Below, piece after piece: positions 1-64,000 of a stretch of DNA of 64,000 nucleotides. Origin of the DNA: Blastocatellia bacterium (lineage in GTDB: Bacteria > Acidobacteriota > Blastocatellia > UBA7656); NCBI GenBank assembly GCA_035455165.1, contig DATIFP010000214.1, forward strand, positions 2,571 to 66,570, in the 5' to 3' direction. A model generated the notes under the pieces. That model was not told the DNA's origin. It made no database searches and saw only the letters and a program-made list of their open reading frames with translations. Within the stretch, counting starts at the first letter, position 1; every line of letters starts with the position of its first letter. Both the position numbers and the translations under genes were made by a program.

Positions 1-110
1 CTCATTAATTTGAAAGATGCGTGAGCCGCTGACTCCGCCGAAAGGGGATCATCCGCCTCAAAAGCAGCCAGCGGCGCGCCGGCATCCGCCCGGCGGCTCT
101 GTGTTGATCG

Positions 111-1856
111 TTATTCGACAAAGAACTGGACCGTGCTTGATCGCTTGCCGTCGGGGTTCAGCACGTAGACCTCGTGCATCCCAGGCCTCTGCTTTCGTTT
201 CACAGTTGCCAGCCTGGTCACATCGAATCCTCCAACTTCCAGACGTTCGCCGTCCACAAAAACTCCCGCGCCATCCTGAAAGTCATCTCCGTACAGGATG
301 ACTTTCTTCTTCTTGTATTGGACCTGGGATATTGATGGCGGGAGCCCGGCAGGCTTAACCACGAGTGTGAAAAACCGTTGTGAACTGTTGCCCGCAGAAT
401 CCCGAACCTGGGCGGTGAAGCTGAAGTTGCCCGCCGCGCTGGATGTCCCGAAGAGCAAACCGCTCATGGTAAGCGCGATCCCGGGCGGCGTTTGCCCGCT
501 GACGAGGTCCCAGTGATAGCCGCCAGTGCCTCCGCTTGCTTCCAGGGTCGCGGTGTAGTCGCGATCCACATTCGCGGTGGCAAGGCTCGAGGTCATGATG
601 TTCAAGCTCGGTCCGGCGGACCCTCCCGGATAAATGCTCGTGATGCCTTGAATGTCGTCGGCCATTATCGCTGCGGCGCGATTGTCGAAATGGACGTAGG
701 GCGCCATCGTCGCGCCGGAATCGGCCGAATGCCCCAGCCCAAGCGCGTGTCCCATCTCGTGGGTGGCGATTTCCTGGAGCTGCGCGCGATTCGTAAAGTT
801 ACAAAGTGCGTAAGGGTTGAACGACATATTTGCTTCGATCGCCTTAGCATATGTAGTGCCGCCGATTCTCTTCGTTTGGTTCGGCATGTACCTGACGATT
901 CCGGATACAGCTAGCAACCCGGAACAGCTTTGCGACGCCACAAAATACTTATCGCAGTTGTTGAAAGAAATGGTGTTCGAGCCATCCGCCACCTGCACGC
1001 CGCAGCCGCTTGTCGGTCCGCCGTAGCTGACACGGATTGAGGCCCCCGCTCTCGACCACGCATTCATCGCAGCTTGGATGTCTTCTTGTAGTGGCGAAAA
1101 GCTCGGCGCGCCGTTTGAATTGACGTAGAACACGACCGGTTGATTGCTATCCGCTTCGAACCAACGAGAGGGGTTGCTCGGGTTTAGAAGCACCCACATT
1201 GGAGTGAAGTCGGGACGCAAGGAGTCGAACTCGACGGGCCTCGCAAACATAGGGGTGTCTGAGTAGAATCGCTGCTCGAACGCCAGCATTCGCTGCTGGT
1301 TTGTTTCCATCAAGCGCCCGAGCAGTTGCGTGTACGCGTCTAGTTCACTGCTATCGGTCCCGACGCTCCCCGAACCAGCCATGAAGTGCACGTTCTCGCC
1401 TGCACTCTGTCGTTCAACAGTAACGCGACCGGTGGACGAATCGCGGTTTACATTGAACTTGCCGAGGAAGCCTTGATGAACTCGTAACGCGCCGTCCGGC
1501 CACGTATTCAGGTACAAGAGCACTTCCTGGCCGATCTCAAAGTGCGGCATTCCGTAGATCATCGTTCCGTGATCGACCGTTTCGCCGCCAAGTTCTTTCA
1601 CAACGATTTCCTGTTCGAGAATGCTTCCCTTCAGGACCGTATTCACTGCCAGCCGGACGTACGTATAAACATATCGGTTATTTGAATCGACTGCCGTCGA
1701 GAGTCCGAGGACCCTGCCCATTATGATTGCGCGCGATTCGACCACTAGGTCCTCGTCTCGCGGCATTACCGCGGTGGTCGCCAAGGCTGTCTGGCTCAAA
1801 GCAAGTACAAGGAGGCATCCCAGCAGTGAAAGGACGCGGCGTCTTAGTGTCGGCAT
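111..1856 (-). CDS. Secreted zinc metalloprotease, matrixin (M10)-like catalytic domain, putative Ig domain, C-terminal beta domain
   Basis: ORF 111..1886 trimmed to the Met at 1856 (GGGAAG 5 nt upstream). N-terminal signal peptide LLGCLLVLALSQTALA. Extended metzincin motif HEMGHALGLGHS followed by a Met-turn (ATMAPY). A GGTGGYHWDL...SGTP repeat typical of putative Ig (dystroglycan/cadherin-like) domains. Contains a KKKK tract encoded by (CTT)n at 303..314. Confidence 0.75.
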   Translation of the reverse strand: MPTLRRRVLSLLGCLLVLALSQTALATTAVMPRDEDLVVESRAIIMGRVLGLSTAVDSNNRYVYTYVRLAVNTVLKGSILEQEIVVKELGGETVDHGTMIYGMPHFEIGQEVLLYLNTWPDGALRVHQGFLGKFNVNRDSSTGRVTVERQSAGENVHFMAGSGSVGTDSSELDAYTQLLGRLMETNQQRMLAFEQRFYSDTPMFARPVEFDSLRPDFTPMWVLLNPSNPSRWFEADSNQPVVFYVNSNGAPSFSPLQEDIQAAMNAWSRAGASIRVSYGGPTSGCGVQVADGSNTISFNNCDKYFVASQSCSGLLAVSGIVRYMPNQTKRIGGTTYAKAIEANMSFNPYALCNFTNRAQLQEIATHEMGHALGLGHSADSGATMAPYVHFDNRAAAIMADDIQGITSIYPGGSAGPSLNIMTSSLATANVDRDYTATLEASGGTGGYHWDLVSGQTPPGIALTMSGLLFGTSSAAGNFSFTAQVRDSAGNSSQRFFTLVVKPAGLPPSISQVQYKKKKVILYGDDFQDGAGVFVDGERLEVGGFDVTRLATVKRKQRPGMHEVYVLNPDGKRSSTVQFFVE

Positions 1857-2210
1857 AGTCTTCCCGCTTGAAGGTTGTTTCTGCAATCGTGCTGGGAGCA
1901 GACGGAAACCTCGCGGGGACGGCTACATAGAGGCAAGGCTCATGCCAACAACCGATAGGGGAATGACTCCGACGCAATGCTCGCTTTGGCGCGAGATGCA
2001 CTACCCATTCTTGGAGGACGGTACGGGAGGAGGCAAGTCTCATGAGGGGGCACGGGGCGAGAGGCTTTCCCCGACTCGGTAACCTAGCCTCAAAAATGCG
2101 CGAAAAGCAGTCGCCCGTGAAAGGAAGAGCGGCGACGCCGGGCGGTCGCGAATCCACCGCCCGGCGTCGCCGTCTAGGAAGTCACAATGATCAGATCAAC
2201 TCGAACTCAT

Positions 2211-2999
2211 TCAGCGATCTGACCGAATATTGAAAACGATGGGCTGGGTGGTGACCATCCCGATCTCGGTGCCGCTTCTGAGTTCCGCTTCGTTTCCCTT
2301 TTGGAGCATGACGCCGGCGACTCCCGCACCGGCGCCGACGATCGCTCCGATTCCGGCGCCCTTTCCGCCGCCAATGACGCCTCCAAGCACCGCGCCTCCA
2401 ACGGTGCCGCCACCTATGTACCCAATGTTACGTTTCTCCGAGGAGTTGCCACTCACCTCGTTTTCGGCGTCTACTTTGCCGGCGCGAGCATCCTGAAGCT
2501 CGGTCAACGCACCGTCGAGCGGATGCTTCGTCCCATCCGGAAGGACGACCGAATCGAATTGCACGGCAAGCTGTCCCTCACGGCCCCGCGTACGAGCTGG
2601 AGACACCGAGCTAACGCGTCCTTCAACGATCGAGCCCGCCGGTATGACTTCGACGCCGCTTGCGTAAACCGGAGTCACGACTGTTGTCTGAAATCGATCG
2701 CCGACGCGCGAGGTTCGAGAGCTGAGGGTCTGATTCATCCGCAGCCGAAAGTATTGGTTTTGAGGCAGCGTATACGTGGCGTAGACCGGCCCGACGACTG
2801 CCGCGTTGGCTCCGCCGTTCTGTAACGCCGCCGTGGTTGCGCGGGTCGCGGCTGTACGCCTGGTTCTGCGTTTCAAAGCTGGATTGCAACTACAGGCTCG
2901 CTTCTTCTGCGCGGCCATGGCAACGGACTCAGACAGCGGCGCCAGCAATAGTATGGTCACGGCAGCCACTGCGATGGCGGTGACGATGCGTCTGTTCAT
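2211..2999 (-). CDS. Exported protein with C-terminal glycine-zipper (Rick_17kDa/YMGG-like) segment
   Basis: Start moved to the ATG at 2999 (GAGGAGGGAGT immediately upstream). Signal peptide MNRRIVTAIAVAAVTILLLAPL. C-terminal GGGTVGGAVLGGVIGGGKGAGIGAIVGAGAGVAGV glycine zipper. Confidence 0.6.
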   Translation of the reverse strand: MNRRIVTAIAVAAVTILLLAPLSESVAMAAQKKRACSCNPALKRRTRRTAATRATTAALQNGGANAAVVGPVYATYTLPQNQYFRLRMNQTLSSRTSRVGDRFQTTVVTPVYASGVEVIPAGSIVEGRVSSVSPARTRGREGQLAVQFDSVVLPDGTKHPLDGALTELQDARAGKVDAENEVSGNSSEKRNIGYIGGGTVGGAVLGGVIGGGKGAGIGAIVGAGAGVAGVMLQKGNEAELRSGTEIGMVTTQPIVFNIRSDR

Positions 3000-3204
3000 A
3001 CTCCCTCCTCGGATGGTTCGTGCTAATGGTGGAAAGATGCTCGAAAGCGGTGGTGGGATGAAACTACCCAGCCGGGGTGTTGCCTCTGAAAACTGCCAAT
3101 AAGCCAGAATTATTGGTGAAAGTCGCGCTTGGTAGGAATTCTCAATCCCCAATCAGCCTCTCCAGGACCGCTATGGTCGCTACCGGAACGGCGTTACGAG
3201 AATC

Positions 3205-3837
3205 CTAGGCGTCCATGTCATAAGCCACTTTGAGCCAGTGCCTGACTTCGTCGTCGATTTCTTCGACCGAGCTAATCGGAATCCGGTGAGTTATTCGATC
3301 TTTCTTAGCGAACCCGCCCGTATCGATCAGACGTCCGGTCGCTTTCATATCCTTCAACGCGAATCCCATGTCGATCCGCGTCTGGGTCGTGGGTTTGATT
3401 TGCGCGAACACGTGATTTCGATACAGAGGAACGATAGTCTGGCACGGGGAGGCCTTTGCGTCTTTGCCGATACCGAGGCCAAGTTTGAGCAAGGCATCGT
3501 AGATTGGCCGAAGCGACGCTCTTGGGCCGGCGAACATTTCGTCGACGTACCTCTCGGCGGCCGCCAGATAAGCTTCGGGGTCTCCGTCTTCACCGCCCTT
3601 GCCTTCGGCTCTCTCCGCAAGCCACCACGCGCTGTTGGTGCCAAGCCCATGTTCCTGCTTGAGCCACTCCCGACGTTCCTTCTCGGTCTTAGGCCCGTGC
3701 TTCTTAATGAAGCTGAGCCACTGCTCAAGGCTCTTGCCGGTCTTCGAAGGAAGCTCGCTGACCCACTTCTGAACCATCACGACGCCCGGATGAACGCCGT
3801 ATACGGATTTGGTCTTTTTCCTGTTTGCGCTAGCCAT
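3205..3837 (-). CDS. DUF4287/DUF5655 family protein
   Basis: Motif WLSFIKKHGPKTEKERREWLKQEHGLG is characteristic of DUF4287. Start placed at MASANRKK (ATG 3837, GGAG upstream). The antisense ORF 3238..3882 is rejected. Confidence 0.6.
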   Translation of the reverse strand: MASANRKKTKSVYGVHPGVVMVQKWVSELPSKTGKSLEQWLSFIKKHGPKTEKERREWLKQEHGLGTNSAWWLAERAEGKGGEDGDPEAYLAAAERYVDEMFAGPRASLRPIYDALLKLGLGIGKDAKASPCQTIVPLYRNHVFAQIKPTTQTRIDMGFALKDMKATGRLIDTGGFAKKDRITHRIPISSVEEIDDEVRHWLKVAYDMDA

Positions 3838-3856
3838 TGGAGTTCCAGCTCCTTTT

Positions 3857-4471
3857 CTATTTCCTTCGCGCATAGGCCGTGACCTGACGCGGACCCGGCT
3901 TGCCGACTGGAGTCTTCCCGCTCAACTCAACTTCGAAATGGTCGTCGTCATTCAGCCGCATTATCACCACCAGCTTCTCCTTTGCGGCGCCAACGCCGTT
4001 GAAGCTGGCAGCCAGGTTGATCGTCCTGCCGCGGTCCGCGGCTGTTCCGTTAAGCGTCATTATCGCGGTGGACATCGTGTAGGTCCAGACACCTTCGTAT
4101 TGCTTGCTCGCATTGTTGTAGCCTAAGAGCCTAAAGCCCTTCAACGGCTGATTCATAAACGTGCCTGAATTGTCCTCCACCAGAAAGCGGCCGTCGAGCG
4201 TCATCGACAACTTAGCCTCTCCCGTGGATTCCATGGCTGGCGCACCTGGCTGCACATAGAACTTCGACACAGTGGTGTATTCGCCTGCGAGACTAGCGAG
4301 CCTCGCGTGCGGCGGGCCAGGCGCAGCATCTTGCATGTCGCGCCGCATCCTCTCGTCCGGGGATGGCTGCGATTTCGAAACCGCTTTCTTTTGCTTCGTT
4401 TGTGCTCCGACTGTCACGACTAACGAGATCGATATCAGGAAAAGAACGATCGTCGAATTTATCACTTTCAT
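3857..4471 (-). CDS. Secreted hypothetical protein (DUF1579-like)
   Basis: Clear signal peptide MKVINSTIVLFLISISLVVTVGA. 204 aa. Family assignment is by general resemblance only. Confidence 0.5.
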   Translation of the reverse strand: MKVINSTIVLFLISISLVVTVGAQTKQKKAVSKSQPSPDERMRRDMQDAAPGPPHARLASLAGEYTTVSKFYVQPGAPAMESTGEAKLSMTLDGRFLVEDNSGTFMNQPLKGFRLLGYNNASKQYEGVWTYTMSTAIMTLNGTAADRGRTINLAASFNGVGAAKEKLVVIMRLNDDDHFEVELSGKTPVGKPGPRQVTAYARRK

Positions 4472-4507
4472 CTTTATGCTCCTTGAGCCTGGTGCGAGAC
4501 TGTCCGG

Positions 4508-4960
4508 TCAGTCTTCTCTGTGTTGGGTCAGGCTGAACCAGTTGCCGGAGTTGTCCTTGAAAATCGCCTCGATACCGTAAGGGCGTTCGGCGGGCGGCGA
4601 AAGAAACTCGACGCCGTTTCCGGATAGTTCTTCGTAGGTGGCCTGACAGTTTGGTGTGTTGAACACTCCAGCTCCGAGCTTTCCTCCTTCGATCAGCGCC
4701 CTCAACTGATTAGCTGCTTCCTCCTCAAACATGAATCCAGGTTTTGGCTCCATCAGAATGATCTCGAAGTCGGATTGATCTTTGGGAGCGACGGTCAGCC
4801 AGCGAAAGCCGCCATCCATCGTTACGTCGTTGATGACTTGAAAGCCGAGTTTGTCTCGGTAGAACTCGAGCGCCTTGTCCTGGTCGGTTACATAGATCGT
4901 CGCGTGCGACATTTTTGAGATCATATCTGTCTCCTTTTCTAAGATCGGCCAGCCCGACAA
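4508..4960 (-). CDS. VOC family protein (glyoxalase/bleomycin-resistance fold)
   Basis: MSHATIYVTDQDKALEFYRDKLGFQV is typical of glyoxalase-like VOC proteins. The true start may be an internal Met near 4924. Confidence 0.7.
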   Translation of the reverse strand: MSGWPILEKETDMISKMSHATIYVTDQDKALEFYRDKLGFQVINDVTMDGGFRWLTVAPKDQSDFEIILMEPKPGFMFEEEAANQLRALIEGGKLGAGVFNTPNCQATYEELSGNGVEFLSPPAERPYGIEAIFKDNSGNWFSLTQHRED

Positions 4961-5083
4961 ACGTCGGCTTTGTCGACTCCTAAGCTCAATCGCGGTATTC
5001 GAGACATCCGCGACAAACTGGAACGTTTGTCGGACATTCGAGAGGATAAATCAAGCGCTGGTGATCTGGCTTCTCGAAAATTG

Positions 5084-5545
5084 CTAATTTGGTTTTGCGG
5101 TGGAAAGGCCCTCGACGCGATGCATCATCAGGAAGCAAGCGGGCACTCGCCGTTGCTTTTCGAGACGGCGTTCGAAGATTATCGCTCGATAGGTGATCGG
5201 CGGATGTCCGACGTGTTTGTGAAACAAGCTGCTGAACGAGCCAAGACTCTCAAAGCCCACCTCGAAGCAAACATCCGTTACCGTCAGACCGCTTGAAGAA
5301 AGCAACTCTTTCGCTTTCTCAATGCGCCGCTGAGTCAGATACTGATGCGGGGTTTTGTTGAACGCCCTTCTGAAGAGCCTCAAGAAATGATAGCGAGACA
5401 GGCAGGCCTCGCTGGAGATCTGCTCCAGGTCCAGAGGGAGGTGGTAGCAGTCGTCGATGAACGCCCGAGCGCGCACCAACCTTTGAAATGTATCCGCGTT
5501 TGCATTTGAAAGTCGGTCGGTGATCTCTTGTTCTTGTCTCTCCAT
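5084..5545 (-). CDS. AraC family transcriptional regulator
   Basis: C-terminal HTH_18 signature (LSRYHFLRLFRRAFNKTPHQYLTQRRIEKAKELL...TDVCFEVGFESLGSFSSLFHKHVGHPP). Start at MERQEQE (ATG 5545, GAGGA upstream). Confidence 0.75.
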   Translation of the reverse strand: MERQEQEITDRLSNANADTFQRLVRARAFIDDCYHLPLDLEQISSEACLSRYHFLRLFRRAFNKTPHQYLTQRRIEKAKELLSSSGLTVTDVCFEVGFESLGSFSSLFHKHVGHPPITYRAIIFERRLEKQRRVPACFLMMHRVEGLSTAKPN

Positions 5546-5637
5546 CACGTCCTCACTGCTCCCGGCCGGCTTTCGCGGAACGGGGCAGCGGCCAGTATAC
5601 ACCAGGGGCCGTGGGGGCTTTCAATCGGACGAGGGCT

Positions 5638-7482
5638 TCACGCCTTGGTTTGAGCTCCGGCTGGCTGGGCCGTTTCGGAAGCCTTCAAATTCGCAAAGTG
5701 TTCGACGATCCGGCGAGCTTCGCGCGAACCAACAAACGGCGCCAACTCTGCAAAGCTCGCCTCGGATACGCGTTTCAAGCTCCCAAAGTTTCGCAGCAAC
5801 CGCGCCTTTAACTTGTCCCCGACCCCGGGTATCGAGGTCAGTTCGCTCTCGAAGTCGCGCATCGCGCGCCGCTGCCGGTGATACGTAATCGCAAACCGGT
5901 GCGTCTCGTCGCGGATCATCTGAATCAAATGCAGCACCGGTGAATGGTGATCGATCCGAATCGGCTCCTCCTTGCCTTTCACAAAGAGCAGCTCTTCTCG
6001 TTTTGCGATCGACGCGCTCGGCAGAGCTTCGAGCCCAAGCTCGTGAAGCGCTCGCGCTGCCGCCGCGAGCTGGCCCTTGCCGCCATCGATAAGGACAAGG
6101 TCCGGCAGTTCTTTGTTTTCACGCAGTAACCGCGAGTACCGCCGCCCGACCACTTCATACATCGACTGGAAATCATCGGCCTTGCCCTCGACCGTTCGAA
6201 CCTTGAATTTCCGATAGTCTGATTTCTTCATCGCGCCGTGCTCACACACCACCATCGACGCGACGTTCTCGGCGCCTTGAATGTTCGAGATGTCGAACGA
6301 CTCGATGCGATCCGGCAGCGTCGGCAATTCGAGGATCTCGCGAAGCTCGTCCAGCACCTTTTGCATGTCCGGCCGCTGCATGCGAAATCGCTGATCGAAG
6401 TTCAATCGGGCGTTCTTCTCGACCAGATCGATCAGGTCGCGTTTGACGCCACGTTGCGGCGAGAAGATGTGCACTCGGCGTCCGCGCTGGCCAGTCAGAT
6501 ATTCCTCGAGCAGCTCGCGGTCTTCAAAATCGACCGGCACGTAGATTTCGCCCGGCGCGTAATCGCCCGCGGTGTAGTACTGCTTGAGCGCCTGGCCGAT
6601 GAACGCCGCGGGATCGAAAGGATCCGCAATCTCCTCCCAGTAGAACTCGCGCTTGCCGACCACTTTTCCTTCCCGCATCGTGAACAGCGAAAGCGCGACG
6701 AGCGCGCCCTCGCGATAGTAGCCGAAGATGTCGATGTCATCGCGCGAGATGACCATCACCTTCTGTTGTTCGCCGAGTTTCTGAATCGTCTTGAGCTGGT
6801 CGCGATAGCGCGCCGCGGCTTCATACTGCAACTCGTCTGAAGCCTGCTGCATGCGCCGTTTGAGCTCAGTCTCGAGGTCGGCTGTCTTGCCTTGCAACAG
6901 CAGCCCGACGTCGCGAACGGCTTCCGTGTATTGCTCGATTGAACACAGCCGGCTGACGCATGGGCCCAGACAACGCTTGATGTGATATTCGAGGCAGGGG
7001 CGATCGGCCTTGCCGTCGATCTCCATCGTGCAGGTTCGAAGCTGAAAGTTCTTGTTGATCAGATCCAGCGTGTTCCACGCGAGCGAGACCGGCAGGAACG
7101 GTCCGTAATACTCAGCGCCGTCCTTCAGGATCTTTCGAGCGATCATCGCGCGCGGCGCGCGTTCGTTAGTCACTTTTATATGTGGATACTGCTTGTCGTC
7201 CTTAAGAAGCACGTTGAAGATAGGCTTGTGCTTCTTGATCAGATTGCATTCAAGCGCGAGCGCCTCGATTTCGTTGTCGGTCACGATCAACTCGAGGTCG
7301 TCGATGCGCGCGATCAAATCGCCGGTCTTGAATTCGGTCGCGCGGTCGGAATGAAAGTACTGGCGAACACGATTCCGAAGGTTCTTCGCCTTACCGACGT
7401 ATATGATCTTGCCGCGTTTGTCGCGAAAGAGATAGCAACCGGGTTGCGTCGGCAGACTAGAGAGTTTGTCTGGAAGAGACAT
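5638..7482 (-). CDS. uvrC: Excinuclease ABC subunit C
   Basis: N-terminal GIY-YIG motif (GCYLFRDKRGKIIYVGKAKNLRNRVRQYF). Full-length UvrC architecture with a C-terminal HhH. Start set at MSLPDKL (ATG 7482), which aligns with the E. coli UvrC N-terminus. Confidence 0.95.
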   Translation of the reverse strand: MSLPDKLSSLPTQPGCYLFRDKRGKIIYVGKAKNLRNRVRQYFHSDRATEFKTGDLIARIDDLELIVTDNEIEALALECNLIKKHKPIFNVLLKDDKQYPHIKVTNERAPRAMIARKILKDGAEYYGPFLPVSLAWNTLDLINKNFQLRTCTMEIDGKADRPCLEYHIKRCLGPCVSRLCSIEQYTEAVRDVGLLLQGKTADLETELKRRMQQASDELQYEAAARYRDQLKTIQKLGEQQKVMVISRDDIDIFGYYREGALVALSLFTMREGKVVGKREFYWEEIADPFDPAAFIGQALKQYYTAGDYAPGEIYVPVDFEDRELLEEYLTGQRGRRVHIFSPQRGVKRDLIDLVEKNARLNFDQRFRMQRPDMQKVLDELREILELPTLPDRIESFDISNIQGAENVASMVVCEHGAMKKSDYRKFKVRTVEGKADDFQSMYEVVGRRYSRLLRENKELPDLVLIDGGKGQLAAAARALHELGLEALPSASIAKREELLFVKGKEEPIRIDHHSPVLHLIQMIRDETHRFAITYHRQRRAMRDFESELTSIPGVGDKLKARLLRNFGSLKRVSEASFAELAPFVGSREARRIVEHFANLKASETAQPAGAQTKA

Positions 7483-7495
7483 CGTCAGACTTGTA

Positions 7496-7641
7496 GGGGC
7501 GGCCCTCCGTGGCCGCCCCAGAATGGTCAATCCCTCAACGATCCAGGCCTCTAAGCCGGCGCAGTCCTCCGTGGCCGCCCCAGAATGGTCAATCCCTCAT
7601 CGATCCAGGCCTTAGCCGGGGGCGGCCACGGAGGGCCGCCC
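7496..7641. repeat. Composite intergenic repeat: two ~50-bp direct repeats 62 bp apart, flanked by a 21-bp GC-rich inverted repeat
   Basis: cctccgtggccgccccagaatggtcaatccctcaacgatccaggcct occurs at 7504 and 7566 with one mismatch. The flanking arms gggcggccctccgtggccgcc (7497-7517) and ggcggccacggagggccgccc (7620-7640) are reverse complements. Confidence 0.8.
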
Positions 7642-7645
7642 GTAC

Positions 7646-8410
7646 CTACTCGAGCTTAAACAGCGGCACGTACTTGCCTTCCTCAAAGCGAAACTTGACG
7701 TTCCCTTCAAACCGGCGAATACCCGAAACGCCCGCGCCGCTAGCAAGCGTGGGCATTCTCAGCGTGCCTTCATATTGATTGTAGTCGATCGTCGCGTTGA
7801 ACGTTCTCATCTTGCTCGCTTCCTTATCCAGTGCTTCGAGGTTATGAAGCCCCTCGATCTTTATCGTCATGACTTCGCCCGTCTGCGGATCGAGTTGCGC
7901 GATGCCTGACGCCAACGCCTTGTCGGTCACTTCGGCCTTGGGTACAAAGCGAAACCATCTTTCGTTCTTGCGCTCGGAAACGACTTCCTGGAAGTTGTAG
8001 AACTTGACGCGTTCCGGGAGCAGCGGAAAGAACGCCACATCCCAGACTGCACCGAACGAGAGCAACGTCGGTTCATCCTCCTTCACTCTGTCTTTCGGAT
8101 TTCCCTTCTTATCGGTGTCGGAGACGACGCGAACGATGACCGGCACAGCGCCTGTTTTGTCGGGCTTCTTGGCGGGTTCGACGGTGACGGTCGTATCGCG
8201 TGTCTCTTCGAGCGACTCCTTATCACCTTTGACTTTGAACCGCTCGACGTGAATCCGCTGCTCGTAGCGGCAGTGATCGCGAAAGTAGAGCGACCGGTCC
8301 TGATTTGCTGCGGCCTTGCAAATCAGCTCCGGAGCATCGCAGGTCTGGGCGCCTGCGCTTGAGGCTCCGAGCGCGATGGCAGCAAGTGAAATGACGATAA
8401 GGTGTCTCAT
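7646..8410 (-). CDS. Secreted hypothetical protein
   Basis: ATG start with GGGGAG upstream. Signal peptide MRHLIVISLAAIALGASSAGAQ. No recognisable catalytic motif. Confidence 0.6.
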   Translation of the reverse strand: MRHLIVISLAAIALGASSAGAQTCDAPELICKAAANQDRSLYFRDHCRYEQRIHVERFKVKGDKESLEETRDTTVTVEPAKKPDKTGAVPVIVRVVSDTDKKGNPKDRVKEDEPTLLSFGAVWDVAFFPLLPERVKFYNFQEVVSERKNERWFRFVPKAEVTDKALASGIAQLDPQTGEVMTIKIEGLHNLEALDKEASKMRTFNATIDYNQYEGTLRMPTLASGAGVSGIRRFEGNVKFRFEEGKYVPLFKLE

Positions 8411-8580
8411 CGACTTCTTGACTCCCCAAACGTTTTTAAGGTATTAACTTAGCGTCGCTCATCAAGAGTATAGGTGAGTTGATGACATCACGGCAAACGT
8501 CACCACTCTAGCGCCTCTCAGTTCGAGCTGACAGCGCTTTGCCTCGATTGGGAAATCAAAAAGGTAATGGAGGCTCCCAT

Positions 8581-9273
8581 ATGAAGCTTAAGGCGATGGC
8601 TGTAGTCGGCATCGCAGCAGCAGTCCTGCTTGGCAACGCTTGCGCAACCAAGAAGTACGTCCGAAATCGGGTGAATGAACGGGCCACTCCGCTCGAAAGC
8701 CGCACCGGCGAGTTGGAAGAAACCTCGCGACGCAACACCCAGGACATCGGACGACTGGGTAAGGACATTGAAGAAGTGCGGCAACGAACTGATCGCGCTC
8801 AGCAACAGGCCGACCGCGCGGCCTCTTCAGCCGAACAGGCCAACACTCGTGTGACCGGGGTCGAACAGACGGTTTCAGATCTGCGAACCAACCTCGACAA
8901 GTACACCGTCCAGAAGACGGTGACCATCCAGTTCAAGGCGGGCAAATCAGACCTGCTTCCCGAGGCGACCGCCGCGCTGGATGAGCTCGCCAGCCAGATC
9001 AAAGATCGTAACGGCTTCCTTCTTGAGATCGAAGGCTTCGCTTCGGCCGAAGGTAAAGCTGACCTGAACGACCGGTTGAGCCAGGCCCGCTCGGAAGCGG
9101 TCAAGAGATACATGGCCGAGCAGCACAACGTACCGCTGTTTCGAATGTCGATACTCGGCTTCGGCACCAGCCGGCCGGTCGCCGACAACGAAACCAAAGA
9201 AGGCCGCGAACAGAACCGTCGCGTCGAAGTTCGACTGCTGACCAACAACGCCGTCAGCCAGCAGACACGTTGA
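8581..9273 (+). CDS. OmpA family lipoprotein (N-terminal coiled coil, C-terminal OmpA-like peptidoglycan-binding domain)
   Basis: ATG 8581 preceded by GGAGG. Signal peptide plus a Cys (LLGNAC). C-terminal OmpA_C signature (NRRVEVRLL, GFASAEG..LNDRLSQARSEAV). Confidence 0.8.
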   Translation: MKLKAMAVVGIAAAVLLGNACATKKYVRNRVNERATPLESRTGELEETSRRNTQDIGRLGKDIEEVRQRTDRAQQQADRAASSAEQANTRVTGVEQTVSDLRTNLDKYTVQKTVTIQFKAGKSDLLPEATAALDELASQIKDRNGFLLEIEGFASAEGKADLNDRLSQARSEAVKRYMAEQHNVPLFRMSILGFGTSRPVADNETKEGREQNRRVEVRLLTNNAVSQQTR

Positions 9274-9360
9274 GATTCAAACACGGATCGACTGGATTAG
9301 CAGGATAGCCCGATTCTCAATCATCCTGCTGATCCCGTCCATCCTGTTTGAATTCTACCG

Positions 9361-10296
9361 ATGGATTTTGGCATTGATATTCCGGCCCCCAAAGCTTTTG
9401 ACGCCGTCGCTCTTGGGCTCAACGCGATTGATCATCTGATCGTCGTTCCTCGCTTCCCCGAATTCAACAGCAAAATGCCCTTCCTTTCGCACACGCTCGC
9501 TCCCGGGGGGCAGTGCGCCACCGCAATGGTCGCGCTGGCTCGGTTGGGAATGCGGGCACGCTATATCGGCAAAGTCGGCTCGGACGACATCGGCCGCGTG
9601 CAGCTCGATTCGATAGCGTCCGAGGGTGTCGACTGCAGCAGAGTCGATGTTGTCGAGGGGGCCGAGACTCAAACTGCATTTATCATCGTCGATCAACAGA
9701 GCGGCGAAAGGACGATCCTGTGGCACCGCGATGAGCGCCTGACTATGACTCCCGATGAGGTCGATGGCGAAGCAGTGACCTCCGGCAGGGTGCTTCTTCT
9801 GGACGGCCACGATGTTGAAGCTTCGATCGCCGCAGCTGCATTTGCTCGCGAGGCAGGCGTTCCTACGGTGCTCGACATCGACAATGCTTATCCCCGATTC
9901 GAAGAGCTGCTTCCTCTGATTGATTTCATCGTGTGCTCCAGCAACTTTGCCGAGCGAGTGACCGGAGAGGCGGACATTCGCGCAGGACTCAAGAGGTTGA
10001 GTGACAACACGCAGGCTTCATTCGTTGCCGCAACCCTCGGCCGCGAAGGAGCGCTTGCCCTTTTCAAAGGCCGTTACATTCATTCGCCCGCCTTTGAGAT
10101 CGATTGCAAAGACACAACAGGCGCGGGGGATGCGTTTCACGGTGGTTTCATCTACGGGCTACTCGCAGGATTGTCGGTTGAAGGCACTCTTAGGTTTGCC
10201 AACGCAGTGGCCGGATTGAACTGCCGCTCAATTGGAGCTCGTACAGCCCTGCCAACTCTCGGCGAGGTGAATGCGCTGCTATCCGAGGCATCATAG
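9361..10296 (+). CDS. PfkB family carbohydrate kinase (ribokinase-like)
   Basis: Ribokinase-family signature DTTGAGDAFHGGFIYGLL near the C-terminus, with an N-terminal sugar-binding region. Confidence 0.85.
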   Translation: MDFGIDIPAPKAFDAVALGLNAIDHLIVVPRFPEFNSKMPFLSHTLAPGGQCATAMVALARLGMRARYIGKVGSDDIGRVQLDSIASEGVDCSRVDVVEGAETQTAFIIVDQQSGERTILWHRDERLTMTPDEVDGEAVTSGRVLLLDGHDVEASIAAAAFAREAGVPTVLDIDNAYPRFEELLPLIDFIVCSSNFAERVTGEADIRAGLKRLSDNTQASFVAATLGREGALALFKGRYIHSPAFEIDCKDTTGAGDAFHGGFIYGLLAGLSVEGTLRFANAVAGLNCRSIGARTALPTLGEVNALLSEAS

Positions 10297-10416
10297 ACCT
10301 CAGTCTGTGCCCAGTTCCAACACCATTACGAAAGATCGGAGTTCCTGTTAGCGGGCAAGCGTCGAGTCGCGCATGTCTACATACCGCGTCAACTCTATGC
10401 GTACTCGAACGTTCTG

Positions 10417-10446
10417 TTGACGCACGAAATTGGTGTCGGCTAACAT
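10417..10446 (+). promoter_or_regulatory. Putative sigma70-type promoter for tRNA-Lys (TTGACG-N18-TAACAT)
   Basis: -35 TTGACG at 10417-10422 and -10 TAACAT at 10441-10446. The tRNA 5' end lies 15 nt downstream. Confidence 0.4.
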
Positions 10447-10459
10447 CCGAGTGTAGCAA

Positions 10460-10534
<75 letters not shown>

Positions 10535-10725
10535 TTTTGGATTCATTGGAGCTGCCGGAATGGTAGCCCACGACGAAGGCAGCCGATAAAATTGTGCTAC
10601 ATCAGAGCCGGGAAGCCCAAACTCGACTCTCTCGTCGCCCGACCCGCCGCAGGCCAACAGACGTCCTTGCGAACGCGATCGCTTCGGCAGCAAAGGTCAG
10701 CGAATCTGCAACCAATGGAGGATGC

Positions 10726-11511
10726 ATGGAGACGCCAGTTATTCCTGGCCACATAGTGTCTGTCCACGATATTGAGATGTACTATGAGACTTGTGGAGAC
10801 GGCGAGCCGCTGCTCTTGTTGCACGGCGGCGGCGGAATCGGCGCGAACTGGAACCTGATATTCCCCGCACCTCCCCCGCGATATCGCCTGATCATTCCCG
10901 ATCTGCGGGGCCACGGAAGATCCACCAATCCATCCGGGCAGTTCACGTTACGACAGGTAGCGTTGGACGTGTTTGCTTTACTCGATCTCTTGGGCATCGA
11001 GCGATGCAAAGCCATTGGCCTGAGCCTCGGAGCAAAAGCCCTGCTTCATCTGGCAACCCAACAGCCGGGCCGGATCAAAGCGATGGTACTGGTGAGTGCG
11101 ACCCCCTACTTTCCACCGGAGGCGCGCGCGGCGATGGCTGCGCTGACTGCGGAAGACAAGTCCGAGGCTGAGTGGAACCAGATGCGACAATGGCACCAGC
11201 GTGGCGACGAACAAATCCTGGCGCTCTGGCGAAACATGCATGCATTGAAGGATAGCTATGACGATATGAACTTCACGCCCCCATACTTATCGACCATTAC
11301 CGCACGGACTCTGATTGTGCATGGTGACCGGGACCCCCTCTATCCGGTAAGAGTTGCGCTGGAAATGTACGAGGCTATTCCTCAGGCATCCCTTTGGGTG
11401 ATTCCAAATGGCGGTCACGGGCCAATCTTCGCCGAACACATCGGCGCCGGCGAGACGACCAAACACTTTGCGGAGGTCGCGCTGGCCTTTCTGGGCGCTG
11501 AAACAAATTGA
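10726..11511 (+). CDS. Alpha/beta hydrolase fold protein
   Basis: Start at METPVIPGH (ATG 10726, GGAGG upstream). Nucleophile elbow GLSLG. HGDRDPLYP and GGHGP motifs typical of AB-hydrolases. Confidence 0.8.
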   Translation: METPVIPGHIVSVHDIEMYYETCGDGEPLLLLHGGGGIGANWNLIFPAPPPRYRLIIPDLRGHGRSTNPSGQFTLRQVALDVFALLDLLGIERCKAIGLSLGAKALLHLATQQPGRIKAMVLVSATPYFPPEARAAMAALTAEDKSEAEWNQMRQWHQRGDEQILALWRNMHALKDSYDDMNFTPPYLSTITARTLIVHGDRDPLYPVRVALEMYEAIPQASLWVIPNGGHGPIFAEHIGAGETTKHFAEVALAFLGAETN

Positions 11512-11535
11512 GAGCACCATAACTGGTCATTTAAC

Positions 11536-13035
11536 TTGTCGCCGAACACTGAGATGCACGAGCACATCTATCCTTCCCTATATCAAATCAACACGCGCGT
11601 GTTGTTGACGGATATCTGTAGAGTTCTAAATCGACCGGCCACGCTGGATGACATCCCGGACGAAGAGCTCGATCGCGTGGCCGCGATGGGTTTTGACTGG
11701 GTGTGGCTCATGAGCGTGTGGCAGACAGGCCTGGCAGGCCAACAATTCTCACGCAGTGATCCGGAATTGCGGAGGGAATTCGAGGAGACGCTGCCCGACC
11801 TGCGAGAGGAGGATATCGCCGGCTCCGGCTTCGCCATCACCGACTACGTTGTTCATCGCGATTTGGGAGGCGATGGGGCGTTGGCCAGGTTGCGCGAGCG
11901 TCTGGGCAAGCGCGGGCTTCGCCTGATGCTCGATTTCGTCGCTAACCATACCGCTCTGGATCATCCGTGGGTGGAGGATCACCCCGAGTACTACGTTACC
12001 GCAACCGAAGCGGACCTTGCTCGTGCCCCACAGAACTACCTCCAGGTGAAACGAGTGAGTGGCGACCTTGTCCTTGCTCACGGACGAGATCCCTGTTTCC
12101 CCGGATGGTCTGACACTCTGCAACTGAACTACGGTAACCCGGCCCTGCAGGAAGCGATGATCGCGGAGCTTCGGAAGATCGCCCGACAGTGCGACGGCGT
12201 GCGCTGCGATATGGCCATGCTGATGCTGCCCGAGGTCTTCGAACGGACGTGGGGCATTCACGCGCCTCCTTTCTGGCCGCCAGCGACGAGCTCGGTGCGC
12301 GAGATTTTTCCTGGGTTCACCTTCATGGCCGAGGTCTACTGGGACCTTGAATGGACGATACAGCAACAGGGCTTTGATTACGCATACGACAAGCGGCTTT
12401 ATGACCGCCTGCGCGATGGACAGGCTCGGCCGATACGCGAACATCTCCAGGCGGGACTCCACTACCAGAACAAGTTGGTGCGTTTCCTGGAGAATCACGA
12501 CGAAGCGCGCGCAGCCGCCACGTTCTCCCCGGAAGTTCATCGGGCCGCGGCGGTCGTCACCTTTCTGTCCCCCGGTCTGCGATTTTTCCATCAAGGGCAA
12601 TTAGAGGGACGAACCAGGCACGTATCCCCACATCTTCGCCGCGCTCCGTCCGAACCCGTCGATCTGAATCTTCAACTTTTTTACGAGCAGCTTCTCGGAG
12701 TTCTTCGTCGCCCAGTTGTTCGCGATGGCGATTGGCAATTGCTCGCATGTTCAGCGGCCTGGGAGGGAAACTGGACCTGGAACTGCTTTGTTGCATTTGC
12801 GTGGCAAGGCATCGGTGACGAGCGGCTGCTTGTAACGGTCAACTACGCTCCGAACCAGAGCCAGTGTTACGTTCGGCTGCCGTTTGAAGATCTGCGGAGT
12901 CAAGAATGGCGGCTTGTTGATTTGATCGGTAGCTGTGCGTGTGTGCGCGACGGCGGCGATTTGCAGGTACGCGGACTCTATCTGGATGTGCCTCCCTGGA
13001 ATGCTTCGGTATTCTCGATGACCAGACAACCCTGA
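11536..13035 (+). CDS. Glycoside hydrolase family 13-like (alpha-amylase family) protein
   Basis: DFVANHTALDHPWV matches GH13 conserved region II (DxVxNH). The first codon is TTG (11536), with an alternative ATG at 11554. Confidence 0.75.
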   Translation: MSPNTEMHEHIYPSLYQINTRVLLTDICRVLNRPATLDDIPDEELDRVAAMGFDWVWLMSVWQTGLAGQQFSRSDPELRREFEETLPDLREEDIAGSGFAITDYVVHRDLGGDGALARLRERLGKRGLRLMLDFVANHTALDHPWVEDHPEYYVTATEADLARAPQNYLQVKRVSGDLVLAHGRDPCFPGWSDTLQLNYGNPALQEAMIAELRKIARQCDGVRCDMAMLMLPEVFERTWGIHAPPFWPPATSSVREIFPGFTFMAEVYWDLEWTIQQQGFDYAYDKRLYDRLRDGQARPIREHLQAGLHYQNKLVRFLENHDEARAAATFSPEVHRAAAVVTFLSPGLRFFHQGQLEGRTRHVSPHLRRAPSEPVDLNLQLFYEQLLGVLRRPVVRDGDWQLLACSAAWEGNWTWNCFVAFAWQGIGDERLLVTVNYAPNQSQCYVRLPFEDLRSQEWRLVDLIGSCACVRDGGDLQVRGLYLDVPPWNASVFSMTRQP

Positions 13036-13303
13036 CGCAAGGGGATAGGGCAGCCCTTTCTTCTCTCTGCGAAACCTCTGTAAGCTCTGCGTCTCTGCGG
13101 AGAACCCTCAAGGCGAATGGAACTCTACCGCAGAGACGCCGAGCTCGCAGAGGCCGCGCAGAGAGCGCAGCGGATCGCTTTCTTGCGAATCCGTTGAGAA
13201 CGTGTGTATTCTTGTTGCTCGATGTTTCCCGAGCATTCACCCGCTGAAGCCTCTGACCTGCGGGGCGCAAGTTCGAGGACCAAAGGGCTCACTTGCTCAG
13301 ATC

Positions 13304-13379
13304 GACTCGTTCGTCTAGGGGCCTAGGACACCGCCCTTTCACGGCGGTAACACGGGTTCAAATCCCGTACGAGTCACCA
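13304..13379 (+). tRNA. tRNA-Glu (anticodon UUC)
   Basis: Acceptor GACTCGT/ACGAGTC. D-region TCGTCTAGGGGCCTAGGACA and anticodon loop CTTTCAC closely match canonical bacterial tRNA-Glu. Encoded CCA. Confidence 0.9.
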
Positions 13380-13505
13380 CTTTCCTATATAGCATCGTCC
13401 ATCAAGCGCCGCAGATCGTTTGCCCCAGCCAGAGTTTGGAACTAACCTTTGCTCGAAGAATTTGATTGAATGAACAGAGCAGATATCCGAAGGAGCAGCA
13501 ATGGA

Positions 13506-14396
13506 ATGAGGCACCACCTACTGAGCTTGTTACTAGTAATCACGGCGGCGATCGCATGTTCCGCATCGAGCGTTACCGCGAAAGCTAATGCACAGGAGTC
13601 ATCCACAAGGCCCCGTCGCGCGCCAGAGCAACAAGTCTCAAGCGAAGCGCGCTACGTTGTGCAACTCGGAGCTTCGTTCAGCACCGCCGAGAAGGCCAAT
13701 GAGCTGACTTCGCGATTGCAGCGCAAGTATCCGAACGCACACACCGAGAGCCCAAGCGCGTCTGAGACACTTTATCGCGTCCGTATAGGTCCCTATGACA
13801 CCCGCGAAGATGCCCAGCAGACGGCAATCGAACTCGAGAGCCAGGGATTCAAAGGAGTGACAATCCTCCCGTGGAGGCAGTCGTCACGAAAGCCCGCGTC
13901 AGAACAAGTCGAGAAACCGGTATCGACGAACCCGAGTCTGGAGCTGGAGGACGCGATGCGCCGCGCGATAAGCGACCTTTCGACTCAGATCGGATTGCTC
14001 GCCGACGAGATGCGAAAGCTGAGGGGCGATACCGAACGCAACTCGAGCATGATTGAGCTGCTGCTCAACGAAGATCGACTGGCGAAGGTGGAGGATAGAA
14101 TCCAGGATGCCTCCAACAACAAGGAACAGCTCGACGCTCGCGAGCAGGAGATTCAGCGCCGTATGCGGAATATTCCGGCCGAGGCCGCCCTCCGCGGCGG
14201 ACGCCGCGAGGAAGTGGAGGCCGCGCTACGCAGCGAGTTTCAGCGAGCGCTCGACGATACGCGAGCCCAACAAGCGGGTAATCAGCAACGTCTAGCCGAA
14301 CTAGTCGATCAGTCTGCGCGGCTGCGGACGCGACTGGAAAGCCTTCGAAAGAGGTTGGAACAAACAGACGTAAAGACGGACAAGGAGAAGGAGTGA
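13506..14396 (+). CDS. SPOR domain-containing protein with C-terminal coiled coil
   Basis: ATG 13506 (GAAGGAG upstream). Signal peptide. RYVVQLGASFSTAEKANELTSRLQRKYP...YRVRIGPYDTREDAQQT matches the SPOR peptidoglycan-binding fold pattern. Confidence 0.7.
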   Translation: MRHHLLSLLLVITAAIACSASSVTAKANAQESSTRPRRAPEQQVSSEARYVVQLGASFSTAEKANELTSRLQRKYPNAHTESPSASETLYRVRIGPYDTREDAQQTAIELESQGFKGVTILPWRQSSRKPASEQVEKPVSTNPSLELEDAMRRAISDLSTQIGLLADEMRKLRGDTERNSSMIELLLNEDRLAKVEDRIQDASNNKEQLDAREQEIQRRMRNIPAEAALRGGRREEVEAALRSEFQRALDDTRAQQAGNQQRLAELVDQSARLRTRLESLRKRLEQTDVKTDKEKE

Positions 14397-15143
14397 GCTT
14401 TGCGGGCAATCTCAAGCGCAAGAATATAAGCCGCCGACGACCTTTTGATCGTCGGCGGCTCGATAAGTTCTCACGTAGAGCCACGCCCCCTTGTGCCTAT
14501 ACGTTTCGAACTCTTGTACTGTCTGTCGCTTCTCTCAGTGTTGCTTACTACTTCGATGCTGTCAGATTGGCCTGCTCGCCTCTCGTGACATCGCTTTGAA
14601 TGGAAGGCAGGGCCCCCATCCTCCCTTCCATTCTCAGCATTAGTTCTGCATCCCGCAGTTTTGCTCTGAGCAGAAGAGGTTTCTATTTCCAACTGTCGAA
14701 CTGCTAGAACCGTGTGCTGCTTGAGCAACGGCTGTGCCAGCACCATTTGCGAGCGGTCCCTTGCGGGCCGACCCACCTTTACATTTTTCGATTAGCGACC
14801 GAGCCTTGAGAAACAACTTTAGTCCAGTAGGTGCCATGAGGCCCGATGAGTGCCAAATTCCGTCAGCATGGTACTCACAAATTGTGTCATCCGTCACCTT
14901 TGCGATGCCCCAAAGCCGGAGCAATCGAGGTCACAGCTTTGAAAAACGAACCGGCAGGTCATTGCGGCTTGCGCGATTTGGCAATCGGTCAGTGACATTC
15001 GAGGGTCCGTGCTCTTTTTTGTCGGTCTTCTTCGGGCAGTGCGCCCCCAAATGGCGTTCCGTCGAACCAACGACCGGCTGGCGGTTGCGACCCGCTTCTC
15101 TTAACCGGATAATTGCGACTTAATCTTTGAAAGGAGAACATCA

Positions 15144-15599
15144 ATGGCGGGTCCAGAAACCGAACGATTTGTGAAGAGTTGGAACCGAATCCACAAGGAG
15201 ACATCGCGCGTTCTGAAGGCGGCACCCGACGGCAAACTCGACTGGCGACCCAAAGATGACATGTTTACGCTACGAGAGTTGATCGGCCATATCCCGCAGG
15301 CGGAGGACGTGCTCGCGCGTTCGGCCCTTGCGGGGTCCCCTCAGAAAACTCGGTTCGATTTCTCGAATCGCAGCGCGGCGGAAATCACTGACATGTTCGA
15401 CGCGCAGCATGAGGAACTCGTCAGTCAGGTGTCGCAGCTCACCGCCGACCAATTGAACGAAGAAGTCGAGTTTCATAGTAGGCGCATGCGCCGGATTCTG
15501 CTCTTGTGGTTCATGACCGAGCACGAGATACATCACAGAGGTCAATTGTTTGTCTATTATCGTCTGGCCGGAATAGAGCCGCCGAATATGCACGAGTAA
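15144..15599 (+). CDS. DinB/YfiT-like (DinB_2) metal-dependent hydrolase family protein
   Basis: AAGGAG RBS. DinB_2 motif (LIGHIPQAED) and the C-terminal HEIHHRGQLFVYYRL. Confidence 0.8.
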   Translation: MAGPETERFVKSWNRIHKETSRVLKAAPDGKLDWRPKDDMFTLRELIGHIPQAEDVLARSALAGSPQKTRFDFSNRSAAEITDMFDAQHEELVSQVSQLTADQLNEEVEFHSRRMRRILLLWFMTEHEIHHRGQLFVYYRLAGIEPPNMHE

Positions 15600-15600
15600 G

Positions 15601-16122
15601 ATGGTGAACAGGACATCACGGGGAAATCAGGGCAACAGGCGAACGGGCGAACGCAAGCGAGGCCGGGCGGCCGCGTCACCCCTTCGCATAACCGACAAGT
15701 TCGACAAGGTTTTTGAGAAGATCTACAGGCTTGTTCTACGCATACCGCGCGGGCGCGTCATGACCTACGGACAGATCGCGCGTTTGCTTGAAGAACGTTA
15801 TAGCCCGAGGCTCGTTGGCTGGGCCATGCACGCGACGCCAAAGGACGACCGCAATATTCCCTGGCACCGGGTCATCAATTCGCGAGGCGGCATTTCGACC
15901 GGTCGGGTGATTCTGACTCAGCCCGACGTCCAGCAGTTGCTGCTCGAGGCCGAGGGCGTGCTGTTCGATGAGCGCGGCCATTGCGATCTGAGCGTTTACC
16001 AGTGGTCTCCGAGGCAGCGCACGACCCGCGCAAAGCTCAACGCGTTACGAAAGAAGGCGGCTAAGAGCCATGCCACAACAAAGCCGAGGCCCTCGACAAA
16101 GACAAAGACGAGAGAAAGATAA
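15601..16122 (+). CDS. Alkyltransferase-like protein (MGMT-family DNA-binding domain, active-site Cys replaced by Trp)
   Basis: MTYGQIARLL...IPWHRVINS. The PCHRV alkyl-acceptor motif reads PWHRV, as in E. coli YbaZ/Atl. The ATG overlaps the previous stop (TAAGATG). Confidence 0.8.
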   Translation: MVNRTSRGNQGNRRTGERKRGRAAASPLRITDKFDKVFEKIYRLVLRIPRGRVMTYGQIARLLEERYSPRLVGWAMHATPKDDRNIPWHRVINSRGGISTGRVILTQPDVQQLLLEAEGVLFDERGHCDLSVYQWSPRQRTTRAKLNALRKKAAKSHATTKPRPSTKTKTRER

Positions 16123-16125
16123 CGA

Positions 16126-16548
16126 ATGGAAATCACGCCCGAAAGATTGCGATTGATACGCGAAAAGTTCGAAAGCAATCACTTTCCGAGATCGCTGGGC
16201 ATCGAGCTGGATTCGATTGAACAGGGCGCAGCTCGGTTGAGTCTGGAAGTCAAGCCGCAACACCTGCAGCTTGCAGGCGTGATGCACGGCGGCGCGATCG
16301 CAACCCTGATTGATACCGCGGTGGCCTTCGCGATAGTCGGCGCTTCACATCTCGGAGCGCGGTTCACCACGATCGAAATGAAAGTGAATTATCTCAGCCC
16401 CATCCGCGAGGGTCGAATAGTCGCGGAGGCCAAGTTGATTCGTGACGGAAGGCGAATCGTAGTTGCGGAGTGTGACGTCCTCGATTCGCGGGGCCGGCTC
16501 ACGGCGAAAGGGCTGTTGACCTACATGCGCCTCGACGAGGCGATGTAG
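16126..16548 (+). CDS. PaaI/YbgC-type hotdog-fold thioesterase
   Basis: GVMHGGAIATLIDTAVAFAI hotdog thioesterase signature. 140 aa. Confidence 0.8.
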   Translation: MEITPERLRLIREKFESNHFPRSLGIELDSIEQGAARLSLEVKPQHLQLAGVMHGGAIATLIDTAVAFAIVGASHLGARFTTIEMKVNYLSPIREGRIVAEAKLIRDGRRIVVAECDVLDSRGRLTAKGLLTYMRLDEAM

Positions 16549-16765
16549 CATGGACTTGAAACCTGGGAGCGCACGCGGCTCGCGCGCCTGTCATAAATCG
16601 CATGCCATTCCAGCACGCGGGCCGCGTGCGGTCCCAGGTACGAGGTATGTGCCCCTTCCTTTCACCCGACGACAAGCGTCGGTACAATAACTCGTGGCGG
16701 GTGCGTTGCGGCCCGCCAATCTCTTATGACCCGGCAACGCCAACTTCGAACCTTGCAGGACCGTT

Positions 16766-18508
16766 ATGACACCGCTCGGTAAGCTCATAAGCTACTTCGC
16801 ACCATACAGACGCATACTGATCTTCGGCGTCGTGTGTGTCTTCATGACGAATCTTGTGCGGCTCACGGCTCCGCTGGTCCTGCGCAATGCCGTCGACGAA
16901 CTCGCCGCGGGGGTTACGCACGCGCGGCTGCTCGAATACGCCGGACTGCTGATTCTGATAGCGCTCGGGCAAGGCGTCTTTCTTTTTACACAGCGTCGCC
17001 TGCTGATCAACATGTCGCGCGACATCGAATACGACTTGCGCAACGATTTCTACGAGCACTTGCAAAAGCTTCCGTTCGAGTTCTATCAGACGCATCGTAC
17101 GGGAGATTTGATGGCGCGCGCGACCAACGATCTTTCGGCGGTGAGAATGATCGTCGGACCCGCGCTGATGTACTCAATGAACACGGTGTTCGCGATGGCG
17201 TTGATCGTGCCGCTGATGGCGGCTATCAGCTGGCGGCTGACATTGCTCGCGTTTCTCTCAATGCCGCTGGTTGCTACCGCGACGAACTACTTTTCAAAGC
17301 GCATACACGATCGGTTCGAAAAAGTGCAGGAGTATTTCGGCACCGTTTCGAACCGGGCACAGGAATCACTGGCCGGCGTTCGCGTGATCCGAGCCTACAC
17401 ACAGGAGCGAGCGGAGATCGAGAGCTTTAAACACGTCAACCGCGAGTTCGTCGACCGCAACCTGAAGCTCATCCGTTTGTCAGGAGTCTTCCATCCGATA
17501 TTGCAGTTCTTCATCGGGCTCGGGTTCATCGCCGTGTTGTGGTACGGCGGGAGCCTGGTCATCGGCGGCGCAATCAGCATCGGGCAGTTCGTTCAGTTCA
17601 CGCTGTATCTTGGCTACCTGGTCTGGCCGATGATCGCGCTCGGCTGGGTGATCAATATCTTCCAACGCGGGATGGCTTCGATGGGCCGCATGCACAAGAT
17701 AATGTCAATCGAACCCGCGATTCGTGATACCGATCAAGCTTTGGCCATCGCTGGAATCGACGGCGAGATCGAGTTTCGCGACCTGACTTTCACGTATGGC
17801 GGAGCAAGCGAGCCAGCCTTGAGAGACATCAACCTGCACATCGAGCCCGGCCAGACGGTCGCGTTTGTCGGAGCAGTCGGGTCCGGAAAATCGACACTGA
17901 TGAATCTGATCGCTCGGTTGCTGGACGCCCCACCAGGACAAGTCTTGATCGACGGCCGTCCGATTCGCGAGATCCCGCTCGGCGTGTTGCGCAGCTCGAT
18001 CGGCTACGTCCCGCAGGAGACGTTTTTGTTCAGCGAAACCGTCGCCGAGAACATCGCATTCGGGGTGGAGAGAGCGACCGGCGAAGAAATCGAGCGCGCG
18101 GCTACCGAAGCCGGAATCGCGGAAGATATCCTCGAGTTCCCGCGGGGGTTCGAGACATTGGTTGGGGAACGCGGAATCACGCTTTCAGGCGGACAGAAGC
18201 AGCGAACGGCAATCGCTCGGGCGTTGATACGCCGGCCTCGAATTCTAATCCTGGACGACGCGTTGTCCTCGGTCGATACCTACACCGAAGAGAGAATCCT
18301 CGGCCACCTCCGGCGAATAATGATCGGCCGGACGAGTTTGATCGTCTCTCATCGGGTTTCGACGGTGAAGGACGCCGATTTGATCGTCGTTCTTGAAGAC
18401 GGCCGCATTGCCGAGCGCGGCACACATGATTCGTTGATCGATCGTGGCGGGCTTTATGCAGAGTTATATGAGAAGCAATTGTTGGAAGAAGAGCTGGCCG
18501 CGAGCTAG
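16766..18508 (+). CDS. ABC exporter, fused permease/ATP-binding subunit (MsbA/Mdl-like half transporter)
   Basis: Six predicted TM helices followed by Walker A (GAVGSGKST), ABC signature (LSGGQKQR) and Walker B (ILILDD). Confidence 0.9.
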   Translation: MTPLGKLISYFAPYRRILIFGVVCVFMTNLVRLTAPLVLRNAVDELAAGVTHARLLEYAGLLILIALGQGVFLFTQRRLLINMSRDIEYDLRNDFYEHLQKLPFEFYQTHRTGDLMARATNDLSAVRMIVGPALMYSMNTVFAMALIVPLMAAISWRLTLLAFLSMPLVATATNYFSKRIHDRFEKVQEYFGTVSNRAQESLAGVRVIRAYTQERAEIESFKHVNREFVDRNLKLIRLSGVFHPILQFFIGLGFIAVLWYGGSLVIGGAISIGQFVQFTLYLGYLVWPMIALGWVINIFQRGMASMGRMHKIMSIEPAIRDTDQALAIAGIDGEIEFRDLTFTYGGASEPALRDINLHIEPGQTVAFVGAVGSGKSTLMNLIARLLDAPPGQVLIDGRPIREIPLGVLRSSIGYVPQETFLFSETVAENIAFGVERATGEEIERAATEAGIAEDILEFPRGFETLVGERGITLSGGQKQRTAIARALIRRPRILILDDALSSVDTYTEERILGHLRRIMIGRTSLIVSHRVSTVKDADLIVVLEDGRIAERGTHDSLIDRGGLYAELYEKQLLEEELAAS

Positions 18509-18529
18509 CGTCCGGAGGAGTTCAGACTT

Positions 18530-18910
18530 ATGGGGACGTTTTACATTCGGTGCAAAGTTGAGAACATCACTGATAGAGCGCGCGCCGCAGTCGTTCCAAA
18601 GCTGCTGGTTGATACCGGGAGCGACTATACGTGGATCCCTGCAGCCACTCTTGAAAGGTTAGGTGTTGCTACGGAGAAGAAGGACTTGCCTTTTGTTATG
18701 GCAAACGGTCAACAAATAACTCGCAGCGTCGGCTTCGCGATTATCCGCTTCGACAAGTACTTCACGGTTGATGAAGTTGTATTCGCCGAAAAGGGCGATC
18801 TGGCGATTCTCGGCGCTCGAACGCTCGAAGGCCTTAACCTCGCGGTGGACTCGAAACGCAAGCGGCTTGTCGCCGCTGGTCCGCATCTTGCGGCTGTGAC
18901 CGCTGATTAG
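18530..18910 (+). CDS. Retropepsin-like (clan AA) aspartic protease domain protein
   Basis: GGAGGAG RBS 9 nt upstream. [13 protein letters not shown] matches the hydrophobic-hydrophobic-D-T/S-G-A/S active-site motif of bacterial retropepsin-like proteases. 126 aa, single lobe. Confidence 0.65.
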
Positions 18911-18921
18911 CTTTTGATTTC

Positions 18922-20799
18922 ATGGCAGATCATCACGAAGAAGAAATCCTAGGCAAAGCCTACGACGCGCGGCTGATGAAGCGGCTCCTCAAGTACCTGT
19001 GGCCGTACAAGTGGCACGCGCTCACCGCGCTCGTGCTCACAATGGGGAGCGCGCCGCTGGTGCTCGCCGGCGCGCCGCTCACCAAAGCGGCGATCGATCT
19101 GTTCCTGGCCCCCGATCCGTCAAAGCCGCCGTCCGGCTTTGCGCTGTTTCTTAAACATCTCGCGGAAAGATTCGGTTTCGGCGCGAGCCCATATCAAGGG
19201 ATCGTCTTCATCGCAATCGTCTTTCTTATCGCAAATCTCGCCGCATTCGCCGTCCAGTACACGCAAGCCATCGTGATGCAGGCGATGGGTCAGTACATAA
19301 TGTACGACCTGCGCAAACAGATCTTCGCGCACCTACAAAAGCTTTCCGTTCAGTTCTACGACCGCAATCCCGTTGGGCGCTTGATGACGCGGCTGACGAC
19401 TGACGTGGACGCCCTCAACGAGATGTTCACCGCCGGCGTGATCGCGATCTTCGGCGACGTCGCGATGATCTTCTACATAGTGATCTGGATGTTTCAGGTC
19501 AACTGGCAATTGGCCCTCGTCTCGTTTGCGATTCTGCCGCTGCTTGTCGCGCTCACGACGTGGTTCCGTCTCGGCGCGCGTTCGTCGTTTCGAGCCGTGC
19601 GGGTCCGCATCGCGCGAATCAACGCGTTCCTGCAGGAACACATAACGGGAATGCCGGTCGTCCAATTGTTCAATCGCGAAGAAAAAGAGATGCGCAAGTT
19701 CGATGAGATCAACGAAGCGCATCGCAAGGCCAACATCGACACCATCTTTTACTACGCGGTCTTCTATCCGGCGGTCGAGATCATCGGATCGATCGGCATA
19801 GGTCTGATCATCTGGTACGGCGGCGGCCAGGTTGTCCGCGGCGTCGCTACGATCGGCACGCTTGTGGCCTTTATTCAACTCGCGCGCTCGTTCTACGAGC
19901 CGATCTCGGACATCAGCGAGAAGTACAACATCCTTCAATCGGCGATGGCCTCATCCGAGCGAATCTTCAAGCTACTGGATGAGCCGGTCACCATCGCTTC
20001 GCCCGAGAAACCGGTTCCAATCGGACGGGCAAAAGGCCGCATCGAATTCCGGGATGTCTGGTTCGCCTACAAAGATGAAGACTGGATTTTGAAAGACGTC
20101 TCGTTCACCGTGGCGCCGGGCGAGCGGGTCGCGTTCGTCGGCCACACCGGAGCGGGCAAGACCACCATCACGAATTTGCTGCTGAGGTTTTACGACATTC
20201 AACGCGGGCAGATCCTGATCGACGGCGTAGACATCCGCGAGCTGGATCTTGAAGAGCTGCGCGCCAACTTCAGCATAGTCCTTCAGGATGTGTTTCTGTT
20301 TTCGGGCGATATCGCGGCCAACATACGCCTGGGCAATAAGGCAATCAGCGACACCCAGTTGCAGGAAGCGGCTCGCCAGGTTCACGCGGATCAGTTTGTT
20401 AAGCGGTTACCGGAAGGCTACGCTGCGGAGCTTCGCGAGCGAGGCGCGGGTCTCTCCGTAGGCCAAAAGCAACTTATCAGTTTCGCGCGAGCGCTGGCGT
20501 TTGATCCTCGCATTCTAATTTTGGACGAAGCCACAAGCTCGATCGACACCGAGACCGAGATCTTGATTCGCGACGCGGTCGAGCGCTTGATGGAAGGCCG
20601 GACCTCGCTGGTGATCGCGCACCGGTTGTCGACGATTCAATCCGTAGACAAGATCATCGTGATGCACAAAGGCGAGATCCGAGAGACGGGAACTCACCAG
20701 GACTTGCTCGCTCAGCGAGGCCTCTACTGGCGGCTTTATCAATTGCAGTTTTATCAGGACTACAAGCGCACGTTTGCGGAAAGCGTCGCGGATGATTAG
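18922..20799 (+). CDS. ABC exporter, fused permease/ATP-binding subunit (partner half transporter)
   Basis: TM domain followed by Walker A (GHTGAGKTT), signature (LSVGQKQL) and Walker B (ILILDE). Starts 12 nt after the protease gene. Confidence 0.9.
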
Positions 20800-20835
20800 T
20801 TCGCACTGCGCGTTTGTGTACCCTGAACACTCGGC

Positions 20836-23616
20836 TCACTTCTTGCAGTTGATAACATCAACGGTCACCCCATCCGTTTCAAACGTCACCATCCCATCAC
20901 GGCCGGTCTGTAACAGCTTCACTCCGTGGGCAAGATAGCTGTTCACGACCGATGGATGAGGATGACCAAACCGGCTGCGCTCGCCGACGGAGATTACTGC
21001 GTATCGAGGATTCACTGCGTTAATGAACGCTTCGGTCGAAGACGTGCGCGAGCCGTGATGCGGGACTTTCAATAGGTCCGCGTGTAAGTTGATCCGTGAC
21101 CGAACAAGCCGATCTTCCGCGCTTTCTTCGATGTCACCAGCCAGCAGAATAGAAACCGAACCGTACACAAGCCGCAACACAACTGAATCATCGTTACCTG
21201 ATGTTACCCGGCGGCCATCCGCGGGCGGCGGCCAGAACACTTCAATCAGTACGCCATCGATCTCGAACTTCTCTCCTGCTGAGACTGAATATATCGGCGT
21301 GCTCTGCTCGTGAGCTGCGCGAGCGAATCGCTCATACTCAGGATCATCCGGCACCGCGTAACCGACGATGGCTTGACGAACGTCAAGGTTCCGGACAACG
21401 TCGGCAAGACCGCCGATGTGATCGGCGTGCGCGTGGGTCGCAAGCACGTAGTCGACTCGGGTCCGGCCCAGCGACCAGATGAACCTCGAGACGACCGCCT
21501 CGCCGATCGAGAACGAGCTGTCGCCAGGATATCCTTCGCTGTCCTCCGCTTGAGTCATTGCGCTGTTCGTTCGCCGCGCACCGAATTGAAGCTCGCCGCC
21601 TCCGTCAACGAGCAACGTCTTGCCGTGAGGAAACACGACGAGGGCCGAGTCCCCCTGTCCGACATCGAGAAAGTGAATCGCGAGCCTGCCGGCGGACTGC
21701 TTGACTGGAGGTCTGACGACCGCGACGAGCGCGACGGTCAAGGCAAGTGCGCAGATCAGAGAGAGGACGAACCGGCGTCGGGTCGACGGGGCGGCGAGGC
21801 GCGCTCGAGGTCTAAGGACCGCTTCGATTTGATCGATCGGGAACACTCGATCAATCGGCTCCCAACGATCTATCAACACCGCCACCATCGCTAGCGGGGC
21901 GAAGTACATCGCGTATACAACAGAATGCCAGCTTTCATAGTGAGCTACGCGAAACGTCGCCAGCGGCAAGTGGGAAAACGGCACGATCGCATTAACGAGT
22001 ATGTCACGGGCGAAATTCACCACGTGCTCGAGCAACGCTGCAGTCCACTCGCTGAGAGCACCAAACGCAATCGCGCCGAGCGCCGCGAGCATCAACACTC
22101 CGGTCAGCAAGCCGGCTGCGACGTTGAGCAGAACTCCGATCGGCGCCACTCGATTGAAGTACAACGCCATCAGCGGCAGCGTCGAAAGTTGAATCGACCC
22201 TGAGGTGACCACCAACAGAACGATGCCTCGGAGCGTCGATTGAATCCGCACTCGCCCCAGCACACGCGCCGCTTCTGCCTTAGGAAGTCTGTAGCGTATC
22301 GGCGCGTGCTTCATCTCGGCCTCGAATGCGCGGGCATCCCAGAAAAGAGCTTCGGCAAAGTATCGAACGGGCCCTGAACAAGCAGGCGGGTGTGGCGTAC
22401 GTGAGGTCGGGCGCCACTCGCCCACGCGACGAAGCTTGTCCGCCAAAGGCACCGCAAGACCCACGATCCCCGCAACCGCGACGAAGCTCAACTGAAACCC
22501 GGGATCGGCCACCAGAGCCGGTTTCAAGGTGAGCATCACGAACGCTGCGAGCGCCACCGTATTGACCGACGCGGCTCGCCTGAACAGCATCGGCCCGATC
22601 AGTCCGACGGTTATCATAGTCGTCGCGCGAGTAACCGGCGGAGCCAGACCGACCATGATGGCGTATGCCCAAAGGACGACAATGCACACGAACACGCGTG
22701 GAAGCGCGCGCCGCCTTAGCGCCGAGCGCCCGCCCAAAAGCGCCCACGCGATGATGCCTATGTGCAGGCCCGCGATCACCAGCGTGTGAAACGTCGAACC
22801 CTCACGCAGCTTTTCCTCCGTATCGGCGTCCAAGAAATATCGGTTGCCGGCGAGCATCGCCTTCAACATGCCGGCTACCTGAGGCTTGAAGCGCGCGTCG
22901 ATCGCGCTCATCAGGCTCAATCGTATATGGTAAAGAAATGCCAGCACGACATTCCTCGACCCTTCATCCAGGTGTTCGATTAGCAGCGGACTCTTGATGG
23001 CGCCTTTGAGGTCGTAGCCTCGACGTTCCAGAAACTCATTGAAGTCCGGCGAGCCCGGATTGGAGAATTGTCTCGCTCGTTCGAGTCTCACCAGGACTCG
23101 AATGCGAGACCCATAGTCCAGGGTGAGATTCGCGAACTCGCGTTGCGACTGTTCATCGCTTAATGAAATGACCAGCCGCGCGCGACCCGAAGCGACTATG
23201 GTTTCATCGAGCACCCGTATCGTCTCGGCGTCAACGTCGAGGTAATAGGCTCCCGGCGCAGGTTCGGGTGGCGCGCCAAGCCTACCGGTCAGCTCAACCG
23301 GATCATCGGGAGTGATGACTCTCGACTCGTAGAGGCTTACAAGTCTCGACGCGCCTACGCGGGTCCGATCAACCGTCGCGAGAAGCGCTCCGGCGACGCA
23401 AAAGCTAAGCATCAATGCCGCAGAAGCCCAGAGCTCTCTCCTTCCGTGGATCAGCCTTATTACCCCGACGACCGCCAGTAGCCCAGCCGCGACGATACCT
23501 GGCCGCCCGAACTGGAGCCATCGGTCAGCGAGAATTCCGGAAACGAGCGCGATCATCAGATAAAGAAACGGCTGGCGCGCGGGAATGAATGATGACTGAG
23601 AGAGAGACCGGGACAT
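20836..23616 (-). CDS. comEC: DNA internalisation competence protein ComEC/Rec2 (membrane domain plus C-terminal metallo-beta-lactamase domain)
   Basis: Polytopic N-terminal region followed by the MBL motif YVLATHAHADHIGGL and HHGS. Confidence 0.9.
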   Translation of the reverse strand: MSRSLSQSSFIPARQPFLYLMIALVSGILADRWLQFGRPGIVAAGLLAVVGVIRLIHGRRELWASAALMLSFCVAGALLATVDRTRVGASRLVSLYESRVITPDDPVELTGRLGAPPEPAPGAYYLDVDAETIRVLDETIVASGRARLVISLSDEQSQREFANLTLDYGSRIRVLVRLERARQFSNPGSPDFNEFLERRGYDLKGAIKSPLLIEHLDEGSRNVVLAFLYHIRLSLMSAIDARFKPQVAGMLKAMLAGNRYFLDADTEEKLREGSTFHTLVIAGLHIGIIAWALLGGRSALRRRALPRVFVCIVVLWAYAIMVGLAPPVTRATTMITVGLIGPMLFRRAASVNTVALAAFVMLTLKPALVADPGFQLSFVAVAGIVGLAVPLADKLRRVGEWRPTSRTPHPPACSGPVRYFAEALFWDARAFEAEMKHAPIRYRLPKAEAARVLGRVRIQSTLRGIVLLVVTSGSIQLSTLPLMALYFNRVAPIGVLLNVAAGLLTGVLMLAALGAIAFGALSEWTAALLEHVVNFARDILVNAIVPFSHLPLATFRVAHYESWHSVVYAMYFAPLAMVAVLIDRWEPIDRVFPIDQIEAVLRPRARLAAPSTRRRFVLSLICALALTVALVAVVRPPVKQSAGRLAIHFLDVGQGDSALVVFPHGKTLLVDGGGELQFGARRTNSAMTQAEDSEGYPGDSSFSIGEAVVSRFIWSLGRTRVDYVLATHAHADHIGGLADVVRNLDVRQAIVGYAVPDDPEYERFARAAHEQSTPIYSVSAGEKFEIDGVLIEVFWPPPADGRRVTSGNDDSVVLRLVYGSVSILLAGDIEESAEDRLVRSRINLHADLLKVPHHGSRTSSTEAFINAVNPRYAVISVGERSRFGHPHPSVVNSYLAHGVKLLQTGRDGMVTFETDGVTVDVINCKK

Positions 23617-23705
23617 GAGAACCGTGATGCGTGAAGAGTGATTCGTGAAGAGTGATTCGTGATGCGTGAAACGTGAATCATCCCATCACGGATCACGCAT
23701 CACTC
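23617..23705. repeat. CGTGA-rich inverted/tandem repeat element (copy 1)
   Basis: cgtgatgcgtgaagagtgattcgtgaagagtgattcgtgatgcgtgaaacgtga...tcacggatcacgcatcac. The arms are reverse complements (CGTGATGCGTGA / TCACGCATCACG). A related copy lies at 54836-54924. Confidence 0.7.
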
Positions 23706-24131
23706 ATCTCTCTTCGTTTGACAATGGCAGCCGCCAAGCTCGATCATTCGGCTATGAGCGCCGGACCGCCAGACGACCTTCCAGGAAGGGTGTTTGAATT
23801 CGCCAAAGCTACTGAAGCGCCCGAAGATTCATTCTTGATGAAGCGCCTTAACCTGCACGACGCAGATGAGGTTCAAGAAGTCATCGACGGCTTAACTCTG
23901 TCTCTTATCAGCTTCTGCTATCACCGCCATCCGCGCGGCGAAAATGTTCACGAGGTGATGGAAGAACTTGACCGAGCCCGGTCCGGTTCACCGGAAGCCA
24001 CGCGGCTGGAAGAGCGCGCCGACGACGCGGCCGCGCTCCAGATACCTTTTATCGTAAACCTCAACAAGCTTGTCGAGGATTATTACCACCTGAGGCGGCG
24101 CCTCGAAGCAAGGCTGCGGGCCGAAGAGTGA
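23673..24131 (+). CDS. Hypothetical protein
   Basis: ORF without recognisable motifs. The first codon is GTG and the first ATG (23724) has no clear RBS. Divergent from comEC. Confidence 0.35.
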   Translation: MNHPITDHASLISLRLTMAAAKLDHSAMSAGPPDDLPGRVFEFAKATEAPEDSFLMKRLNLHDADEVQEVIDGLTLSLISFCYHRHPRGENVHEVMEELDRARSGSPEATRLEERADDAAALQIPFIVNLNKLVEDYYHLRRRLEARLRAEE

Positions 24132-24214
24132 GCGCGAGATCACCCGAACTTTACTCCGGCCTGATTAGAACTCCTGGAACCTGCGCGAAGTTCGGCAATC
24201 AGACATTAGCCCGG

Positions 24215-24592
24215 TTATTCGTCGCCGTCATTGCCTTCGTCAGGCTCCGCATCCGCCCCTGTGAGCCCTTTTATCTCCGCCGAGATCTCCGCGCGTCGGC
24301 CCTTCGCGAGCTTCATTATGGCCGACAGATGTTTTCTGGCTCGGCGCGCGGCCGCCTTGTTACCCTTCTGGCGAAAGACCATGTTTTCGGCGGCGAACCT
24401 TCCGACTTCTACGAGAAGCTGCCCGGTAGTCGAGCCCTGCACGCGACGGTCAAACAGGCGGCGCTCACGCCCCGTGCGGCGCTCGGGCACGCCCGGCGGG
24501 GGACCTTGGTCCTGCTCGCGGCGTTCTCCCCTGCGGCGGTCCTCTCCCTGCCGGCGCTCGTCGACGGTCAGGTTGAAATCGTTTTCTTCCAT
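24215..24592 (-). CDS. Histone H1-like (Hc1-type) nucleoid protein with an Arg/Glu-rich N-terminal extension
   Basis: C-terminal KGNKAAARRARKHLSAIMKLAKGRRAEISAEIKGL resembles the chlamydial Hc1 / HCT-subfamily histone-like motif (GNKAAAQRVR..). ATG 24592 with GGAGACTAAG upstream. Confidence 0.6.
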   Translation of the reverse strand: MEENDFNLTVDERRQGEDRRRGERREQDQGPPPGVPERRTGRERRLFDRRVQGSTTGQLLVEVGRFAAENMVFRQKGNKAAARRARKHLSAIMKLAKGRRAEISAEIKGLTGADAEPDEGNDGDE

Positions 24593-24792
24593 CTTAGTCT
24601 CCAGCTTGTAGTTTCTTTTTAGCGGCCGACTGGGTGAGCCATCCGATAACTGTGTGACTTGGGAACCAGGGGCGTCCCAGCACGCGGTAGTCTATCACAG
24701 AGGGCTCAGGTTGCAAGAGAATAGACGAGCGTATCGGTTGAGGAGCGTATCGTGTCGTTAGCTCCATATCGGTGCGCTAAGACGACGCCAAC

Positions 24793-25416
24793 TTACGCCT
24801 CGCTATAGTGGTCTCTCGGCAGTGCTATGCGGACAAGATAATAGCAGAACCGAGAACTCACGTGTTCCGCGTAAGGAGTCACCAATCTGCACCGGCGCTT
24901 TGTATCGAGGTCTAGTCGGTAATAGACCTCCTCAGTTGGAAGACTAAAATAGCGTTTGAAATCAATACCAAGCTCCGGGAGGCCCACATCGCACGCATCG
25001 TCTTGCGGTTGAACCTTTTCGAGGAACTGATACCGCTCATCCTTGTTAGCCCTGATGCGCTTCCAAATGTCCGATTTGATGCCCTCCCTTCCTCGAAGTT
25101 CTTCTGCCGTCACTACCTCACAAAAAAGAACTGAAGGGAGCAGCTTGTCAGAGGAAACACCAGCGTTGTTCCTGGCTCCAAAATCCTGAATCAGGTCGCA
25201 GTCCTGACTAACGATAATGGCATAGGGATGATTTACGGAATCGATGAATGCAGTTTCCTCAGTGAGACTATCCAGCTGCAGTTTGACCTGAACAATATCC
25301 GTCAGGATCTCACCTTGCCGGAGAGATTTCGCCCGATCAGATCGCTCGTAAATTCTTGTGTGTAGAGCTTGCGATACCGATAGTCGTAGTTCAGTCGATT
25401 GTTCTTCAGACGCCAA
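24793..25416 (-). CDS. Hypothetical protein (low-GC island gene 3)
   Basis: No internal Met. Begins with TTG at 25416, with GAGGAG 10 nt upstream overlapping the stop of the preceding gene. ~48-50% GC against a ~62% background. Confidence 0.5.
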   Translation of the reverse strand: MASEEQSTELRLSVSQALHTRIYERSDRAKSLRQGEILTDIVQVKLQLDSLTEETAFIDSVNHPYAIIVSQDCDLIQDFGARNNAGVSSDKLLPSVLFCEVVTAEELRGREGIKSDIWKRIRANKDERYQFLEKVQPQDDACDVGLPELGIDFKRYFSLPTEEVYYRLDLDTKRRCRLVTPYAEHVSSRFCYYLVRIALPRDHYSEA

Positions 25417-25423
25417 GACACTC

Positions 25424-25813
25424 TTACTCCTCAGTTGCCTGGAAGGCAGGCCTATCGTACTTATCTCCCAGCCTTACTCTCGTGCCTGCGGAGTGTAAGA
25501 ACTGAGCGGGACTAGTACTGTTTCGGCTGCTATAAAACCTACAGATTTCCGCGATGGATTCGCAAGCTTCAGGCAGGCCCTTATCAGAGACTAAATTGAC
25601 TAAGTAATGACAAATTATGCGATATCTCAGACTCTCGCGCGATTCTGCTTCGATTGAGGTCGCGGGAGCACTTACAGAAATGGTATGCCTAATATTTCCG
25701 CCCGACACTTCCTGCTGCCATCCCAAGACAAATGTAGGCTTCGCACCTCCTGTCTGAGAGCTTGCTTCGTATTGGAAGCTCGTTTCAAATTGGCAAGGGT
25801 TCCATTGCCTCAT
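25424..25813 (-). CDS. Hypothetical protein (low-GC island gene 2)
   Basis: Start taken at MRQWNP (ATG 25813, GGAG 9 nt upstream). Overlaps the gene-1 stop by ~29 nt in another frame. Confidence 0.45.
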   Translation of the reverse strand: MRQWNPCQFETSFQYEASSQTGGAKPTFVLGWQQEVSGGNIRHTISVSAPATSIEAESRESLRYRIICHYLVNLVSDKGLPEACESIAEICRFYSSRNSTSPAQFLHSAGTRVRLGDKYDRPAFQATEE

Positions 25814-26570
25814 TAAGTCGCTCCGTAATGCACCAACGGAAAAGGCGAGCAGATTGCTCGTTGAAGAAGTCGAGTATCTTGATGGCATCGTTTAGCTCCG
25901 TTCGTTGATCAGTGGAAAAATCGCTATCGATGAGGTAGCACACCTCTTTTTCTTGGTTGAAGGCTAGCCCATGGTTGATAAGAACCTGGCCGCGACCGTC
26001 CAACCGAATCGTTACCTGATTGGCACTATGAACAATGTCATGTGCTATCTCAGATGATAGTTCCCCGGCAATATGAGGCTTCAGCAAAGCAGACCAAGGC
26101 GCTTCGGATAGCCCCAAGTTCGATCGCTGAATAACATCTCGATATCGCAACCCTATTCTACTATAAAAGAGTGGTGAATATAACTGTACAAAAGATTCGA
26201 GGGCGTGAATTAGTTTCTCCTTAAATACCTCCCATCGCTCGTATTTCACCGTCGATAACGCTAGAGATTCTCTGTCCATGCTGACCTTCCATGACTGGTC
26301 GCCCGAGATAAACTCGTAAGATGCCTTCCCGCCACGGAGTGAAATTGGACCGCTCGAACCAACTAGGTTTGCGAGATCAGGTGCCAAGTTGAGCTTAACC
26401 TCGGAGGTCTGAGAATCACCAAAAATTGGATAGGTTTCTCTAAGCTTCTCCTGGTACTGCGCTGGAACCTCTGTATCAATGCGCAGGATTGCGGGGAATC
26501 TTAACTGGCAGATAACCTCAACCAAAGGATTCTTTCTGTATATTACTCGGGACGATTCGGGGAATGCCAT
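25785..26570 (-). CDS. Uncharacterised protein resembling the TIGR04255 conserved-hypothetical family (low-GC island gene 1)
   Basis: The N-terminal YRKNPLVEVICQLRFP closely matches my recollection of TIGR04255-family N-termini. ~260 aa. Start at MAFPESS (ATG 26570); the track ORF extends to a TTG at 26654. Confidence 0.55.
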   Translation of the reverse strand: MAFPESSRVIYRKNPLVEVICQLRFPAILRIDTEVPAQYQEKLRETYPIFGDSQTSEVKLNLAPDLANLVGSSGPISLRGGKASYEFISGDQSWKVSMDRESLALSTVKYERWEVFKEKLIHALESFVQLYSPLFYSRIGLRYRDVIQRSNLGLSEAPWSALLKPHIAGELSSEIAHDIVHSANQVTIRLDGRGQVLINHGLAFNQEKEVCYLIDSDFSTDQRTELNDAIKILDFFNEQSARLFRWCITERLNEAMEPLPI

Positions 26571-26756
26571 CTCCTTAGCAATAACCTCCTCAAGACTAGC
26601 CAGAGAGTTCAGGCGACCGGCTGCGACTCTACAAAAAACATTATACTCCGTCAACCGCGCTTTAAGCTATTTTTGGCGGAATCAGAATTGAGCTGTCCGC
26701 AACCGTCGCAATCCCCGTTTGACGAGCCGAGCTTTGGGTCGCCCGTAGGCCTAAGT

Positions 26757-28445
26757 CTACCTCAGCATCTCTCGAGCATGGCGGCGGGCGCTTTCGGTGA
26801 TCTCGGCGCCGGTGAGCATTCGGGCAATCTCTTCGATCCTCCCGCGGCGATCGAGAGATTCAACGCCGATCTCGGTTCGCCCGCCGGCGGCATCCTTGCG
26901 CACGAGCAGATGCGTGTCGGCGAAGCGCGCGATCTGCGGTTGGTGAGTCACGCAAAGAACCTGATTGCTCTCCGAGAGCTTCTTCAGCTTGATACCCACC
27001 GCTTCACTTACGCGGCCGCCAATGCCGCTGTCGATTTCGTCGAATACGATCGTGCGAGGAAACTCGGAGGCGCCCGCCACCGTCTTCAACACAAGCATTA
27101 GCCGCGACGCTTCGCCGCCCGATGCTACCTTGGCCAGCGGCCGCACCGCTTCGCCGATGTTCGCCGAAAAATAGAACTCGACACGATCGATCCCGTTCGC
27201 CGTAAACGAAGCTCGAGCCTCATCGCCCTCCAGCTCCGAATCCGGCGGAGTCGTGATCTGTACTTGAAACCGGCCGTCTTCCATCGCCACTTCCGCGAGT
27301 CCTTCTTCTACCGCGCGCTCGAATCGCTTTGCCGCGCGCACACGTTCGCGATGAAGCTTTCGCGCGCGGTCGAGATACGTATTCCGGGCAGAGACGAGTT
27401 CGGCTCTGAGCTCGTCCAGTATTTCGTCGGATCGCTCGATCTGTCGCAGCCGGTCCTCTGAGCGAGCGAGGTGCTCGAGCGCAGATTCGATCGAGCCGCC
27501 GTACTTGCGTTTCAAACGCGATAGCTCGGCAAGCCGGTTCTCAATCTCCTCCAGCCGCGCGGGCGAAAACTCCAGCCCGTCGGCGAAGTCTCGCAGCGCG
27601 AACGCGAGGTCCTCCAGCAACGCCCGCGCCGTCTCGAGCCCCTCGCGATACTCGCTGAAGCGCGACTCGTACTCGGCTAGCTCGTCGACCCGACGCGACG
27701 TTTGCCTGATGCGCGTTATCGCCGAATCGTCGTCTTCATACGTGAGGCTAAAACCTTCGGCGCAGACAGTCGTGAGCTTCTCGACGTTGTTCAGCCGCCT
27801 CCGTTCCTCTTCCAGGCGTTCGTCCTCGCCGACGACCAGCAGGGCGCGCTCCAACTCATCAATCTGAAAACGAAGGATGTCGATGAGTTGGAACTTCTCG
27901 GCTTCTTCCTTGCTTTGTTCTTCGAGTTGGTTCCTGACCGACGACCACTGAAGGTGAGCGGCGGCCACTTGTTTTCTCAACGAGGCAATGCCTGCAAAGG
28001 AGTCGAGCAATTCGATGTGCGTGCGAGGCTCGAACAACGTCTGTTGATCACCTTGCCCGTGAATGTCCGCAATGTACGGCTGGAGCTCGCGCAGCAATGA
28101 CTGCGTGGCGAGCTGGTGATTGACGAATATTTTGTTTCTGCCGCTCGCGGCAAGCTCGCGCCTGATGATGATCTCAGGGCCGTCGGCTTCTATCCCCGAG
28201 TCGCGCAGGAGCTGCGCGAGCGCGTTGTTGCCCTCAAGCGTGAATGATCCTTCGATTGATCCTCGATCGCGGCCGGTCTTCAGGAGATCGGAGGCGAATC
28301 GACCGCCGATCAGCACGCCGAGCGCGTCCACGATGATCGATTTGCCAGACCCGGTTTCACCGGTGAGGAGGTTGAGCCCTCGATCGAATTCGACCGTGAG
28401 ATCGTCGATCAGCGCGATGTTCGAAATATTGAGGAGCGTGAGCAT
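26757..28445 (-). CDS. recN: DNA repair protein RecN
   Basis: N-terminal Walker A (LLTGETGSGKSIIVDAL). Long coiled-coil middle region. C-terminal SMC-type signature region. Start at MLTLLNISN (ATG 28445). Confidence 0.9.
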   Translation of the reverse strand: MLTLLNISNIALIDDLTVEFDRGLNLLTGETGSGKSIIVDALGVLIGGRFASDLLKTGRDRGSIEGSFTLEGNNALAQLLRDSGIEADGPEIIIRRELAASGRNKIFVNHQLATQSLLRELQPYIADIHGQGDQQTLFEPRTHIELLDSFAGIASLRKQVAAAHLQWSSVRNQLEEQSKEEAEKFQLIDILRFQIDELERALLVVGEDERLEEERRRLNNVEKLTTVCAEGFSLTYEDDDSAITRIRQTSRRVDELAEYESRFSEYREGLETARALLEDLAFALRDFADGLEFSPARLEEIENRLAELSRLKRKYGGSIESALEHLARSEDRLRQIERSDEILDELRAELVSARNTYLDRARKLHRERVRAAKRFERAVEEGLAEVAMEDGRFQVQITTPPDSELEGDEARASFTANGIDRVEFYFSANIGEAVRPLAKVASGGEASRLMLVLKTVAGASEFPRTIVFDEIDSGIGGRVSEAVGIKLKKLSESNQVLCVTHQPQIARFADTHLLVRKDAAGGRTEIGVESLDRRGRIEEIARMLTGAEITESARRHAREMLR

Positions 28446-28482
28446 CAACAACTCATGTGATTGACAACGCGCGGCCGCAAAC

Positions 28483-29121
28483 CTAACTTTCGGGCCACAC
28501 AGTGTCAAGTATTCGTTCCAGCGCCTCCAGCAGGTTCTCGGCGACGATATCCGGCTCGCAAGGCCAGCGGTCGGGATGCTCAAAAGTCTCGCGTCCGTAC
28601 CCGGTGAGCACCAGTGCAGAGCGAGCTCCGGCGTTGCGCGCGAGATCTATGTCGCTGGCTTTGTCTCCGATCACAAACGATCTCGCAAGGTCGATGTTGT
28701 GCTCGCGCCGGGCAGCCTCCAGCATTCCAGTTTGAGGCTTTCGGCAATTGCAATCGATCCTGTAGAGGGGGCCCCCGATCTCTGGATGATGCGGGCAGTA
28801 ATAAATCGCGTCTACGATAGCGCCCTCGCTCGCGAGCTTTTCGAGCATCGTCGAGTGAATCGCGTTAAGAGTCTGTTCCGAGTACATGCCCCGAGCGATT
28901 CCGGATTGATTGGTTATTACTATCGTCTTGAGTCCCGCCCTATTGACCAATCGCACGGCTTCCGCCGCAAACGGAAAGAGGATCAATCCCTCGGGGGTCG
29001 ACACGTAACCGATATCCTCGTTGAGCGTTCCGTCGCGGTCGATGAAGACTGCCGAATGCGGATTGCGGATTGCGGATTGCGGATTCGAAGGTGTCTCCCC
29101 ATCAACCATCGCGCGAATCAT
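28483..29121 (-). CDS. gmhB: HAD-IIIA phosphatase, D-glycero-D-manno-heptose-1,7-bisphosphate phosphatase (GmhB)-like
   Basis: VFIDRDGTLN (HAD motif I), VITNQSG and GDKASD motifs, and the CxHxxxxxC..C zinc cluster typical of GmhB / histidinol-phosphatase-like proteins. The N-terminal extension is encoded by the (GGATTGC)n repeat. Confidence 0.8.
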   Translation of the reverse strand: MIRAMVDGETPSNPQSAIRNPHSAVFIDRDGTLNEDIGYVSTPEGLILFPFAAEAVRLVNRAGLKTIVITNQSGIARGMYSEQTLNAIHSTMLEKLASEGAIVDAIYYCPHHPEIGGPLYRIDCNCRKPQTGMLEAARREHNIDLARSFVIGDKASDIDLARNAGARSALVLTGYGRETFEHPDRWPCEPDIVAENLLEALERILDTVWPES

Positions 29122-29154
29122 AGTTTCAGGACTCCGCAATCCGCAATCCTCAAT
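29058..29154. repeat. Heptamer (GGATTGC)x4 tandem repeat with an inverted partial copy, forming a long hairpin across the gmhB-like start region
   Basis: gcggattgcggattgcggattgcggattcg at 29058-29087 and ctccgcaatccgcaatcctcaatc at 29131-29154 are reverse-complementary. The predicted RBS (GGAG) and the start codons 29109/29121 lie between or inside the arms. Confidence 0.8.
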
Positions 29155-30335
29155 CAGTAGAGCGTCTCGGCGACCCCTAATAACGACGAGATGTTGTGTT
29201 GCACGAAGTCGATGCGAATCTTTGGCGCGTATGGCTGTTCATAGAACCCGCCCGCCGCTCGAGCCGGATTCGGAACCGCCGGCCTGTTTTCCTGTGAGAG
29301 CTGTCTTGTGAGCTGAAACTTCGCCGAGGCTTTCAAAGCCGTTGCAATCTTCGACGCTCGCGCGTCTCCTGTTGCACGGGCGATTCTATATGCCGCCACC
29401 ATTCCTTCCGCTCTCGATGCGGCAGGCGTCACTCTTGGAGGACCGGGTCCGAATCCCCCCGCATTGCCTTCGGGGTCGTCGTCGGAATATTGATCGGCGA
29501 TCATCGCATCGGCGAGAGCGATGACGTGGTCCGCGTACCTTTTCTCCTTGCCAACGTTGTACAGCGCTTCGAGAGCCTGCATCAGCCACGCGTCTGGGGG
29601 AAGGGTCTGAATTTGGCGCTGAGACGCGATCAGATAATCGGCGCCTCGCCGCGCAGTCCTGAGCAGTCGCTGATCGCCGTTCAACCTGAACAGACGAACA
29701 AGACCGAGGATCGCCTCACCCGGGTAGTAAAGTGAAGCGGGACCGGGCGGGTCCTTAGCTCGAAGTCGATATCGCGTATGGAATGACCCATCCCTTCGTT
29801 GCAGCATCACGATGAGATCCGCCAGTCGCCGCGCGTTCGTCCGGCTTGATGACTTCGGATCGAGCTCGATGAGCTTCGCCAGAGCCGTGAGCGCCAACCC
29901 GTTCGCTCCGAGTTTCGCCTTACCGTCATAATCCAGCACGTAGAGAGCGCGTCTCCCCGGGACGCGTCTGAAGCGAGTCTCGAGCAACTTCACCGCGCGA
30001 CGCGCCGATTCCAGATACCGATTCTCTCGCGTTGCCGAGTAGAGGTCGAGGAGAGACAACGCAGTCCCGGCGTGCCTGACGATGTTGTAGGTTTGAGATT
30101 CGAAGCGGTCGTCGGCCGCATTGTAGTAGTAGTGGAAACTGCCGTCGCCGCGCTGTACTCGCAGCAGGTAGTCGCCGCCCGCTCGCGACGCGGCAATAAG
30201 TCGATCGCGATTCAGCTCGGCGGCGCGCGCGGGTTGCCTTTGCTTGAGTGAAGCTGACGTTAGGGCTCCTGGCCCGTGTGCCAGCGCTGTCGACAGGAGT
30301 AAGAGTGAAAACGCAGTGGATCTTGCGAGCGGCAT
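29154..30335 (-). CDS. Secreted hypothetical protein with (alpha/alpha)-toroid-like repeats
   Basis: Signal peptide MPLARSTAFSLLLLSTALAHG. Repeated (Q/R)RGDGSFHYYY / RRDGSFHTRY motifs recall prenyltransferase or terpene-cyclase-type repeats. Function unknown. Confidence 0.55.
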   Translation of the reverse strand: MPLARSTAFSLLLLSTALAHGPGALTSASLKQRQPARAAELNRDRLIAASRAGGDYLLRVQRGDGSFHYYYNAADDRFESQTYNIVRHAGTALSLLDLYSATRENRYLESARRAVKLLETRFRRVPGRRALYVLDYDGKAKLGANGLALTALAKLIELDPKSSSRTNARRLADLIVMLQRRDGSFHTRYRLRAKDPPGPASLYYPGEAILGLVRLFRLNGDQRLLRTARRGADYLIASQRQIQTLPPDAWLMQALEALYNVGKEKRYADHVIALADAMIADQYSDDDPEGNAGGFGPGPPRVTPAASRAEGMVAAYRIARATGDARASKIATALKASAKFQLTRQLSQENRPAVPNPARAAGGFYEQPYAPKIRIDFVQHNISSLLGVAETLY

Positions 30336-30508
30336 CTCCACCAAAGGTTTATCACAGCGCGCGAGTCGGAGTCATGATACATCCGTGTCGACTGCGCGTG
30401 TGTGAAGACCGAGGCTTTGCCGAGAGATCTCCGGCAGACGTACTGGGCCTACCGCGTCGCTGAAAGAGTCGTTGGCGGGTGTCGCAACCTGCTAACCACG
30501 GGCCGCCG

Positions 30509-33046
30509 CTAAAGCACTTCAATGCGGCTCGCATTGTACGAGCCATCCGGTTGCGCCGTGCCTTTGACCTCGACCTGCGCGCCGACTGCTGCTGCTCCTT
30601 TGTCCTGGCGGATCTCGGTAGAAGAGAAAACGTGAACAGTCACCCCGGCCACTTGCCAGTTGCCGACAAAACCGCTGGGAGGCATGGCCTGGACTGTGCC
30701 CTTAAAACTTGTTTCGCTTCCTCCTCCTCCGCCACTACCACTCGACTTGACCTCAACGCGAGTGGCAATCGTGGACCCGTCCGGCTGGGTTGTGCCCCGG
30801 ACCTCGACCAGCGCGCCGACGACTGCCTGCCCCTTATCCTGTCGAAGCTCAGTAGAAGCCAACACGTGAACCGTATGGCCCGCAACTCGCCAATCACCGA
30901 TGAGTCCGCTGGCGGGCAGGCTCTCGATCAAACCTTCAAAAGTGGTTTCGCTGCCGCCGTCGCCAGACCCGCCGCCGCCGAAATCATCGCCTCCAGCCTG
31001 GAACGTGCCGCGAAGGACCACCTGACCGGCGGGAGTGCGAATTTCTATTACTTGAATCGCGGTTACCGGCCTGAGCGCCGGTGGCAGCACGCTGCCACTC
31101 GACCCGTCGCTGGTGAACTCGACTCTCAGATAGCCTCCCTGAGCGAGGAACGAACCAAGGCTCACCGTGTCGGCAAAAATTTCATAAGCGGATCCAGATG
31201 CGAGTCCATCTGCTTCCACTCGCAGCTTGTCTCGCTCGGACTCTATCTCGGCTCGCGCCCTTCCGCTTGCCTGCCCAATCACACCGGTCGGGTTGAGCGT
31301 TGCCTCTTTTTCGACCGACTGCCCTCCTCCCTGTCCCGGGGCGGGTGTGGGCAAAAACGTATTCGAGAGTACGACTCGATCTTGTGCATCGCGCACCTCG
31401 ACTCTCTTTATGTTGGTTACAGGATTGAGAGCGGCAGGCAATGCCGGGTGCTCACTCGACGCCACGTTCGAGAATTCGATCTCGAATGCTCCGTAGTTAC
31501 TCGACCTTGCGCGATCGCGATTGGGGTCGGTCGAACTCGTGCCGTCGACGATCACGTTTCCGTCAACGACTAACTTGTAAGCAGCACGGGGCTGAAGCTG
31601 TTCGGCTTCGACTTCGAACTTCTGCTCGGTGCCAGTGACCGAGACCTCAGCCTTGCCGTGCGCCGTCGGCTCGACGCCGGTCGGGAGCAAGGCGATCTCA
31701 CTGCGATTGCTCGTGCCCGAGTCGAGACTCTGAAGCGCGCGAAGTGGATCGATACGGCCCTTGCCGAGCCTTCCCGCAAATCCAAGGTTTTTGTCGTCAA
31801 TGCCGGTCGCGGTTCTCTCAATCACGTCTCTCACGTCGCTGCGCGGATTGTTTTCGAGAATGAGCGCCGCCTCTGCGGTGGCGAGCGGGGCGGCAAACGA
31901 GGTTCCGCTCCAGCTCGCATAATCCGGAGTGTTATTAAGCTCGGGGTAGAGGCTGAACAGATTCACGCCCAGCGCGCTGACCGAGACGTTGCTCCCGAAG
32001 TTGGAGAAACTCGCCTTGCGGTTGCTGGAATCAATGGCGGCTACGCCGATTACTTCGGTAATCCAGTTTGCGGGGAACTGCGGCGCGAGGTCGTTGCCTT
32101 TGTCCTCGTTACCAACGGCCGCGACCAGGGACACGCCGCGCTGACGCGCGTAGGCAACGGCGTCGTGCAGAACAAGCGAATCTTCCGTTGTGCCAAAGCT
32201 AAGATTGATCACGCTCGCTCCGTGATCCACCGCGTACTTGATTCCCTGTGCGACGGAGAATGCATCGCTGACGCCCTCGGGCGAGAACGCGCGAATCGGC
32301 ATGATCTTTGCGCTCGGAGCAATCAGGGCGATCAATCCGGCTATAAAAGTCCCGTGCCCGGCGACGCTTGCTTGAGGGTCGCCGCGCTGTTCCATCGTAT
32401 CCTGGTTGCTGTCGAGGAAGTTCCATCCGAATACGTCATCAACCAGGCCGTCGTTGTCGTTGTCGATGTTGTCGCCCGGAATCTCGCCGGGATCCGTCCA
32501 GACGTGATCCCGGATGTCCGGGTGATTGCGATCGATCCCGGTGTCGATCACGGCAACGATTACCCCCGCGCCTCGCGCTCTCAGTTGAATCGCGGAAAGA
32601 TCGCCGACAAGTTGTTGCGACAGGTAATTCGCTTTGGCCTGACCGGTCGTCGGGTGATCTCCGGGAAAACCGATTACCGCGCGCCCGAAGACGTTGATCG
32701 GCGTCGTGATCACCGGGTTTAGCGTCGCGCTCAGGACATCCTGGTCTTTGCTGAGCTTCTTGCGAAACTTGTTCTCTTTCTTTCGCTTCGGGGTTTGCAG
32801 GCGGTAGACATTCGTGCCGTAAATGCGCTGGATCGTAATGGTGCCAAACCGCTCGTTGATTGCGTCGATCGACGCGCCGGGTTTGACTTCAACCAGCACC
32901 TCGCCGCGTCGAAAATCATCCACGCCTTGCGCCCGGGACTGCGCAGCAAACAGCGCGGTCGCAAGGAACAGGATCAACGCGAAAGAAATGGCTTTGAACG
33001 ATCTGAACAACATGGCGTCCCTCTTATGAGTCTGTTGCTTCTTCAT
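30509..33046 (-). CDS. Secreted S8 family subtilisin-like serine protease with C-terminal tandem repeat domains
   Basis: Signal peptide. Catalytic Asp (VIVAVIDTGID), His (HGTFIAGLIA) and Ser (GTSFAAPLATA) motifs. The C-terminus has two ~90-aa tandem repeats (..VAGHTVHVLASTELRQDKG.. / ..VAGVTVHVFSSTEIRQDKG..). Its ATG overlaps the upstream gene's TGA (GTATGAAG). Confidence 0.9.
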   Translation of the reverse strand: MKKQQTHKRDAMLFRSFKAISFALILFLATALFAAQSRAQGVDDFRRGEVLVEVKPGASIDAINERFGTITIQRIYGTNVYRLQTPKRKKENKFRKKLSKDQDVLSATLNPVITTPINVFGRAVIGFPGDHPTTGQAKANYLSQQLVGDLSAIQLRARGAGVIVAVIDTGIDRNHPDIRDHVWTDPGEIPGDNIDNDNDGLVDDVFGWNFLDSNQDTMEQRGDPQASVAGHGTFIAGLIALIAPSAKIMPIRAFSPEGVSDAFSVAQGIKYAVDHGASVINLSFGTTEDSLVLHDAVAYARQRGVSLVAAVGNEDKGNDLAPQFPANWITEVIGVAAIDSSNRKASFSNFGSNVSVSALGVNLFSLYPELNNTPDYASWSGTSFAAPLATAEAALILENNPRSDVRDVIERTATGIDDKNLGFAGRLGKGRIDPLRALQSLDSGTSNRSEIALLPTGVEPTAHGKAEVSVTGTEQKFEVEAEQLQPRAAYKLVVDGNVIVDGTSSTDPNRDRARSSNYGAFEIEFSNVASSEHPALPAALNPVTNIKRVEVRDAQDRVVLSNTFLPTPAPGQGGGQSVEKEATLNPTGVIGQASGRARAEIESERDKLRVEADGLASGSAYEIFADTVSLGSFLAQGGYLRVEFTSDGSSGSVLPPALRPVTAIQVIEIRTPAGQVVLRGTFQAGGDDFGGGGSGDGGSETTFEGLIESLPASGLIGDWRVAGHTVHVLASTELRQDKGQAVVGALVEVRGTTQPDGSTIATRVEVKSSGSGGGGGSETSFKGTVQAMPPSGFVGNWQVAGVTVHVFSSTEIRQDKGAAAVGAQVEVKGTAQPDGSYNASRIEVL

Positions 33047-35895
33047 ACTGGGTTCCCCATGAGCACAAACGGCGCCCAGTAATATGGATGGCCGTAGGCC
33101 TCCTTGATGACAAGCTGGGCGCTGCGCAACGCACTACTCTTGCTGGCGCCGGCTCGAATCTGCGAGTACATTTCGCGCATGAACTCGGCTGTCGACCGAT
33201 CGCTAACCGCCCAAAGGCTTGCTACCACCGACGGCGCGCCGGCAAACAAGAAACCGCGCAGCAGTCCGTGCAGCTCGTCGCCCGGAAAAACCTTATTCAC
33301 GCCTGTGTGACATGCAGACAGCGTCACGAGCTCCGCGTTCAGCTTGAGATCCAGCAAGCTGTAAAAATGCAGATTCGCGTCTGCCAGCTTCAAGAATGAA
33401 AACATAGGATTGTCGCGGCGAAAGTAACCGTGTGACGCAAGGTGGAGGAATCGCGCGCGCGGCGCAGCTTCAAACAAGTTTTCAAGCGTCGCTTCCTCAC
33501 TTGTCAATCTCACCGAGTCAGGAAACAAGACTCCCAGCTCATCAATCTCGTCGTCGATGTTCGGCGTGCCCGGCTCCGCCAGACCGAGAGCCACGAGGGT
33601 GTCGCTCGGCGAACCATCGGACGTCCCGGCCCTCGTCCGGCACAGCTTAAGGACGGTCGCGCTGGGCGCGTACGATATTTCGAAACGGTCGATCAGATAC
33701 CCGCTGCCGTCGTGCAGCGCGTGAAAGGGCACGTAATGCAACGCGCCGTGTGGAATGACAATCAAGCGATCGCAGGTGAGCGCCGCTTCGATGGGCGCGG
33801 CGATCAAGTGATAGAGTTGGCCGAGGATTTCGTTGGCCGCCCGGCGCAGCTGGCCGAAATAGGCTTCGACGTATTCAGATCCGTAATTGAATTTTTCGAT
33901 CTGAAACCTCAGCGTCGCCAGCAGCCGCTCAACCTCATCCTTTCTGGCAATGCGTCGCGCGACCTGGACTTCATCGCGTGAAGCGATGAAAGCCGAGACG
34001 TGGCCGGCAGTCGTAAAATACTCGACGACCGTTTCACCGGGCTCGAGCACAGCCTGCAGGTCTTCGAGAGAGGCGCCTCTCATCCGATGTATATCGGCGA
34101 ATGCCGGCGCTTCGGTCTCAAGCCGGTTGAAGAGTTGAGCGATCTGGCGTTCACATCGCGCGACTGCGTGCCGATAATGGCCGGCCCTATCGGCGCTGCG
34201 CTGATCGCCTTTGTCTTCGGCTAGCCCGGCTTGCGCCCCGTACCAGTTCAAATCCTCGATCAACTTCGAGATCCGTTCGCGCGTCCCGGGCGCCACCCTG
34301 CTCTCGGCACGGGTTTCGGAGGTGCCCCGGACGTAGCGCGCCAGCAGATCCGCGAGCGCTCGCGACTTAGACGATTCGACCAATCCGAAGGCTTCTTCGA
34401 CGGAGTCGTCGGTGCCGCTGTCGAGGCAGGCAGCGATTGCGTCTTCGTAGGCGTGAATCTTGTCGTGGAGAAAACTCGCTTTGAATTCGTCCGCCGCGAT
34501 CCCTCCTCGCATCTTTTCGATTATCTCGACGGCCCGTCGAAAGCTATCGAGGGCGAGCGGGCTGTCTTTGCGTTCTCGAGCGACGCGCCCGATGAGGTGG
34601 TGACACTGATAAGCCACGGAGGGAGCCGACAGATCTCCTAGCGATTTGAGCGCAGCCTTCGCCATCCGCGACGCGCGTCTCAGATCGCCCGCGCCGTAAG
34701 CGGCGCGCGAGCCGAGCGACCGTGCGTAGGCGGCTCGCGTTGAGAGCTTCTGCCGCGCGAACACGCGCAGAGATGAGGCTGCATAGCGCGCCGCTCCCGT
34801 ATTGTCGTTGCGGCGGAGAGCCAGCTCGGCGAGATAGGACTCGATCAATGCGGCAAGTGTCGTGTTGCCGGTTTCGGCGAAGATCTGTCTGGCTTCAAGG
34901 AAGTCTCGCTCCGCTCGCTCGTGTTCCTCCTGACCCATCGCGGCGAGCGCGTGGACAACGGCCGCCTGCGCGGACTCGTAAGGCAGGTTCAGTTCGGCGA
35001 ATGCTTCGCGCGCTGCCGCGGCGTTTTCCGAGGCGTCGTCAAACGCATTCAAAGCGAGCAGTATCTCGGCGATCTCGTGTCTGCACCAGGCCACAAGCTG
35101 AGTGCTTCCAAGCCCCTCGAGATCTTCGCGAGCTCGATAGTGCGTGGTAAGAGCGGCGTTGTAGTTGCCGCGGAGGAATTGCAGATAGCCGATGTGGAAC
35201 CGCGTCTGCGCGGCCCACAGCTTCTGTCCCGATCGCTCCATGGTTCTCGCCGCGCTTTCCAGCAATCGAAGCGCGTCGCTGTGCCTGTCCACCTCCATCA
35301 AAGCGTGTGATAGGTTGGTGTCCACAACTGCGCGCATCGTGTCGTCCCCGCAGGATTCGAGGATCTTTCGCGCGCGCTCGTAATGCTCGATCGCTTTCCG
35401 GTACCGATCCAGACGGTAGTAGAGGATTCCGACGTTTGTTTCCAGTTGCGCGAGATAAACCGGCGAGCGGACGGACAGCACCCGGCGGGAGGCTCGCGCC
35501 GTTGCGAGCGCTTCGTCGTAGCGGCCCATTTGCGTGAGAGCAAACACGCGATGCATCTGTATGACCGCGGTGTCCGTCGTGAGCCTGGCTGCGCGCGTGG
35601 CCCGAATCGCGCTCTGGTAGAGCGAGTCGGCCTCGTCATATCGGCCGATATGATGCAGCACGCGGGCTCGGCTCGCTTCGGCGAATCCCTTCGAGAGACC
35701 ATCGCCGAGCGCCGCGGCCACCTGCTCAACGCGCTCGGACAGGCGCCTCGCAGCGTTGAGGTCGGAACCAATCAGACGATCCACTTCCGCTTTGAGCGCG
35801 GAGACTGTCTCCCAACTCGACGAAATCGCTTCCTCGCGCAGAAAAACATCCGCGCTTTCGGCATTGATCAGTTTTTCTCCGAGTTCTCTACTCAC
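33043..35895 (-). CDS. TPR repeat plus CHAT (caspase-like peptidase) domain protein
   Basis: 950 aa. The N-terminal ~600 aa are TPR-like helical repeats. C-terminal CHAT signatures carry a His (FLHLASHGYF) and a Cys (LVTLSACHTG) dyad. No signal peptide. GTG start. Confidence 0.85.
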   Translation of the reverse strand: MSRELGEKLINAESADVFLREEAISSSWETVSALKAEVDRLIGSDLNAARRLSERVEQVAAALGDGLSKGFAEASRARVLHHIGRYDEADSLYQSAIRATRAARLTTDTAVIQMHRVFALTQMGRYDEALATARASRRVLSVRSPVYLAQLETNVGILYYRLDRYRKAIEHYERARKILESCGDDTMRAVVDTNLSHALMEVDRHSDALRLLESAARTMERSGQKLWAAQTRFHIGYLQFLRGNYNAALTTHYRAREDLEGLGSTQLVAWCRHEIAEILLALNAFDDASENAAAAREAFAELNLPYESAQAAVVHALAAMGQEEHERAERDFLEARQIFAETGNTTLAALIESYLAELALRRNDNTGAARYAASSLRVFARQKLSTRAAYARSLGSRAAYGAGDLRRASRMAKAALKSLGDLSAPSVAYQCHHLIGRVARERKDSPLALDSFRRAVEIIEKMRGGIAADEFKASFLHDKIHAYEDAIAACLDSGTDDSVEEAFGLVESSKSRALADLLARYVRGTSETRAESRVAPGTRERISKLIEDLNWYGAQAGLAEDKGDQRSADRAGHYRHAVARCERQIAQLFNRLETEAPAFADIHRMRGASLEDLQAVLEPGETVVEYFTTAGHVSAFIASRDEVQVARRIARKDEVERLLATLRFQIEKFNYGSEYVEAYFGQLRRAANEILGQLYHLIAAPIEAALTCDRLIVIPHGALHYVPFHALHDGSGYLIDRFEISYAPSATVLKLCRTRAGTSDGSPSDTLVALGLAEPGTPNIDDEIDELGVLFPDSVRLTSEEATLENLFEAAPRARFLHLASHGYFRRDNPMFSFLKLADANLHFYSLLDLKLNAELVTLSACHTGVNKVFPGDELHGLLRGFLFAGAPSVVASLWAVSDRSTAEFMREMYSQIRAGASKSSALRSAQLVIKEAYGHPYYWAPFVLMGNPV

Positions 35896-35995
35896 AACTC
35901 ATCCATCAATCTGCCGGTGTCGCCCGTCTGCTCCACTTTCCAGCGTGTGCTTGTTTCCAAGCTGTGGGCATCAGTCGATGCGGGATTATTTTCGG

Positions 35996-36619
35996 TTAGG
36001 ATTCGATTAGAGGAAGATCCGGAACGGTGATGCTTCCCTCGGACAACTCGACTCGCAGATCGTAGACGCCGGGCTCCATACCGCTGATTTTGAACTCACC
36101 CATCGCATCGGTCACCGTCGAGAAAACAACCGTTCCCTCGCGCGCAAGGTTCAGCGTCAGGCCGGAGACTGATTCAAAGGTGGTTTCGCCTTCCTTGAGC
36201 ACTTGTCCGATCAAGTCGGCGCGCGCCTGCTCGGATTGCGCGATCTGTAAGTCCACGCTGTAATCGCCCGCACTGTAGAGCAATTGCCGGTTGGCCGTCT
36301 CAGTCGAGCGGACCCCGGCCAGAGCCGGGCGCGCGAAACTATCGAATACCAGCGCGGCGATCGCCTGCCCGATGCGTTTGCCCAGCCTGGGGCGCTGTCG
36401 CGCGGTGTCAAAGACTCTAACCGCGCGTTTGAGCACCCAGGCCGGCGGCGCAATGGAGTCATCACTGGCGGCAACGCCTCGCACCCTCTGATACCAATCG
36501 CGGTTTTCCGCACAACCCTCACATCCCCTGGCTAGATGGTTCGCGATTTGTGCGCCGTCTGACTCCTGGAGCCGGTTATCGAGGAAGTCGATCAGTCGCT
36601 CAAAGCTTGGGCAATTCAT
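35996..36619 (-). CDS. Anti-sigma factor (zf-HC2 N-terminal domain, C-terminal carboxypeptidase-regulatory-like beta domain)
   Basis: MNCPSFERLIDFLDNRLQESDGAQIANHLARGCEGCAE is a typical ChrR/RsrA-type zf-HC2 motif. Start at ATG 36619 (GGAG 9 nt upstream). Confidence 0.75.
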   Translation of the reverse strand: MNCPSFERLIDFLDNRLQESDGAQIANHLARGCEGCAENRDWYQRVRGVAASDDSIAPPAWVLKRAVRVFDTARQRPRLGKRIGQAIAALVFDSFARPALAGVRSTETANRQLLYSAGDYSVDLQIAQSEQARADLIGQVLKEGETTFESVSGLTLNLAREGTVVFSTVTDAMGEFKISGMEPGVYDLRVELSEGSITVPDLPLIES

Positions 36620-36694
36620 CGTTTTTTGCTCCTGGTTCATCTCCGCCATTCCTGAAGAGGGTCGCACGGCCCTAAAAATACATTCGTTTTCCTG

Positions 36695-37303
36695 TCAAAT
36701 CTTGCCCTCCAGGAGCTTTCGCAGTTTTTCCAGACAACGGGCTCGTGTGGGGCCAACCGAGGGCACCGGCATCCTTATTCGGCGCGCGATGTCAACATAG
36801 CTTAACTCGTCTTTTTCGTAAAAGAGCAGGGTTATGAGTTGCCGGCACCGCTCTGGTAGCGAATCCACCCCTTGACGCAGGTATTGTTGCTGCTCGAGGG
36901 CTTCGCGCTGCTCATCGGCGAGCGGTCCGATCGCCGGGATTTCTTTCACAAACTCGACGCTCTCATCGTCGGTGGAGCCGGCCGGGACACCCCCTTTTCG
37001 ATTCCGCGCTGATAAGCGCCAGCATTCCCGAGACGTCGTAGTGATCAACCACGAGCTTATCCTCTCGGTATCGCGTATTGTTGCGAGCTTTTGGTATAGC
37101 TTAAGACACACCGATTGAAAGATGTCCGAGGCGTCGTCTTGTGAGAGGCCGGTCTTCATCGGTATCGAGTAAATCAACCGTTGATATCGGGTGATCAGCG
37201 ATTCCCAAGCGGATTGGTCACCGGATAGACAAGCAGCCACTAACTCGCGATCATCGCGCACCGCAGTCGTAGCCGGCGCTTCAGCTAGAGTTTGGCTCTT
37301 CAT
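36695..37303 (-). CDS. RNA polymerase sigma-70 factor, ECF subfamily
   Basis: Region 2 (ESLITRYQRLIYSIPMK..DIFQSVCLKLYQKL) and region 4 (ELSYVDIARRIRMPVPSVGPTRARCLEKLRKLL) signatures. Its stop lies 28 nt upstream of the anti-sigma gene. Confidence 0.8.
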   Translation of the reverse strand: MKSQTLAEAPATTAVRDDRELVAACLSGDQSAWESLITRYQRLIYSIPMKTGLSQDDASDIFQSVCLKLYQKLATIRDTERISSWLITTTSRECWRLSARNRKGGVPAGSTDDESVEFVKEIPAIGPLADEQREALEQQQYLRQGVDSLPERCRQLITLLFYEKDELSYVDIARRIRMPVPSVGPTRARCLEKLRKLLEGKI

Positions 37304-37408
37304 TCCGTGTTTCCAGCCGACTTGATTTCCAGCAGGAGTGAGGTGGCATCCCAACAAGCGGGCACTGAGATTTTATCAAACCGGGTGACGTCAAGGAAGA
37401 AGATGCGA

Positions 37409-37450
37409 GAAAAAAGTAAAATGCCGCCAGAGCCTCGCGTCCGGCGGCAT
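37409..37450 (-). terminator. Rho-independent terminator (GC-rich hairpin plus U-tract on the minus strand)
   Basis: Minus-strand reading: GCCGCCGGACGCGAGGCTCTGGCGGC followed by ATTTTACTTTTTTCT. ~130 nt downstream of the stop of the upstream ECF sigma gene (37577). Confidence 0.6.
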
Positions 37451-37530
37451 TTCTTAATCTCGTTTTGATTTTGAGATGTCCGACAACTTCCGTTTGTCGC
37501 TTGTCAATGAGTGCGCGCGCTTTGAGATCA

Positions 37531-37554
37531 TTCGACAAACTAAAGTTTGTCGAA
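37531..37554. promoter_or_regulatory. Perfect 24-bp palindrome TTCGACAAAC-TAAA-GTTTGTCGAA, candidate operator
   Basis: Seen directly. Additional GTTTGTCG / CGACAAAC half-sites lie at 37478-37505 in the same intergenic region between two ECF sigma genes. Confidence 0.4.
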
Positions 37555-37576
37555 CAAGTTTGTCCGACCATTGACA

Positions 37577-38149
37577 CTACGCTGCCTTGGCGCGCTGAAG
37601 CAGCAACCGGCGAAGCTTCAATCTCGCCTTATGCAATTGCGACTTTGAGGTACCCGCGCTGCACCCGAGCAGCCTGGCTATCTCCTCGTGCTCGTAACCC
37701 TCGACGTCGTGTAATACAAATACTGTGCGGTAGCCGGGAGGAAGTTGGCCTATCGCGCTTTCGAGTCCGATGCGATCGATGATCGGCATGGATTCGGGGT
37801 TGATCGTCTCAGGGTCTATGGAGTCGGGCATTTCCCCATCGTCCGTCGTCAATTCAGAGCGGACCGACCGTTTGCGAAAGTGCATAAGCACCTGGTTCAC
37901 GGTAAGCCGATGAAGCCAGGTCGTGAAGGCCGCTTCGCCCCGAAACGAACCGATCTTGCGATGAAGTTGAATAAATACTTCTTGAGTCAGGTCTTCAGCT
38001 TCGGCTATGTTGCCGGTCATCCTGAGGCAAATCGAATACACTCTGCGATAGTGTTTGCGGTAAAGATCCTCAAAACCGCTCATCGCGTCGCCGGCCAATG
38101 CCGAGTTCAGCCCTGCGTCTGATTGAATCGAAATCGCGTTGGTTGCCAT
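37577..38149 (-). CDS. RNA polymerase sigma-70 factor, ECF subfamily (RpoE-like)
   Basis: Region 2 ([41 protein letters not shown]) and region 4 ([35 protein letters not shown]). Start at MATNAIS (ATG 38149, GGAGGAACGACA upstream). The track ORF extends to 38332. Confidence 0.8.
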
Positions 38150-38390
38150 TGTCGTTCCTCCGAGTGTCCGCTCACGTGCTTCTCGATTGTGAGTGCTTCT
38201 GACAAGGGCGACTGGCGTGCCACCGGCCAGCGTAACGCCATCTTGACGGTAACTCCTCCCATTACAGAGACTTACCAGTGATGCGTTTTCACGCTGGCGG
38301 ACATGGCGGTTCTGCTTATCGTATGAACTCACACGAAATCGTGTGGGGTAGGTTTGGGGGAGGCTCGCCAGAGTGCAGGGCGGGCGGCAA

Positions 38391-38840
38391 TTAGATTCTC
38401 GGCGCGATCAGCTCAGCGACTCTCGCCAATAGAGACTCGTCCTCGCTTCCGAACGCGTCTTCGAGATCGCTGTCGATGTCTATCTGACCCAAGATGTCCG
38501 GACCACGCCTTATCAACACGACAATCTCCGCGCGAGTCTCGAGGCTGCAGGCGAGATAGTTATCCAGTTTTGTAACATCGCCGATTATCTGGTTCTTTCC
38601 TTCGGCCACCGCCACGCCGCACACGCCCTGGCCGACCGGGATGTGCGTATGTTCGGTTGGCTTGCCGATGTAATTGTGAAGCACAAGCGTGTCGCCTTCG
38701 AGCAGGTAGATGCCCACCCAATTGTAGCGTTCCCGCTCCTGTTTGAGGATCCGCACAGTCTGTCGAAGGACTTCATCGCGCGTCTCGCCCGACTCGACCA
38801 ACTGGTCAACCAGGCGCACTATCTCTTCAGCACTCTTCAT
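38391..38840 (-). CDS. GAF domain protein (free methionine-R-sulfoxide reductase-like)
   Basis: [42 protein letters not shown] is the typical fRMsr/GAF core. Confidence 0.75.
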
Positions 38841-39025
38841 CTCTCAGTAGGACTCCACATTCGGTTCTTTTGGACAAAGGTTGAGGATAGGAGGCGAGAT
38901 CGATTAATGCAAGCTTTGGTGTCCCGGTGGCAAGAGACCATCCGCGTCGTCAGCATGCTATTCCACCACGACTTTCTCGATTGCAAATTTGACTTCTCAT
39001 TTGGTTTCGGATAGGCTGAAGGCCC

Positions 39026-41499
<2,474 letters not shown>

Positions 41500-41690
41500 G
41501 CCCCCCAGATCTATTTGACTTGCCATAACTTCGGCCTTAACATACGCGCACGTCTGAGCGGCGGATACGGAATACCCTCAATCGAGGCCTGAGAAACAAC
41601 GGGAAAATCGCGAAGGCAACCAGTGGTCGGGGTTGTTCTGCCTCGACCTCAATAAAGACAATGCTCGTGATTCCTAAGGAGGATCGCACC

Positions 41691-42551
41691 ATGAAAACCC
41701 CTATACCGAAAATAATCTCCTCAATCGCAATGTGCTCGCTTATAATCGCTTCGCTTGGTCAGTCGGGCTTGAGTCAGCAGGCAGTCCCAGCGAAGGAAAC
41801 AACCCCCAAAAAGGCCGCGCCCACGAGAAAGGCAAAGCCCGCGGAGTCGCCAGCCGCGCCCGGGTGGCTTTCGATCAACATAGTTCGCGTGAAAGCAGAT
41901 ATGCTTGCGGAGTATCAGGACTTCGCGAAGAACGAAACAATTCCCGCCCTGCAAAAGGGCGGGGTGAAACAGCGAGAAGCCTGGGGAACCGGGGTCTTCG
42001 GCGAGGCATTCGAGTTCGTCTATGTGACTCCAATCGATAGCTTTGCTCAATACGACAGTCCCGGCCCTATTGTGAAAGCTCTTGGAGAAGAAGGTGCGCG
42101 AGCCTATGGCGCCAAGGCCCGGCGTTTGATCGTCAGCTCGCACACGTACGCCGTCCAAACCCGCCCGGACCTCAGCCTGATGGGCAATATGTCCACGCCG
42201 AAACTGGCGGTAATAAATTCGATTCGCGTCGTCCCGGGAAAAGGTCCGGCGTTCGAGAGTCTCCTCAAGACTGACATTCTCCCGGCGGTGAAAAAGGCGG
42301 GCGCGACCAACTACTTCGTGAGCCAGACAGTTTTCGGCGGCGACCCGAATGAATACGTCACGGTCACGCCAATGGATAGCTTTGCCGAGATCGGAAAGGG
42401 TTCGCCGGTGGTCCGAGGAATGGGAGGACAAGCGGCATTCAATAGATGGCTTGCAAAGGTGTCAGGAATCATAGCGAGCCAGGAGCGCACTGTTGGTCGC
42501 TATCTTCCCGATTTGAGTTTCCCGACGCCGGCCAAAGCGGAGAACAAGTAA
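41691..42551 (+). CDS. Secreted hypothetical protein
   Basis: Strong RBS AAGGAGGA 7 nt upstream of ATG 41691. Signal peptide MKTPIPKIISSIAMCSLIIASLG. No known motifs. Confidence 0.6.
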   Translation: MKTPIPKIISSIAMCSLIIASLGQSGLSQQAVPAKETTPKKAAPTRKAKPAESPAAPGWLSINIVRVKADMLAEYQDFAKNETIPALQKGGVKQREAWGTGVFGEAFEFVYVTPIDSFAQYDSPGPIVKALGEEGARAYGAKARRLIVSSHTYAVQTRPDLSLMGNMSTPKLAVINSIRVVPGKGPAFESLLKTDILPAVKKAGATNYFVSQTVFGGDPNEYVTVTPMDSFAEIGKGSPVVRGMGGQAAFNRWLAKVSGIIASQERTVGRYLPDLSFPTPAKAENK

Positions 42552-42695
42552 GACCGTTTGAGGAAGATCCTCAATCCACGGGCGCGTGGGTTCCACGCGC
42601 CCCTCAACCCTTCGGCCCGCACAGGCAGGGTACCCTCCAGGCACGTAGAGATTACTCTATCCGACGTCGGCGGTTTGATATACCTTGGACCTGTA

Positions 42696-42878
42696 ATGAC
42701 CGCCTGTTCGCAGTGCAAACAAACCTCGAAGGTCCTCAGGATGCAGAAGTGCGCGTTGTGCTTTAGGCCGGTCTGCGAGAAGTGTGCGATCCGTCGTTAC
42801 GCTCAGAAGTTCTGTTCGCAAAACTGCGCGAAATCAATCTTTCTTGACGAGAACGGAGAATTTGGGACAGAGTCATAG
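42696..42878 (+). CDS. Small cysteine-rich zinc-ribbon-like protein (~60 aa)
   Basis: [44 protein letters not shown] contains paired CxxC motifs. Weak RBS. Lies immediately upstream of hemB. Confidence 0.35.
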
Positions 42879-42903
42879 GACAATTCCAGCAGGAGTCGAC
42901 ACC

Positions 42904-43872
42904 ATGAACCTGATCCAACGCCCCCGAAGGCTTCGCCGCACCGAATCCATCCGAGCGCTCGTGCGCGAAACAAAGCTGTCGCCCGATGATTTCGTCTATC
43001 CGCTGTTCGCGTGCGAAGGCGAAGGCGTTCGCCGCGAGATAACCTCGATGCCCGGTTCGTTCAATCTCTCGATCGATGAACTGGTAAAAGAAGTCGAAGC
43101 GGCATGGCGCGTCGGTGTGAGATCGGTGATTCTGTTCGGAGTGCCCGACGAAAAAGACGCGGCAGGCAGCGAGGCTTATGCAGAAGACGGAATAACTCAG
43201 CGAGCGATCCGCGCCATCAAGCGAGAAGTCAAGGAAGTCCTGGTGATCGCGGATAACTGTCTCTGCGAATACACGGATCACGGTCACTGCGGGGTGATCG
43301 AGAACGGCGAAGTGCTGAACGATCCAACGCTCGAGTTGTTGGCGCGCACCGCGGTATCGCAAGCCGAAGCCGGCGCTGACATAATCGCTCCGTCGAACAT
43401 GATGGACGGCTTCGTCGCGGCGATTCGCGAATCGCTGGACGAGGCAGGCTTCGATCAAACTCCGATCATGTCCTACGCGGTTAAGTACGCGTCGGGCTTT
43501 TACGGCCCATTTCGCGAAGCCGCCGGATCGGCTCCTCAATTCGGCGATCGGCGAGGCTATCAGATGGACCCCGCCAACTCTCGCGAAGCGATGCGCGAGG
43601 CCGAGCTTGACTACGAACAAGGCGCCGACATGTTGATGGTCAAACCGGCGCTCCCCTACCTCGACATCATTCGCGCAGTGCGCGAGCGGTTCGACCTTCC
43701 GATTGCCGCTTATCAGGTTTCCGGCGAATACGCGATGATCAAGGCCGCGGCGCGGCTGGGATGGATCGATGAACAACGCGTGGCCCTGGAGACATTGACG
43801 TCGATCAAGCGCGCCGGTTCTGATATCATTCTCACCTATTTCGCCCGCGAGCTGGCGGAAAAGCTTGCTTAA
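42904..43872 (+). CDS. hemB: Porphobilinogen synthase (delta-aminolevulinic acid dehydratase)
   Basis: [13 protein letters not shown]-terminus (AGGAG RBS). Conserved active-site region ([21 protein letters not shown]). Confidence 0.95.
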
Positions 43873-43992
43873 CGCGCGATAGCGAGATCATTTGAAGCCC
43901 GGTTGTCGGGACCTGATCGCGGCCACCCTTAGGCCGTGTCGGCATTTCCGGACATTGCCTCACACCGACGACTCAGGAGAGGAGACGGAGAC

Positions 43993-44610
43993 ATGATCGC
44001 CGATGACCAGCTGGCACGAATAGCCACGGCGCTCACGCCCGAGCAGCGCAGTGCGTACCTGGATCCTTTGAATGCGGCGCTGAGTGAATTCGAAATCAAT
44101 ACTCCGCTTCGTCAGGCTGCTTTTCTTGCCCAGACAGCACACGAGTCACAGAATTTCACGCGCCTGGTCGAGAACCTGAATTACTCCGCAAAGCGACTCA
44201 CGCAAGTTTGGCCGAAACGTTTTCCAACTCTCCAAAAGGCCCAACCATACGCCAATAACCCCCAAAAGCTGGCCAACTTCACGTATGGAGGGCGAAACGG
44301 AAACGGACCGGAAGCGAGCGGAGACGGTTGGAAGTATCGGGGTCGCGGGTTCATTCAGATTACCGGCCGGTCCAACTACCAGGCGTGCAGTGATGGTCTG
44401 GGCGCCGACTTCATTTCGGACCCTGACAAGCTTGCGCAACCGGACTTCGCATTTCGTTCCGCCGCCTGGTTCTGGAGAACTAACGGGCTCAATGGGCTCG
44501 CTGATAAGGCGGACCTCAAGACGATCACGATCAGGATCAACGGCGGGACGGTCGGACTCGACGAGCGCATAAAGCTGTATAACAAGGTGAAAGCGATTCT
44601 AGGAATATGA
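43993..44610 (+). CDS. Glycoside hydrolase family 19-like protein (endolysin/chitinase-type lytic enzyme)
   Basis: AAFLAQTAHESQNF..YRGRGFIQITGRSNY matches GH19 catalytic-region motifs. GGAGAGGAGACGGAGAC RBS. Confidence 0.75.
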   Translation: MIADDQLARIATALTPEQRSAYLDPLNAALSEFEINTPLRQAAFLAQTAHESQNFTRLVENLNYSAKRLTQVWPKRFPTLQKAQPYANNPQKLANFTYGGRNGNGPEASGDGWKYRGRGFIQITGRSNYQACSDGLGADFISDPDKLAQPDFAFRSAAWFWRTNGLNGLADKADLKTITIRINGGTVGLDERIKLYNKVKAILGI

Positions 44611-44789
44611 GCCCTCTATCGGGCTCTAAGGGTCATTTGCCTCAGGCGTCCCCCAGTCCCGAGGATTGCAGTTTTGTCCTTCGTAAGCCGCATTCCTTCA
44701 ACTCGACAACAAATCCCTAACGCCCACACTTAACAAGTTGCGGTCAGCTCCTGGAGAGTTGTACCTTGTGAGAGCGAGTCGTGGGTGTG

Positions 44790-46493
44790 ATGAAACGAGC
44801 TTCGATCAATAGAGTCTCCATAACCTTGCTGGTTTGGTCGTGCGTACTCTGTGCGCCCGCCGCCCAGACGGCGCGTTCGCAGAACCGATCTCAAGCTTCT
44901 GTTCGCGAGCAATCGACGAGCACACAACCGGCGGAGACCGTCGATTCCCTGGCCGCGCGGATCAACGCTCATATTTCACAGTCGAGGTTCGCAGCCTCCG
45001 CCTGGGGCGTGAAGATTGTCTCCCTCGACACCGGCAAGGTCATCTTCCAACACAACCCTCAGAAGTATTTCAATCCGGCTTCTAACGCAAAACTCTACAC
45101 TGCGGCGCTCGCGCTCGAACGCCTTGGGGCAGACTACCGAATACGGACGTCGCTCTACTCGACCACGAGGCCGGACGCGTCAGGCGTTCTCAAGGGGGAC
45201 CTGATCGTTTACGGCAGGGGGGATCCGACAATGGCGGCGAGGTTGAATGGCGGTGACTACCTCAAAGGCCTCGAGCCGCTGATCGCGCAATTGGTCAACG
45301 CAGGAATCAAACGTATCGAAGGCGACCTTGTAGGTGACGAGAGCTTCTTCACCGGCCCACCTTTTGGATCGGGATGGGAGTGGGACGATCTTCAAGCCTA
45401 CTACGGAGCCGAGGTGTCGGCTATCACGGTAAACGACAACGCTCTAGATGTGTTCGTCAAGCCGGCCGAGCGTGTCGGCATGCCTTGCCGGATCAGCACC
45501 GGTCCCCGGACTTCGTTTGTCACCTTCATCAATCGAACGCAGACGGGGCCAAAAGGGACTGAGACTCGGATAGTGGTCTATCGTCCAGTCGCCGAGAACA
45601 TCATCTACGTTTCCGGCCGGATTGCGATTGATAGCGCCAACGGTTACTACAGCGCGGTTGCCGTACACAATCCCGCGGGTTTGTTTCTGAGCTTGTTGAG
45701 GGACGCCCTTTCAGCGCGCGGGATCGTGGTCGCCGGCCGAACACGGGTGATCGATTGGAAGTATCGGGAAGTGACTCCTATCGACCTTACAAAGCTGATC
45801 GAGTTGGGCGCAGTCGAATCGATGCCGCTCGGCGACATCGTTCGCGAGACGCTGAAGCCTTCCCAAAACCTTTATGCGCAGCTGCTGTTGATGCAGGTTG
45901 GCGCGAACGCTGAACGGGAGTCAGGGGTAAGCGGTTGGGGGTCAGGTGACAAGCCGAACTCCGGGCATGCCGCAAAGCCCAATCCTCAACCCCCAAACTC
46001 AACGACTGAGGAAGCCGGCATCGGAACGTTGAACGATTTTCTGGACACCATCGGCGTGAAGAAGGGAGATGTATTGCTCGAGGAAGGATCGGGCCTGTCG
46101 CGCCGGGACGTCATCACTCCTCAGGCCACAATAGCATTGCTGACTTATGCGAGCCGCAGTCGATGGGCCGACGTGTTTCGCAATGCTTTACCGGTGGCCG
46201 CGGTCGATGGAACGCTTCAGAACCGAATGAAGGGAACAGCGGGGGCGGGAAACGTTCGCGCTAAGACAGGATCGCTTCGTTATGTGTACACGCTCTCGGG
46301 ATTCGTGACGACCGCGGCGGGCGAGCGACTGGCGTTCTCGGCCATGCTGAACAACTATTACAATGCGGAGCGTTCCGCCGCACTTCGCGATCCAGTTGCA
46401 AGTCAAGCAGGACACCCTGTCCCACCTGCTCCCCGAGACGACCTCGACGCGGTAGCTGTTATGCTTGCCGGATTCACCGGGCGAACTCAATAA
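44790..46493 (+). CDS. dacB: D-alanyl-D-alanine carboxypeptidase/endopeptidase (PBP4, peptidase S13 family)
   Basis: Signal peptide. SxxK (PASNAKL), SxN-like and KTG (AKTGSL) motifs. Contains a low-complexity Gly/Ser/Pro insert (SGVSGWGSGDKPNSGHAAKPNPQPPNS). Confidence 0.8.
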   Translation: MKRASINRVSITLLVWSCVLCAPAAQTARSQNRSQASVREQSTSTQPAETVDSLAARINAHISQSRFAASAWGVKIVSLDTGKVIFQHNPQKYFNPASNAKLYTAALALERLGADYRIRTSLYSTTRPDASGVLKGDLIVYGRGDPTMAARLNGGDYLKGLEPLIAQLVNAGIKRIEGDLVGDESFFTGPPFGSGWEWDDLQAYYGAEVSAITVNDNALDVFVKPAERVGMPCRISTGPRTSFVTFINRTQTGPKGTETRIVVYRPVAENIIYVSGRIAIDSANGYYSAVAVHNPAGLFLSLLRDALSARGIVVAGRTRVIDWKYREVTPIDLTKLIELGAVESMPLGDIVRETLKPSQNLYAQLLLMQVGANAERESGVSGWGSGDKPNSGHAAKPNPQPPNSTTEEAGIGTLNDFLDTIGVKKGDVLLEEGSGLSRRDVITPQATIALLTYASRSRWADVFRNALPVAAVDGTLQNRMKGTAGAGNVRAKTGSLRYVYTLSGFVTTAAGERLAFSAMLNNYYNAERSAALRDPVASQAGHPVPPAPRDDLDAVAVMLAGFTGRTQ

Positions 46494-46591
46494 CGAATCA
46501 AGATGTGACTGTTATGACGGAGTTCTCCCTCCCGCGCCAGCGGTTGGAATGGTGGGTGTTGAGCTTTCCGTTTGGAAGGCGCCGCCGGTGA

Positions 46592-49500
46592 TCACGGTGG
46601 CGCGGGATCTACAACGATCGTCAACGAGCCGGATGTGGCACTCACGTGAGGATCTTGAGAGTCGGTCAAGCGCACCGTAAAAGTAAAAGTCCCGTTTTGT
46701 CCTTGCGCCGGCGCACCCGAGATCACGCCGGTATTCGCGTTCAATGATAAGCCGGTCGGCAACGCGCCGGTTGCGATCGTCCACGTGTACGGGGTCGCCC
46801 CACCTTTGGCCTGAAGCGAATGTGAGTAGGACACTCCCACGGTTCCTCTGGCAAGCGTGCCTTCGGTGAGGATGACCAGCGGGCCGGGTACGATAGTGAT
46901 CTGCAATGGCTGAGAGGTTACGCTGGCCCCCGTGGCATCGGTCAGCATCACGACGAAATTGAAAGTGCCTACTTGCGCCGGTGTCCCCGAAATCACGCCG
47001 CTGGTGCTGCCAAGTGCGAGCCCGGACGTCGCGGGCAACCCCGCCACCACGCTCCATGTTCGAGGAGCAACACCGCCTGCGAAGAACAATTGTTGAGAAT
47101 AGTCGACGCCAGTGCTGCCCTGAGGAAGCTCACCATGGCTGATGATTTGGAACGGATCAACGTCGGAGCTGATGGCCAGAGACAAGCTGGCCAGCGCAGT
47201 GACGCCGGCGGAATCTGTTGCTCTCACCGTAAGCGGGAATGTTCCGAACACCGACGGCGTCCCGGAGATCCTACCCGACGCGTTCATCGAGACTCCGGTC
47301 GGCAGCGAGCCTGAACTCAACTGCCACGTGTAGGGCGGCCGCCCATTGGCCGCCGCGAGATCCGTCTCGTAGAACTCGCCCTTCTTACCTTTCGGTAACG
47401 CTGTAGTGACAATCGTGAAGATATTATTCTGGATGGTGACTGTCCGCGACCCAATAACCGTTGCGTTTCCGGCGGCGTCCAGCACTCTAACTGCCAGCGT
47501 GTGGTCCCCAAGAGTGAGCTTGGTAGTATCGATCTGGAAGCTGAATCCTGAATGTGCGGCATTCGGGAAGGTCCCCCACACCACTCCGATGTCGGGCCGG
47601 CTCAGCGCGTAAACAGCCTCGCTCACCTTCTGTCCATCCATCAGCACCTCGATCTGCACGACCCCGACGTTGTCGAGCGCCCAACCGCTCCCGCTTGCCA
47701 GATTGGTCAGTGTGGTGCGAGCGCCCGGCGTTTCGAGCGAGCCGAACGGTGCGAGCCTGTCAGACGGCTTAATGATGATCGCAAGAGTCCTGGTAACAGT
47801 CTGCGCGGCAAAGTCGGTTACGCGCACCACGAAGACGCTGGTTCCTGGCGAAGCCGGCGTCCCGGAGATCAAACCATCCGCGGAGAGATTCATTCCTGGC
47901 CCTAGGCTCCCGCTCGCTATGCTCCAGGTATATGGCGGCAAACCACCCGCCGCTTGAAGCGCTTGCGAATAAGGACGCTCTGCCGTCGTCTCGGGCAACA
48001 AGATCGTCTGAATCACAAGTGGCGGCGGGGGCGGAACGACCGTGAGGAACAGGGGCTTGGTGCTGGAGCTTCCGACTGCGTCCCGGACCCTGGCCAAGAA
48101 CGAACTCGAGCCCAGGGTGGTTGGTCTGCCCGAAACCTCACCGTCGCTGCTTACTGAAAGCCCGTCAGGCAAAGCACCGGCGTCGATGTTCCAATTGTAT
48201 GGCCCAACTCCGCCTGATGCTTCCAACCGGCCGCGGTATGGAAGACCTTGCGGCGCCTGTGGAAGAAAATCGGTCCTTATCGACAGCGGCGGCGGAGGCG
48301 GGCCAACCTCCAATGTCAACGGCTTGGTTGCCAATCTTCCGACGGCGTCTTCAACGCGCACGGTGAAATTAAAGGTCGCTTGAACCGTCGGCGTCCCCGA
48401 CAGTATTCCATCCGACGTGAGCGATAACCCATCAGGCAGCGTGCCGAATTTCTTCTTCTTCTTCTTTTTAGCCCAGCTATAAGGCGCGGTGCCCGCGGTC
48501 GCCTTAAACTCGTATCGATAAGGTACCCCGATCGCCGCCACCGGAAGCCCGGAGGGGCTCAGTATCGTCAGGCCGGGCGGCGGATCTACATCGATCGACA
48601 GCGGCGCGGTCAGCGACTGCCCGCCTTGATCGGTTGCGCGTATTTCGAATTGCGCTTCGCCCGATACAGTCGGTGTTCCTGAGATCGTGCCTGCCTCTGA
48701 AAGCTGTAACCCCTGCGGGAGGTTTCCCGATTTTAGCTCCCATCGATATGGACCGTTCCCTCCGGAAGCCTTCAGAGCTTGAGAGTACTCCTCGCCGACC
48801 ACGCCGTCGGGCAGCGAAGCAGTGTCGATAGAAAGAGCGAGGGCGGAAGGATTGATCGTTATCGCGAGAGTGGCTGTGACGCTAGCATTGACGGAATCGG
48901 TGAGCCTGAGCACAAAGCTCGCAGTGCCCGGCCGCTCCGGCGTGCCCGAGATGATCCCGCTTTGATTAAGGGTCAGCCCGTTGGGGAGATTCCCCGATTG
49001 GATGGACCAGGTGTAGGGAGTCTGGCCTCCCGACGCTCCGACATTCTGGCTGTACGTAGCGCCGACCGATCCTCGCGGCAACTGACTGCTTGTAATCGAC
49101 AGTGGTGCGGCAGATCTGACTATCAGGGTCAACGCCTTTGAAGCGACGCCTCCCCTGCTGTCGGATACCCTGACGACGAAGTTGAAAGTTCCCGCAGTCG
49201 AGGGAATGCCCGAGACGGATCCGGTTTGCGAAAGCGACAGGCCCGGAGGCAGCGACCCACTCTCTATCAACCAGGTGAAGTCCGGGCTGCCTCCCAGGGC
49301 AGCAAGCGTCCGGCTGTATGCAACGCCGACTGTCGCGTCGGGCAGATCCGCGGTCCCTATCGACAGCGCAGACGAAGTGGATGGCGTGATAACCGTCGCT
49401 TCGTTTGAGTACGAAGAAGCACCCGTGCCGTTGAACGCACGGACCCTATAGGCATAGGCGGTGTTGGCCAATACGCTGGAGTCCGCGTAGGTGTTGGTGT

Positions 49501-50980
49501 TGAACGAAACGACGCCGATCTGATTGAAGTCGGCGCTGGTGCCTCCACGCCGTTCAATTTGATATCCATCCTCGACCGCGGATGCGTCTTGCCACACCAG
49601 CGTAACTTGCGTCGGCGAACTTGCGCTCGCAACCAGTCCACCCGGCGCAGAAGGCGCCGGTTTTGGCACAGCCGAGGTCCATCCGATCTGCGCGACCGTA
49701 AAAGCACACAAGGCCGATTCGTTGATGCGCATCATGCATTCGGTCGAGGTGCGCGTGCACGCTAGGTCCTGGCAGTTTCCATTGAGAGCGTCGGGTCTGA
49801 CTTCAGGCGCACACGTGCAACTGCACGTCTGGTATCCAATCTGGAAGTATTCATCACAAGCATAAAAGATGTGCCCGGTCTCGTGACTTACTATCCGCGC
49901 GAGCTGCCAGCCGAAGCTGTGGAGCAGGCTGACCGAGTACGGACCGCCGATGTACGCCCACGACGAAAGCCCATCGGTGAACGACTGCCGAGCCGGAGCC
50001 GGGTTGTATCCGATGAACATCGAATAAGCCCAGTTGGCATGATTTTGATCGCGGATCACGCGGTCGAAAGCGGCCACGCGCTCAAACACGTTGCCGGCCG
50101 TAGCTCCCATGTTGCTCATTATCTGGCTGACCCACAATTGTGCGTCGGTTCCGGGATGCAGCACTGGCTCATAGGGAACCTGACAAACCGGGTTCGTCGA
50201 TGAAAAGAAGGCAATCGAAAACTGAAGGGGCCTCGCAAGGTTGAACGCTCGTGATTGCTCCACCCACCAGTTCAATCCATCCAGAACCTGCGTAAACGCG
50301 AAGTCTTGATCTGCTTGAGTCCACGAATAAACATTGGGATCGATCCCACCCGCGCTTTCCACCAGAAACACCGCCACCGCAACGCTGCCGTCCATCACAT
50401 CCGTGTTGCTGAGGAACTGGGGAGTGACGGTCGATTGAATCCCCTGCACTGACTGCTCGGCGCCGAGCAATCGTAGATTCCGGATGAAATTGTTCTTATC
50501 TAAGTCGGGATGCGGAAGCGAACAATCGACCATTCCCGGTCGCGCGGTGGCGGGTCCGGTCGGCTGGGCAGACTCGCGGTCCCTGCGTCTGGCGCTCTTT
50601 CCGGACGCAATATCGTTGAAAGCATTGATGGCCAGTTGTGTCTCCCGATCCCTGAATCGAGCCGGAGGCGACCCAACAGGCGAACGGTAGATCGACCGAA
50701 TGCCGTGATGTCCCAGGATCGCGGAGTCGGATTCCGGGGGAATCCAACCCATTATCGCATGGGGCGGCACAACGATGGCGACCGAACCTCCCTGGGCGAC
50801 GATGAAGTCACGCGCGTCTGCAAGTTCCGCCTGCGACTGGGCGTCCACAAGCACGAGCGTGTAACCACCGCGGCTGTCCGTCGAGAAGCGTGACTGACTG
50901 TGCGTATTAGCGGAGGCTGTATAGCTGCAGGCGGCCAAAACCACGAAGGCGGCTAACGGCCGCGTTATAAGGCGAACCAT
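46592..50980 (-). CDS. Giant secreted multidomain protein: N-terminal HExxH metalloprotease-like domain, FN3 domain, ~12 putative-Ig (dystroglycan/cadherin-like) repeats, internal Ig-like domain
   Basis: Signal peptide. HETGHIFYACDEY zinc-binding motif. Repeated GG.(P/D)Y.W.I.SG.LP.GL...G.ISGTP units. An AKKKKKKKF insertion is encoded by the (CTT)5-containing run 48449..48469. Confidence 0.85.
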   Translation of the reverse strand: MVRLITRPLAAFVVLAACSYTASANTHSQSRFSTDSRGGYTLVLVDAQSQAELADARDFIVAQGGSVAIVVPPHAIMGWIPPESDSAILGHHGIRSIYRSPVGSPPARFRDRETQLAINAFNDIASGKSARRRDRESAQPTGPATARPGMVDCSLPHPDLDKNNFIRNLRLLGAEQSVQGIQSTVTPQFLSNTDVMDGSVAVAVFLVESAGGIDPNVYSWTQADQDFAFTQVLDGLNWWVEQSRAFNLARPLQFSIAFFSSTNPVCQVPYEPVLHPGTDAQLWVSQIMSNMGATAGNVFERVAAFDRVIRDQNHANWAYSMFIGYNPAPARQSFTDGLSSWAYIGGPYSVSLLHSFGWQLARIVSHETGHIFYACDEYFQIGYQTCSCTCAPEVRPDALNGNCQDLACTRTSTECMMRINESALCAFTVAQIGWTSAVPKPAPSAPGGLVASASSPTQVTLVWQDASAVEDGYQIERRGGTSADFNQIGVVSFNTNTYADSSVLANTAYAYRVRAFNGTGASSYSNEATVITPSTSSALSIGTADLPDATVGVAYSRTLAALGGSPDFTWLIESGSLPPGLSLSQTGSVSGIPSTAGTFNFVVRVSDSRGGVASKALTLIVRSAAPLSITSSQLPRGSVGATYSQNVGASGGQTPYTWSIQSGNLPNGLTLNQSGIISGTPERPGTASFVLRLTDSVNASVTATLAITINPSALALSIDTASLPDGVVGEEYSQALKASGGNGPYRWELKSGNLPQGLQLSEAGTISGTPTVSGEAQFEIRATDQGGQSLTAPLSIDVDPPPGLTILSPSGLPVAAIGVPYRYEFKATAGTAPYSWAKKKKKKKFGTLPDGLSLTSDGILSGTPTVQATFNFTVRVEDAVGRLATKPLTLEVGPPPPPLSIRTDFLPQAPQGLPYRGRLEASGGVGPYNWNIDAGALPDGLSVSSDGEVSGRPTTLGSSSFLARVRDAVGSSSTKPLFLTVVPPPPPLVIQTILLPETTAERPYSQALQAAGGLPPYTWSIASGSLGPGMNLSADGLISGTPASPGTSVFVVRVTDFAAQTVTRTLAIIIKPSDRLAPFGSLETPGARTTLTNLASGSGWALDNVGVVQIEVLMDGQKVSEAVYALSRPDIGVVWGTFPNAAHSGFSFQIDTTKLTLGDHTLAVRVLDAAGNATVIGSRTVTIQNNIFTIVTTALPKGKKGEFYETDLAAANGRPPYTWQLSSGSLPTGVSMNASGRISGTPSVFGTFPLTVRATDSAGVTALASLSLAISSDVDPFQIISHGELPQGSTGVDYSQQLFFAGGVAPRTWSVVAGLPATSGLALGSTSGVISGTPAQVGTFNFVVMLTDATGASVTSQPLQITIVPGPLVILTEGTLARGTVGVSYSHSLQAKGGATPYTWTIATGALPTGLSLNANTGVISGAPAQGQNGTFTFTVRLTDSQDPHVSATSGSLTIVVDPAPP

Positions 50981-51893
50981 CAATCAGGAACCTCGATGCG
51001 TAAAGCCACGGCCGGTACTGCCCGCTCTATGACCGTGGGGGGCCAAGGTCAAACCAGGAACCTCTGCTTCGAATCATTATTCAAAGAGTTTCAGGTTAGC
51101 CGTAGTCCTTTATGGTGAAGAGAGATCGCCACGGGGTAGCTCGGCCGGGATGCTCAAATGAGTGCCTTCTGGTCATCGCGGGGGTCTCGATTCCTCAACG
51201 TTCACCGAGTCACACTCTTGTGCGTCGGTCAGCCCGGCCGTTGCCGTGCTTCGGAGCTCCAAACTTCAAATGATAAGGCGGCGAGTATACCTTAAGCCCT
51301 AAGTCGTCGCAAGCGGGAAAGATACCTACACTTAGAGCCTTCGTCGCTTTGGCTCATGGTATTCAAAACGGGAGACCTTCGGTTTTCGGCGATCAACATA
51401 AATAATCAACATAAAGGAATCGGACGACCGGCGTTGAATCCGGCGACGCGCTTGCCCATGGGCCTTATTAATCGTGCGATTCCACCTTGAAGCGCGTATC
51501 CTAAACCACCGCTTCTGCATCGCTTGTGCGATCCTTGACACACCTAAACCGAAAGTGTAGAGTGTGGCCTTGCCACCGGACAATATGAAGCGAGCAACAT
51601 ACAAGCGCGCGTACTCAGAGTCCTCACACGATCTCTCTGAGCAAGAGAGTCCCTCAGCTGCCTCGACAACGTCAAACTCACGCGATAATCGGCGGTGAGC
51701 GCGGCGGTGTTCTAAGGAAGCTTCGCAGCGCGACCGCGCAAAAAGATTCTGCGTCGTTGTTGGTTCTCGTCCTTCATACCTGAGGCTTGAACGTTGCCGC
51801 CCCGATGAAGCATACTATCGGGCAAACAGTTCAATCGGTCCGGTAACACCATTCCGATGAATTCGAATACGGGAGTTGGAGGAGTAGGAATTA

Positions 51894-53798
51894 ATGCCGA
51901 CAGATAACGTAAACCAGTCCGGGGCTACCGCGACGGCCGACAGCGCAAGAGAAGAGGCTGCTGCCGTCGACGAACAGAGCACCGGCCCAGACAGTGCAGC
52001 AGCTGAGCCATCTGCTGCGATTGAGTCGAACGAGACTGCTCCGAGCGGCGAGGCATCTGCCACCACACCTGAGCAACCCACCGAAGGCGAAGCGAGCGGC
52101 GCGCAGGATTTCAGCGCGATGCTCGCTACCTACGAAAAGGAAAGCGCCGCTTCACGGCAGGAAGGCGAGATCGTTCGCGGCCTCGTTGTGGGCATCTCCG
52201 ACCAGAACGTTCTGGTGGACATCGGCTATAAGTCGGAAGGCGTCGTTGCGCGCGAGGAGTTCCTCGATCGCCAGGGCAACCTGACGGTTAAGCGCGGCGA
52301 TGAAGTCGACGTGCTCATAAAGAGCCTCGAGAACCAGGACGGTTACGCCATTCTCTCTCGAGCGGCAGCCATGCAGGTTCAGTCCTGGGAACGGCTCCGC
52401 ATCGCTCACCAGACGCACGAAACCATCAAGGGCCGCGTGCTCGAGAGGATTAAAGGCGGACTCAAGGTTGAGATCGAGGGTGTTCCTGCGTTTCTACCAG
52501 GTTCCCAGATCGATGTTCGGCCCGTGCGCAACCTCGAAGGTTTCCTCAGACAGGAAATCGACGTGCGCGTCATCAAGCTCAATCGCAAACGCGGAAACGT
52601 CGTCGTTTCTCGAAAGGCCGTCCTTGAAGAAGCCTCAAACAAAAAGAAGACTGAGACCCTTGCCAACATCGAGGAAGGCGTGGTGCTGGAAGGCACGGTC
52701 AAGAACATAACCGACTACGGCGCGTTCATCGACCTGGGAGGGATCGACGGGCTGCTTCACATCATCGATATGAGCTGGGGCCGCATCCAATCGCCACACG
52801 ACATAATCAAGGTCGGCGACTCGATTCAGGTAAAGGTGCTGAAGTTCGATCGCGAGAAGGAACGTATCTCGCTTGGGTACAAACAACTCCTTCCCGATCC
52901 CTGGCAGAGCGTTGCCGAGCGATTCCCCAAGGGCTCGCACGTGCGCGGCAAGGTGGTGAGCCTGACCGACTACGGCGCGTTTATCGAAATCGAGCCGGGA
53001 GTCGAGGGGCTTGTACACGTGACCGAGATGACCTGGTCGAAACGACTGAAACATCCGTCGAAGCTCCTCTCGATCGGCCAGGAAGTCGAAGCGGTGGTGC
53101 TGGAAGCGGACCCGCATAGCCGCCGCATAAGCCTCGGCCTCAAGCAAGTCAGCGCCGATCCGTGGGAGACGCTTCCCGTCCGCTATCACACCGGCTCGCG
53201 GGTTACCGGCAAGGTCCGTTCGCTTACCGACTTCGGCGCCTTCGTCGAAATCGAAGACGGAATAGACGGACTCGTTCACGTTTCCGATATTTCATGGACC
53301 AAACGTATCAAACACCCGTCGGACGTGCTCAAGAAGGGCCAACAAGTAGACGCCGTGATAACGAACATCGACGTCGATGGCCGGAGGCTCAGCCTCTCGA
53401 TCAAGGACCTGGAGCCGAACGCCTGGGATCGCTTCTTCGATACGCACAAGCTAGGTGACGTGATAAAAGGGCGCGTGGTGCGCTTCGCCAACTTCGGCGC
53501 CTTCGTCGAAATCGAAGAGGGCATCGAGGGGCTTTGCCACGTCTCGGAGTTGAGCGACTCGCGCGTCGAGAAGCCCGAGGATGCGGTGAAGATAGGGCAG
53601 ATGCTCCCGTTCAAGATACTCAAACTCGATCCGTCGCAGAAGAAGATCGGTTTGTCTGCGCGCGCGGTGGGCAAAGAGAACGACCCCGAAGACGTGCGCA
53701 CCTATCATGAGACCGGCGGCGGTATGGCTACGCTGGGCGACATAGCCAATCTGCTCGGCGCCACGGCAGACAAGTCTGATAAGAAAGACGAAGAGTAG
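51894..53798 (+). CDS. rpsA: 30S ribosomal protein S1 with an Ala/Glu/Ser-rich N-terminal extension
   Basis: Six tandem S1 domains (repeated GxV..I..FGAFV.I..G..GL.H.S). GGAGGAG RBS. ~80-aa low-complexity N-terminus. Confidence 0.9.
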   Translation: MPTDNVNQSGATATADSAREEAAAVDEQSTGPDSAAAEPSAAIESNETAPSGEASATTPEQPTEGEASGAQDFSAMLATYEKESAASRQEGEIVRGLVVGISDQNVLVDIGYKSEGVVAREEFLDRQGNLTVKRGDEVDVLIKSLENQDGYAILSRAAAMQVQSWERLRIAHQTHETIKGRVLERIKGGLKVEIEGVPAFLPGSQIDVRPVRNLEGFLRQEIDVRVIKLNRKRGNVVVSRKAVLEEASNKKKTETLANIEEGVVLEGTVKNITDYGAFIDLGGIDGLLHIIDMSWGRIQSPHDIIKVGDSIQVKVLKFDREKERISLGYKQLLPDPWQSVAERFPKGSHVRGKVVSLTDYGAFIEIEPGVEGLVHVTEMTWSKRLKHPSKLLSIGQEVEAVVLEADPHSRRISLGLKQVSADPWETLPVRYHTGSRVTGKVRSLTDFGAFVEIEDGIDGLVHVSDISWTKRIKHPSDVLKKGQQVDAVITNIDVDGRRLSLSIKDLEPNAWDRFFDTHKLGDVIKGRVVRFANFGAFVEIEEGIEGLCHVSELSDSRVEKPEDAVKIGQMLPFKILKLDPSQKKIGLSARAVGKENDPEDVRTYHETGGGMATLGDIANLLGATADKSDKKDEE

Positions 53799-53848
53799 AA
53801 GCTCCAGCTTCCAGCGATGCGGCCTCGCGGCTATCAGATTTCGGTAGT

Positions 53849-53911
53849 GACGCGATCCAGAGCCCCGGGTGACAGACACTCGGACACGCTCCGGGTCGCG
53901 TCGTTGTTTTT
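53849..53911 (+). terminator. Putative rho-independent terminator of rpsA
   Basis: Imperfect stem GACGCGATCCAGAGC ... GCTCCGGGTCGCGTC followed by GTTGTTTTT, 50 nt after the rpsA stop. Confidence 0.45.
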
Positions 53912-53923
53912 GGGAAGGGGTTT

Positions 53924-54835
53924 ATGAAGCGACTCAATCTGACGACGGTTTTGATCCTCGCCGGTTTCGGATTCGTCTTCTTCGTTGCGATCATCTTGCT
54001 GGCGGCGCTTGCGCTATCGCGCGACGGAGGTTTCGCGGGATTCGGAGGCGATCGCATTGCCGTCGTCTACATCGAAGGAGTGATCTTCAATTCGAAGACC
54101 GTCAACGAACAACTCAAGATGTACGCCGACGACTCGCGAGTCAAAGCCATACTGATCCGCATGGATACTCCCGGCGGCGGAGTTGCCGCATCGCAGGAGA
54201 TCGCCGATCAGGTGAGGTGGCTCCGCAACGAGAAGAAAAAGACGGTGGTCATATCGATGGGTTCGGTCGGCGCGTCTGGCGGTTACTATATCGCTTGCGC
54301 GGCCGATAAAATCTATGCCAACCCGGGCACGATCACCGGCTCGATAGGCGTGATCGCCGAGTGGGTTAACTACGGCAATCTGCTCAAGTGGGCGCAGATG
54401 CAACCTGAAGTCATCAAGAGCGGCGAGTTCAAAGATGTTGGCTCCCCGACGCGCGAGATTACACCGAAGGAGCGCGCGTATCTTCAAGGGTTGATAAACG
54501 AGATGTATGAACAATTCGTCAGCGCGGTAGCCGACGGCCGCAAAGACGTGCTGACCCGAGACCAGATCAAACAGCTCGCCGATGGACGCGTCTACACCGG
54601 ACAGGAGGCCCTCCGCGAGAAGCTGATCGATGAACTCGGGAACTACGATGCAGCCCTGAAGGGAACGGCACAACTGGTAGGAATAAAAGGCGAGCCTCAG
54701 GTCGTAACGCCGCCTAAACCGCGGCGCGGCTCGATCCTGGATTTGCTGACCTCCACCGACGTCGGCGAGCTTCTATCGCGCAACACGCTTCAGCCGCCCG
54801 GCGCGACGCTGCAGTTTGAATATCTTTGGAAATGA
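53924..54835 (+). CDS. sppA: Signal peptide peptidase SppA (36K type, peptidase S49)
   Basis: N-terminal TM segment. VVISMGSVGASGGYYIACAADKIYANPGTITGSIGV catalytic-serine region typical of S49. Confidence 0.9.
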   Translation: MKRLNLTTVLILAGFGFVFFVAIILLAALALSRDGGFAGFGGDRIAVVYIEGVIFNSKTVNEQLKMYADDSRVKAILIRMDTPGGGVAASQEIADQVRWLRNEKKKTVVISMGSVGASGGYYIACAADKIYANPGTITGSIGVIAEWVNYGNLLKWAQMQPEVIKSGEFKDVGSPTREITPKERAYLQGLINEMYEQFVSAVADGRKDVLTRDQIKQLADGRVYTGQEALREKLIDELGNYDAALKGTAQLVGIKGEPQVVTPPKPRRGSILDLLTSTDVGELLSRNTLQPPGATLQFEYLWK

Positions 54836-54924
54836 GAAGTGAACCGTGATGCGTGATCCGTGACCGGAGTGTTGGTCGCTCGGCATCACGTATCACGCAT
54901 CACCTATCACGCTTCAGCTTCATT
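54836..54924. repeat. CGTGA-rich inverted repeat element (copy 2)
   Basis: ccgtgatgcgtgatccgtgacc ... catcacgtatcacgcatcacctatcacg. The arms are reverse-complementary and related to the element at 23617-23705. Confidence 0.7.
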
Positions 54925-55401
54925 ATGGACCACCTCTGGAGTCCCTGGCGCTACAAGTACATCGCTTCGGCCGATCAGCAGTCAGGATGCGTGCTCTGTA
55001 GAATTCACGGCGAACACCAAGACTCCCAGAACTACATCGTCCATCGCGCGCGACTCAACTTCATCGTACTGAACTTGTTTCCTTATACCAGCGGTCACCT
55101 TATGATCGTTCCCTATGAGCACAAGGCCTCCCTCGCTGATGTCAGCGAAGAAACTACTTCCGAGATGATCGAGTTGGCGAAGCGCTCACAGCTGGCCCTG
55201 GAAGCCGAGTACCATCCGGACGGTTTCAACATCGGGATGAATCTAGGCCGCAGCGCCGGCGCCGGATTGGCGGACCATCTCCATCTGCACATAGTTCCTC
55301 GGTGGAGCGGCGATGCGAATTTCGTCTCCGTCATTGGCGAGACTCGCGTGCTGCCTGAGGATCTGGCGACGACCTATTCGAAGTTGAAGCAACACTATTG
55401 A
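54925..55401 (+). CDS. HIT family (histidine triad) hydrolase
   Basis: HLHLHIVPRW histidine-triad motif. Start at MDHLWSPWRY (ATG 54925). The track ORF extends upstream through the repeat. Confidence 0.8.
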   Translation: MDHLWSPWRYKYIASADQQSGCVLCRIHGEHQDSQNYIVHRARLNFIVLNLFPYTSGHLMIVPYEHKASLADVSEETTSEMIELAKRSQLALEAEYHPDGFNIGMNLGRSAGAGLADHLHLHIVPRWSGDANFVSVIGETRVLPEDLATTYSKLKQHY

Positions 55402-55422
55402 TCGCGTCACAATTGTTGAGCT

Positions 55423-56340
55423 ATGCCGCCTCATCGGGAAAACATTATTTCAGCCCTTCGTTTTTCTTGGTTCTGTCGCTTCTTCGTTCTCGCGATTGCA
55501 GTAGGCGGCGCGGCGTTGAGCTCGTCAACCTCGACGCTGCCGTTTGAAGCTGCGCCTCTGCAGGCGAGCGCAAATCAACACAGCGTTTTAGTTATCGCGC
55601 ATCGAGGCGGGGCGCTTGAATCCACCGAGAATACAATCGAAGCATTTCAACGCGCCGTGAGGATCGGCGCCGACGGCATCGAGACCGATATTCGCCTGAC
55701 GCGAGACGGCGTTGTGGTCATTTATCACGACGACTATTTCGGCCGCGTGGAAGGGCTCGCCGAGAGGCAACGAACTCGCTTGATTTCGGACCTCACCTAT
55801 TCGGAGATCGCCGCCGGCACATTGATTCCGGCCGGCGACGACAACGGAGGCCGGCACGTCCCGACTCTCGACCATTTGCTGGCAAGCGTAAAAAGCGTGC
55901 TTCTCAACATCGAGCTGAAACGCTGCGTCCGGTTCGACGAACTGGTCAACCAGACCATCTCGAGGCTCAAGCGTTTCAACGAACTCGATCGCGTCGTGCT
56001 GGAGGTCCCGGACCTCGAAACCGCGCAGAAGGTCCGGGCGGCGCTGGGCCTCCGTCTGAAGCTGCACATCAATCCGGGGTATGACGACTCGGTTCCCTAC
56101 TCGCAATCGCTCGAGCGAGTTCTTAGGTTCAAGCCGCACTCCATCTCCGTCTCATACAAAAAGATGTCGCGCGAAATCGTCGAGCTTGCGCACAAGGCCG
56201 GCGTTGAAGTGTGGGTGTGGACGGTAAACGAGCCGGATTACGCCCAGGCGATGGCGCTGTTGGGCGCCGATGCTATCAAAACCGATAGACCGACGATGCT
56301 CATGGATCTATTGAGAAGGCCGGATTCGAGAACTCGGTGA
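55423..56340 (+). CDS. Glycerophosphodiester phosphodiesterase family protein
   Basis: VIAHRGGALESTENTIEAFQRAVRIGADGIETDIRLTRDGVVVIYHD is the GDPD catalytic signature. N-terminal hydrophobic segment. Confidence 0.8.
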   Translation: MPPHRENIISALRFSWFCRFFVLAIAVGGAALSSSTSTLPFEAAPLQASANQHSVLVIAHRGGALESTENTIEAFQRAVRIGADGIETDIRLTRDGVVVIYHDDYFGRVEGLAERQRTRLISDLTYSEIAAGTLIPAGDDNGGRHVPTLDHLLASVKSVLLNIELKRCVRFDELVNQTISRLKRFNELDRVVLEVPDLETAQKVRAALGLRLKLHINPGYDDSVPYSQSLERVLRFKPHSISVSYKKMSREIVELAHKAGVEVWVWTVNEPDYAQAMALLGADAIKTDRPTMLMDLLRRPDSRTR

Positions 56341-56344
56341 CGTT

Positions 56345-56926
56345 CTAGTTTCTGGTTTCTGCCGAAGAAACCGGTCGCACCGGAAAGTACGAAGCTCCAA
56401 AACAAACTGGTTGGTAGTTGCCGTCGACGCCGCTCTCCGTGTAATTCGGAGCCCAACCGGCCGGGTCCTGAAACAGACGGATCGCGCGGATCTCGCGGCT
56501 CTCACACAGGTTGAACCAGTGCCAGGTGCCTCGCGGGACGCGTATCAAATCCCCGGCCTCGACTTCAATCGATACGACCGAACCCGCCTCCGGATGAATA
56601 TGAAACAAACCGCGCCCTTGAATGATGAACCGAACTTCGTCCTCGTCATGCCAGTGTTCGCGATTGAACTTGGCGAGCATCGCGTCGAGGCCAGGAGTGT
56701 TTGCGTTCACGTCGATGACGTCGGCGGTCACGTAACCGCCTCGCGTCTTCAGCTTCTCGATCTCAGCCGAGTACGCCGCTAGAATCTCTTCGGCCGGCGC
56801 GTTGGCAGCCACCGTACGCGAGGTATCCCATCGCTCATAGTCGATACCAATGCTGCTCAGATACTCGGTGACAGCCTGAGGGTCTTCAATCGTTCGCTTC
56901 TCATCCGGTATGTTGATGATGGCCAT
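56345..56926 (-). CDS. mtnD: Acireductone dioxygenase (cupin; methionine salvage)
   Basis: [21 protein letters not shown] cupin metal-binding pattern typical of ARD. Adjacent to mtnB. Confidence 0.75.
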
Positions 56927-56938
56927 TGTCTCTTCCTC

Positions 56939-57583
56939 TCATCTGGCAGCGCAGTATCTGCGGCCCAGAACCTCCAATAGAAACTCCAATATCTCGACAT
57001 GGCGTTTTGCTTCTTCGATATTCGAGCCCCAGGTGTAGAGCCCGTGGCGCCGCAGCAAGAACGCGTGCGATTGCGGGTTCTGGTTCAGCGTGTCTTCAAC
57101 TGACTTCGCGAGCGCCGTCATATCCTGTGAGTTCTCAATAATCGGAACCCACTCGCGGTGTTCGTGAGTGGTAACGCCTTCCAGCCCTTTGAGCATCTCG
57201 TAACCTTCGATTATCAGGCCGCCCTCGGAAACGTAGGCGTCGGAAAGAATATTGCTCCACACCGAATGGGTGTGCAACACCGCGCCCGCGCCGCGAAGCC
57301 TCACGACCGCCAGGTGCAGAAGCGTTTCAGCCGAGGCGCGACCCTGGCCCTCGAGCACTTTGCCTTCGGCGTCGATTTGCAGGATGTGTTCCCGGGCAAG
57401 GGTCCCTTTGTCTACGCTGCTCGAAGTGATTGCGAGTCGAAGCGGGTCGCGGCTAAGGACCGCGCTGAAGTTGCCGCTGGTGCCAAGCACCCACCCGCGC
57501 GCGTAGAAGCCCCTTCCAACCTCCGCGAGTTCGTGTGCAATCTTAGAATCCATGCCCGGTCCAGTCGAATTCATTCCCGCCAT
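56939..57583 (-). CDS. mtnB: Methylthioribulose-1-phosphate dehydratase (class II aldolase/adducin family)
   Basis: [13 protein letters not shown] and HTHS metal-binding motifs typical of MtnB. Confidence 0.8.
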
Positions 57584-57586
57584 CGG

Positions 57587-58765
57587 TTACGCATATCCCT
57601 GATTGGTTGCCATCGAACGCACACGGGCGCGTACGCCATCATCAGTGAATTCATCGCGATAAACAAACTCCGGATATATACTCAAACGCTCGGTCAACTC
57701 AAACCCTTCGTCCGCCGTTCGCTCGGCAAGTCTCTCGATATGCGGCCACGGCTTTTCCGGATTGATGAAGTCCGGCGTCAGCGGCGAGATCCCTCCCCAG
57801 TCATTAATCCCGGCCCTGAGCAGGAACGGATACTTCTCATCCGACAGGTTCGGCGGCGCTTGCACGTTCATCTCTCTAAACAGCAGCCGCGCGACGGCGA
57901 TCGTGCGAGCATGGTCCATCTGGCTCGGCTCCGGATGATCGCGCATCGGGATCTCAGGTTTTGCCCGGAAATTCTGAACGATTACTTCCTGAATGTGGCC
58001 GTAGCGTTCGTGCAGCTCTTTGATCGCGAACAGCGCGTCGACTCGCTCATCGAGCGTCTCGCCTATGCCGATGAGGATGCCGGTGGTGAACGGGATCCTC
58101 AATCGCCCGGCTTCTTCGATCGTCCTCAACCGAAGAGATGGCGGCTTGTCAGGCGCATTGTCATGAGGCATTCCCGGAAGGGTCAGCCGGTCGCTCGCGC
58201 TTTCGAGCATCAATCCCATGCTGGGGTTGAACCGTCGAAGCGTCTCCAGGTCCTTGCGTCCCATTAAGCCGGGATTCGCGTGCGGCAGGAGTCCCGTCTC
58301 ATTCAATACTCGCTCGCACATCTCGGCAAGATATGACAGCGTAGTCCGGTGACCGAGTCGAGCAAGCGTCTCGCGCATCTCGGGGAAAACTGCTTCAGGC
58401 CGGTCGCCCAGACTGAACAGCGCTTCCTTGCAGCCCAATCGCGCGCCGGCTTCGGCAACCGCAATCACCTCGTCGGGCAGCATCGTCCGCGCGCCCGGTT
58501 GGCCGGGATCCTTGCGAAACGTGCAATAGCCGCAGTAGTCGCGACACAGATTCGTCAGCGGTATGAAGACCTTCTTTGAGTACGTGATCCGCCGGCCCTT
58601 CAAGGAATTGCGCAAATCGGCGGCAGCATTCAACAGCGCCTCGAGTCCTTTGCCTTCGCGGGCATGAATCAGAGTGCGCGCCGCGTTGCGCGAGATGGGA
58701 CCCTCGCGCGCAGCCGAGAGCGCGTCGTCGAATGCCGTTTGTGATCTCGATGCGCGGACTTCCAT
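57587..58765 (-). CDS. cofG: Radical SAM protein, CofG-like (FO synthase subunit 1, F420 biosynthesis)
   Basis: VFIPLTNLCRDYCGYCTFRK CxxxCxxC motif in the context characteristic of CofG (FIPLTRLCRDVCHYCTF). Lies next to F420-dependent enzyme genes. Confidence 0.7.
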   Translation of the reverse strand: MEVRASRSQTAFDDALSAAREGPISRNAARTLIHAREGKGLEALLNAAADLRNSLKGRRITYSKKVFIPLTNLCRDYCGYCTFRKDPGQPGARTMLPDEVIAVAEAGARLGCKEALFSLGDRPEAVFPEMRETLARLGHRTTLSYLAEMCERVLNETGLLPHANPGLMGRKDLETLRRFNPSMGLMLESASDRLTLPGMPHDNAPDKPPSLRLRTIEEAGRLRIPFTTGILIGIGETLDERVDALFAIKELHERYGHIQEVIVQNFRAKPEIPMRDHPEPSQMDHARTIAVARLLFREMNVQAPPNLSDEKYPFLLRAGINDWGGISPLTPDFINPEKPWPHIERLAERTADEGFELTERLSIYPEFVYRDEFTDDGVRARVRSMATNQGYA

Positions 58766-58815
58766 TCTGCGAGTCTGAGCCGCCTCTGCGCCGGACTTAT
58801 GTTGAGTGCCCGGGA

Positions 58816-59757
58816 CTATGCGCGAAACGCAGGTATCGCCTCTTCGGCAAACTGTCGAATCCAGTCCAGGCCGTATGGAGCGTTCGCGATCAAGATGAAA
58901 TGCGTCACCCCGGCTTCGACCAGCTTGCCGATCCGATCGCGCACTTCATTCAACGACCCGACCAGCAACCCGGCTTCTACTTCTTCCGGACTGCGGCCGA
59001 AAGCCGCGGCCGTTCGACGCACGCGTTCGTCCTTCTCCGATTTCGAACCCGTCACAAGGGCCGTGCCCGCCCACGAGATTTCAATTTCGTCTACGTTGCG
59101 CCCAACCGCGGCGCAGTGTTCGCCAAGCACCGCGATCTTGTGCTTGAAGATCTCCGGCGAACCAAACGTATTCCAGATGTCGGCGTGTTTGGCGACCACT
59201 CTGAGCATGAGCTTCTCACCCGACCCGCCGATCATTATCGGGGGCTGCGGTCGCCGAATCGGCTTGGGCTCGCAGTATGCATCTTTCAGTTGATAGTAAC
59301 GCCCGTCGAACGTGGTCTGCTTCTCGCTCCACAACCGTTTTACCACTTCGAGCGCTTCGTCAAGGCGGCGAATGCGTTCCGCGGTCGTGTAGAACGGAAT
59401 GCCGTAGGCGTTGTGCTCCATCTCAAACCACGCCGCTCCCATTCCCATGATCAACCGGCCGTTGGTGACGTGATCGAGCGTCGCCCCCATCTTCGCAAGC
59501 ACCGCCGGATGGCGGTATGTGTTGCCGGTCACAAGCACTCCGGTCTCCACTCGCGACGTCTCCATCGCGAGCGCCGCAAGAGACGTCCATCCTTCAAGGC
59601 AGGGTCCCGACGGGTCGCTCAATATCGGAAAGAAATGATCAAATACCCAGGCGGTGTCGTAGTTCAGCGAGTCGATGAGCCTCCACGCATCGCGGAGTTC
59701 CTGCCAGGTTGTGTTTTGAGGCGGCGTCTGCACTCCGAATCGAATCTTCCTAGTCAT
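58816..59757 (-). CDS. LLM class F420-dependent oxidoreductase (luciferase-like monooxygenase fold)
   Basis: N-terminal FGVQTPPQ...WVFDHFFP and the overall LLM pattern. Confidence 0.8.
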   Translation of the reverse strand: MTRKIRFGVQTPPQNTTWQELRDAWRLIDSLNYDTAWVFDHFFPILSDPSGPCLEGWTSLAALAMETSRVETGVLVTGNTYRHPAVLAKMGATLDHVTNGRLIMGMGAAWFEMEHNAYGIPFYTTAERIRRLDEALEVVKRLWSEKQTTFDGRYYQLKDAYCEPKPIRRPQPPIMIGGSGEKLMLRVVAKHADIWNTFGSPEIFKHKIAVLGEHCAAVGRNVDEIEISWAGTALVTGSKSEKDERVRRTAAAFGRSPEEVEAGLLVGSLNEVRDRIGKLVEAGVTHFILIANAPYGLDWIRQFAEEAIPAFRA

Positions 59758-60221
59758 GTATGTTTCCCTTTATCTCTGGGCGTCCACGACTTGATTCGCA
59801 CGGGCGTAATCCTGATGATCGGCCGGTCGTCGATTGCCATCGAGCGGTACTGCGGATACTTCTCGCGCAGGAGTTCCACAGCTCGCGCGTGCTCCGTGTT
59901 GCCGGATCGCGGCTCGAGTATCTCCGCTTCGCCGATCACGAGAACATAAGCAAGACTGCTCCAATCTTCCGAGTAATCGTCGATCACCATCGCCACTCGC
60001 GAATTCCCACTGATGTTACGAACGCGCTTCAACGACCCGCCGGCGACGCTCTTGGGCTTCTCGTCGATGGGCGAAAAGAAGCTCTCCCCCTCAAAGGCGT
60101 AACAGATCGGGACTATTGTCGGTTGCGCATTGTCATCGACAGTGGCCAGCCTGGCGACGCGATGCTCGCGGATGAATTTCTCCGTTGCCTGATCGATAAG
60201 AAACGGCATTACCAGTGTCAC
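59754..60221 (-). CDS. PPOX class F420-dependent enzyme (pyridoxamine 5'-phosphate oxidase-like split-barrel)
   Basis: HRVARLATVDDNAQPTIVPICYAFEG split-barrel signature. Overlaps the downstream gene by 4 nt. Confidence 0.7.
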   Translation of the reverse strand: MTLVMPFLIDQATEKFIREHRVARLATVDDNAQPTIVPICYAFEGESFFSPIDEKPKSVAGGSLKRVRNISGNSRVAMVIDDYSEDWSSLAYVLVIGEAEILEPRSGNTEHARAVELLREKYPQYRSMAIDDRPIIRITPVRIKSWTPRDKGKHT

Positions 60222-60381
60222 TCACCCCGAAGCCATCGCACAAACGCCGGAACGACGAGAGCCAAAAGCATCGCGAGCAGCGGCATTAGACTGAAGATCG
60301 CTAATAACCATAGCGACTCGGTCTTGAATGAGAATCTGAGTGTTTTCATGAGACTCAACACCTCCGTGATCTCTGAATCGA

Positions 60382-61317
60382 TCAGGGCGAGACCTCAATC
60401 AACTGCTCCATCAACCCTAGCATGTCCTTGAGGCTGGTTGACGGATCGAATCCGATCGCCGGCGGCGATTGAATGAGATGGGTGACTCCGATGTCGCGAA
60501 GGCGGCGCGTGTCTTCGCGAACCTCATCGATCGTGCCCATCATTGGACCGCGCGCGGCGGCGTTCGGTTCCTGAAACACAATCGTGAACGACCGGAGGAC
60601 GACCTCCATGTCGCGGCGCCCGGCGCGCTCGGCGGTTTGATGAAACTGCTTGATCATTGTCTCGAGCAACTCGAAGCTCATTATTCCCGCCGGGTTCCAT
60701 CCGTTGCCAAACCTCGCGGCGCGTTCAAAGGTGAACTGTCCGAATCCGGCGACGTAGATCGGCGGATGCGGCTTTTGCACAGGTTTCGGCCCAACTTTCG
60801 ACTCCGGAATGTGATAGAAGTCGCCATCAAACCTCACAGGGTCATTCGTCCACAGATCGATCATTGCTCGAAGAAATTCGTCGCAGCGCGCGCCTCGCTT
60901 CTCGAAAGGAGTGCCGGCCGCCTCGAACTCGTCGCGCGACCAGCCGGCGCCCACTCCCACCAACGCGCGTCCTCCGGACAGCACGTCGAGGGTGGCGATG
61001 CGCCGGGCCAGCTCAATCGGGGTGTGATAGGGCAGCACGAGCACGCTCGTCCCGAGTTGTACTTTCTTCGTGTGCGCGGCCACGAACGTGAGAGTCTCGA
61101 TCGGATCGAAGACCAACTGATAGGTTTCAGGCAAACGGCCGTCAGGCGAAGCGGGATAAGGCTCCTGCGGGTTGAGGGGCCACAGCAACCGCTCGAGCAC
61201 CCACACCGAATCGTACCCAAGCTCTTCGGCCCGCCGCGCCACGGCGATCAGGTTGTCGGCGGAAGCTTGCGGACCGAGCTGCGGGAGTGACATTCCTACT
61301 TTCATCGTCCTGCACAC
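60382..61317 (-). CDS. LLM class F420-dependent oxidoreductase
   Basis: MKVGMSLPQLG...GYDSVWVLERL typical LLM N-terminus. Paralogous to 58816..59757. Confidence 0.8.
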   Translation of the reverse strand: MCRTMKVGMSLPQLGPQASADNLIAVARRAEELGYDSVWVLERLLWPLNPQEPYPASPDGRLPETYQLVFDPIETLTFVAAHTKKVQLGTSVLVLPYHTPIELARRIATLDVLSGGRALVGVGAGWSRDEFEAAGTPFEKRGARCDEFLRAMIDLWTNDPVRFDGDFYHIPESKVGPKPVQKPHPPIYVAGFGQFTFERAARFGNGWNPAGIMSFELLETMIKQFHQTAERAGRRDMEVVLRSFTIVFQEPNAAARGPMMGTIDEVREDTRRLRDIGVTHLIQSPPAIGFDPSTSLKDMLGLMEQLIEVSP

Positions 61318-61575
61318 CTCCTCATTCGAAATCGCCAGTTGATTTCACGGTATAAACTTTGAGCACGCAAGTCAACAACCTGGGAGCGCGGAACCTGGGA
61401 GGGCAGGCGTCCCGCCTGCTTGATCCCAAATCCCTTACAAGGGCCGTCCATAATCCCACCCCGGTTGAAACAAGCAGAGGCCTGCGCTCCCAGGTTCTAT
61501 CCCGGTCAGATTGTATTGGCATGTTGGATTGTGTTAGAAACTAACCACACGCAACATCAGACGGGGACAAGGAAC

Positions 61576-62130
61576 ATGCGCAGAAGGTTTGTGCCGGTCG
61601 CACTCTTCATCCTTCTTTTTGTTCTTGCGGCTACAGCGCAGACGCAGACGCCGCCTCGTCCTATGCCGAGGCCTGACGACCCGAAGATCGTAGACAGGAC
61701 AAAAGATGACAAGGACGGTCCTCATCTCCCCGACGAGATGCTCAAGAAGATGGAGATAGCGCGCGCAGAGATCGAGTACAAAAAGGTGCTCGATGATGTC
61801 GACAAGCTGAACAACCTGTCTAACGAATTAGCCAAAGGCTACACAGAGCGAAAAAACCTATCAGCTGAAGATGTGAAAAAGCTTGGTACGATTGAAAAGC
61901 TCGCCAAGCGCGTGCAGGGCTACGCCGGCGGTGACGAGTTCAGCGATAAAGAGAGTCCCGCCGAGCCGGTCACGCTCGCCGAAGCGATCGAGAAGCTGAA
62001 CACGAATGCTGCCGATATCAAGAAGGACATGAAAGCTGAGACTCGGTTCGTAGTTTCGGCCAGCGTCATCGCCAAATCCAACGAGATGATTCACCTGGCC
62101 CGCTTCATCCGGCGCTCGCAAAAAAACTGA
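61576..62130 (+). CDS. Secreted Lys/Glu-rich hypothetical protein
   Basis: Start at MRRRFVPVALFILLFVLAATAQ (ATG 61576). Predicted signal peptide, then a helical charged region. Confidence 0.6.
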   Translation: MRRRFVPVALFILLFVLAATAQTQTPPRPMPRPDDPKIVDRTKDDKDGPHLPDEMLKKMEIARAEIEYKKVLDDVDKLNNLSNELAKGYTERKNLSAEDVKKLGTIEKLAKRVQGYAGGDEFSDKESPAEPVTLAEAIEKLNTNAADIKKDMKAETRFVVSASVIAKSNEMIHLARFIRRSQKN

Positions 62131-63137
62131 TGTTCAAGATCACGCGAGACGACCCTCTCCGCACTCAATACAGAACTCGAAGGTTGTCCTCCATCGGCAT
62201 CGCGGGCGTGCTCGGGCTGCTGATTGCCGTGCCGGCTCTTTCAGCGGGCGGCCAGAACAAGAAGCCAAAGCAGGAGCAGCAACAGCAGAGCGAAGACGAC
62301 GCTGTTCGTCTGCATTCGGATCTGGTTGTTGTGAACCTGATCGTGACCGACGCGAAGGGCCAATACGCTCACGGGCTCCGCGAAAAAGACTTCACCATTT
62401 TTGAAGACGATCGGGCGCAACCGATCAATACGTTCTTCTCGGAGGAGGCCCCGTTCGCCGCCGCGATACTGATCGACACCAGTGGAAGCATGGATTACAA
62501 GTTCGGTCTCGCGCGCGCGGCGGCTGCTTCGTTCGTGGACCACATTCGGGAAAACGATCAGGTGGCCGTCTACGGCTTCAACAACGAGATTAAACTCTTC
62601 CAGGATTTTTCGGACCTGCACGACATCTCGGAGTACATCTGGGATGCCAAGGCTGAAAATATGACTCGCATGTACGACTGCCTGTTCGAGGCGCTGACTG
62701 CTCTGGACAAGCGATCCGAAAAACGTAAGGCGATTCTGGTGATCTCAGACGGCTGGGACACCACGAGTGCCAAGGCAACCTTTGGGTCGGTGATGAAAAA
62801 AGCCTTAGCCGACGGAGTGACGATTTACTCGGTTGATCTGATCGACGACAGCACGCGGCTTGGGAGCAGCAGTTGGTCGGTCGAACTCCGGCGCGGAATG
62901 GCCGAGTTGCGAGAGCTCGCCGCGCAGACGGGCGGGCGCTACATTCACTCGCCTCAGGGCGACAAGCTCGAAGAAGAATTCACGAACGTCGTCGATGAGC
63001 TGAGGAACCAGTACACCGTCACTTATTACTCCACCAATTCAAAGCGGGACGGGCGTTGGCGCAAGCTCGGCGTCGGAGTCTCGCGTCAGGGACTCACGAC
63101 TCGCACCCGCAAAGGCTACTGGGCGCCTAAGGGATGA
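62130..63137 (+). CDS. von Willebrand factor type A (VWA) domain protein
   Basis: ATG overlaps the upstream stop (CTGATG). MIDAS-like motif ILIDTSGSM. N-terminal TM/signal segment. Confidence 0.8.
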   Translation: MFKITRDDPLRTQYRTRRLSSIGIAGVLGLLIAVPALSAGGQNKKPKQEQQQQSEDDAVRLHSDLVVVNLIVTDAKGQYAHGLREKDFTIFEDDRAQPINTFFSEEAPFAAAILIDTSGSMDYKFGLARAAAASFVDHIRENDQVAVYGFNNEIKLFQDFSDLHDISEYIWDAKAENMTRMYDCLFEALTALDKRSEKRKAILVISDGWDTTSAKATFGSVMKKALADGVTIYSVDLIDDSTRLGSSSWSVELRRGMAELRELAAQTGGRYIHSPQGDKLEEEFTNVVDELRNQYTVTYYSTNSKRDGRWRKLGVGVSRQGLTTRTRKGYWAPKG

Positions 63138-63295
63138 GTGATTCAACAAACAGGGTCCCAGGAGTTGAAGAGAGGCACGTATGGATCGCTTGAAGATCTA
63201 AGATCGCGTCACACGGAGCTTAACAATCCGCACTAATACGGTAGAGAATGATGAAGCAGGCTGACGAACGCGCATCCGTGAACAATGGAGCAAGA

Positions 63296-64000
63296 ATGAG
63301 GCGACGCACAACCAAGCCGTATAGAGTCACCCACATATATCTAGAGAATTGGCGGAATTTTGCCAGGGTTGAAGTCGACCTGCAGCGCCGCGTGTTCATT
63401 GTGGGGCCGAACGCTTCTGGAAAGTCAAACCTTCTCGATGTATTACGGTTTCTCCACGACGTAGTCGCAGTTGGTGGTGGGTTTCAAAGTGCGGTGAGGC
63501 GCCGAGGTGGTGTGTCGAGGCTTCGTTGTTTGGCCGCCCGTCGTCATCCAGACGTCGTAGTAAGCGCCCGGATTGGCGATGACGAGAATCCCTCGGCTTG
63601 GGAGTACGAACTTCGATTGAATCAGGACAACCTTCGTCGGCCTATTATCAAGAGAGAGAGAGTTGCACAGGATGGTCGTGAGATTCTAGTACGCCCAGAC
63701 CAGAAGGACCAAGAAGATCCCGAGCGCTTAACTCAGACATTCTTGGAACAGGTCAACACAAACCAGGCCTTTCGAGTTGTTGCGGAGTTCTTCGAATCCG
63801 TACGTTATCTTCACATCGTTCCACAACTTGTGCGGGAACCGGATCGCTCCGTAGGTCGACGAAACGACCCTTTTGGTGGCGATTTCCTCGAGCAGATCGC
63901 GCGCACACCAGAGAAAACGCAGGCCGCACGCTTACGGCGTATTAGAGAGGGCCTGAGCGTCGCGGTACCACAACTTAAGGAACTGGAGCTGTGGCGTGAC
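63296..64000 (+). CDS. AAA/ABC-type ATPase of the OLD/RecF-like (AAA_15/AAA_21) class, 5' partial (runs off the window end)
   Basis: My own translation from ATG 63296 (GGAG 7 nt upstream) gives MRRRTTKPYRVTHIYLENWRNFARVEVDLQRRVFIVGPNASGKSNLLDVLRFL..., a Walker A (GPNASGKS) in the N-terminal context typical of OLD-family defence ATPases. No stop before 64000. Confidence 0.7.
   Translation, partial: MRRRTTKPYRVTHIYLENWRNFARVEVDLQRRVFIVGPNASGKSNLLDVLRFLHDVVAVGGGFQSAVRRRGGVSRLRCLAARRHPDVVVSARIGDDENPSAWEYELRLNQDNLRRPIIKRERVAQDGREILVRPDQKDQEDPERLTQTFLEQVNTNQAFRVVAEFFESVRYLHIVPQLVREPDRSVGRRNDPFGGDFLEQIARTPEKTQAARLRRIREGLSVAVPQLKELELWRD

What the first reader, a model, noticed from the sequence alone, without database searches (positions are those of the whole stretch)
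16766..20799. Retropepsin-like aspartic protease gene wedged between two ABC half-transporter genes
A 126-aa clan-AA (DTGS) single-lobe aspartic protease ORF has its own strong RBS and sits 22 nt after the first and 12 nt before the second fused permease-ATPase exporter gene. Partner half-transporter genes are normally directly adjacent. An embedded dimerising aspartic protease suggests a processing step coupled to export, comparable to the C39 peptidase domains of bacteriocin exporters. The upstream DinB_2/ATL/thioesterase genes are on the same strand and tightly spaced and may belong to the same transcript.
Basis: partly seen in the sequence, partly recalled or inferred. Interest (0 to 1): 0.55.

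Follow-up and report, generated by a model that had tools for sequence, protein, structure and literature searches.

The report
Stray retropepsin-like gene inside ABC operon
A real, well-conserved small aspartic-protease-like gene does sit between two ABC exporter genes, but it is one of several unrelated small genes found at that junction in related soil bacteria, so nothing links it to export.

Summary
ABC1 (16766-18508), a 126-aa DTGS protein (18530-18910, GGAGGAG 9 nt upstream) and ABC2 (18922-20799) lie on one strand with 21- and 11-nt gaps. The small gene is genuine: it scores above the Pfam thresholds for retropepsin-like families, the AlphaFold model (pLDDT 91) best matches the DDI1 retroviral-protease-like domain, and dN/dS is 0.02-0.08.

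The export-coupled processing idea is not supported. Homologues 70-83% identical sit in unrelated contexts (after guaA, NrfD-like and sigma-54 regulator genes) with no conserved partner. The ABC context occurs only in one Blastocatellia subclade. Orthologous ABC pairs (84-90% identical) either abut (0-1 nt) or carry other inserts.

In 53 close metagenomic junctions, 19 hold the protease, 9 hold other genes (23S-rRNA-IVS-type four-helix-bundle, DUF6438, BrnA-like antitoxin) and 25 are short. All 20 distant orthologues are short. Four of 25 ABC-context protease sequences have a broken DTG. The exporter has no C39 domain and there is no conserved precursor-peptide gene.

Best reading: a cytoplasmic, probably homodimeric protease of unknown substrate, inserted at a variable junction between the two ABC genes and expressed by hitch-hiking. 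Low interest; new member of a known kind.

The parts
16661..16688 (+). Promoter-like site (TTCACC-16-TACAAT). The TACAAT box at 16683-16688 is conserved upstream of ABC1 in syntenic loci.
   Evidence: Consensus scan. The motif 'GCTACAATAA' recurs in the otherwise unalignable spacers of WIN, L005, L009, L011, L012, L013, L024 and L093.
16695..16718 (+). Conserved GC-rich hairpin TGGCGGGTGCGTTGCGGCCCGCCA, starting 6 nt after the -10-like box. Candidate roles: 5'-terminal mRNA stem-loop, operator, or terminator of the upstream genes.
   Evidence: The stem GGCGGG/CCCGCC is invariant in 8 loci and the loop varies. Its function was not tested.
16766..18508 (+). ABC1, a half-transporter (transmembrane domain + nucleotide-binding domain) with a degenerate Walker B (ILILDDALS, Asp in place of the catalytic Glu).
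   Evidence: Pfam ABC_membrane 5e-54 and ABC_tran 3e-32. Best NCBIfam match is SmdA at 476 bits, below its 845 cut-off. The motif is read from the translation.
18509..18529 (+). 21-nt spacer carrying the Shine-Dalgarno sequence GGAGGAG (18514-18520). This is the 5' edge of the inserted segment.
   Evidence: Orthologues L089 and L090 go straight from the ABC1 stop to the ABC2 ATG.
18530..18910 (+). Free-standing retropepsin-like (clan AA) protein of 126 aa with no signal peptide. D28-T29-G30-S31 at 18611-18622, flap-tip A58-N59-G60-Q61 at 18701-18712, I93-L94-G95 at 18806-18814.
   Evidence: Pfam PF13975 and PF13650 above cut-off. AlphaFold2 pLDDT 91. Foldseek top hit is the DDI1 retroviral-protease-like domain 3s8i, then retroviral proteases. 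dN/dS 0.02-0.08.
18911..18921 (+). 11-nt spacer with no Shine-Dalgarno sequence before ABC2. ABC2 translation is probably coupled to termination of the protease ORF (inference).
   Evidence: In protease-bearing loci, the gap from the upstream cistron's stop (the protease, or the extra 115-aa gene in L103/L109) to the ABC2 start is about -47 to +17 nt in most cases, and up to about 50 nt in L140/L141.
18922..20799 (+). ABC2, the partner half-transporter with a canonical Walker B-Glu (ILILDEATS) and a degenerate signature motif (LSVGQ).
   Evidence: Pfam. NCBIfam MsbA/SmdB-like matches, all below cut-off. Motifs are read from the translation.
15144..16548 (+). Upstream DinB, alkyltransferase-like and 4HBT thioesterase genes. 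They are neighbours of the ABC operon only in part of the clade and are not part of the feature.
   Evidence: Pfam. Present upstream of ABC1 in L005, L091 and L092, and L093 keeps the alkyltransferase-like and 4HBT genes; absent in L089 and L090.

Best explanation
The 126-aa ORF is a genuine member of a strongly conserved, chromosomal family of free-standing retropepsin-like (clan AA) proteins found in soil Acidobacteriota, Planctomycetota, Verrucomicrobiota and other phyla. By analogy with all retropepsins, it most likely forms a cytoplasmic homodimer in which each subunit supplies one Asp of the catalytic pair, and it cleaves a still unknown cytoplasmic substrate.

Its position between the two cistrons of a heterodimeric ABC exporter is a lineage-specific insertion of about 412 nt in one Blastocatellia subclade. 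The junction was originally 0-1 nt wide and behaves as a variable site for small accessory DNA. The gene uses the operon's promoter and its own Shine-Dalgarno sequence. ABC2, which follows 11 nt after its stop and has no Shine-Dalgarno sequence of its own, is probably translated by re-initiation. The link to the exporter is therefore one of shared expression, not shared function.

Shown: gene reality, fold, motifs, purifying selection, variable contexts, the insertion polymorphism and the alternative inserts at the junction. Inferred: dimerisation, catalysis, cytoplasmic location, translational coupling and the lack of a functional tie.
For: - Family and fold: Pfam hits above cut-off. AF2 model pLDDT 91. 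Foldseek: DDI1 retroviral-protease-like domain 3s8i (E 2e-4, TM 0.61), then retroviral proteases.
- Selection: dN/dS 0.02-0.08. D-[TS]-G is kept in 110 of 116 close homologues.
- Contexts of homologues 70-83% identical: between an unknown gene and a VWA gene, between an NrfD/Fer4 gene and GH25, after guaA in 12 loci, after a sigma-54 regulator in 4, and others. No recurrent partner family appears. ABC flanks occur only where the ABC proteins are 80-93% identical to the window's.
- ABC orthologues without the gene: L089 (gap 1 nt), L090 (0 nt, with comEC downstream as in the window), L091 (88-nt palindrome), L092 (116 nt), L093 (two other genes). L092 and L093 nest inside the protease-positive clade in the ABC trees.
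- Metagenome census: of 53 close junctions, 19 hold the protease, 9 hold other genes and 25 are short. All 20 distant junctions are short.
- Alternative inserts identified: 23S_rRNA_IVP/TIGR02436, DUF6438 and CopG/BrnA antitoxin.
- No mobile-element hallmarks: no flanking inverted repeats beyond chance, no conserved flanking DNA, and no match in 72,556 plasmids or 50,697 phages. Gene GC tracks host GC (r=0.88).
- The ABC1 C-terminus and ABC2 N-terminus are the same with or without the insert.
Against: - The arrangement is old and stable within its subclade (dS is saturated between syntenic orthologues). The protease is the commonest gene-sized insert at the junction (19 of 28). This could reflect selection for co-expression with the exporter.
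- The protease stop stays within about 20 nt of the ABC2 start in most protease-positive loci, so the two are tied at the expression level.
- No substrate, dimer or activity has been demonstrated.
- I could not determine whether genomes lacking the insert carry the gene elsewhere.
Confidence: 0.7

Rival explanations
1. The embedded protease matures or processes a cargo, or a subunit, of the flanking ABC exporter. It would be a stand-alone functional analogue of the C39 peptidase domain of bacteriocin exporters.
For: - The three genes are co-directional with tight spacing, and the protease has a strong Shine-Dalgarno sequence.
- The arrangement is kept under purifying selection in at least 25 distinct sequences of one subclade.
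- A weak lead only: characterised bacterial retropepsin-like enzymes RimB and RloA cut glutamate-rich sequences, and ABC1 ends in ...LLEEELAAS while ABC2 starts with MADHHEEE.
Against: - Orthologous exporters work without it. Junctions of 0-1 nt or with unrelated inserts occur in ABC pairs 84-94% identical to the window's.
- Close protease homologues are never next to ABC genes outside this subclade.
- The catalytic triad is broken in 4 of 25 ABC-context sequences (VTV, DIG, DTA, DTV).
- The ABC proteins have no C39 domain and score below cut-off for the bacteriocin and NHLP exporter models. They look like SmdAB/MsbA-type exporters.
- There is no conserved small ORF. The thioesterase-ABC1 spacer ranges from 12 to 2318 nt, and only a promoter-like box plus hairpin is conserved.
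- The Glu-rich termini are identical in orthologues without the protease, and the protein is not in the RimB/Rlo family (no PF05618 hit).
Confidence: 0.07
2. The gene belongs to a guild of small selfish, addiction or defence genes that accumulate at permissive junctions between cistrons. The protease would act as a toxin-like or anti-phage effector rather than a housekeeping enzyme.
For: - The same junction collects a BrnA-type antitoxin module, IVS-type four-helix-bundle genes inside palindromic repeat arms, and other orphan genes.
- Gene calls fuse protease homologues to fragments of a BrnA antitoxin (P0030; PF12441 precomputed) and of a protein I take to be an Uma2-family endonuclease (P0121; recognised by eye, not scanned).
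- Weak PADLOC hits to the candidate defence protein PDC-M08B (E about 1e-3).
- In the window the gene has lower GC3 than its neighbours (0.58 against 0.73-0.75).
- The gene is present or absent among very close relatives.
Against: - There is no conserved partner gene such as an antitoxin or immunity gene.
- Sequence conservation is very strong and the family tree largely follows taxonomy, which is unlike fast-evolving defence genes.
- The gene is absent from the plasmid and phage collections and from PHROGs.
- It has no flanking repeats.
- The PADLOC hits cover only about 40 residues around the DTG motif.
Confidence: 0.15
3. The protein is kept for a non-catalytic role, as a pseudo-protease, binding protein or scaffold. 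Alternatively it is kept simply as the upstream ORF that maintains translational coupling of ABC2.
For: - In a diverse alignment the invariant residues are W35, L41, R65, D90, G95, L99 and L113, not D28 (22 of 25 sequences keep it).
- Among 50%-identity cluster representatives many lack D-T/S-G.
- 4 of 25 ABC-context sequences lack it while remaining 73-92% identical overall.
- ABC2 has no Shine-Dalgarno sequence of its own.
Against: - D-[TS]-G is intact in 95% of close homologues and in 78 of 83 genome loci.
- A mere spacer ORF would not show dN/dS of 0.03 or 70% identity across phyla.
- The flap and Ile-Leu-Gly motifs are also conserved.
Confidence: 0.08

Closest known systems
Retroviral-protease-like (RVP) domain of eukaryotic Ddi1/DDI2
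   Same: Best structural match of the model (3s8i: E 2e-4, TM 0.61, 25% identity; also 4z2z, 2i1a, 7d66, 7efy). Single-lobe fold, D-[ST]-G-[AS] motif, no signal peptide. Obligate homodimer in Ddi1 (established knowledge).
   Different: Ddi1 carries UBL and UBA domains and acts on ubiquitylated proteins. Here the protein is the bare domain in a bacterium. Sequence similarity is too low for HMMER to detect against PDB.
Retroviral proteases (HIV-1, EIAV, FIV, XMRV, M-PMV; MEROPS A2)
   Same: Same fold, DTG motif, flap hairpin and hydrophobic-hydrophobic-Gly motif, and size (about 100-125 aa).
   Different: Not part of a gag-pol polyprotein or any retroelement. It is chromosomal, with no reverse transcriptase or integrase nearby, and absent from the phage and plasmid collections.
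Characterised bacterial retropepsin-like enzymes: RimB (Pseudomonas), RloA (P. aeruginosa), APRc (Rickettsia)
   Same: Bacterial clan-AA single-lobe proteases (papers PMC11957791, PMC12239564, PMC4140852). The related DUF785 protein Lpg0085 (2pma) is a lower-ranked structural hit. RimB is cytoplasmic, as predicted here.
   Different: - RimB and RloA are reported with ATP-grasp partners (RimK, RloC) encoded in the same operon. No such partner gene recurs next to this family.
- RloA has a signal peptide. From my own knowledge, APRc is membrane-embedded, whereas this protein has neither feature.
- The Pfam families differ: PF13975/PF13650 here, with no PF05618 hit.
Peptidase-containing ABC transporters (C39 domain bacteriocin exporters; TIGR01193, TIGR03796)
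   Different: There the peptidase is a cysteine protease domain fused to the transporter and conserved with it, and the precursor peptide genes lie nearby. Here the protease is a separate aspartic-type gene, it is dispensable in orthologous operons, the models score below cut-off (303 against 524 bits; 342 against 853), and there is no precursor gene.
Heterodimeric ABC exporters with one degenerate ATP site (SmdAB/MdlAB, TM287/288, LmrCD, BmrCD type)
   Same: Two adjacent half-transporter genes. ABC1 has Walker B ...DD (no catalytic Glu), paired with a degenerate signature motif LSVGQ in ABC2. Best NCBIfam matches are SmdA and SmdB/MsbA.
   Different: Scores are well below the equivalog cut-offs, so this is not SmdAB proper. 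An extra cistron is inserted between the partners in this lineage.

Membership tests
Clan AA retropepsin-like aspartic proteases (Pfam PF13975 gag-asp_proteas / PF13650 Asp_protease_2) | Profile match above the curated gathering score | tested here: met
   31.0 bits against a 28.2 cut-off, and 30.5 against 24.3.
Clan AA retropepsin-like aspartic proteases | Hydrophobic-hydrophobic-Asp-Thr/Ser-Gly-Ser/Ala active-site motif, conserved among homologues | tested here: met
   L-V-D-T-G-S at residues 26-31. D-[TS]-G is kept in 110 of 116 close homologues and 78 of 83 genome loci. It is lost in a minority: 4 of 25 ABC-context sequences and 3 of 25 in the diverse alignment.
Clan AA retropepsin-like aspartic proteases | [quoted passage not shown] | tested here: met
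   AF2 model pLDDT 91, pTM 0.82. Foldseek hits are DDI1 RVP and retroviral proteases at probability 1.00, TM 0.53-0.61. I93-L94-G95 is present with G95 invariant, and G60 at the hairpin tip is nearly invariant.
Clan AA retropepsin-like aspartic proteases | Homodimer that forms the two-Asp active site | not testable with these tools
Dimerisation is inferred from the family.
Clan AA retropepsin-like aspartic proteases | Peptidase activity that depends on the Asp | not testable with these tools
   Needs biochemistry.
TIGR03698 clan_AA_DTGF subfamily | Score at or above the curated cut-off | tested here: not met
   29.5 bits against a 57.35 cut-off. Related, but not a member.
Peptide-processing ABC export systems (C39-type bacteriocin exporters) | Peptidase domain in the transporter, or a match to TIGR01193 / TIGR03796 above cut-off | tested here: not met
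   Only ABC_membrane and ABC_tran domains. 303 against 524 bits and 342 against 853 bits.
Peptide-processing ABC export systems | Protease and exporter conserved together across homologues | tested here: not met
   The exporter occurs without the protease and the protease occurs without the exporter.
Peptide-processing ABC export systems | Precursor peptide gene nearby | tested here: not met
   No conserved small ORF. The thioesterase-ABC1 spacer ranges from 12 to 2318 nt, and only a promoter-like box and a hairpin are conserved. ABC2 is followed directly by a convergent comEC gene.
Heterodimeric ABC exporter with a degenerate nucleotide-binding site | Two co-transcribed half-transporters, one lacking the catalytic Glu after Walker B and the partner having a degenerate signature motif | tested here: met
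   ABC1 has ILILDDALS with LSGGQ. ABC2 has ILILDEATS with LSVGQ (translations). Adjacency is ancestral.
SmdA/SmdB (MdlAB) equivalogs | NCBIfam equivalog score at or above cut-off | tested here: not met
   SmdA 476 against 845 bits. SmdB 372 against 746 bits.
Mobile element (IS, MITE, integron cassette, or IVS-like hairpin element) | Flanking inverted or direct repeats, conserved ends, or carriage on plasmids or phages | tested here: not met
   No conserved flanks. The longest inverted match between the flanks is at chance level. No target-site duplication at the junction. No plasmid or phage hits.

The most novel reading that the evidence does not exclude
The boundary between the two cistrons of this ABC exporter operon is a genuine insertion or exchange hotspot. 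It repeatedly captures small orphan genes: the retropepsin-like gene, IVS-type four-helix-bundle genes inside palindromic heptamer-repeat arms, a BrnA-type antitoxin module, DUF6438, and a coiled-coil gene. On this reading the retropepsin-like protein is a member of a guild of operon hitch-hikers, with an addiction, defence or conflict-related role rather than a housekeeping one. A related but less likely variant is that, in this lineage, it has been co-opted to act on the Glu-rich termini of the exporter subunits.
Probability: 0.15. Interest if true: 0.5.

Novelty: new member of a known kind. Interest (0 to 1): 0.25.

Why it matters
It matters mainly as a caution. Tight operon embedding, a private ribosome-binding site and even long-term conservation of gene order do not establish a shared function. 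A synteny survey from both sides (protease and exporter) overturned an attractive 'export-coupled processing' story.

Two modest positives remain:
- The ORF belongs to a large, very slowly evolving family of bare retropepsin-like proteins (about 70-80% identity across several phyla). The family is uncharacterised, it is widespread in soil bacteria, and its substrate is unknown.
- The ABC1|ABC2 junction gives a clean natural series (empty, hairpin, or one of at least five different inserts). This could be used to study how small genes enter and ride on operons, including IVS-like hairpin elements outside rRNA.

Tried and rejected
- Export-coupled processing: rejected on synteny, on the exporter type and on the lack of a precursor gene (see above).
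- Spurious ORF: rejected (dN/dS 0.02-0.08; thousands of homologues).
- Recent horizontal transfer or mobile element: no repeats, target duplication or conserved ends. No plasmid, phage or PHROG hits. Gene GC tracks host GC. The NJ tree largely follows taxonomy. Some cross-phylum nesting and the lower GC3 in the window leave occasional transfer possible.
- Remnants of the protease gene in the 88-nt, 116-nt and two-gene junctions of L091-L093: none found by blastn-short or tblastn.
- Second copy in the window: the only other tblastn hit (40161-39973) is antisense to a CTP synthase gene, so it is noise.
- Domain fusions as functional hints: the longer homologues are read-through or merged gene calls, not true fusions.
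- Solved relatives by sequence: none, with either a single sequence or a profile.
- Literature search for a retropepsin/ABC operon link: no papers found.
- Whether L018 and L049 represent independent insertions at the same junction could not be resolved. They are close to the family consensus, so NJ placement is uninformative.


Full report
**1. Observation**

- ABC1: 16766-18508.
- A 126-aa ORF: 18530-18910.
- ABC2: 18922-20799, all on the + strand.

The non-coding gaps are 21 and 11 nt. GGAGGAG lies 9 nt before the ATG of the small ORF, and no Shine-Dalgarno sequence precedes ABC2. Pfam places the small protein in gag-asp_proteas (PF13975) and Asp_protease_2 (PF13650), just above their gathering scores. 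Both large proteins are ABC_membrane + ABC_tran. The three upstream genes are DinB, an alkyltransferase-like protein and a 4HBT thioesterase.

**2. What the small ORF is**

It is a real gene.
- An identical protein is deposited as 'retroviral-like aspartic protease family protein [Blastocatellia bacterium]'. About 7,900 proteins match at E<=1e-3, and the best 120 are 76-100% identical.
- An exhaustive search of 50%-identity cluster representatives finds 1,949 clusters at E<=1e-3 and 586 at E<=1e-10.
- Among syntenic orthologues dN/dS is 0.02-0.08 with saturated dS.

An AlphaFold2 model built from 25 diverse homologues has pLDDT 91. Its best PDB matches are the retroviral-protease-like domain of human DDI1 (3s8i, TM 0.61), other Ddi1 RVP domains and retroviral proteases. 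Lpg0085 (DUF785) ranks lower.

The sequence has the family hallmarks: L-V-D-T-G-S (residues 26-31), a beta-hairpin tipped by A-N-G-Q, and I-L-G (93-95). It has no signal peptide or hydrophobic segment, so I infer it is cytoplasmic.

D-[TS]-G is kept in 110 of 116 close homologues and 78 of 83 genome loci, but it is not invariant. In a diverse alignment the invariant positions are W35, L41, R65, D90, G95, L99 and L113.

It scores below the cut-off for TIGR03698. It has no detectable sequence relative in PDB.

**3. Is it tied to the ABC pair? The protease side**

The first look-ups already disagreed.
- An 86%-identical homologue shares the DinB-ATL-thioesterase-ABC1-protease-ABC2 order.
- An 83%-identical one lies between an unknown gene and a VWA gene.
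- A 79%-identical one lies between an NrfD/Fer4 gene and a GH25 gene.

A scan of one genome per species found at least 574 species with a relative. The best 80 are 68-95% identical and come from Acidobacteriota, Planctomycetota, Verrucomicrobiota, Binatia, delta- and gammaproteobacteria, Chloroflexi and others. Flanking GC ranges from 0.35 to 0.68.

I called genes in these loci and clustered the neighbours.
- ABC genes flank the protease only in about 10 Blastocatellia loci, where the ABC proteins are 80-93% identical to the window's.
- 12 loci (mostly Pyrinomonadaceae) have it directly after guaA.
- 4 have it after a sigma-54 regulator, 4 after the NrfD/Fer4 gene, and 3 between an oxidoreductase and an esterase-like gene.
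- The rest are singletons. No partner family recurs.

The family tree largely follows taxonomy, and gene GC follows host GC (r=0.88). There are no hits in 72,556 plasmids, 50,697 phages or PHROGs. There are no conserved flanks or flanking inverted repeats. It behaves as a resident chromosomal gene whose neighbourhood changes between families.

**4. Is it tied to the ABC pair? The exporter side**

ABC2 homologues 84-90% identical were located on long contigs.
- L089 and L090 have ABC1 and ABC2 abutting (TAG-C-ATG and TAA-ATG). L090 keeps the downstream comEC seen in the window.
- L091 has an 88-nt perfect palindrome. L092 has 116 nt of non-coding DNA. L093 has two unrelated genes of 248 and 115 aa.
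- No remnant of the protease gene is detectable in these.

The ABC1 C-terminus (...LYEKQLLEEELAAS) and ABC2 N-terminus (MADHHEEE...) are the same with or without the insert. The insert is therefore about 412 nt dropped exactly between the stop and start codons, with no target duplication. In the ABC trees, L092 and L093 nest within the protease-positive group, while L089, L090 and L091 branch outside it.

A metagenome scan with the ABC2 N-terminus gave 73 junctions that had both partners.

| ABC2 N-terminal identity to the window | n | Protease | Other gene-sized insert | Short gap |
|---|---|---|---|---|
| >=73% (close) | 53 | 19 (2 also carry a 115-aa coiled-coil gene) | 9 | 25 (8 under 20 nt; 17 of 20-130 nt) |
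| <=66% (distant) | 20 | 0 | 0 | 20 (-5 to 85 nt; one of 199 nt) |

The other inserts are:
- two different lineages of 23S_rRNA_IVP / TIGR02436 four-helix-bundle proteins, one of them frameshifted in the closest relatives of the window (L094 and L135, 94% ABC2 identity);
- a DUF6438 secreted protein;
- a CopG/BrnA-type antitoxin.

The four-helix-bundle genes sit between inverted arms of tandem heptamers. Several 'short' junctions are the same kind of hairpin without a gene.

So adjacency is ancestral. The junction is a variable site, and the protease is its commonest insert, but only one of several alternatives.

**5. Other tests of the processing idea**

- The exporter has no peptidase domain. 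It scores far below the cut-offs of the bacteriocin and NHLP exporter models. Its best matches are SmdA, SmdB and MsbA, also below cut-off.
- It has the signature of an obligate heterodimer with one degenerate ATP site: ABC1 Walker B ILILDD, and ABC2 signature motif LSVGQ.
- The thioesterase-ABC1 spacer varies from 12 to 2318 nt among syntenic loci. The only conserved piece is a TACAAT box followed 6 nt later by the hairpin TGGCGGG-N10-CCCGCCA (window 16683-16718). There is no conserved small ORF, and the ABC genes probably have their own promoter rather than sharing the DinB/ATL/thioesterase transcript.
- Of 25 distinct ABC-context protease sequences, four have a broken triad: VTV, DIG (a cluster of 59 member sequences), DTA and DTV. 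That is hard to reconcile with an obligatory processing step.

**6. How it most likely works**

Shown: the gene is real, has a retropepsin fold, is under strong constraint, and is an insertion at a polymorphic junction.

Inferred from the family: two subunits pair so that the two D28 residues form the active site, and the enzyme cleaves a cytoplasmic substrate that is unrelated to its neighbours and conserved across phyla.

Inferred from the anatomy: transcription starts at the promoter upstream of ABC1. The protease initiates from its own Shine-Dalgarno sequence. ABC2 re-initiates after the protease stop. The protease stop lies about -47 to +17 nt from the ABC2 start in most protease-positive loci, and up to about 50 nt in L140/L141. 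In L103 and L109 an extra 115-aa gene lies between them, and that gene's stop is about 10 nt from the ABC2 start.

Evidence for each is listed in the structured fields.

**7. Comparison with known systems**

It works like, and passes the tested membership criteria of, clan-AA retropepsin-like proteases. Dimerisation and activity are untested.

It is not a member of TIGR03698, nor of the RimB/Rlo (DUF785) family. The RimB and Rlo proteases are reported with ATP-grasp partners in the same operon, and RloA is secreted. It is also not part of any peptidase-containing ABC export system. The nearest structural analogue is the Ddi1 RVP domain, but nothing here links it to Ddi1-type biology.

**8. Verdict**

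It is a new member of a known, uncharacterised kind in an incidental position. Interest is 0.25. The residual value lies in the uncharacterised, highly conserved family and in the junction hotspot, including IVS-like hairpin elements outside rRNA.

Noticed in passing
window 16683-16718; also L005, L009, L011, L012, L013, L024, L093 (spacers upstream of ABC1): A TACAAT box followed 6 nt later by the GC hairpin TGGCGGGTGCG(Y)TGCGGCCCGCCA is the only conserved element in a spacer that otherwise varies from 12 to 2318 nt. It looks like a promoter plus a 5'-terminal stem-loop, or a palindromic operator. No Rfam family matches it.
   Followed up: partly
L094, L098, L106, L107, L111, L131, L135 (ABC1|ABC2 junction); empty versions in L091 5913-6000, L096, L127, L130, L133: Four-helix-bundle genes (Pfam 23S_rRNA_IVP, TIGR02436; two lineages) sit between inverted arms of tandem heptamers, e.g. 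GGTTACAGGTGACAGG...CCTGTAACCTGTCACC. Gene-less hairpins with the same kind of arms occupy the same junction in other contigs. The layout resembles 23S rRNA intervening sequences, but inside a protein-coding operon.
   Followed up: partly
L093 4766-5512 and 5642-5989; L103 and L109 (junction): A 115-119-aa coiled-coil protein of unknown family occurs at the junction either with the protease (L103, L109) or with a 248-aa protein that has only a weak DUF5677 match (L093). It has a weak PADLOC PbeC hit (E 3e-4).
   Followed up: partly
L154 (junction, 875-nt gap); P0030; P0121: A CopG/BrnA-type antitoxin gene lies at the junction in L154. In P0030 a BrnA-like fragment is merged with a protease homologue in one gene call (PF12441 precomputed). 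In P0121 the merged N-terminal fragment looks to me like an Uma2-family endonuclease, recognised by eye and not scanned. These suggest the protease often neighbours toxin-antitoxin-type small genes.
   Followed up: no
window 16766-18508 and 18922-20799: The ABC pair has the asymmetry typical of heterodimeric exporters. ABC1 has Walker B ILILDD (no catalytic Glu) with a canonical LSGGQ. ABC2 has ILILDE with a degenerate LSVGQ.
   Followed up: partly
window 18530-18910: GC3 of the protease gene is 0.58, against 0.73-0.75 for the flanking ABC genes and 0.675 +/- 0.037 for long ORFs in the window. Across 83 loci the gene averages 3.4 GC points below its flanks while tracking them (r=0.88).
   Followed up: partly
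L021, L034, L064, L069, L088 (upstream of the protease gene, downstream of guaA); L070, L047, L140: Tandem heptamer repeats (GATTTTG, CTGACTA, TGTCATT, CTGACAA) often lie next to the protease gene. In the guaA context they end in TTTATAAT, a possible private promoter.
   Followed up: no
L162, L005/P0020, L013, L049: These ABC-context orthologues are otherwise well conserved (73-92% identity) but have a broken catalytic triad: VTV, DIG, DTA and DTV. The DIG form represents a cluster of 59 member sequences.
   Followed up: partly
window 10462-10534, 13304-13379, 13470-14396, 20836-23616: tRNA-Lys(TTT) and tRNA-Glu(TTC) genes, a SPOR-domain coiled-coil protein upstream of the cluster, and a convergent comEC (DUF4131 + Competence + metallo-beta-lactamase) gene 36 nt after ABC2.
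   Followed up: no

Follow-up and report, generated by a model that had tools for sequence, protein, structure and literature searches.

Among the described systems closest to the locus reported here, the toxin MazF of E. coli (EcMazF) carries the catalytic residues R29, within an ‘RP’ motif, and T52. The type III toxins ToxN, AbiQ, and CptN are abortive-infection RNases and are neutralized by repeated RNA antitoxins. In tripartite toxin-antitoxin (TA) systems, i.e. TAC/CmdTAC with its SecB-like chaperone, PaaR-PaaA-ParE, and MqsRAC, a third protein controls the TA pair, and several of these systems act in phage defense. The commonest type of antitoxin is an Xre/HigA/MqsA-like HTH protein. Members of the protein family TIGR04255 carry the label ‘sporadically distributed protein’; the family has been named for more than a decade without an assigned function. 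GajC, a split MazF-like protein with a helical insertion, is the effector of type II Gabija, a validated anti-phage system (PMC13069673).

We analyzed a stretch of 64,000 nt (the window) from the metagenome-assembled genome of a soil bacterium of the Blastocatellia (Acidobacteriota; GCA_035455165.1, contig DATIFP010000214.1, positions 2,571-66,570 of the forward strand). It contains a block of three genes, here called g1, g2, and g3, which we take, with a probability of roughly 55%, to be a self-contained, horizontally transferred module of the toxin-antitoxin or abortive-infection type, possibly directed against phages, that has so far been undescribed.

An insertion between recN and hc1

The original prediction of three co-oriented ORFs between an Hc1-like histone gene and recN was confirmed, with all three on the minus strand. 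Upstream lies recN (26757..28448, minus strand; TIGR00634, 538 bits, and synteny in relatives) and downstream the Hc1-domain histone-like gene hc1 (24215..24592, minus strand; PF07432, 30.1 bits), both of them host genes outside the module. In 15 syntenic Blastocatellia relatives (RecN 66-87% identical), recN is directly followed by hc1, with a gap of just 121-570 nt devoid of g1, g2, and g3, and none of the 80 RecN loci inspected carries these genes. The three-gene block is therefore an insertion of ~2.0 kb, and its predicted nature as a horizontally acquired accessory cassette holds.

The inserted segment (24721..26744, minus strand; ~1.98-2.02 kb) was delimited by the empty site in relatives, the alignment of the junctions, and GC content. 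Downstream of the recN stop codon there is a TAGGCCTA motif of host type, and the left end of the insert directly follows it. The right end can be placed only to within 24721-24792, past the g3 stop codon and ahead of the conserved hc1 promoter; aligning the junctions shows conserved host sequence picking up again at CTTGCAACC. The hc1 gene has a promoter of its own (TTGCAA at 24716-24711 and TGATAGACT at 24697-24689, minus strand), which is conserved in 12 relatives together with the leader. A twofold CGATACGCTC repeat at 24724-24752 was considered as the insert boundary and discarded, as relatives have their own short tandem repeats at this position and the repeat is probably host spacer. 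For lack of covariation, the idea that the hc1 leader forms a conserved RNA structure was also rejected, and an Rfam scan of 24000-27000 gave no match. A consensus scan of the insert returned a promoter-like site ~55 nt upstream of the g1 start (26626..26654, minus strand; TTGACG, 17 nt, TAGAGT), which is a candidate only, since such sites are no commoner than in shuffled sequence.

The GC content of the cassette is 0.485, compared with 0.587 and 0.598 in the flanks, for which the predicted ~62% was slightly too high. No other 1.8-kb stretch of the window has a GC content this low (z = -5.9), and GC3 is 0.50 vs 0.67-0.73. As had been noted, neither an integrase nor a tRNA bounds the island: the insert contains no integrase and, apart from g1-g3, no coding-strand ORF of at least 60 aa, and no tRNA was located within 11 kb. 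A search for direct or inverted repeats at the two ends of the insert was negative.

The three genes and their predicted products

The first gene, g1 (25785..26570, minus strand), encodes a protein of 261 aa and starts at an ATG with AAGGAG upstream. Its suggested membership in TIGR04255 was borne out, with a match of 154.6 bits (E = 3.9e-45; curated cut-off 30 bits) over profile positions 2-251 of 252, and its homologues bear the same family name at NCBI and JGI. In the literature library searched, the family and the partner accessions find no mention. The predicted structure is confident and has a TBP-like alpha/beta fold that is internally duplicated; on the open face of its sheet, conserved Arg, Asp, and Gln residues (R24, Q22, R138, R142, D215, and D217) are exposed in the model. 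No close solved relative was found, as a PDB sequence search remained empty and Foldseek against PDB gave no convincing match. Weak fold matches comprise guanidino kinases, Glu-Cys ligase, and AdoMetDC, and the listed structural matches include neither SecB nor an HTH or other known regulator. Among PHROGs, the sole match was a weak one to PHROG 5464, an entry without assigned function.

The third gene, g3 (24793..25416, minus strand), encodes the proposed toxic effector, a protein of 207 aa that starts at a TTG and contains no internal Met, as predicted; NCBI calls the same product (HSB11889.1, labeled ‘hypothetical’). In the confident predicted structure it is an SH3-like barrel of the MazF/CcdB/Kid type with an N-terminal extension and an insertion at about residues 104-128, and the barrel covers the toxin chain, which places g3 in the MazF/CcdB fold superfamily. 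The toxin-type reading is supported by this fold. At the level of sequence, searches of Pfam and NCBIfam, including PemK/MazF (PF02452) and CcdB (PF01845), returned nothing at E up to 0.1; PADLOC and PHROGs gave no match, nor did the family profile against PDB sequences, and hhalign of this profile with E. coli MazF and ChpB assigned a probability of 0.06%. With ~1,900 clusters at 50% identity the family is sizeable, yet it goes undetected by Pfam, NCBIfam, and PADLOC. Its motifs are LRQGE, HPYAIIVSQDCDL, NKDERYQF, GIDFKRYF, RRC, SPYxEH, and RhALP, together with an invariant [ST]Q[DSA]CD[LI], and the invariant residues include Q71, C73, D78, H185, and R189. Comparison by strand order and motif, rather than by residue-level structural alignment, puts the nearly invariant pair H63-P64 where MazF has R-P, and T102, which is not invariant, near T52.

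Against the module reading counts that g3 lacks a sequence-level link to MazF and that the catalytic Arg and Thr of MazF are not demonstrably kept. The invariant Cys, Gln, and Asp of g3 suggest a chemistry unlike that of MazF. A decidedly unlikely alternative within the same fold superfamily is that g3 is no ribonuclease, and would instead poison a protein target in the manner of CcdB (e.g. DNA gyrase) or act as another protein-binding inhibitor.

The small partner gene g2 (25424..25888, minus strand), the proposed neutralizer of g3, differs from its first description in one respect. Its stop at 25424 stood, whereas its start is probably not at 25813, which would give 129 aa, and is more plausibly the ATG at 25888, which lies inside g1 with an overlap of 104 nt and gives 154 aa. 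This start is favored because in 42 of 42 related loci the g2 frame stays free of stops over 104 nt or more ahead of the g1 stop, the other frame usually being shut within ~30 nt, and because an ATG with GGAG ~7 nt upstream occurs at the homologous site in 38 of the 42. In the present sequence, this internal ribosome-binding site and ATG (25886..25897, minus strand) are embedded in the g1 codons Thr-Glu ... Asp-Ala; with this start, the first ~34 codons of g2 are encoded within the 3′ end of g1 in a different frame.

The g2 ORF was found at every locus, homologues being recovered by position and tblastn; a word-indexed homology search retrieved g2 itself alone. Two parts of the g2 protein are conserved in the family, namely a helical core with the pattern RLxCHxLxxxLPxxGLxExxExLxxxxxFY and the tail RPxFxhxEE-stop. 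The protein had no match in Pfam, NCBIfam, PADLOC, or PHROG, its profile retrieved only designed helical proteins among PDB sequences, and domain searches found neither a DNA-binding domain (HTH, RHH, or AbrB) nor a known antitoxin domain, a point against the module reading. The NCBI record of this genome leaves g2 unannotated. Fusions of g2 with g3 were not seen, longer g3 homologues having low-complexity extensions only.

At the junction of g2 and g3 (25414..25432, minus strand), GAGGAG (25432..25427) forms the final two codons of g2 and is followed by its TAA (25426..25424), a spacer of 7 nt, and the TTG at 25416. The conserved terminal Glu-Glu codons of g2 form the Shine-Dalgarno site for the start of g3, and their conservation may reflect nothing but the encoding of this site. 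The same arrangement, a TTG 2-8 nt past the g2 stop with GAGGAG or GAGGAA ahead of the stop, was present in 23-25 of 42 loci. Judged from this layout, g2 and g3 are translationally coupled, as had been proposed for the present pair, and the coupling is a trait of the family. Together they form an adjacent, co-oriented gene pair with coupled translation, as in type II TA systems. The layout is regarded as TA-type because a small gene, which also contains the ribosome-binding site, is followed 7 nt on by a gene of toxin fold, whose weak TTG start is conserved.

Distribution, mobility, and sister triads

The family is very sporadic, with 44 loci among 185,579 species genomes. The triplet is conserved as a unit: ~40 loci, distributed over six bacterial phyla, keep the order g1-g2-g3, and triads were also seen on contigs where NCBI labels the g3 protein Nitrosopumilus. 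Relatives are present in cultured hosts, i.e. on plasmids of Klebsiella, Acinetobacter, and Vibrio and in phages of Burkholderia. The exact triad was found in just 1 of 2.9 million viral contigs, which counts against the module reading, and E. coli genomes queried with the Klebsiella triad gave no match. Decayed copies occur as well: one locus (L019), considered as a natural cassette without g1, was rejected as such, as g3 is also frameshifted there.

The source being a metagenome-assembled genome in which NCBI leaves g2 without annotation, the low-GC block might be chance composition or an assembly chimera, and its small ORFs might not be genes. We consider this extremely improbable: the ~40 assemblies with homologues in the same order are independent and include closed chromosomes and plasmids of cultured strains, the predicted structures of both g1 and g3 are confident, and the junctions with host sequence are clean.

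Cassette GC was below that of the flanks in 47 of 47 loci examined. In Chloroflexota, many genomes hold the cassette at one site, and at this conserved site the identities of g1 and g3 are discordant, which indicates allele replacement. Housekeeping families dominate among the neighbors of chromosomal cassettes. By raw count, few of the 145 ORFs flanking 37 chromosomal loci matched PADLOC (R-M methylases and mads-like proteins). That most chromosomal copies sit among housekeeping genes, with few defense genes in their flanks, counts against the module reading. The closest relative adjoins hsdRMS (Type I R-M). Neighbors of plasmid and phage copies include an Abi-family gene, Bil-like genes, and VapBC plus a methylase, and the copies in temperate phages adjoin an integrase and a HigBA-like pair. 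The expected defense-type neighborhood was recovered in part: chromosomal loci show no apparent general enrichment, but several copies have R-M, Abi, TA, or Bil-like genes next to them or are located in accessory regions of phages. A functional meaning of the position next to a nucleoid protein and recN, which the original prediction had stressed, was abandoned, since the other loci adjoin unrelated housekeeping genes.

These data also bear on an alternative without any conflict system. The block could be a small accessory operon spread by gene transfer, in which g1 would be an enzyme or ligand-binding protein and g3 an RNA- or DNA-binding protein with a housekeeping-like role. The charged cluster on the open sheet of g1, its weak fold matches to enzymes, the mostly housekeeping surroundings of chromosomal copies, and the single site kept in Chloroflexota would fit such an operon. 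It remains unlikely in view of the extreme patchiness, the empty site in all close relatives, the persistently atypical GC, the plasmid and phage copies, and the shuffled alleles at the conserved Chloroflexota site. Moreover, a weak start coupled to the preceding gene, a toxin fold, and, in related operons, antitoxin-like HTH partners are hallmarks of TA or defense systems.

Those related operons are sister triads of plasmids and temperate phages: here, too, three genes are headed by a TIGR04255 member, but with different partners. The middle gene encodes an Xre/HigA/MqsA-like HTH protein in the plasmid triads of Acinetobacter, Vibrio, Klebsiella, Rhizobium etli, and Chroococcidiopsis, whose third genes share SQ[SDT]CD[IL] and R.A[LF]P motifs with g3. 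Profile statistics fail for this relationship (the g3 profile against single long-form third genes had no statistical support in hhalign and scored near 0 bits in HMMER); the proposed link between short and long third genes is therefore based on their place in the operon and on the shared motifs SQxCD, QG, and R.ALP. In total, TIGR04255 recurs with at least two unrelated classes of third gene, the MazF-fold class and a ‘GLTC[AS]T’ class. None of the partner genes in sister triads matched PADLOC. The type of g2 co-varies with that of g3, and the N-terminal ~34 residues of g2 that are encoded within g1 are kept where the remainder of g2 differs.

From this pattern, other roles within the same module can be derived: g1 would directly neutralize g3 or be its immunity protein, and g2 would serve as adaptor or regulator, acting in sister triads as an HTH repressor and in the present locus as a docking peptide. 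In favor of this division of labor, g1 is the sole component common to triads with unlike third genes, the retained N-terminus of g2 suggests a g1-g2 link, and the HTH protein of sister triads could be a mere repressor. We judge it fairly unlikely, however, as one neutralizer for structurally unrelated effectors would be unusual, though known for Panacea-type antitoxins, and as the tight coupling and the co-variation of g2 and g3 fit a g2-g3 pair better.

The proposed module and its closest described relatives

In the preferred reading, with g2 and g3 as a neutralizer-effector pair, g3 would be a putative growth-arresting effector. Most likely it would bind or cleave RNA like MazF, Kid, and ToxN, using an active site of its own around [ST]Q[DSA]CD[LI] and the H-P pair. 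Its yield would be kept low by the weak TTG, reached only by ribosomes finishing g2. The g2 protein would be made first and in excess and would bind g3 into an inactive complex; possibly, its conserved C-terminal tail fills the substrate groove of g3, as the MazE tail does in MazF. The g1 protein would be the regulatory or sensing subunit common to the present and the sister triads. Its open sheet face would bind a charged ligand, nucleic acid, or the g2 protein, and g1 would set when g2 is lost or displaced, e.g. upon phage infection or loss of the element. For the predicted small defense or toxin-type module, the fold modeled for g3 supports the toxin type, while matches to catalogued defense systems are lacking for all three proteins (PADLOC-DB v2.0.0, E up to 1).

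A wider reading, which we regard as possible rather than probable, sees in TIGR04255 the shared subunit for sensing or regulation in a large and modular class of three-gene conflict systems that has not been described. Six or more bacterial phyla, and probably Thaumarchaeota too, would have members of this class, which would serve in phage protection or element stabilization; the g3 family would add to the MazF/CcdB fold a catalytic branch that is new and uses a Gln-x-Cys-Asp site. The exchangeable downstream pair would comprise (i) a small protein and a short MazF-fold effector; (ii) an Xre-HTH protein and a long SQxCD effector; or (iii) another protein and a ‘GLTC[AS]T’ putative Cys-enzyme, moving between chromosomes, plasmids, and temperate phages.

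If the module reading is true, TIGR04255 would gain a context as head of three-gene modules, and the g3 family would be a new MazF/CcdB-fold branch that differs from MazF in its conserved motif and possibly also in its chemistry. The locus would then be a candidate defense or addiction system that is testable, with relatives in tractable cultured hosts. Its expression design is unusual and conserved, with g2 probably starting ~100 nt inside g1 and the TTG of g3 using the last two codons of g2 as ribosome-binding site.

Compared with MazEF, PemIK (Kid-Kis), and CcdAB, the present module shows no sequence similarity. Its g3 is twice as long, has an insertion, and carries its own invariant [ST]Q[DSA]CD[LI], NKDERY, and GxDFKRYF, with ‘HP’ replacing the ‘RP’ of MazF; g2 is not an AbrB, RHH, or CcdA antitoxin, and an obligatory third gene (TIGR04255) lies upstream and overlaps g2 by ~100 nt. 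In contrast to the type III systems ToxIN, AbiQ, and CptIN, no tandem repeats precede g3, and a conserved protein gene, g2, is found there instead. With the tripartite TA systems, including TAC, the locus would share an arrangement of three co-transcribed genes, but here the third component, g1, comes first in the operon rather than last as in TAC, has a predicted TBP-like duplicated fold, and has no SecB among its listed structural matches. The likeness of g3 to GajC of type II Gabija, a precedent for the proposed effector role, consists in a MazF-like fold interrupted by an insertion. GajC is paired with GajB, a UvrD-type helicase, whereas the partners here are TIGR04255 and g2, with no helicase or ATPase gene in the insert and none conserved beside the triad. 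Within the TIGR04255 family, finally, g1 is a full-length member, and what is new is the place of such members at the head of three-gene operons, which occur on chromosomes, plasmids, and phages.

Insertion of a low-GC cassette between recN and hc1

The cassette is bordered by recN (26757..28448) on one side and by the Hc1-domain gene hc1 (24215..24592) on the other. As the original prediction had it, three co-oriented ORFs occupy this site, all on the minus strand: g1 (25785..26570; ATG start, AAGGAG six bases before), encoding a TIGR04255 protein; the small middle gene g2; and g3 (24793..25416; TTG start, without any Met codon), encoding a MazF/CcdB-fold protein. The 207-aa g3 product corresponds, with the same extent, to an NCBI 'hypothetical protein' of a Blastocatellia MAG. 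GC content was 0.485 in the cassette versus 0.587 and 0.598 in the flanks, and GC3 0.50 versus 0.67-0.73. The cassette is indeed the GC minimum of the window (z = -5.9 relative to the remaining 1.8-kb windows), with flanks at ~59-60% and not at the 62% first estimated. An ORF survey detected no integrase gene in the cassette, a repeat search found no bounding repeats, and the nearest tRNA lies more than 11 kb away, in agreement with the absence of a bounding integrase or tRNA noted from the sequence alone.

A RecN-based metagenome scan yielded 80 loci, none of which contained g1, g2, or g3. The host order gmhB-recN-hc1-(orf)-comEC was kept in 15 of these (RecN 66-87% identical), and the recN-hc1 spacer measured 121-570 nt there versus 2,164 nt in the window. 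The site is thus empty in 15 syntenic relatives. In the junction alignment, host sequence stops just past a host-type TAGGCCTA motif after the recN stop and restarts at the conserved hc1 promoter (CTTGCAACC ... TGATAGACT, window ~24720-24689). From this alignment, the insert therefore comprises about 2.0 kb, roughly from 26744 to 24721-24792; a consensus scan placed a candidate promoter-like site within it. Judged from these sequences, the cassette is an insertion at the recN-hc1 site.

The host region beside the insert was also inspected. Upstream of hc1 (window 24593-24720, minus strand), the promoter-like element (TTGCAA, 16 nt, TGATAGACT) is strongly conserved and, like the leader of ~110 nt (AGCCCGTGCTGCGGGACGC..CTGGTCCCCAAGGTCAAGCGGTTGTC..), common to 12 Blastocatellia relatives. 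For the leader, RNAalifold gave no supported consensus structure and Rfam no match. Short tandem repeats in the recN-hc1 spacer differ genome by genome: CGATACGCTC x2 at window 24724-24752, and TAGGACCAA x3, GTAGTCC xN, or GGTTTCTGG/CCAGAAACC palindromes in relatives (L061-L139). Terminators or protein-binding sites are possibilities. Between hc1 and comEC, an ORF of 152 aa on the opposite strand (23673-24131, plus) retains its position in relatives with 59-78% identity; a family search returned only a weak sub-threshold DUF5925 match.

Overlapping and coupled reading frames

The start of g2 had been placed at 25813, near which only about one-third of loci have an ATG. In 42 related loci, no stop interrupts the g2 frame over 104 nt or more ahead of the g1 stop (the remaining frame usually closes within ~30 nt), and 38 share an ATG at the site homologous to window 25888, usually with GGAG ~7 nt upstream. 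Because these features are kept, g2 most likely starts at 25888, giving 154 aa, and its codons 1 to ~34 most likely overlap the 3' end of g1 in a different frame. The ~34 double-read codons (window 25785-25888) specify both the C-terminal helix of g1 and the N-terminus of g2, and the g2 frame has no stop over this region in any of the 42 loci. The overlap peptide motif, M-x-S-x-x-L-T...S-S-x-G, is retained even in triads with an otherwise unrelated g2. An overlap of this type (~100 nt) is also annotated in a Rhizobium plasmid triad and present in IMG/VR contigs; NCBI does not annotate g2 in this genome. Identity between g2 homologues is low (17-37%); conserved in the alignment are a core helical motif and a C-terminal tail, RPxFxhxEE-stop, and no match was obtained among known families, including Pfam/NCBIfam/PADLOC profiles and PDB.

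The final two g2 codons are GAG GAG; the stop TAA comes next, and seven bases separate it from the g3 TTG. In 23-25 of 42 loci, a TTG start lies 2-8 nt past the g2 stop, and the last g2 codons (GAGGAG or GAGGAA) form the g3 ribosome-binding site. Since this layout recurs in most loci, the anticipated translational coupling proves to be a family trait. It predicts that g3 synthesis is low and depends on g2 translation.

Distribution, turnover, and sister triads

The g3 family comprises 830 word-indexed homologues and 1,865 clusters at 50% identity among 1.84 billion representatives. Among 185,579 species genomes searched, only 44 loci were found (Acidobacteriota, Planctomycetota, Chloroflexota, Nitrospirota, Myxococcota, and Pseudomonadota), every one a MAG; further triads lie on contigs whose g3 protein carries the NCBI label Nitrosopumilus. 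An assembly artefact is a very unlikely alternative explanation of the cassette. Wherever flanks were available, g1 lies upstream with a g2-sized ORF in between, so the triplet is conserved as a unit, and in 47 of 47 loci examined cassette GC is 2 to 18 points below the flanks.

Neighbours vary between loci and are mostly housekeeping genes, with only a few defence-model matches among 145 flanking ORFs; less probably than the reading given below, the triad may be an accessory operon without a conflict role. The nearest relative of the window cassette adjoins a Type I R-M operon, and a Methylocystis plasmid copy adjoins an Abi-family gene and a recombinase. Chloroflexota share one cassette site, conserved downstream of orthologous metallophosphoesterase genes, with g1 and g3 identities discordant with this neighbour and with each other (L045 versus L048: neighbour 89%, g1 42%, g3 66%; L047 versus L048: neighbour 60%, g1 86%). 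This discordance indicates allele replacement and shuffling. In these Anaerolineae/Phototrophicaceae loci (L022, L027, L028, L032, L042, L045-L049), the co-oriented gene (~413 aa) always precedes the cassette, ~1.3 kb upstream of g1; a GH32 gene often follows, cassette GC is 13-18 points under the flanks, and g1/g3 alleles are shuffled. Decayed copies were also found. In an Alphaproteobacteria MAG (L050, 5778-6240), the g3 homologue is reduced to its C-terminal 66 residues, and the ORF directly before it presumably resembles the N-terminal arm domain of a P4-type integrase; the remnant may be left over from an island formerly carrying the cassette.

A tblastn search of g1 against plasmids and phages revealed other TIGR04255 genes likewise heading three-gene operons. 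Those on plasmids of Acinetobacter, Vibrio, Klebsiella, Rhizobium etli, and Chroococcidiopsis encode an Xre/HigA/MqsA-like HTH protein as second product and, as third, a protein of 273-305 aa with g3-type QG, hhh[ST]Q[STD]CD[IL], and R.A[LF]P motifs. These motifs and the operon position suggest that long and short forms of the third gene are homologous, a relationship for which HMMER and hhalign gave no statistical support. A second class ('GLTC[AS]T') occurs in Burkholderia pseudomallei temperate phages (phage vB_FKKS3, L142 3501-5531), a Rhizobium sp. CB3060 plasmid (L052 4001-6174), and IMG/VR contigs (L149, L151, L153). Its third gene, of ~220-260 aa, retains the motif G[LM]TC[AS]T and may encode a Cys-dependent enzyme. 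Pfam, NCBIfam, and PADLOC returned no matches to the partner genes of either class. In the phages, the triads belong to the accessory region proximal to the integrase, adjoining both this gene and a HigBA-like pair; the Rhizobium triad adjoins Bil-like genes. Immediately upstream of the Rhizobium triad, on pCB3060_2 (L052 1192-3489), lie multiubiquitin-domain, ThiF-family E1, and DUF6527 genes, a Bil-like ubiquitin-type defence set, with an IS110 transposase nearby.

Proposed function and known systems

The anatomy of the cassette resembles a toxin-antitoxin or abortive-infection-type module, because (i) g3 has a toxin fold and a weak coupled start; (ii) its small upstream partner is swapped for HTH antitoxin-like proteins in sister triads; and (iii) the distribution is patchy and mobile, with allele turnover. 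With slightly better than even odds (roughly 0.55), g3 would be the effector, its toxicity suggested by the fold, g2 would neutralise it, as their adjacency suggests, and g1 would be a regulatory or sensing subunit shared among triads. Less probably, g1 rather than g2 would be the neutraliser, or g3 a CcdB-like protein poison. The triad as a whole may have a role in phage defence; the literature searched contained no mention of TIGR04255.

A MazF-like fold with an insertion was recently validated as the defence effector of type II Gabija (PMC13069673); that effector has a helicase partner (PMC13069673), whereas the cassette has none. By sequence, the cassette falls outside the PemK/MazF and CcdB families, and its proposed antitoxin and third component match no known type. 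With g3 as effector and g2 as neutraliser, it would nevertheless work much like MazEF, Kid-Kis, and CcdAB, and like tripartite toxin-antitoxin systems.

Follow-up and report, generated by a model that had tools for sequence, protein, structure and literature searches.

The window, as we call the whole 64-kb stretch of DNA analysed here, comes from a soil bacterium of the Blastocatellia (Acidobacteriota) and carries four co-directional genes on the minus strand, which encode an ECF sigma factor, an anti-sigma factor, a TPR-CHAT protein and an S8 subtilase; their earlier coordinates were confirmed. The gaps between these genes do not exceed 100 nt (the anti-sigma/CHAT gap is 100 nt), and no extra open reading frame was found between them. 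The unit is flanked by genes for a GH127-like protein and, on the upstream side, a further ECF sigma factor (37577-38332). One promoter-like motif lies ahead of the four genes, with a strong terminator further upstream. The features of the locus are as follows.

37418..37453, minus strand: intrinsic terminator of the upstream ECF sigma factor gene (37577-38332); 14-bp stem with 7 G-C pairs, then a T-run
37370..37398, minus strand: promoter-like motif TTCCTTGACGTCACCCGGTTTGATAAAAT, 67-95 nt 5' of the sigma start codon
36695..37303, minus strand: ECF (group IV) sigma factor, 202 aa; Pfam Sigma70_r2/r4, NCBIfam TIGR02937
35996..36619, minus strand: anti-sigma factor of 207 aa, soluble, with a ZAS-like zinc motif; both orthologues and an independent gene call support the start
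36512..36613, minus strand: putative zinc ligands C3, H28, C33 and C36 of the anti-sigma factor (C3...H28-x4-C33-x2-C36 in the window copy)
36305..36352, minus strand: linker motif L90-V-F-D93-S-x9-R104-S of the anti-sigma factor, candidate CHAT docking or cleavage site, from conservation and the AF2 model
36008..36289, minus strand: CarboxypepD_reg-like beta-sandwich at the anti-sigma C-terminus; Pfam PF13620, E=8e-6, below the cut-off
33043..35895, minus strand: TPR-CHAT caspase-like cysteine protease, 950 aa, cytoplasmic; Pfam CHAT, E=2.8e-64, and TPR_12
34507..35814, minus strand: TPR superhelix, residues 28-463, ~11 repeats; AF2 helix pairs with pLDDT mostly 83-96, and Pfam TPR families
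33052..33828, minus strand: CHAT catalytic domain, residues 690-948; H822 at 33430-33432, C862 at 33310-33312
30509..33046, minus strand: secreted S8 subtilase, 845 aa; Pfam Peptidase_S8 (4.9e-45), DUF5666 x2, Fervidolysin_NPro-like
32930-33046, minus strand: Sec-type signal peptide of the subtilase, read from the sequence; K/R-rich n-region, 17-residue h-region, site SRA/QG
31781-32572, minus strand: S8 catalytic domain
30977-31657, minus strand: two ~115-aa repeats of the subtilase
30758-30949 and 30518-30703, minus strand: two DUF5666 domains of the subtilase

The terminator is the upstream boundary of the module's transcription unit, and equivalent hairpins are found upstream of the module in orthologous loci. 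The promoter-like motif belongs to a family with the consensus cTtCCAa-N12-TcTGnTAnnAT. Of 56 Blastocatellia loci, 39 have the TGnTAnnAT part at most 260 nt upstream of the sigma gene, and in the flanks it occurs at the rate expected by chance. With a PWM trained on 38 other loci (training minimum, 12.1 bits), a single strong match was obtained in the 64-kb window, at 17.0 bits, and the runner-up scored 10.7 bits. The motif is specific to the module, and its full form with the -35 part is restricted to the region upstream of the sigma gene. TGnTAnnAT is an extended -10 element, a type met more often with housekeeping than with ECF sigma factors, so that autoregulation by the module's own ECF sigma factor is no more than a possibility. 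An Rfam search of the window and three loci returned two tRNAs and nothing else. The overlap of the CHAT stop codon with the S8 start codon, GTATGAAG, from which the first-pass annotation had deduced co-expression, is present in the sequence, but this form of coupling is not conserved: it was seen in 3 loci only, the usual CHAT-S8 gap is 50-150 nt, and in many orthologues the S8 gene is preceded by a separate promoter-like element.

The sigma open reading frame spans 36695-37357; orthologues favour the ATG at 37303 as its start. The protein belongs to the ECF sigma factors, having regions sigma2 and sigma4 alone and scoring 84 bits against NCBIfam TIGR02937 sigma70-ECF (cut-off, 42.9); in Pfam, Sigma70_r2 was above its cut-off and r4 just under. 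Among solved structures it is closest to RpoE, SigW and 6in7, an entry for an RNA polymerase sigma-H factor. A sigma gene is part of the module in 69 loci.

The anti-sigma factor consists of an N-terminal three-helix domain (helices 6-51 in the AF2 model), a linker, and a C-terminal beta-sandwich (111-204). It carries the ZAS zinc motif, H-x3-C-x2-C plus an upstream Cys/His ligand, the His-Cys spacing being x4 in the window copy and either x3 or x4 in other members of the family. H28, C33 and C36 are invariant in 119 of 119 cluster representatives, and position 3 is Cys or His in 115 of the 119. The window protein was unmatched by Pfam zf-HC2 (PF13490) at E<=1, 26 of 41 orthologues being matched at E<=0.01; the RsrA model gave a weak N-terminal match of 23 bits (cut-off, 62.5), and a profile search of the family against PDB sequences found no solved anti-sigma domain. 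The protein presumably binds and inhibits the adjacent sigma factor, as read from their adjacency in 60+ loci. The first-pass annotation had described its beta domain as periplasmic-type. We found no transmembrane segment, the sole hydrophobic stretch holding an invariant Asp and Arg; the protein, including the beta domain, is therefore predicted to be soluble and cytoplasmic, in the same compartment as the CHAT protein.

Between the two folded domains lies a linker (residues 88-109) with AF2 pLDDT below 50. Besides the zinc ligands, the motif within it (LxFD[S/T]-x9-R) is the best-conserved part of the anti-sigma factor: R104 is kept in 119/119, D93 in 116/119 and L90 in 115/119 cluster representatives. 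The motif is also kept, with the same spacing, in the sigma-less, N-terminally truncated homologues (loci L061, L066 and L068). Translation of an open reading frame in L068 that seemed to fuse S8 with the anti-sigma factor gave an Arg/Pro/Gly-rich product in the wrong frame, an artefact of the high GC content of that genome, and the fusion was rejected; the gene actually present is short and starts at MQPTT. The beta-sandwich is modelled with pLDDT of 82-94, and CarboxypepD_reg (PF13620) matches 37 of 41 orthologues. A fold search with the anti-sigma model gave generic Ig-like matches only (E>1e-3), which did not aid the identification of the beta-sandwich. A domain common to the beta-sandwich and the C-terminal repeats of the subtilase was considered and rejected, as comparison revealed no similarity. 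Full-length matches to the anti-sigma profile were all of ~200-250 aa, giant matches covering CarboxypepD_reg repeats only, and no fusion of the family to CHAT was found among the 150 best cluster representatives.

The third gene product was assigned to the CHAT family (PF12770) with 217.8 bits against a cut-off of 24, including the His/Cys pair. No signal peptide or transmembrane segment was found in its sequence. The first-pass annotation had considered the dyad intact and the architecture that of Csx29, and both statements held: H822 and C862 are invariant in 76 of 76 homologues and line up with the HGE and GACET motifs in the Csx29 of Scalindua. The AF2 model has a mean pLDDT of 76, and its top Foldseek matches are separase, DdvA and Csx29 (E 4e-13 to 1e-10). 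By AF2 and Foldseek, the protein thus has the separase/craspase-type architecture, in which an N-terminal TPR superhelix is followed by CHAT in one chain. The TPR superhelix is presumed to be a sensor or partner-binding domain.

The fourth product is, as previously described, a secreted S8 protease with C-terminal repeats. Its Peptidase S8 domain scores 154.5 bits (cut-off, 21.8), the triad D168/H231/S383 is invariant in 74 of 74 sequences, and a signal peptide, a fervidolysin-like prodomain, two ~115-aa repeats and two DUF5666 domains are recognizable. The closest solved relatives are thermitase and subtilisin. The start at M1 fits the N-termini of orthologues; the gene caller picked M12. Because the subtilase has a signal peptide and the CHAT protein has none, the two are expected in different compartments, and a direct CHAT-to-S8 cascade is unlikely. 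The proteolytic cascade with an unknown target that had been proposed therefore loses this step and gains a candidate target, the anti-sigma factor with its invariant linker motif.

A comparison of neighbourhoods across homologues confirmed that the four genes stay together. The module is kept in ~70 acidobacterial loci from at least 4 classes despite a change of gene order, which is sigma-anti-CHAT-S8 in Blastocatellia and sigma-CHAT-anti-S8 in the other classes; in six loci with the latter order, the sigma and CHAT genes overlap by 4 nt. Reciprocal searches from three divergent anti-sigma lineages recovered the module every time, in one case with a CHAT protein just 28% identical. Blastocatellia have 2-3 paralogous modules per genome. 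One paralogue (L025) is of the form sigma-CHAT-S8 without an anti-sigma gene. Within Blastocatellia, the pairwise identities of the anti-sigma factor, CHAT and S8 correlate with r=0.68-0.76, and with sigma at 0.37-0.43. The class A copy lies in a core synteny (GAF, ECF sigma, module, HAD, recN; kdsB, pyrG) that recurs, at 60-84% identity, in over 25 genomes of distinct species level. In Thermoanaerobaculia, loci without a sigma gene or zinc domain retain CHAT, S8 and a short protein that begins at the motif and has the beta-sandwich; these sigma-less loci number three, all from one class and all in high-GC draft MAGs. In most non-Blastocatellia loci, an Opp/Dpp-type peptide ABC importer lies directly upstream, and the stop codon of its SBP gene adjoins or overlaps the start codon of sigma. 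This neighbour suggests that the module has to do with nutrition or peptide sensing.

Considering these data, we tentatively propose, at somewhat less than even confidence and on the basis of sequence comparison, that TPR-CHAT cleaves or docks on the anti-sigma linker and so frees the sigma factor, the secreted subtilase being a co-regulated output. From this comparison we infer the sigma/anti-sigma binding, the CHAT cleavage, the cut site, the signal and the regulon. At rest, the soluble zinc-binding anti-sigma factor would hold the ECF sigma factor. A signal would be sensed by the cytoplasmic TPR-CHAT protein through its TPR superhelix, and the His822/Cys862 site would then cut, or at least dock on, the linker (LVFD93-S...GVR104-S), with R104 or D93 as the putative P1 residue. 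Such a cut would part the sigma-binding N-domain from the beta-sandwich, and the freed sigma factor would raise transcription of the module, with the degradative-type S8 subtilase as its co-regulated, secreted product. In loci lacking sigma and the zinc domain, the motif is still found with CHAT and S8, which suggests that it serves the protease partnership and not sigma binding. Alternatively, the motif could be structural or could bind another conserved partner.

The tight tie of a cytoplasmic switch to a secreted subtilase is not accounted for by the switch model alone. An extension of it, which we regard as rather unlikely, is a peptide-sensing circuit for protein utilisation. The subtilase would free extracellular peptides, which the Opp/Dpp-type ABC importer would take up; the imported peptides would bind the TPR superhelix, and the activated CHAT would cut the anti-sigma linker, the sigma factor then boosting the module. 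If true, a caspase-like protease would be an intracellular peptide receptor controlling transcription, in a loop of the feed-forward or quorum-like kind, each genome having 2-3 paralogous channels.

The alternative that survives best, doubtful as it seems to us, is that the sigma/anti-sigma pair answers a signal of its own, such as an RsrA-like thiol oxidation of the zinc site, and drives two proteases with other substrates, CHAT leaving the anti-sigma factor alone. Soluble ZAS proteins release their sigma factor without any protease, as in RsrA/SigR, so none need be invoked here; the invariant Cys/His ligands, the weak match to the N-terminus of RsrA, and the position of CHAT and S8 downstream in one unit with sigma and anti-sigma are consistent with this reading. 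In most non-Blastocatellia loci, however, CHAT stands between sigma and anti-sigma and in six it overlaps the sigma stop codon, an arrangement that suits a regulator co-produced with sigma and not a target gene. Moreover, each paralogue retains a private CHAT, and a plain regulon offers no explanation for the invariant linker and beta-sandwich, which accompany CHAT and S8 even in loci that have neither sigma nor the zinc domain.

The sigma-less Thermoanaerobaculia loci, which retain CHAT, S8 and the truncated protein, together with the better mutual correlation of anti-sigma, CHAT and S8 identities than with sigma, would also fit a core triad of CHAT, beta-sandwich and S8 that acts independently of transcription, for example in cytoplasmic control of subtilase production or export, with sigma and the zinc domain as a later add-on. 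We consider this quite unlikely: the sigma-less loci are three drafts from a single class, nearly all other loci have sigma, the beta-sandwich is without sequence similarity to the S8 domains, and no mechanism ties a cytoplasmic protease to a Sec-exported enzyme.

The first-pass annotation had placed the proteases in the context of gasdermins and abortive infection. One version of this would be an anti-phage sensor, in which TPR-CHAT detects a phage protein and cuts the anti-sigma factor, and sigma turns on defence genes, along the lines put forward for DdvA-DdvS and CASP-sigma. The characterised CHAT/sigma pairings all come from defence loci (PMC10028731, PMC11506125 and bioRxiv 10.1101/2023.06.23.546230), and the several paralogues per genome could mean diversification. 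PADLOC 2.0 matched no system; S8 received a generic 'subtilase' match, and sigma, anti-sigma and CHAT went unmatched. A repeat search found no CRISPR array in the 64-kb window, no other defence gene was found nearby, and no gasdermin gene or other small substrate ORF was present within or adjoining the module, in agreement with the earlier reading that CRISPR and gasdermin are missing from the locus. No member of the anti-sigma family was found on 72,556 plasmids, and two generic plasmid CHAT proteins (Azospirillum, Nostoc) have no sigma or S8 neighbours. With the class A copy in conserved core synteny with recN, kdsB and pyrG, a secreted degradative subtilase as the linked output, and a peptide ABC importer as neighbour in other classes, the defence framing loses its footing and an anti-phage role appears improbable. 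Chance adjacency of four unrelated genes, to which the frequent promoter-like element of S8 and the unconserved stop/start overlap might point, is contradicted by the comparative data, in which the set survives gene-order change, paralogy and identities down to 28-35%, and its probability is negligible.

We found no description of this acidobacterial module in the literature that could be searched; the main text of the ECF re-classification paper does not mention CHAT, and an unnamed ECF group with such a context may already exist. The closest known system is the type III-E CRISPR Craspase, in which Csx29 (TPR-CHAT) cleaves Csx30 and thereby relieves the inhibition of the RpoE-like CASP-sigma (PMC10028731). 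The module shares with it a cytoplasmic TPR-CHAT protein encoded beside a sigma factor of the ECF type and the soluble inhibitor (in the module, a presumed one) of that factor, and among solved CHAT structures Csx29 is the best sequence match, with the dyad aligned (also a top fold match, 8eey_B). Unlike Craspase, the module lacks Cas7-11/gRAMP, Csx30/Csx31 and a CRISPR array, has housekeeping genes as neighbours, includes a secreted S8 subtilase, and is core-genome and phylum-wide. Its CHAT protein scores 52 bits against the Csx29 family NF041237 (NCBIfam cut-off, 300) and so falls outside it, and its inhibitor, a zinc-motif protein with a beta-sandwich, is unrelated to Csx30.

DdvA of Myxococcus xanthus fuses a zinc anti-sigma domain to TPR-CHAT in one transmembrane polypeptide with a periplasmic TPR-CHAT, for which self-cleavage in trans followed by RseP cleavage has been proposed; DdvA-like proteins are reported solely from Myxococcota and one Comamonas species (PMC11506125). 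As in DdvA-DdvS, control of an ECF sigma factor would fall to a zinc-binding anti-sigma domain working together with a TPR-CHAT of the separase/craspase type that carries a His/Cys dyad, and DdvA is among the top fold matches of the module CHAT (8rw5, 8rot). In contrast to DdvA, the module's anti-sigma factor and TPR-CHAT are separate, soluble, cytoplasmic proteins with no TM helix, encoded 100 nt apart, and are thus not of the DdvA type. In type III-B, CalpL, a Lon-SAVED protease activated by cyclic oligoadenylate, cleaves CalpT and releases CalpS, as summarised in a preprint (bioRxiv 10.1101/2023.06.23.546230). The layout of a cytoplasmic sensor-protease, soluble anti-sigma factor and ECF sigma factor is shared, cleavage being shown for Calp and proposed for the module, whereas the module protease is a TPR-CHAT without a CRISPR link.

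With ZAS proteins of the RsrA/ChrR type (Pfam zf-HC2), the anti-sigma factor shares H-x3/4-C-x2-C with an upstream Cys/His, solubility, and a position beside an ECF sigma gene, but the window copy does not reach the cut-offs of Pfam or NCBIfam, and the family adds the invariant linker, the C-terminal beta-sandwich and an obligate linkage to CHAT and S8. Protease-gated release of an ECF sigma factor, as proposed for the module, recalls DegS/RseP-RseA-sigmaE, but there is no membrane anti-sigma factor or site-2 protease here, and the candidate protease is a cytoplasmic clan CD cysteine protease. RRNPP peptide-sensing systems (Rap/NprR/PlcR with Opp import) are known from Firmicutes. Their elements recur in the module, which has a TPR protein in the cytoplasm as putative receptor, a protease that is secreted and, outside Blastocatellia, an Opp/Dpp-type importer directly upstream, and NprR is a weak TPR match to its CHAT protein; the likeness is one of logic only, the output domain being a CHAT protease, not HTH or phosphatase, and no pro-peptide gene was identified. 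Both protease classes of the protease-activated bacterial gasdermin operons, caspase-like and subtilisin-like, are present, but the module lacks a gasdermin or small substrate ORF and its S8 is Sec-exported.

CHAT control of sigma factors is so far known solely as a CRISPR accessory (Csx29) or a rare fused membrane protein (DdvA), the nearest wirings described being CRISPR-linked or fused. The module represents a version that stands alone, is inherited vertically and is widespread in a major soil phylum, with several copies per genome, and it may explain the regulation of secreted proteases in Acidobacteriota, which are hard to culture and protein-feeding. If TPR-CHAT cuts the anti-sigma factor at D93 or R104, this would add a fourth route of ECF sigma activation to the three of partner switching, regulated intramembrane proteolysis and conformational or redox change, and the systems linked to CRISPR would appear to derive from an older switch with a housekeeping role.

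The genes that the first-pass annotation had reported for an ECF sigma factor, an anti-sigma factor, a TPR-CHAT protein and an S8 subtilase were all found in place on the minus strand:

36695-37303, minus strand: ECF sigma factor, 202 aa
35996-36619, minus strand: anti-sigma factor, 207 aa
33043-35895, minus strand: TPR-CHAT protein, 950 aa
30509-33046, minus strand: S8 subtilase, 845 aa

From the sigma gene to the S8 gene, the intergenic gaps are 75, 100 and -4 nt. The window comes from a Blastocatellia bacterium (Acidobacteriota), and its CHAT protein matches an NCBI MAG protein of that class at 100% identity. A separate gene call on a public contig gave the same four genes with the S8 start placed at M12; the N-termini of orthologues favour M1. 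A strong intrinsic terminator (37418-37453) ends the gene upstream of the module and is followed by a promoter-like motif (37370-37398), and no terminator-like site was found on the minus strand in any gap among the four genes. Given this arrangement, the four genes most likely form a single transcription unit. The conserved element cTtCCAa-N12-TcTGnTAnnAT was present upstream of the sigma gene in 39 of 56 Blastocatellia loci, and a TGGTATAAT-like element upstream of S8 in 13 of the 56. Elsewhere in the flanks (about 1 Mb) the -10 pattern occurred at the frequency of chance, and the promoter PWM scan of the window returned one strong match.

Two neighbouring genes deserve mention. The gene that follows S8 after 165 nt (29154-30344, minus strand) encodes 396 aa, with an N-terminus resembling a signal peptide and a GH127-like (alpha/alpha)6 match; no terminator is predicted between the two, and the gene, conserved downstream only in class A loci (the orthologous set that includes the window's copy), may be co-transcribed with the module. 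Just upstream of the module lies a second ECF sigma gene (37577-38332, minus strand) with its own strong terminator, a ~60-aa N-terminal extension of the ORF and no adjoining anti-sigma gene; at 78-94% identity across Blastocatellia orthologues, it is the most conserved gene of the neighbourhood.

The distribution of the module was determined by scanning a single genome for each species, which gave 80 loci; almost all bear the label of Acidobacteriota or of a class within it. By tblastn and ORF mapping, the gene order in Blastocatellia is sigma-anti-CHAT-S8; Terriglobia, Vicinamibacterales and other lineages carry the order sigma-CHAT-anti-S8, with CHAT proteins 30-35% identical and, in six such loci, a 4-nt overlap of sigma and CHAT. 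The class A flanks are conserved (GAF, second ECF sigma, module, GH127-like gene, HAD, recN). This synteny is missing from the further copies that these genomes carry, indicating two to three paralogous modules per genome (in Blastocatellia, for example, loci L012/L025/L036, L017/L029/L047, L027/L032/L040 and L033/L051/L054), which differ in S8 length (about 670-890 aa) and in promoter -35 variants. In 18 paralogous loci a secreted DUF5666/OB-like tandem-repeat protein of 340-890 aa is encoded between sigma and anti-sigma (e.g. L018:6591-9080, L031:7616-9169 and L027:8274-9323); in the window, its DUF5666 domain is fused to the C-terminus of S8. The pairwise identities of anti-sigma, CHAT and S8 proteins correlate (r=0.68-0.76), and reciprocal searches from divergent anti-sigma proteins found the module each time, down to a CHAT identity of 28%. 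A CHAT only 28% identical to the window's is encoded in L084, a lower-GC metagenome contig (ENA ERZ1756177) with the order sigma-anti-CHAT and the CHAT gene 12 nt after the anti-sigma gene. The module may reach beyond the sampled lineages. The anti-sigma family was absent from the plasmid search, and the controls, generic plasmid-borne CHAT proteins from other phyla, had no module-type neighbours.

A conserved structured element of ~100 nt occupies the anti-sigma/CHAT gap of seven loci (L020, L028, L038, L042, L044, L047 and L050; e.g. L044:6964-7085). It has an 18-bp outer stem, compensatory changes in 13 of 30 pairs and, within the stem, a hairpin region bearing a near-invariant GGGGAGA(C/A)G. 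No Rfam family matches it, and it is limited to the paralogue class that also carries the DUF5666-repeat gene. Possible identities are a cis-regulatory RNA and a REP-like element.

The sigma factor passes the ECF superfamily model and, among solved structures, comes closest to a sigma-H factor entry (6in7), RpoE and SigW. Five of its cysteines (C25, C66, C94, C153 and C190) are conserved among 68 homologues, which is unusual for an ECF sigma factor. The anti-sigma factor has the zinc motif residues C3...H28-x4-C33-x2-C36 and an N-terminus weakly matching RsrA; Pfam zf-HC2 matches 26 of 41 orthologues and not the window copy. AlphaFold2 gave three N-terminal helices (6-51), a low-confidence segment (53-109) and a confident beta-sandwich (111-204). 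The beta domain had been described as periplasmic in type, a description that is corrected here: the protein has no transmembrane helix, its sole hydrophobic stretch is strongly conserved and holds an invariant Asp and Arg, and the prediction is of a soluble protein in the cytoplasm.

Besides the zinc ligands, the positions of the anti-sigma family that proved invariant in 68 acidobacterial sequences and 119 cluster representatives form a linear motif, L90-x-[FVY]-D93-[STN]-x9-R104-[SGA], which falls in the AlphaFold segment with pLDDT <50 (R104 in 119/119 and D93 in 116/119 representatives). In three Thermoanaerobaculia loci without a sigma gene (L061:4621-5037, L066:3884-4375 and L068 about 17270-17686), an anti-sigma homologue of ~135 aa begins just ahead of this motif and keeps its spacing and the beta-sandwich, with CHAT and S8 adjoining. 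Since the motif is retained where sigma is missing, we infer that it serves the protease partnership rather than sigma binding. L068 also has two S8 genes and an HD_5 protein upstream of CHAT. Clan CD proteases are specific for the P1 residue, Arg for separase and metacaspases and Asp for caspases. The linker offers both options, an invariant Arg before a small residue and an invariant Asp before Ser/Thr; R104 or D93, if either, would be the candidate P1 residue.

The CHAT protein comprises ~11 TPR repeats (28-463), a helical linker and the CHAT domain (690-948), and has no signal peptide. All 76 homologues share its catalytic H822 and C862, which align with the Csx29 catalytic motifs, and Foldseek ranked separase, DdvA and Csx29 first for its model. 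Membership of the Csx29 family itself was rejected (52 bits against a cut-off of 300). In the subtilase, a Sec-type signal peptide and a prodomain precede a thermitase-like catalytic domain, which is followed by two ~115-aa repeats and two DUF5666 domains; the catalytic triad of the enzyme is invariant across homologues. Owing to the signal peptide, S8 is predicted to be exported, unlike the CHAT and anti-sigma proteins. The proposed proteolytic cascade is partly right, in that this is a real proteolytic signalling module, but the two proteases are predicted to sit in different compartments, and a direct relay from CHAT to S8 is unlikely.

The reading that we tentatively prefer, which falls a little short of probable, is that the TPR-CHAT protein senses a signal and acts as the protease in a soluble sigma/anti-sigma switch. 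Once activated, it would cut or engage the anti-sigma linker and so free the sigma factor, and the secreted subtilase would be an output regulated together with the module. The target, which had been left open, is likely the anti-sigma factor, through its conserved linker motif.

As to what the switch serves, an Opp/Dpp-type ABC importer (BPD_transp_1 permeases and SBP_bac_5) lies directly upstream and co-directional in 14 of the non-Blastocatellia loci and in L090 (importer-linked loci include L056-L058, L060, L063, L065, L067, L069-L071, L076, L077, L080 and L090). In most of them the stop codon of the SBP gene adjoins or overlaps the start codon of sigma, a junction kept even where the SBP proteins share only about 50% identity. 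Together with a secreted subtilase of degradative type, the importer suggests a nutritional or peptide-sensing role as a hypothesis. A role in defence is very improbable, and the suggested gasdermin and CRISPR links found no support, considering that PADLOC matched none of sigma, anti-sigma and CHAT, that the window holds no CRISPR array, and that the module sits in core-genome synteny across many species (60-84% identity) among housekeeping neighbours (comEC, recN, kdsB, pyrG and a PBP4-type peptidase).

Elsewhere in the window, a stretch of lower GC (0.54) between comEC and recN (24793-26654, minus strand) encodes a TIGR04255-family protein (25785-26654) and two ORFs without a family match (24793-25416 and 25424-25888). 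The 1463-aa product of 46592-50983 (minus strand), which carries nine He_PIG Ig-like repeats as well as fn3 and Big domains, is probably a surface or adhesin-type protein, and a 62-nt unit is repeated in 1.9 copies at 94% identity at 7504-7619.

No published description of the module was found in the searchable literature. It is a putative form of protease-gated sigma/anti-sigma switch, a logic with experimental precedents in Csx29-Csx30-CASP-sigma (PMC10028731) and in CalpL-CalpT-CalpS and SAVED-CHAT/PCaspase/PCc-sigma (bioRxiv 10.1101/2023.06.23.546230). A further precedent is DdvA-DdvS, in which a zinc anti-sigma domain is fused with TPR-CHAT (PMC11506125); what DdvA holds in one protein is here divided between two separate genes.
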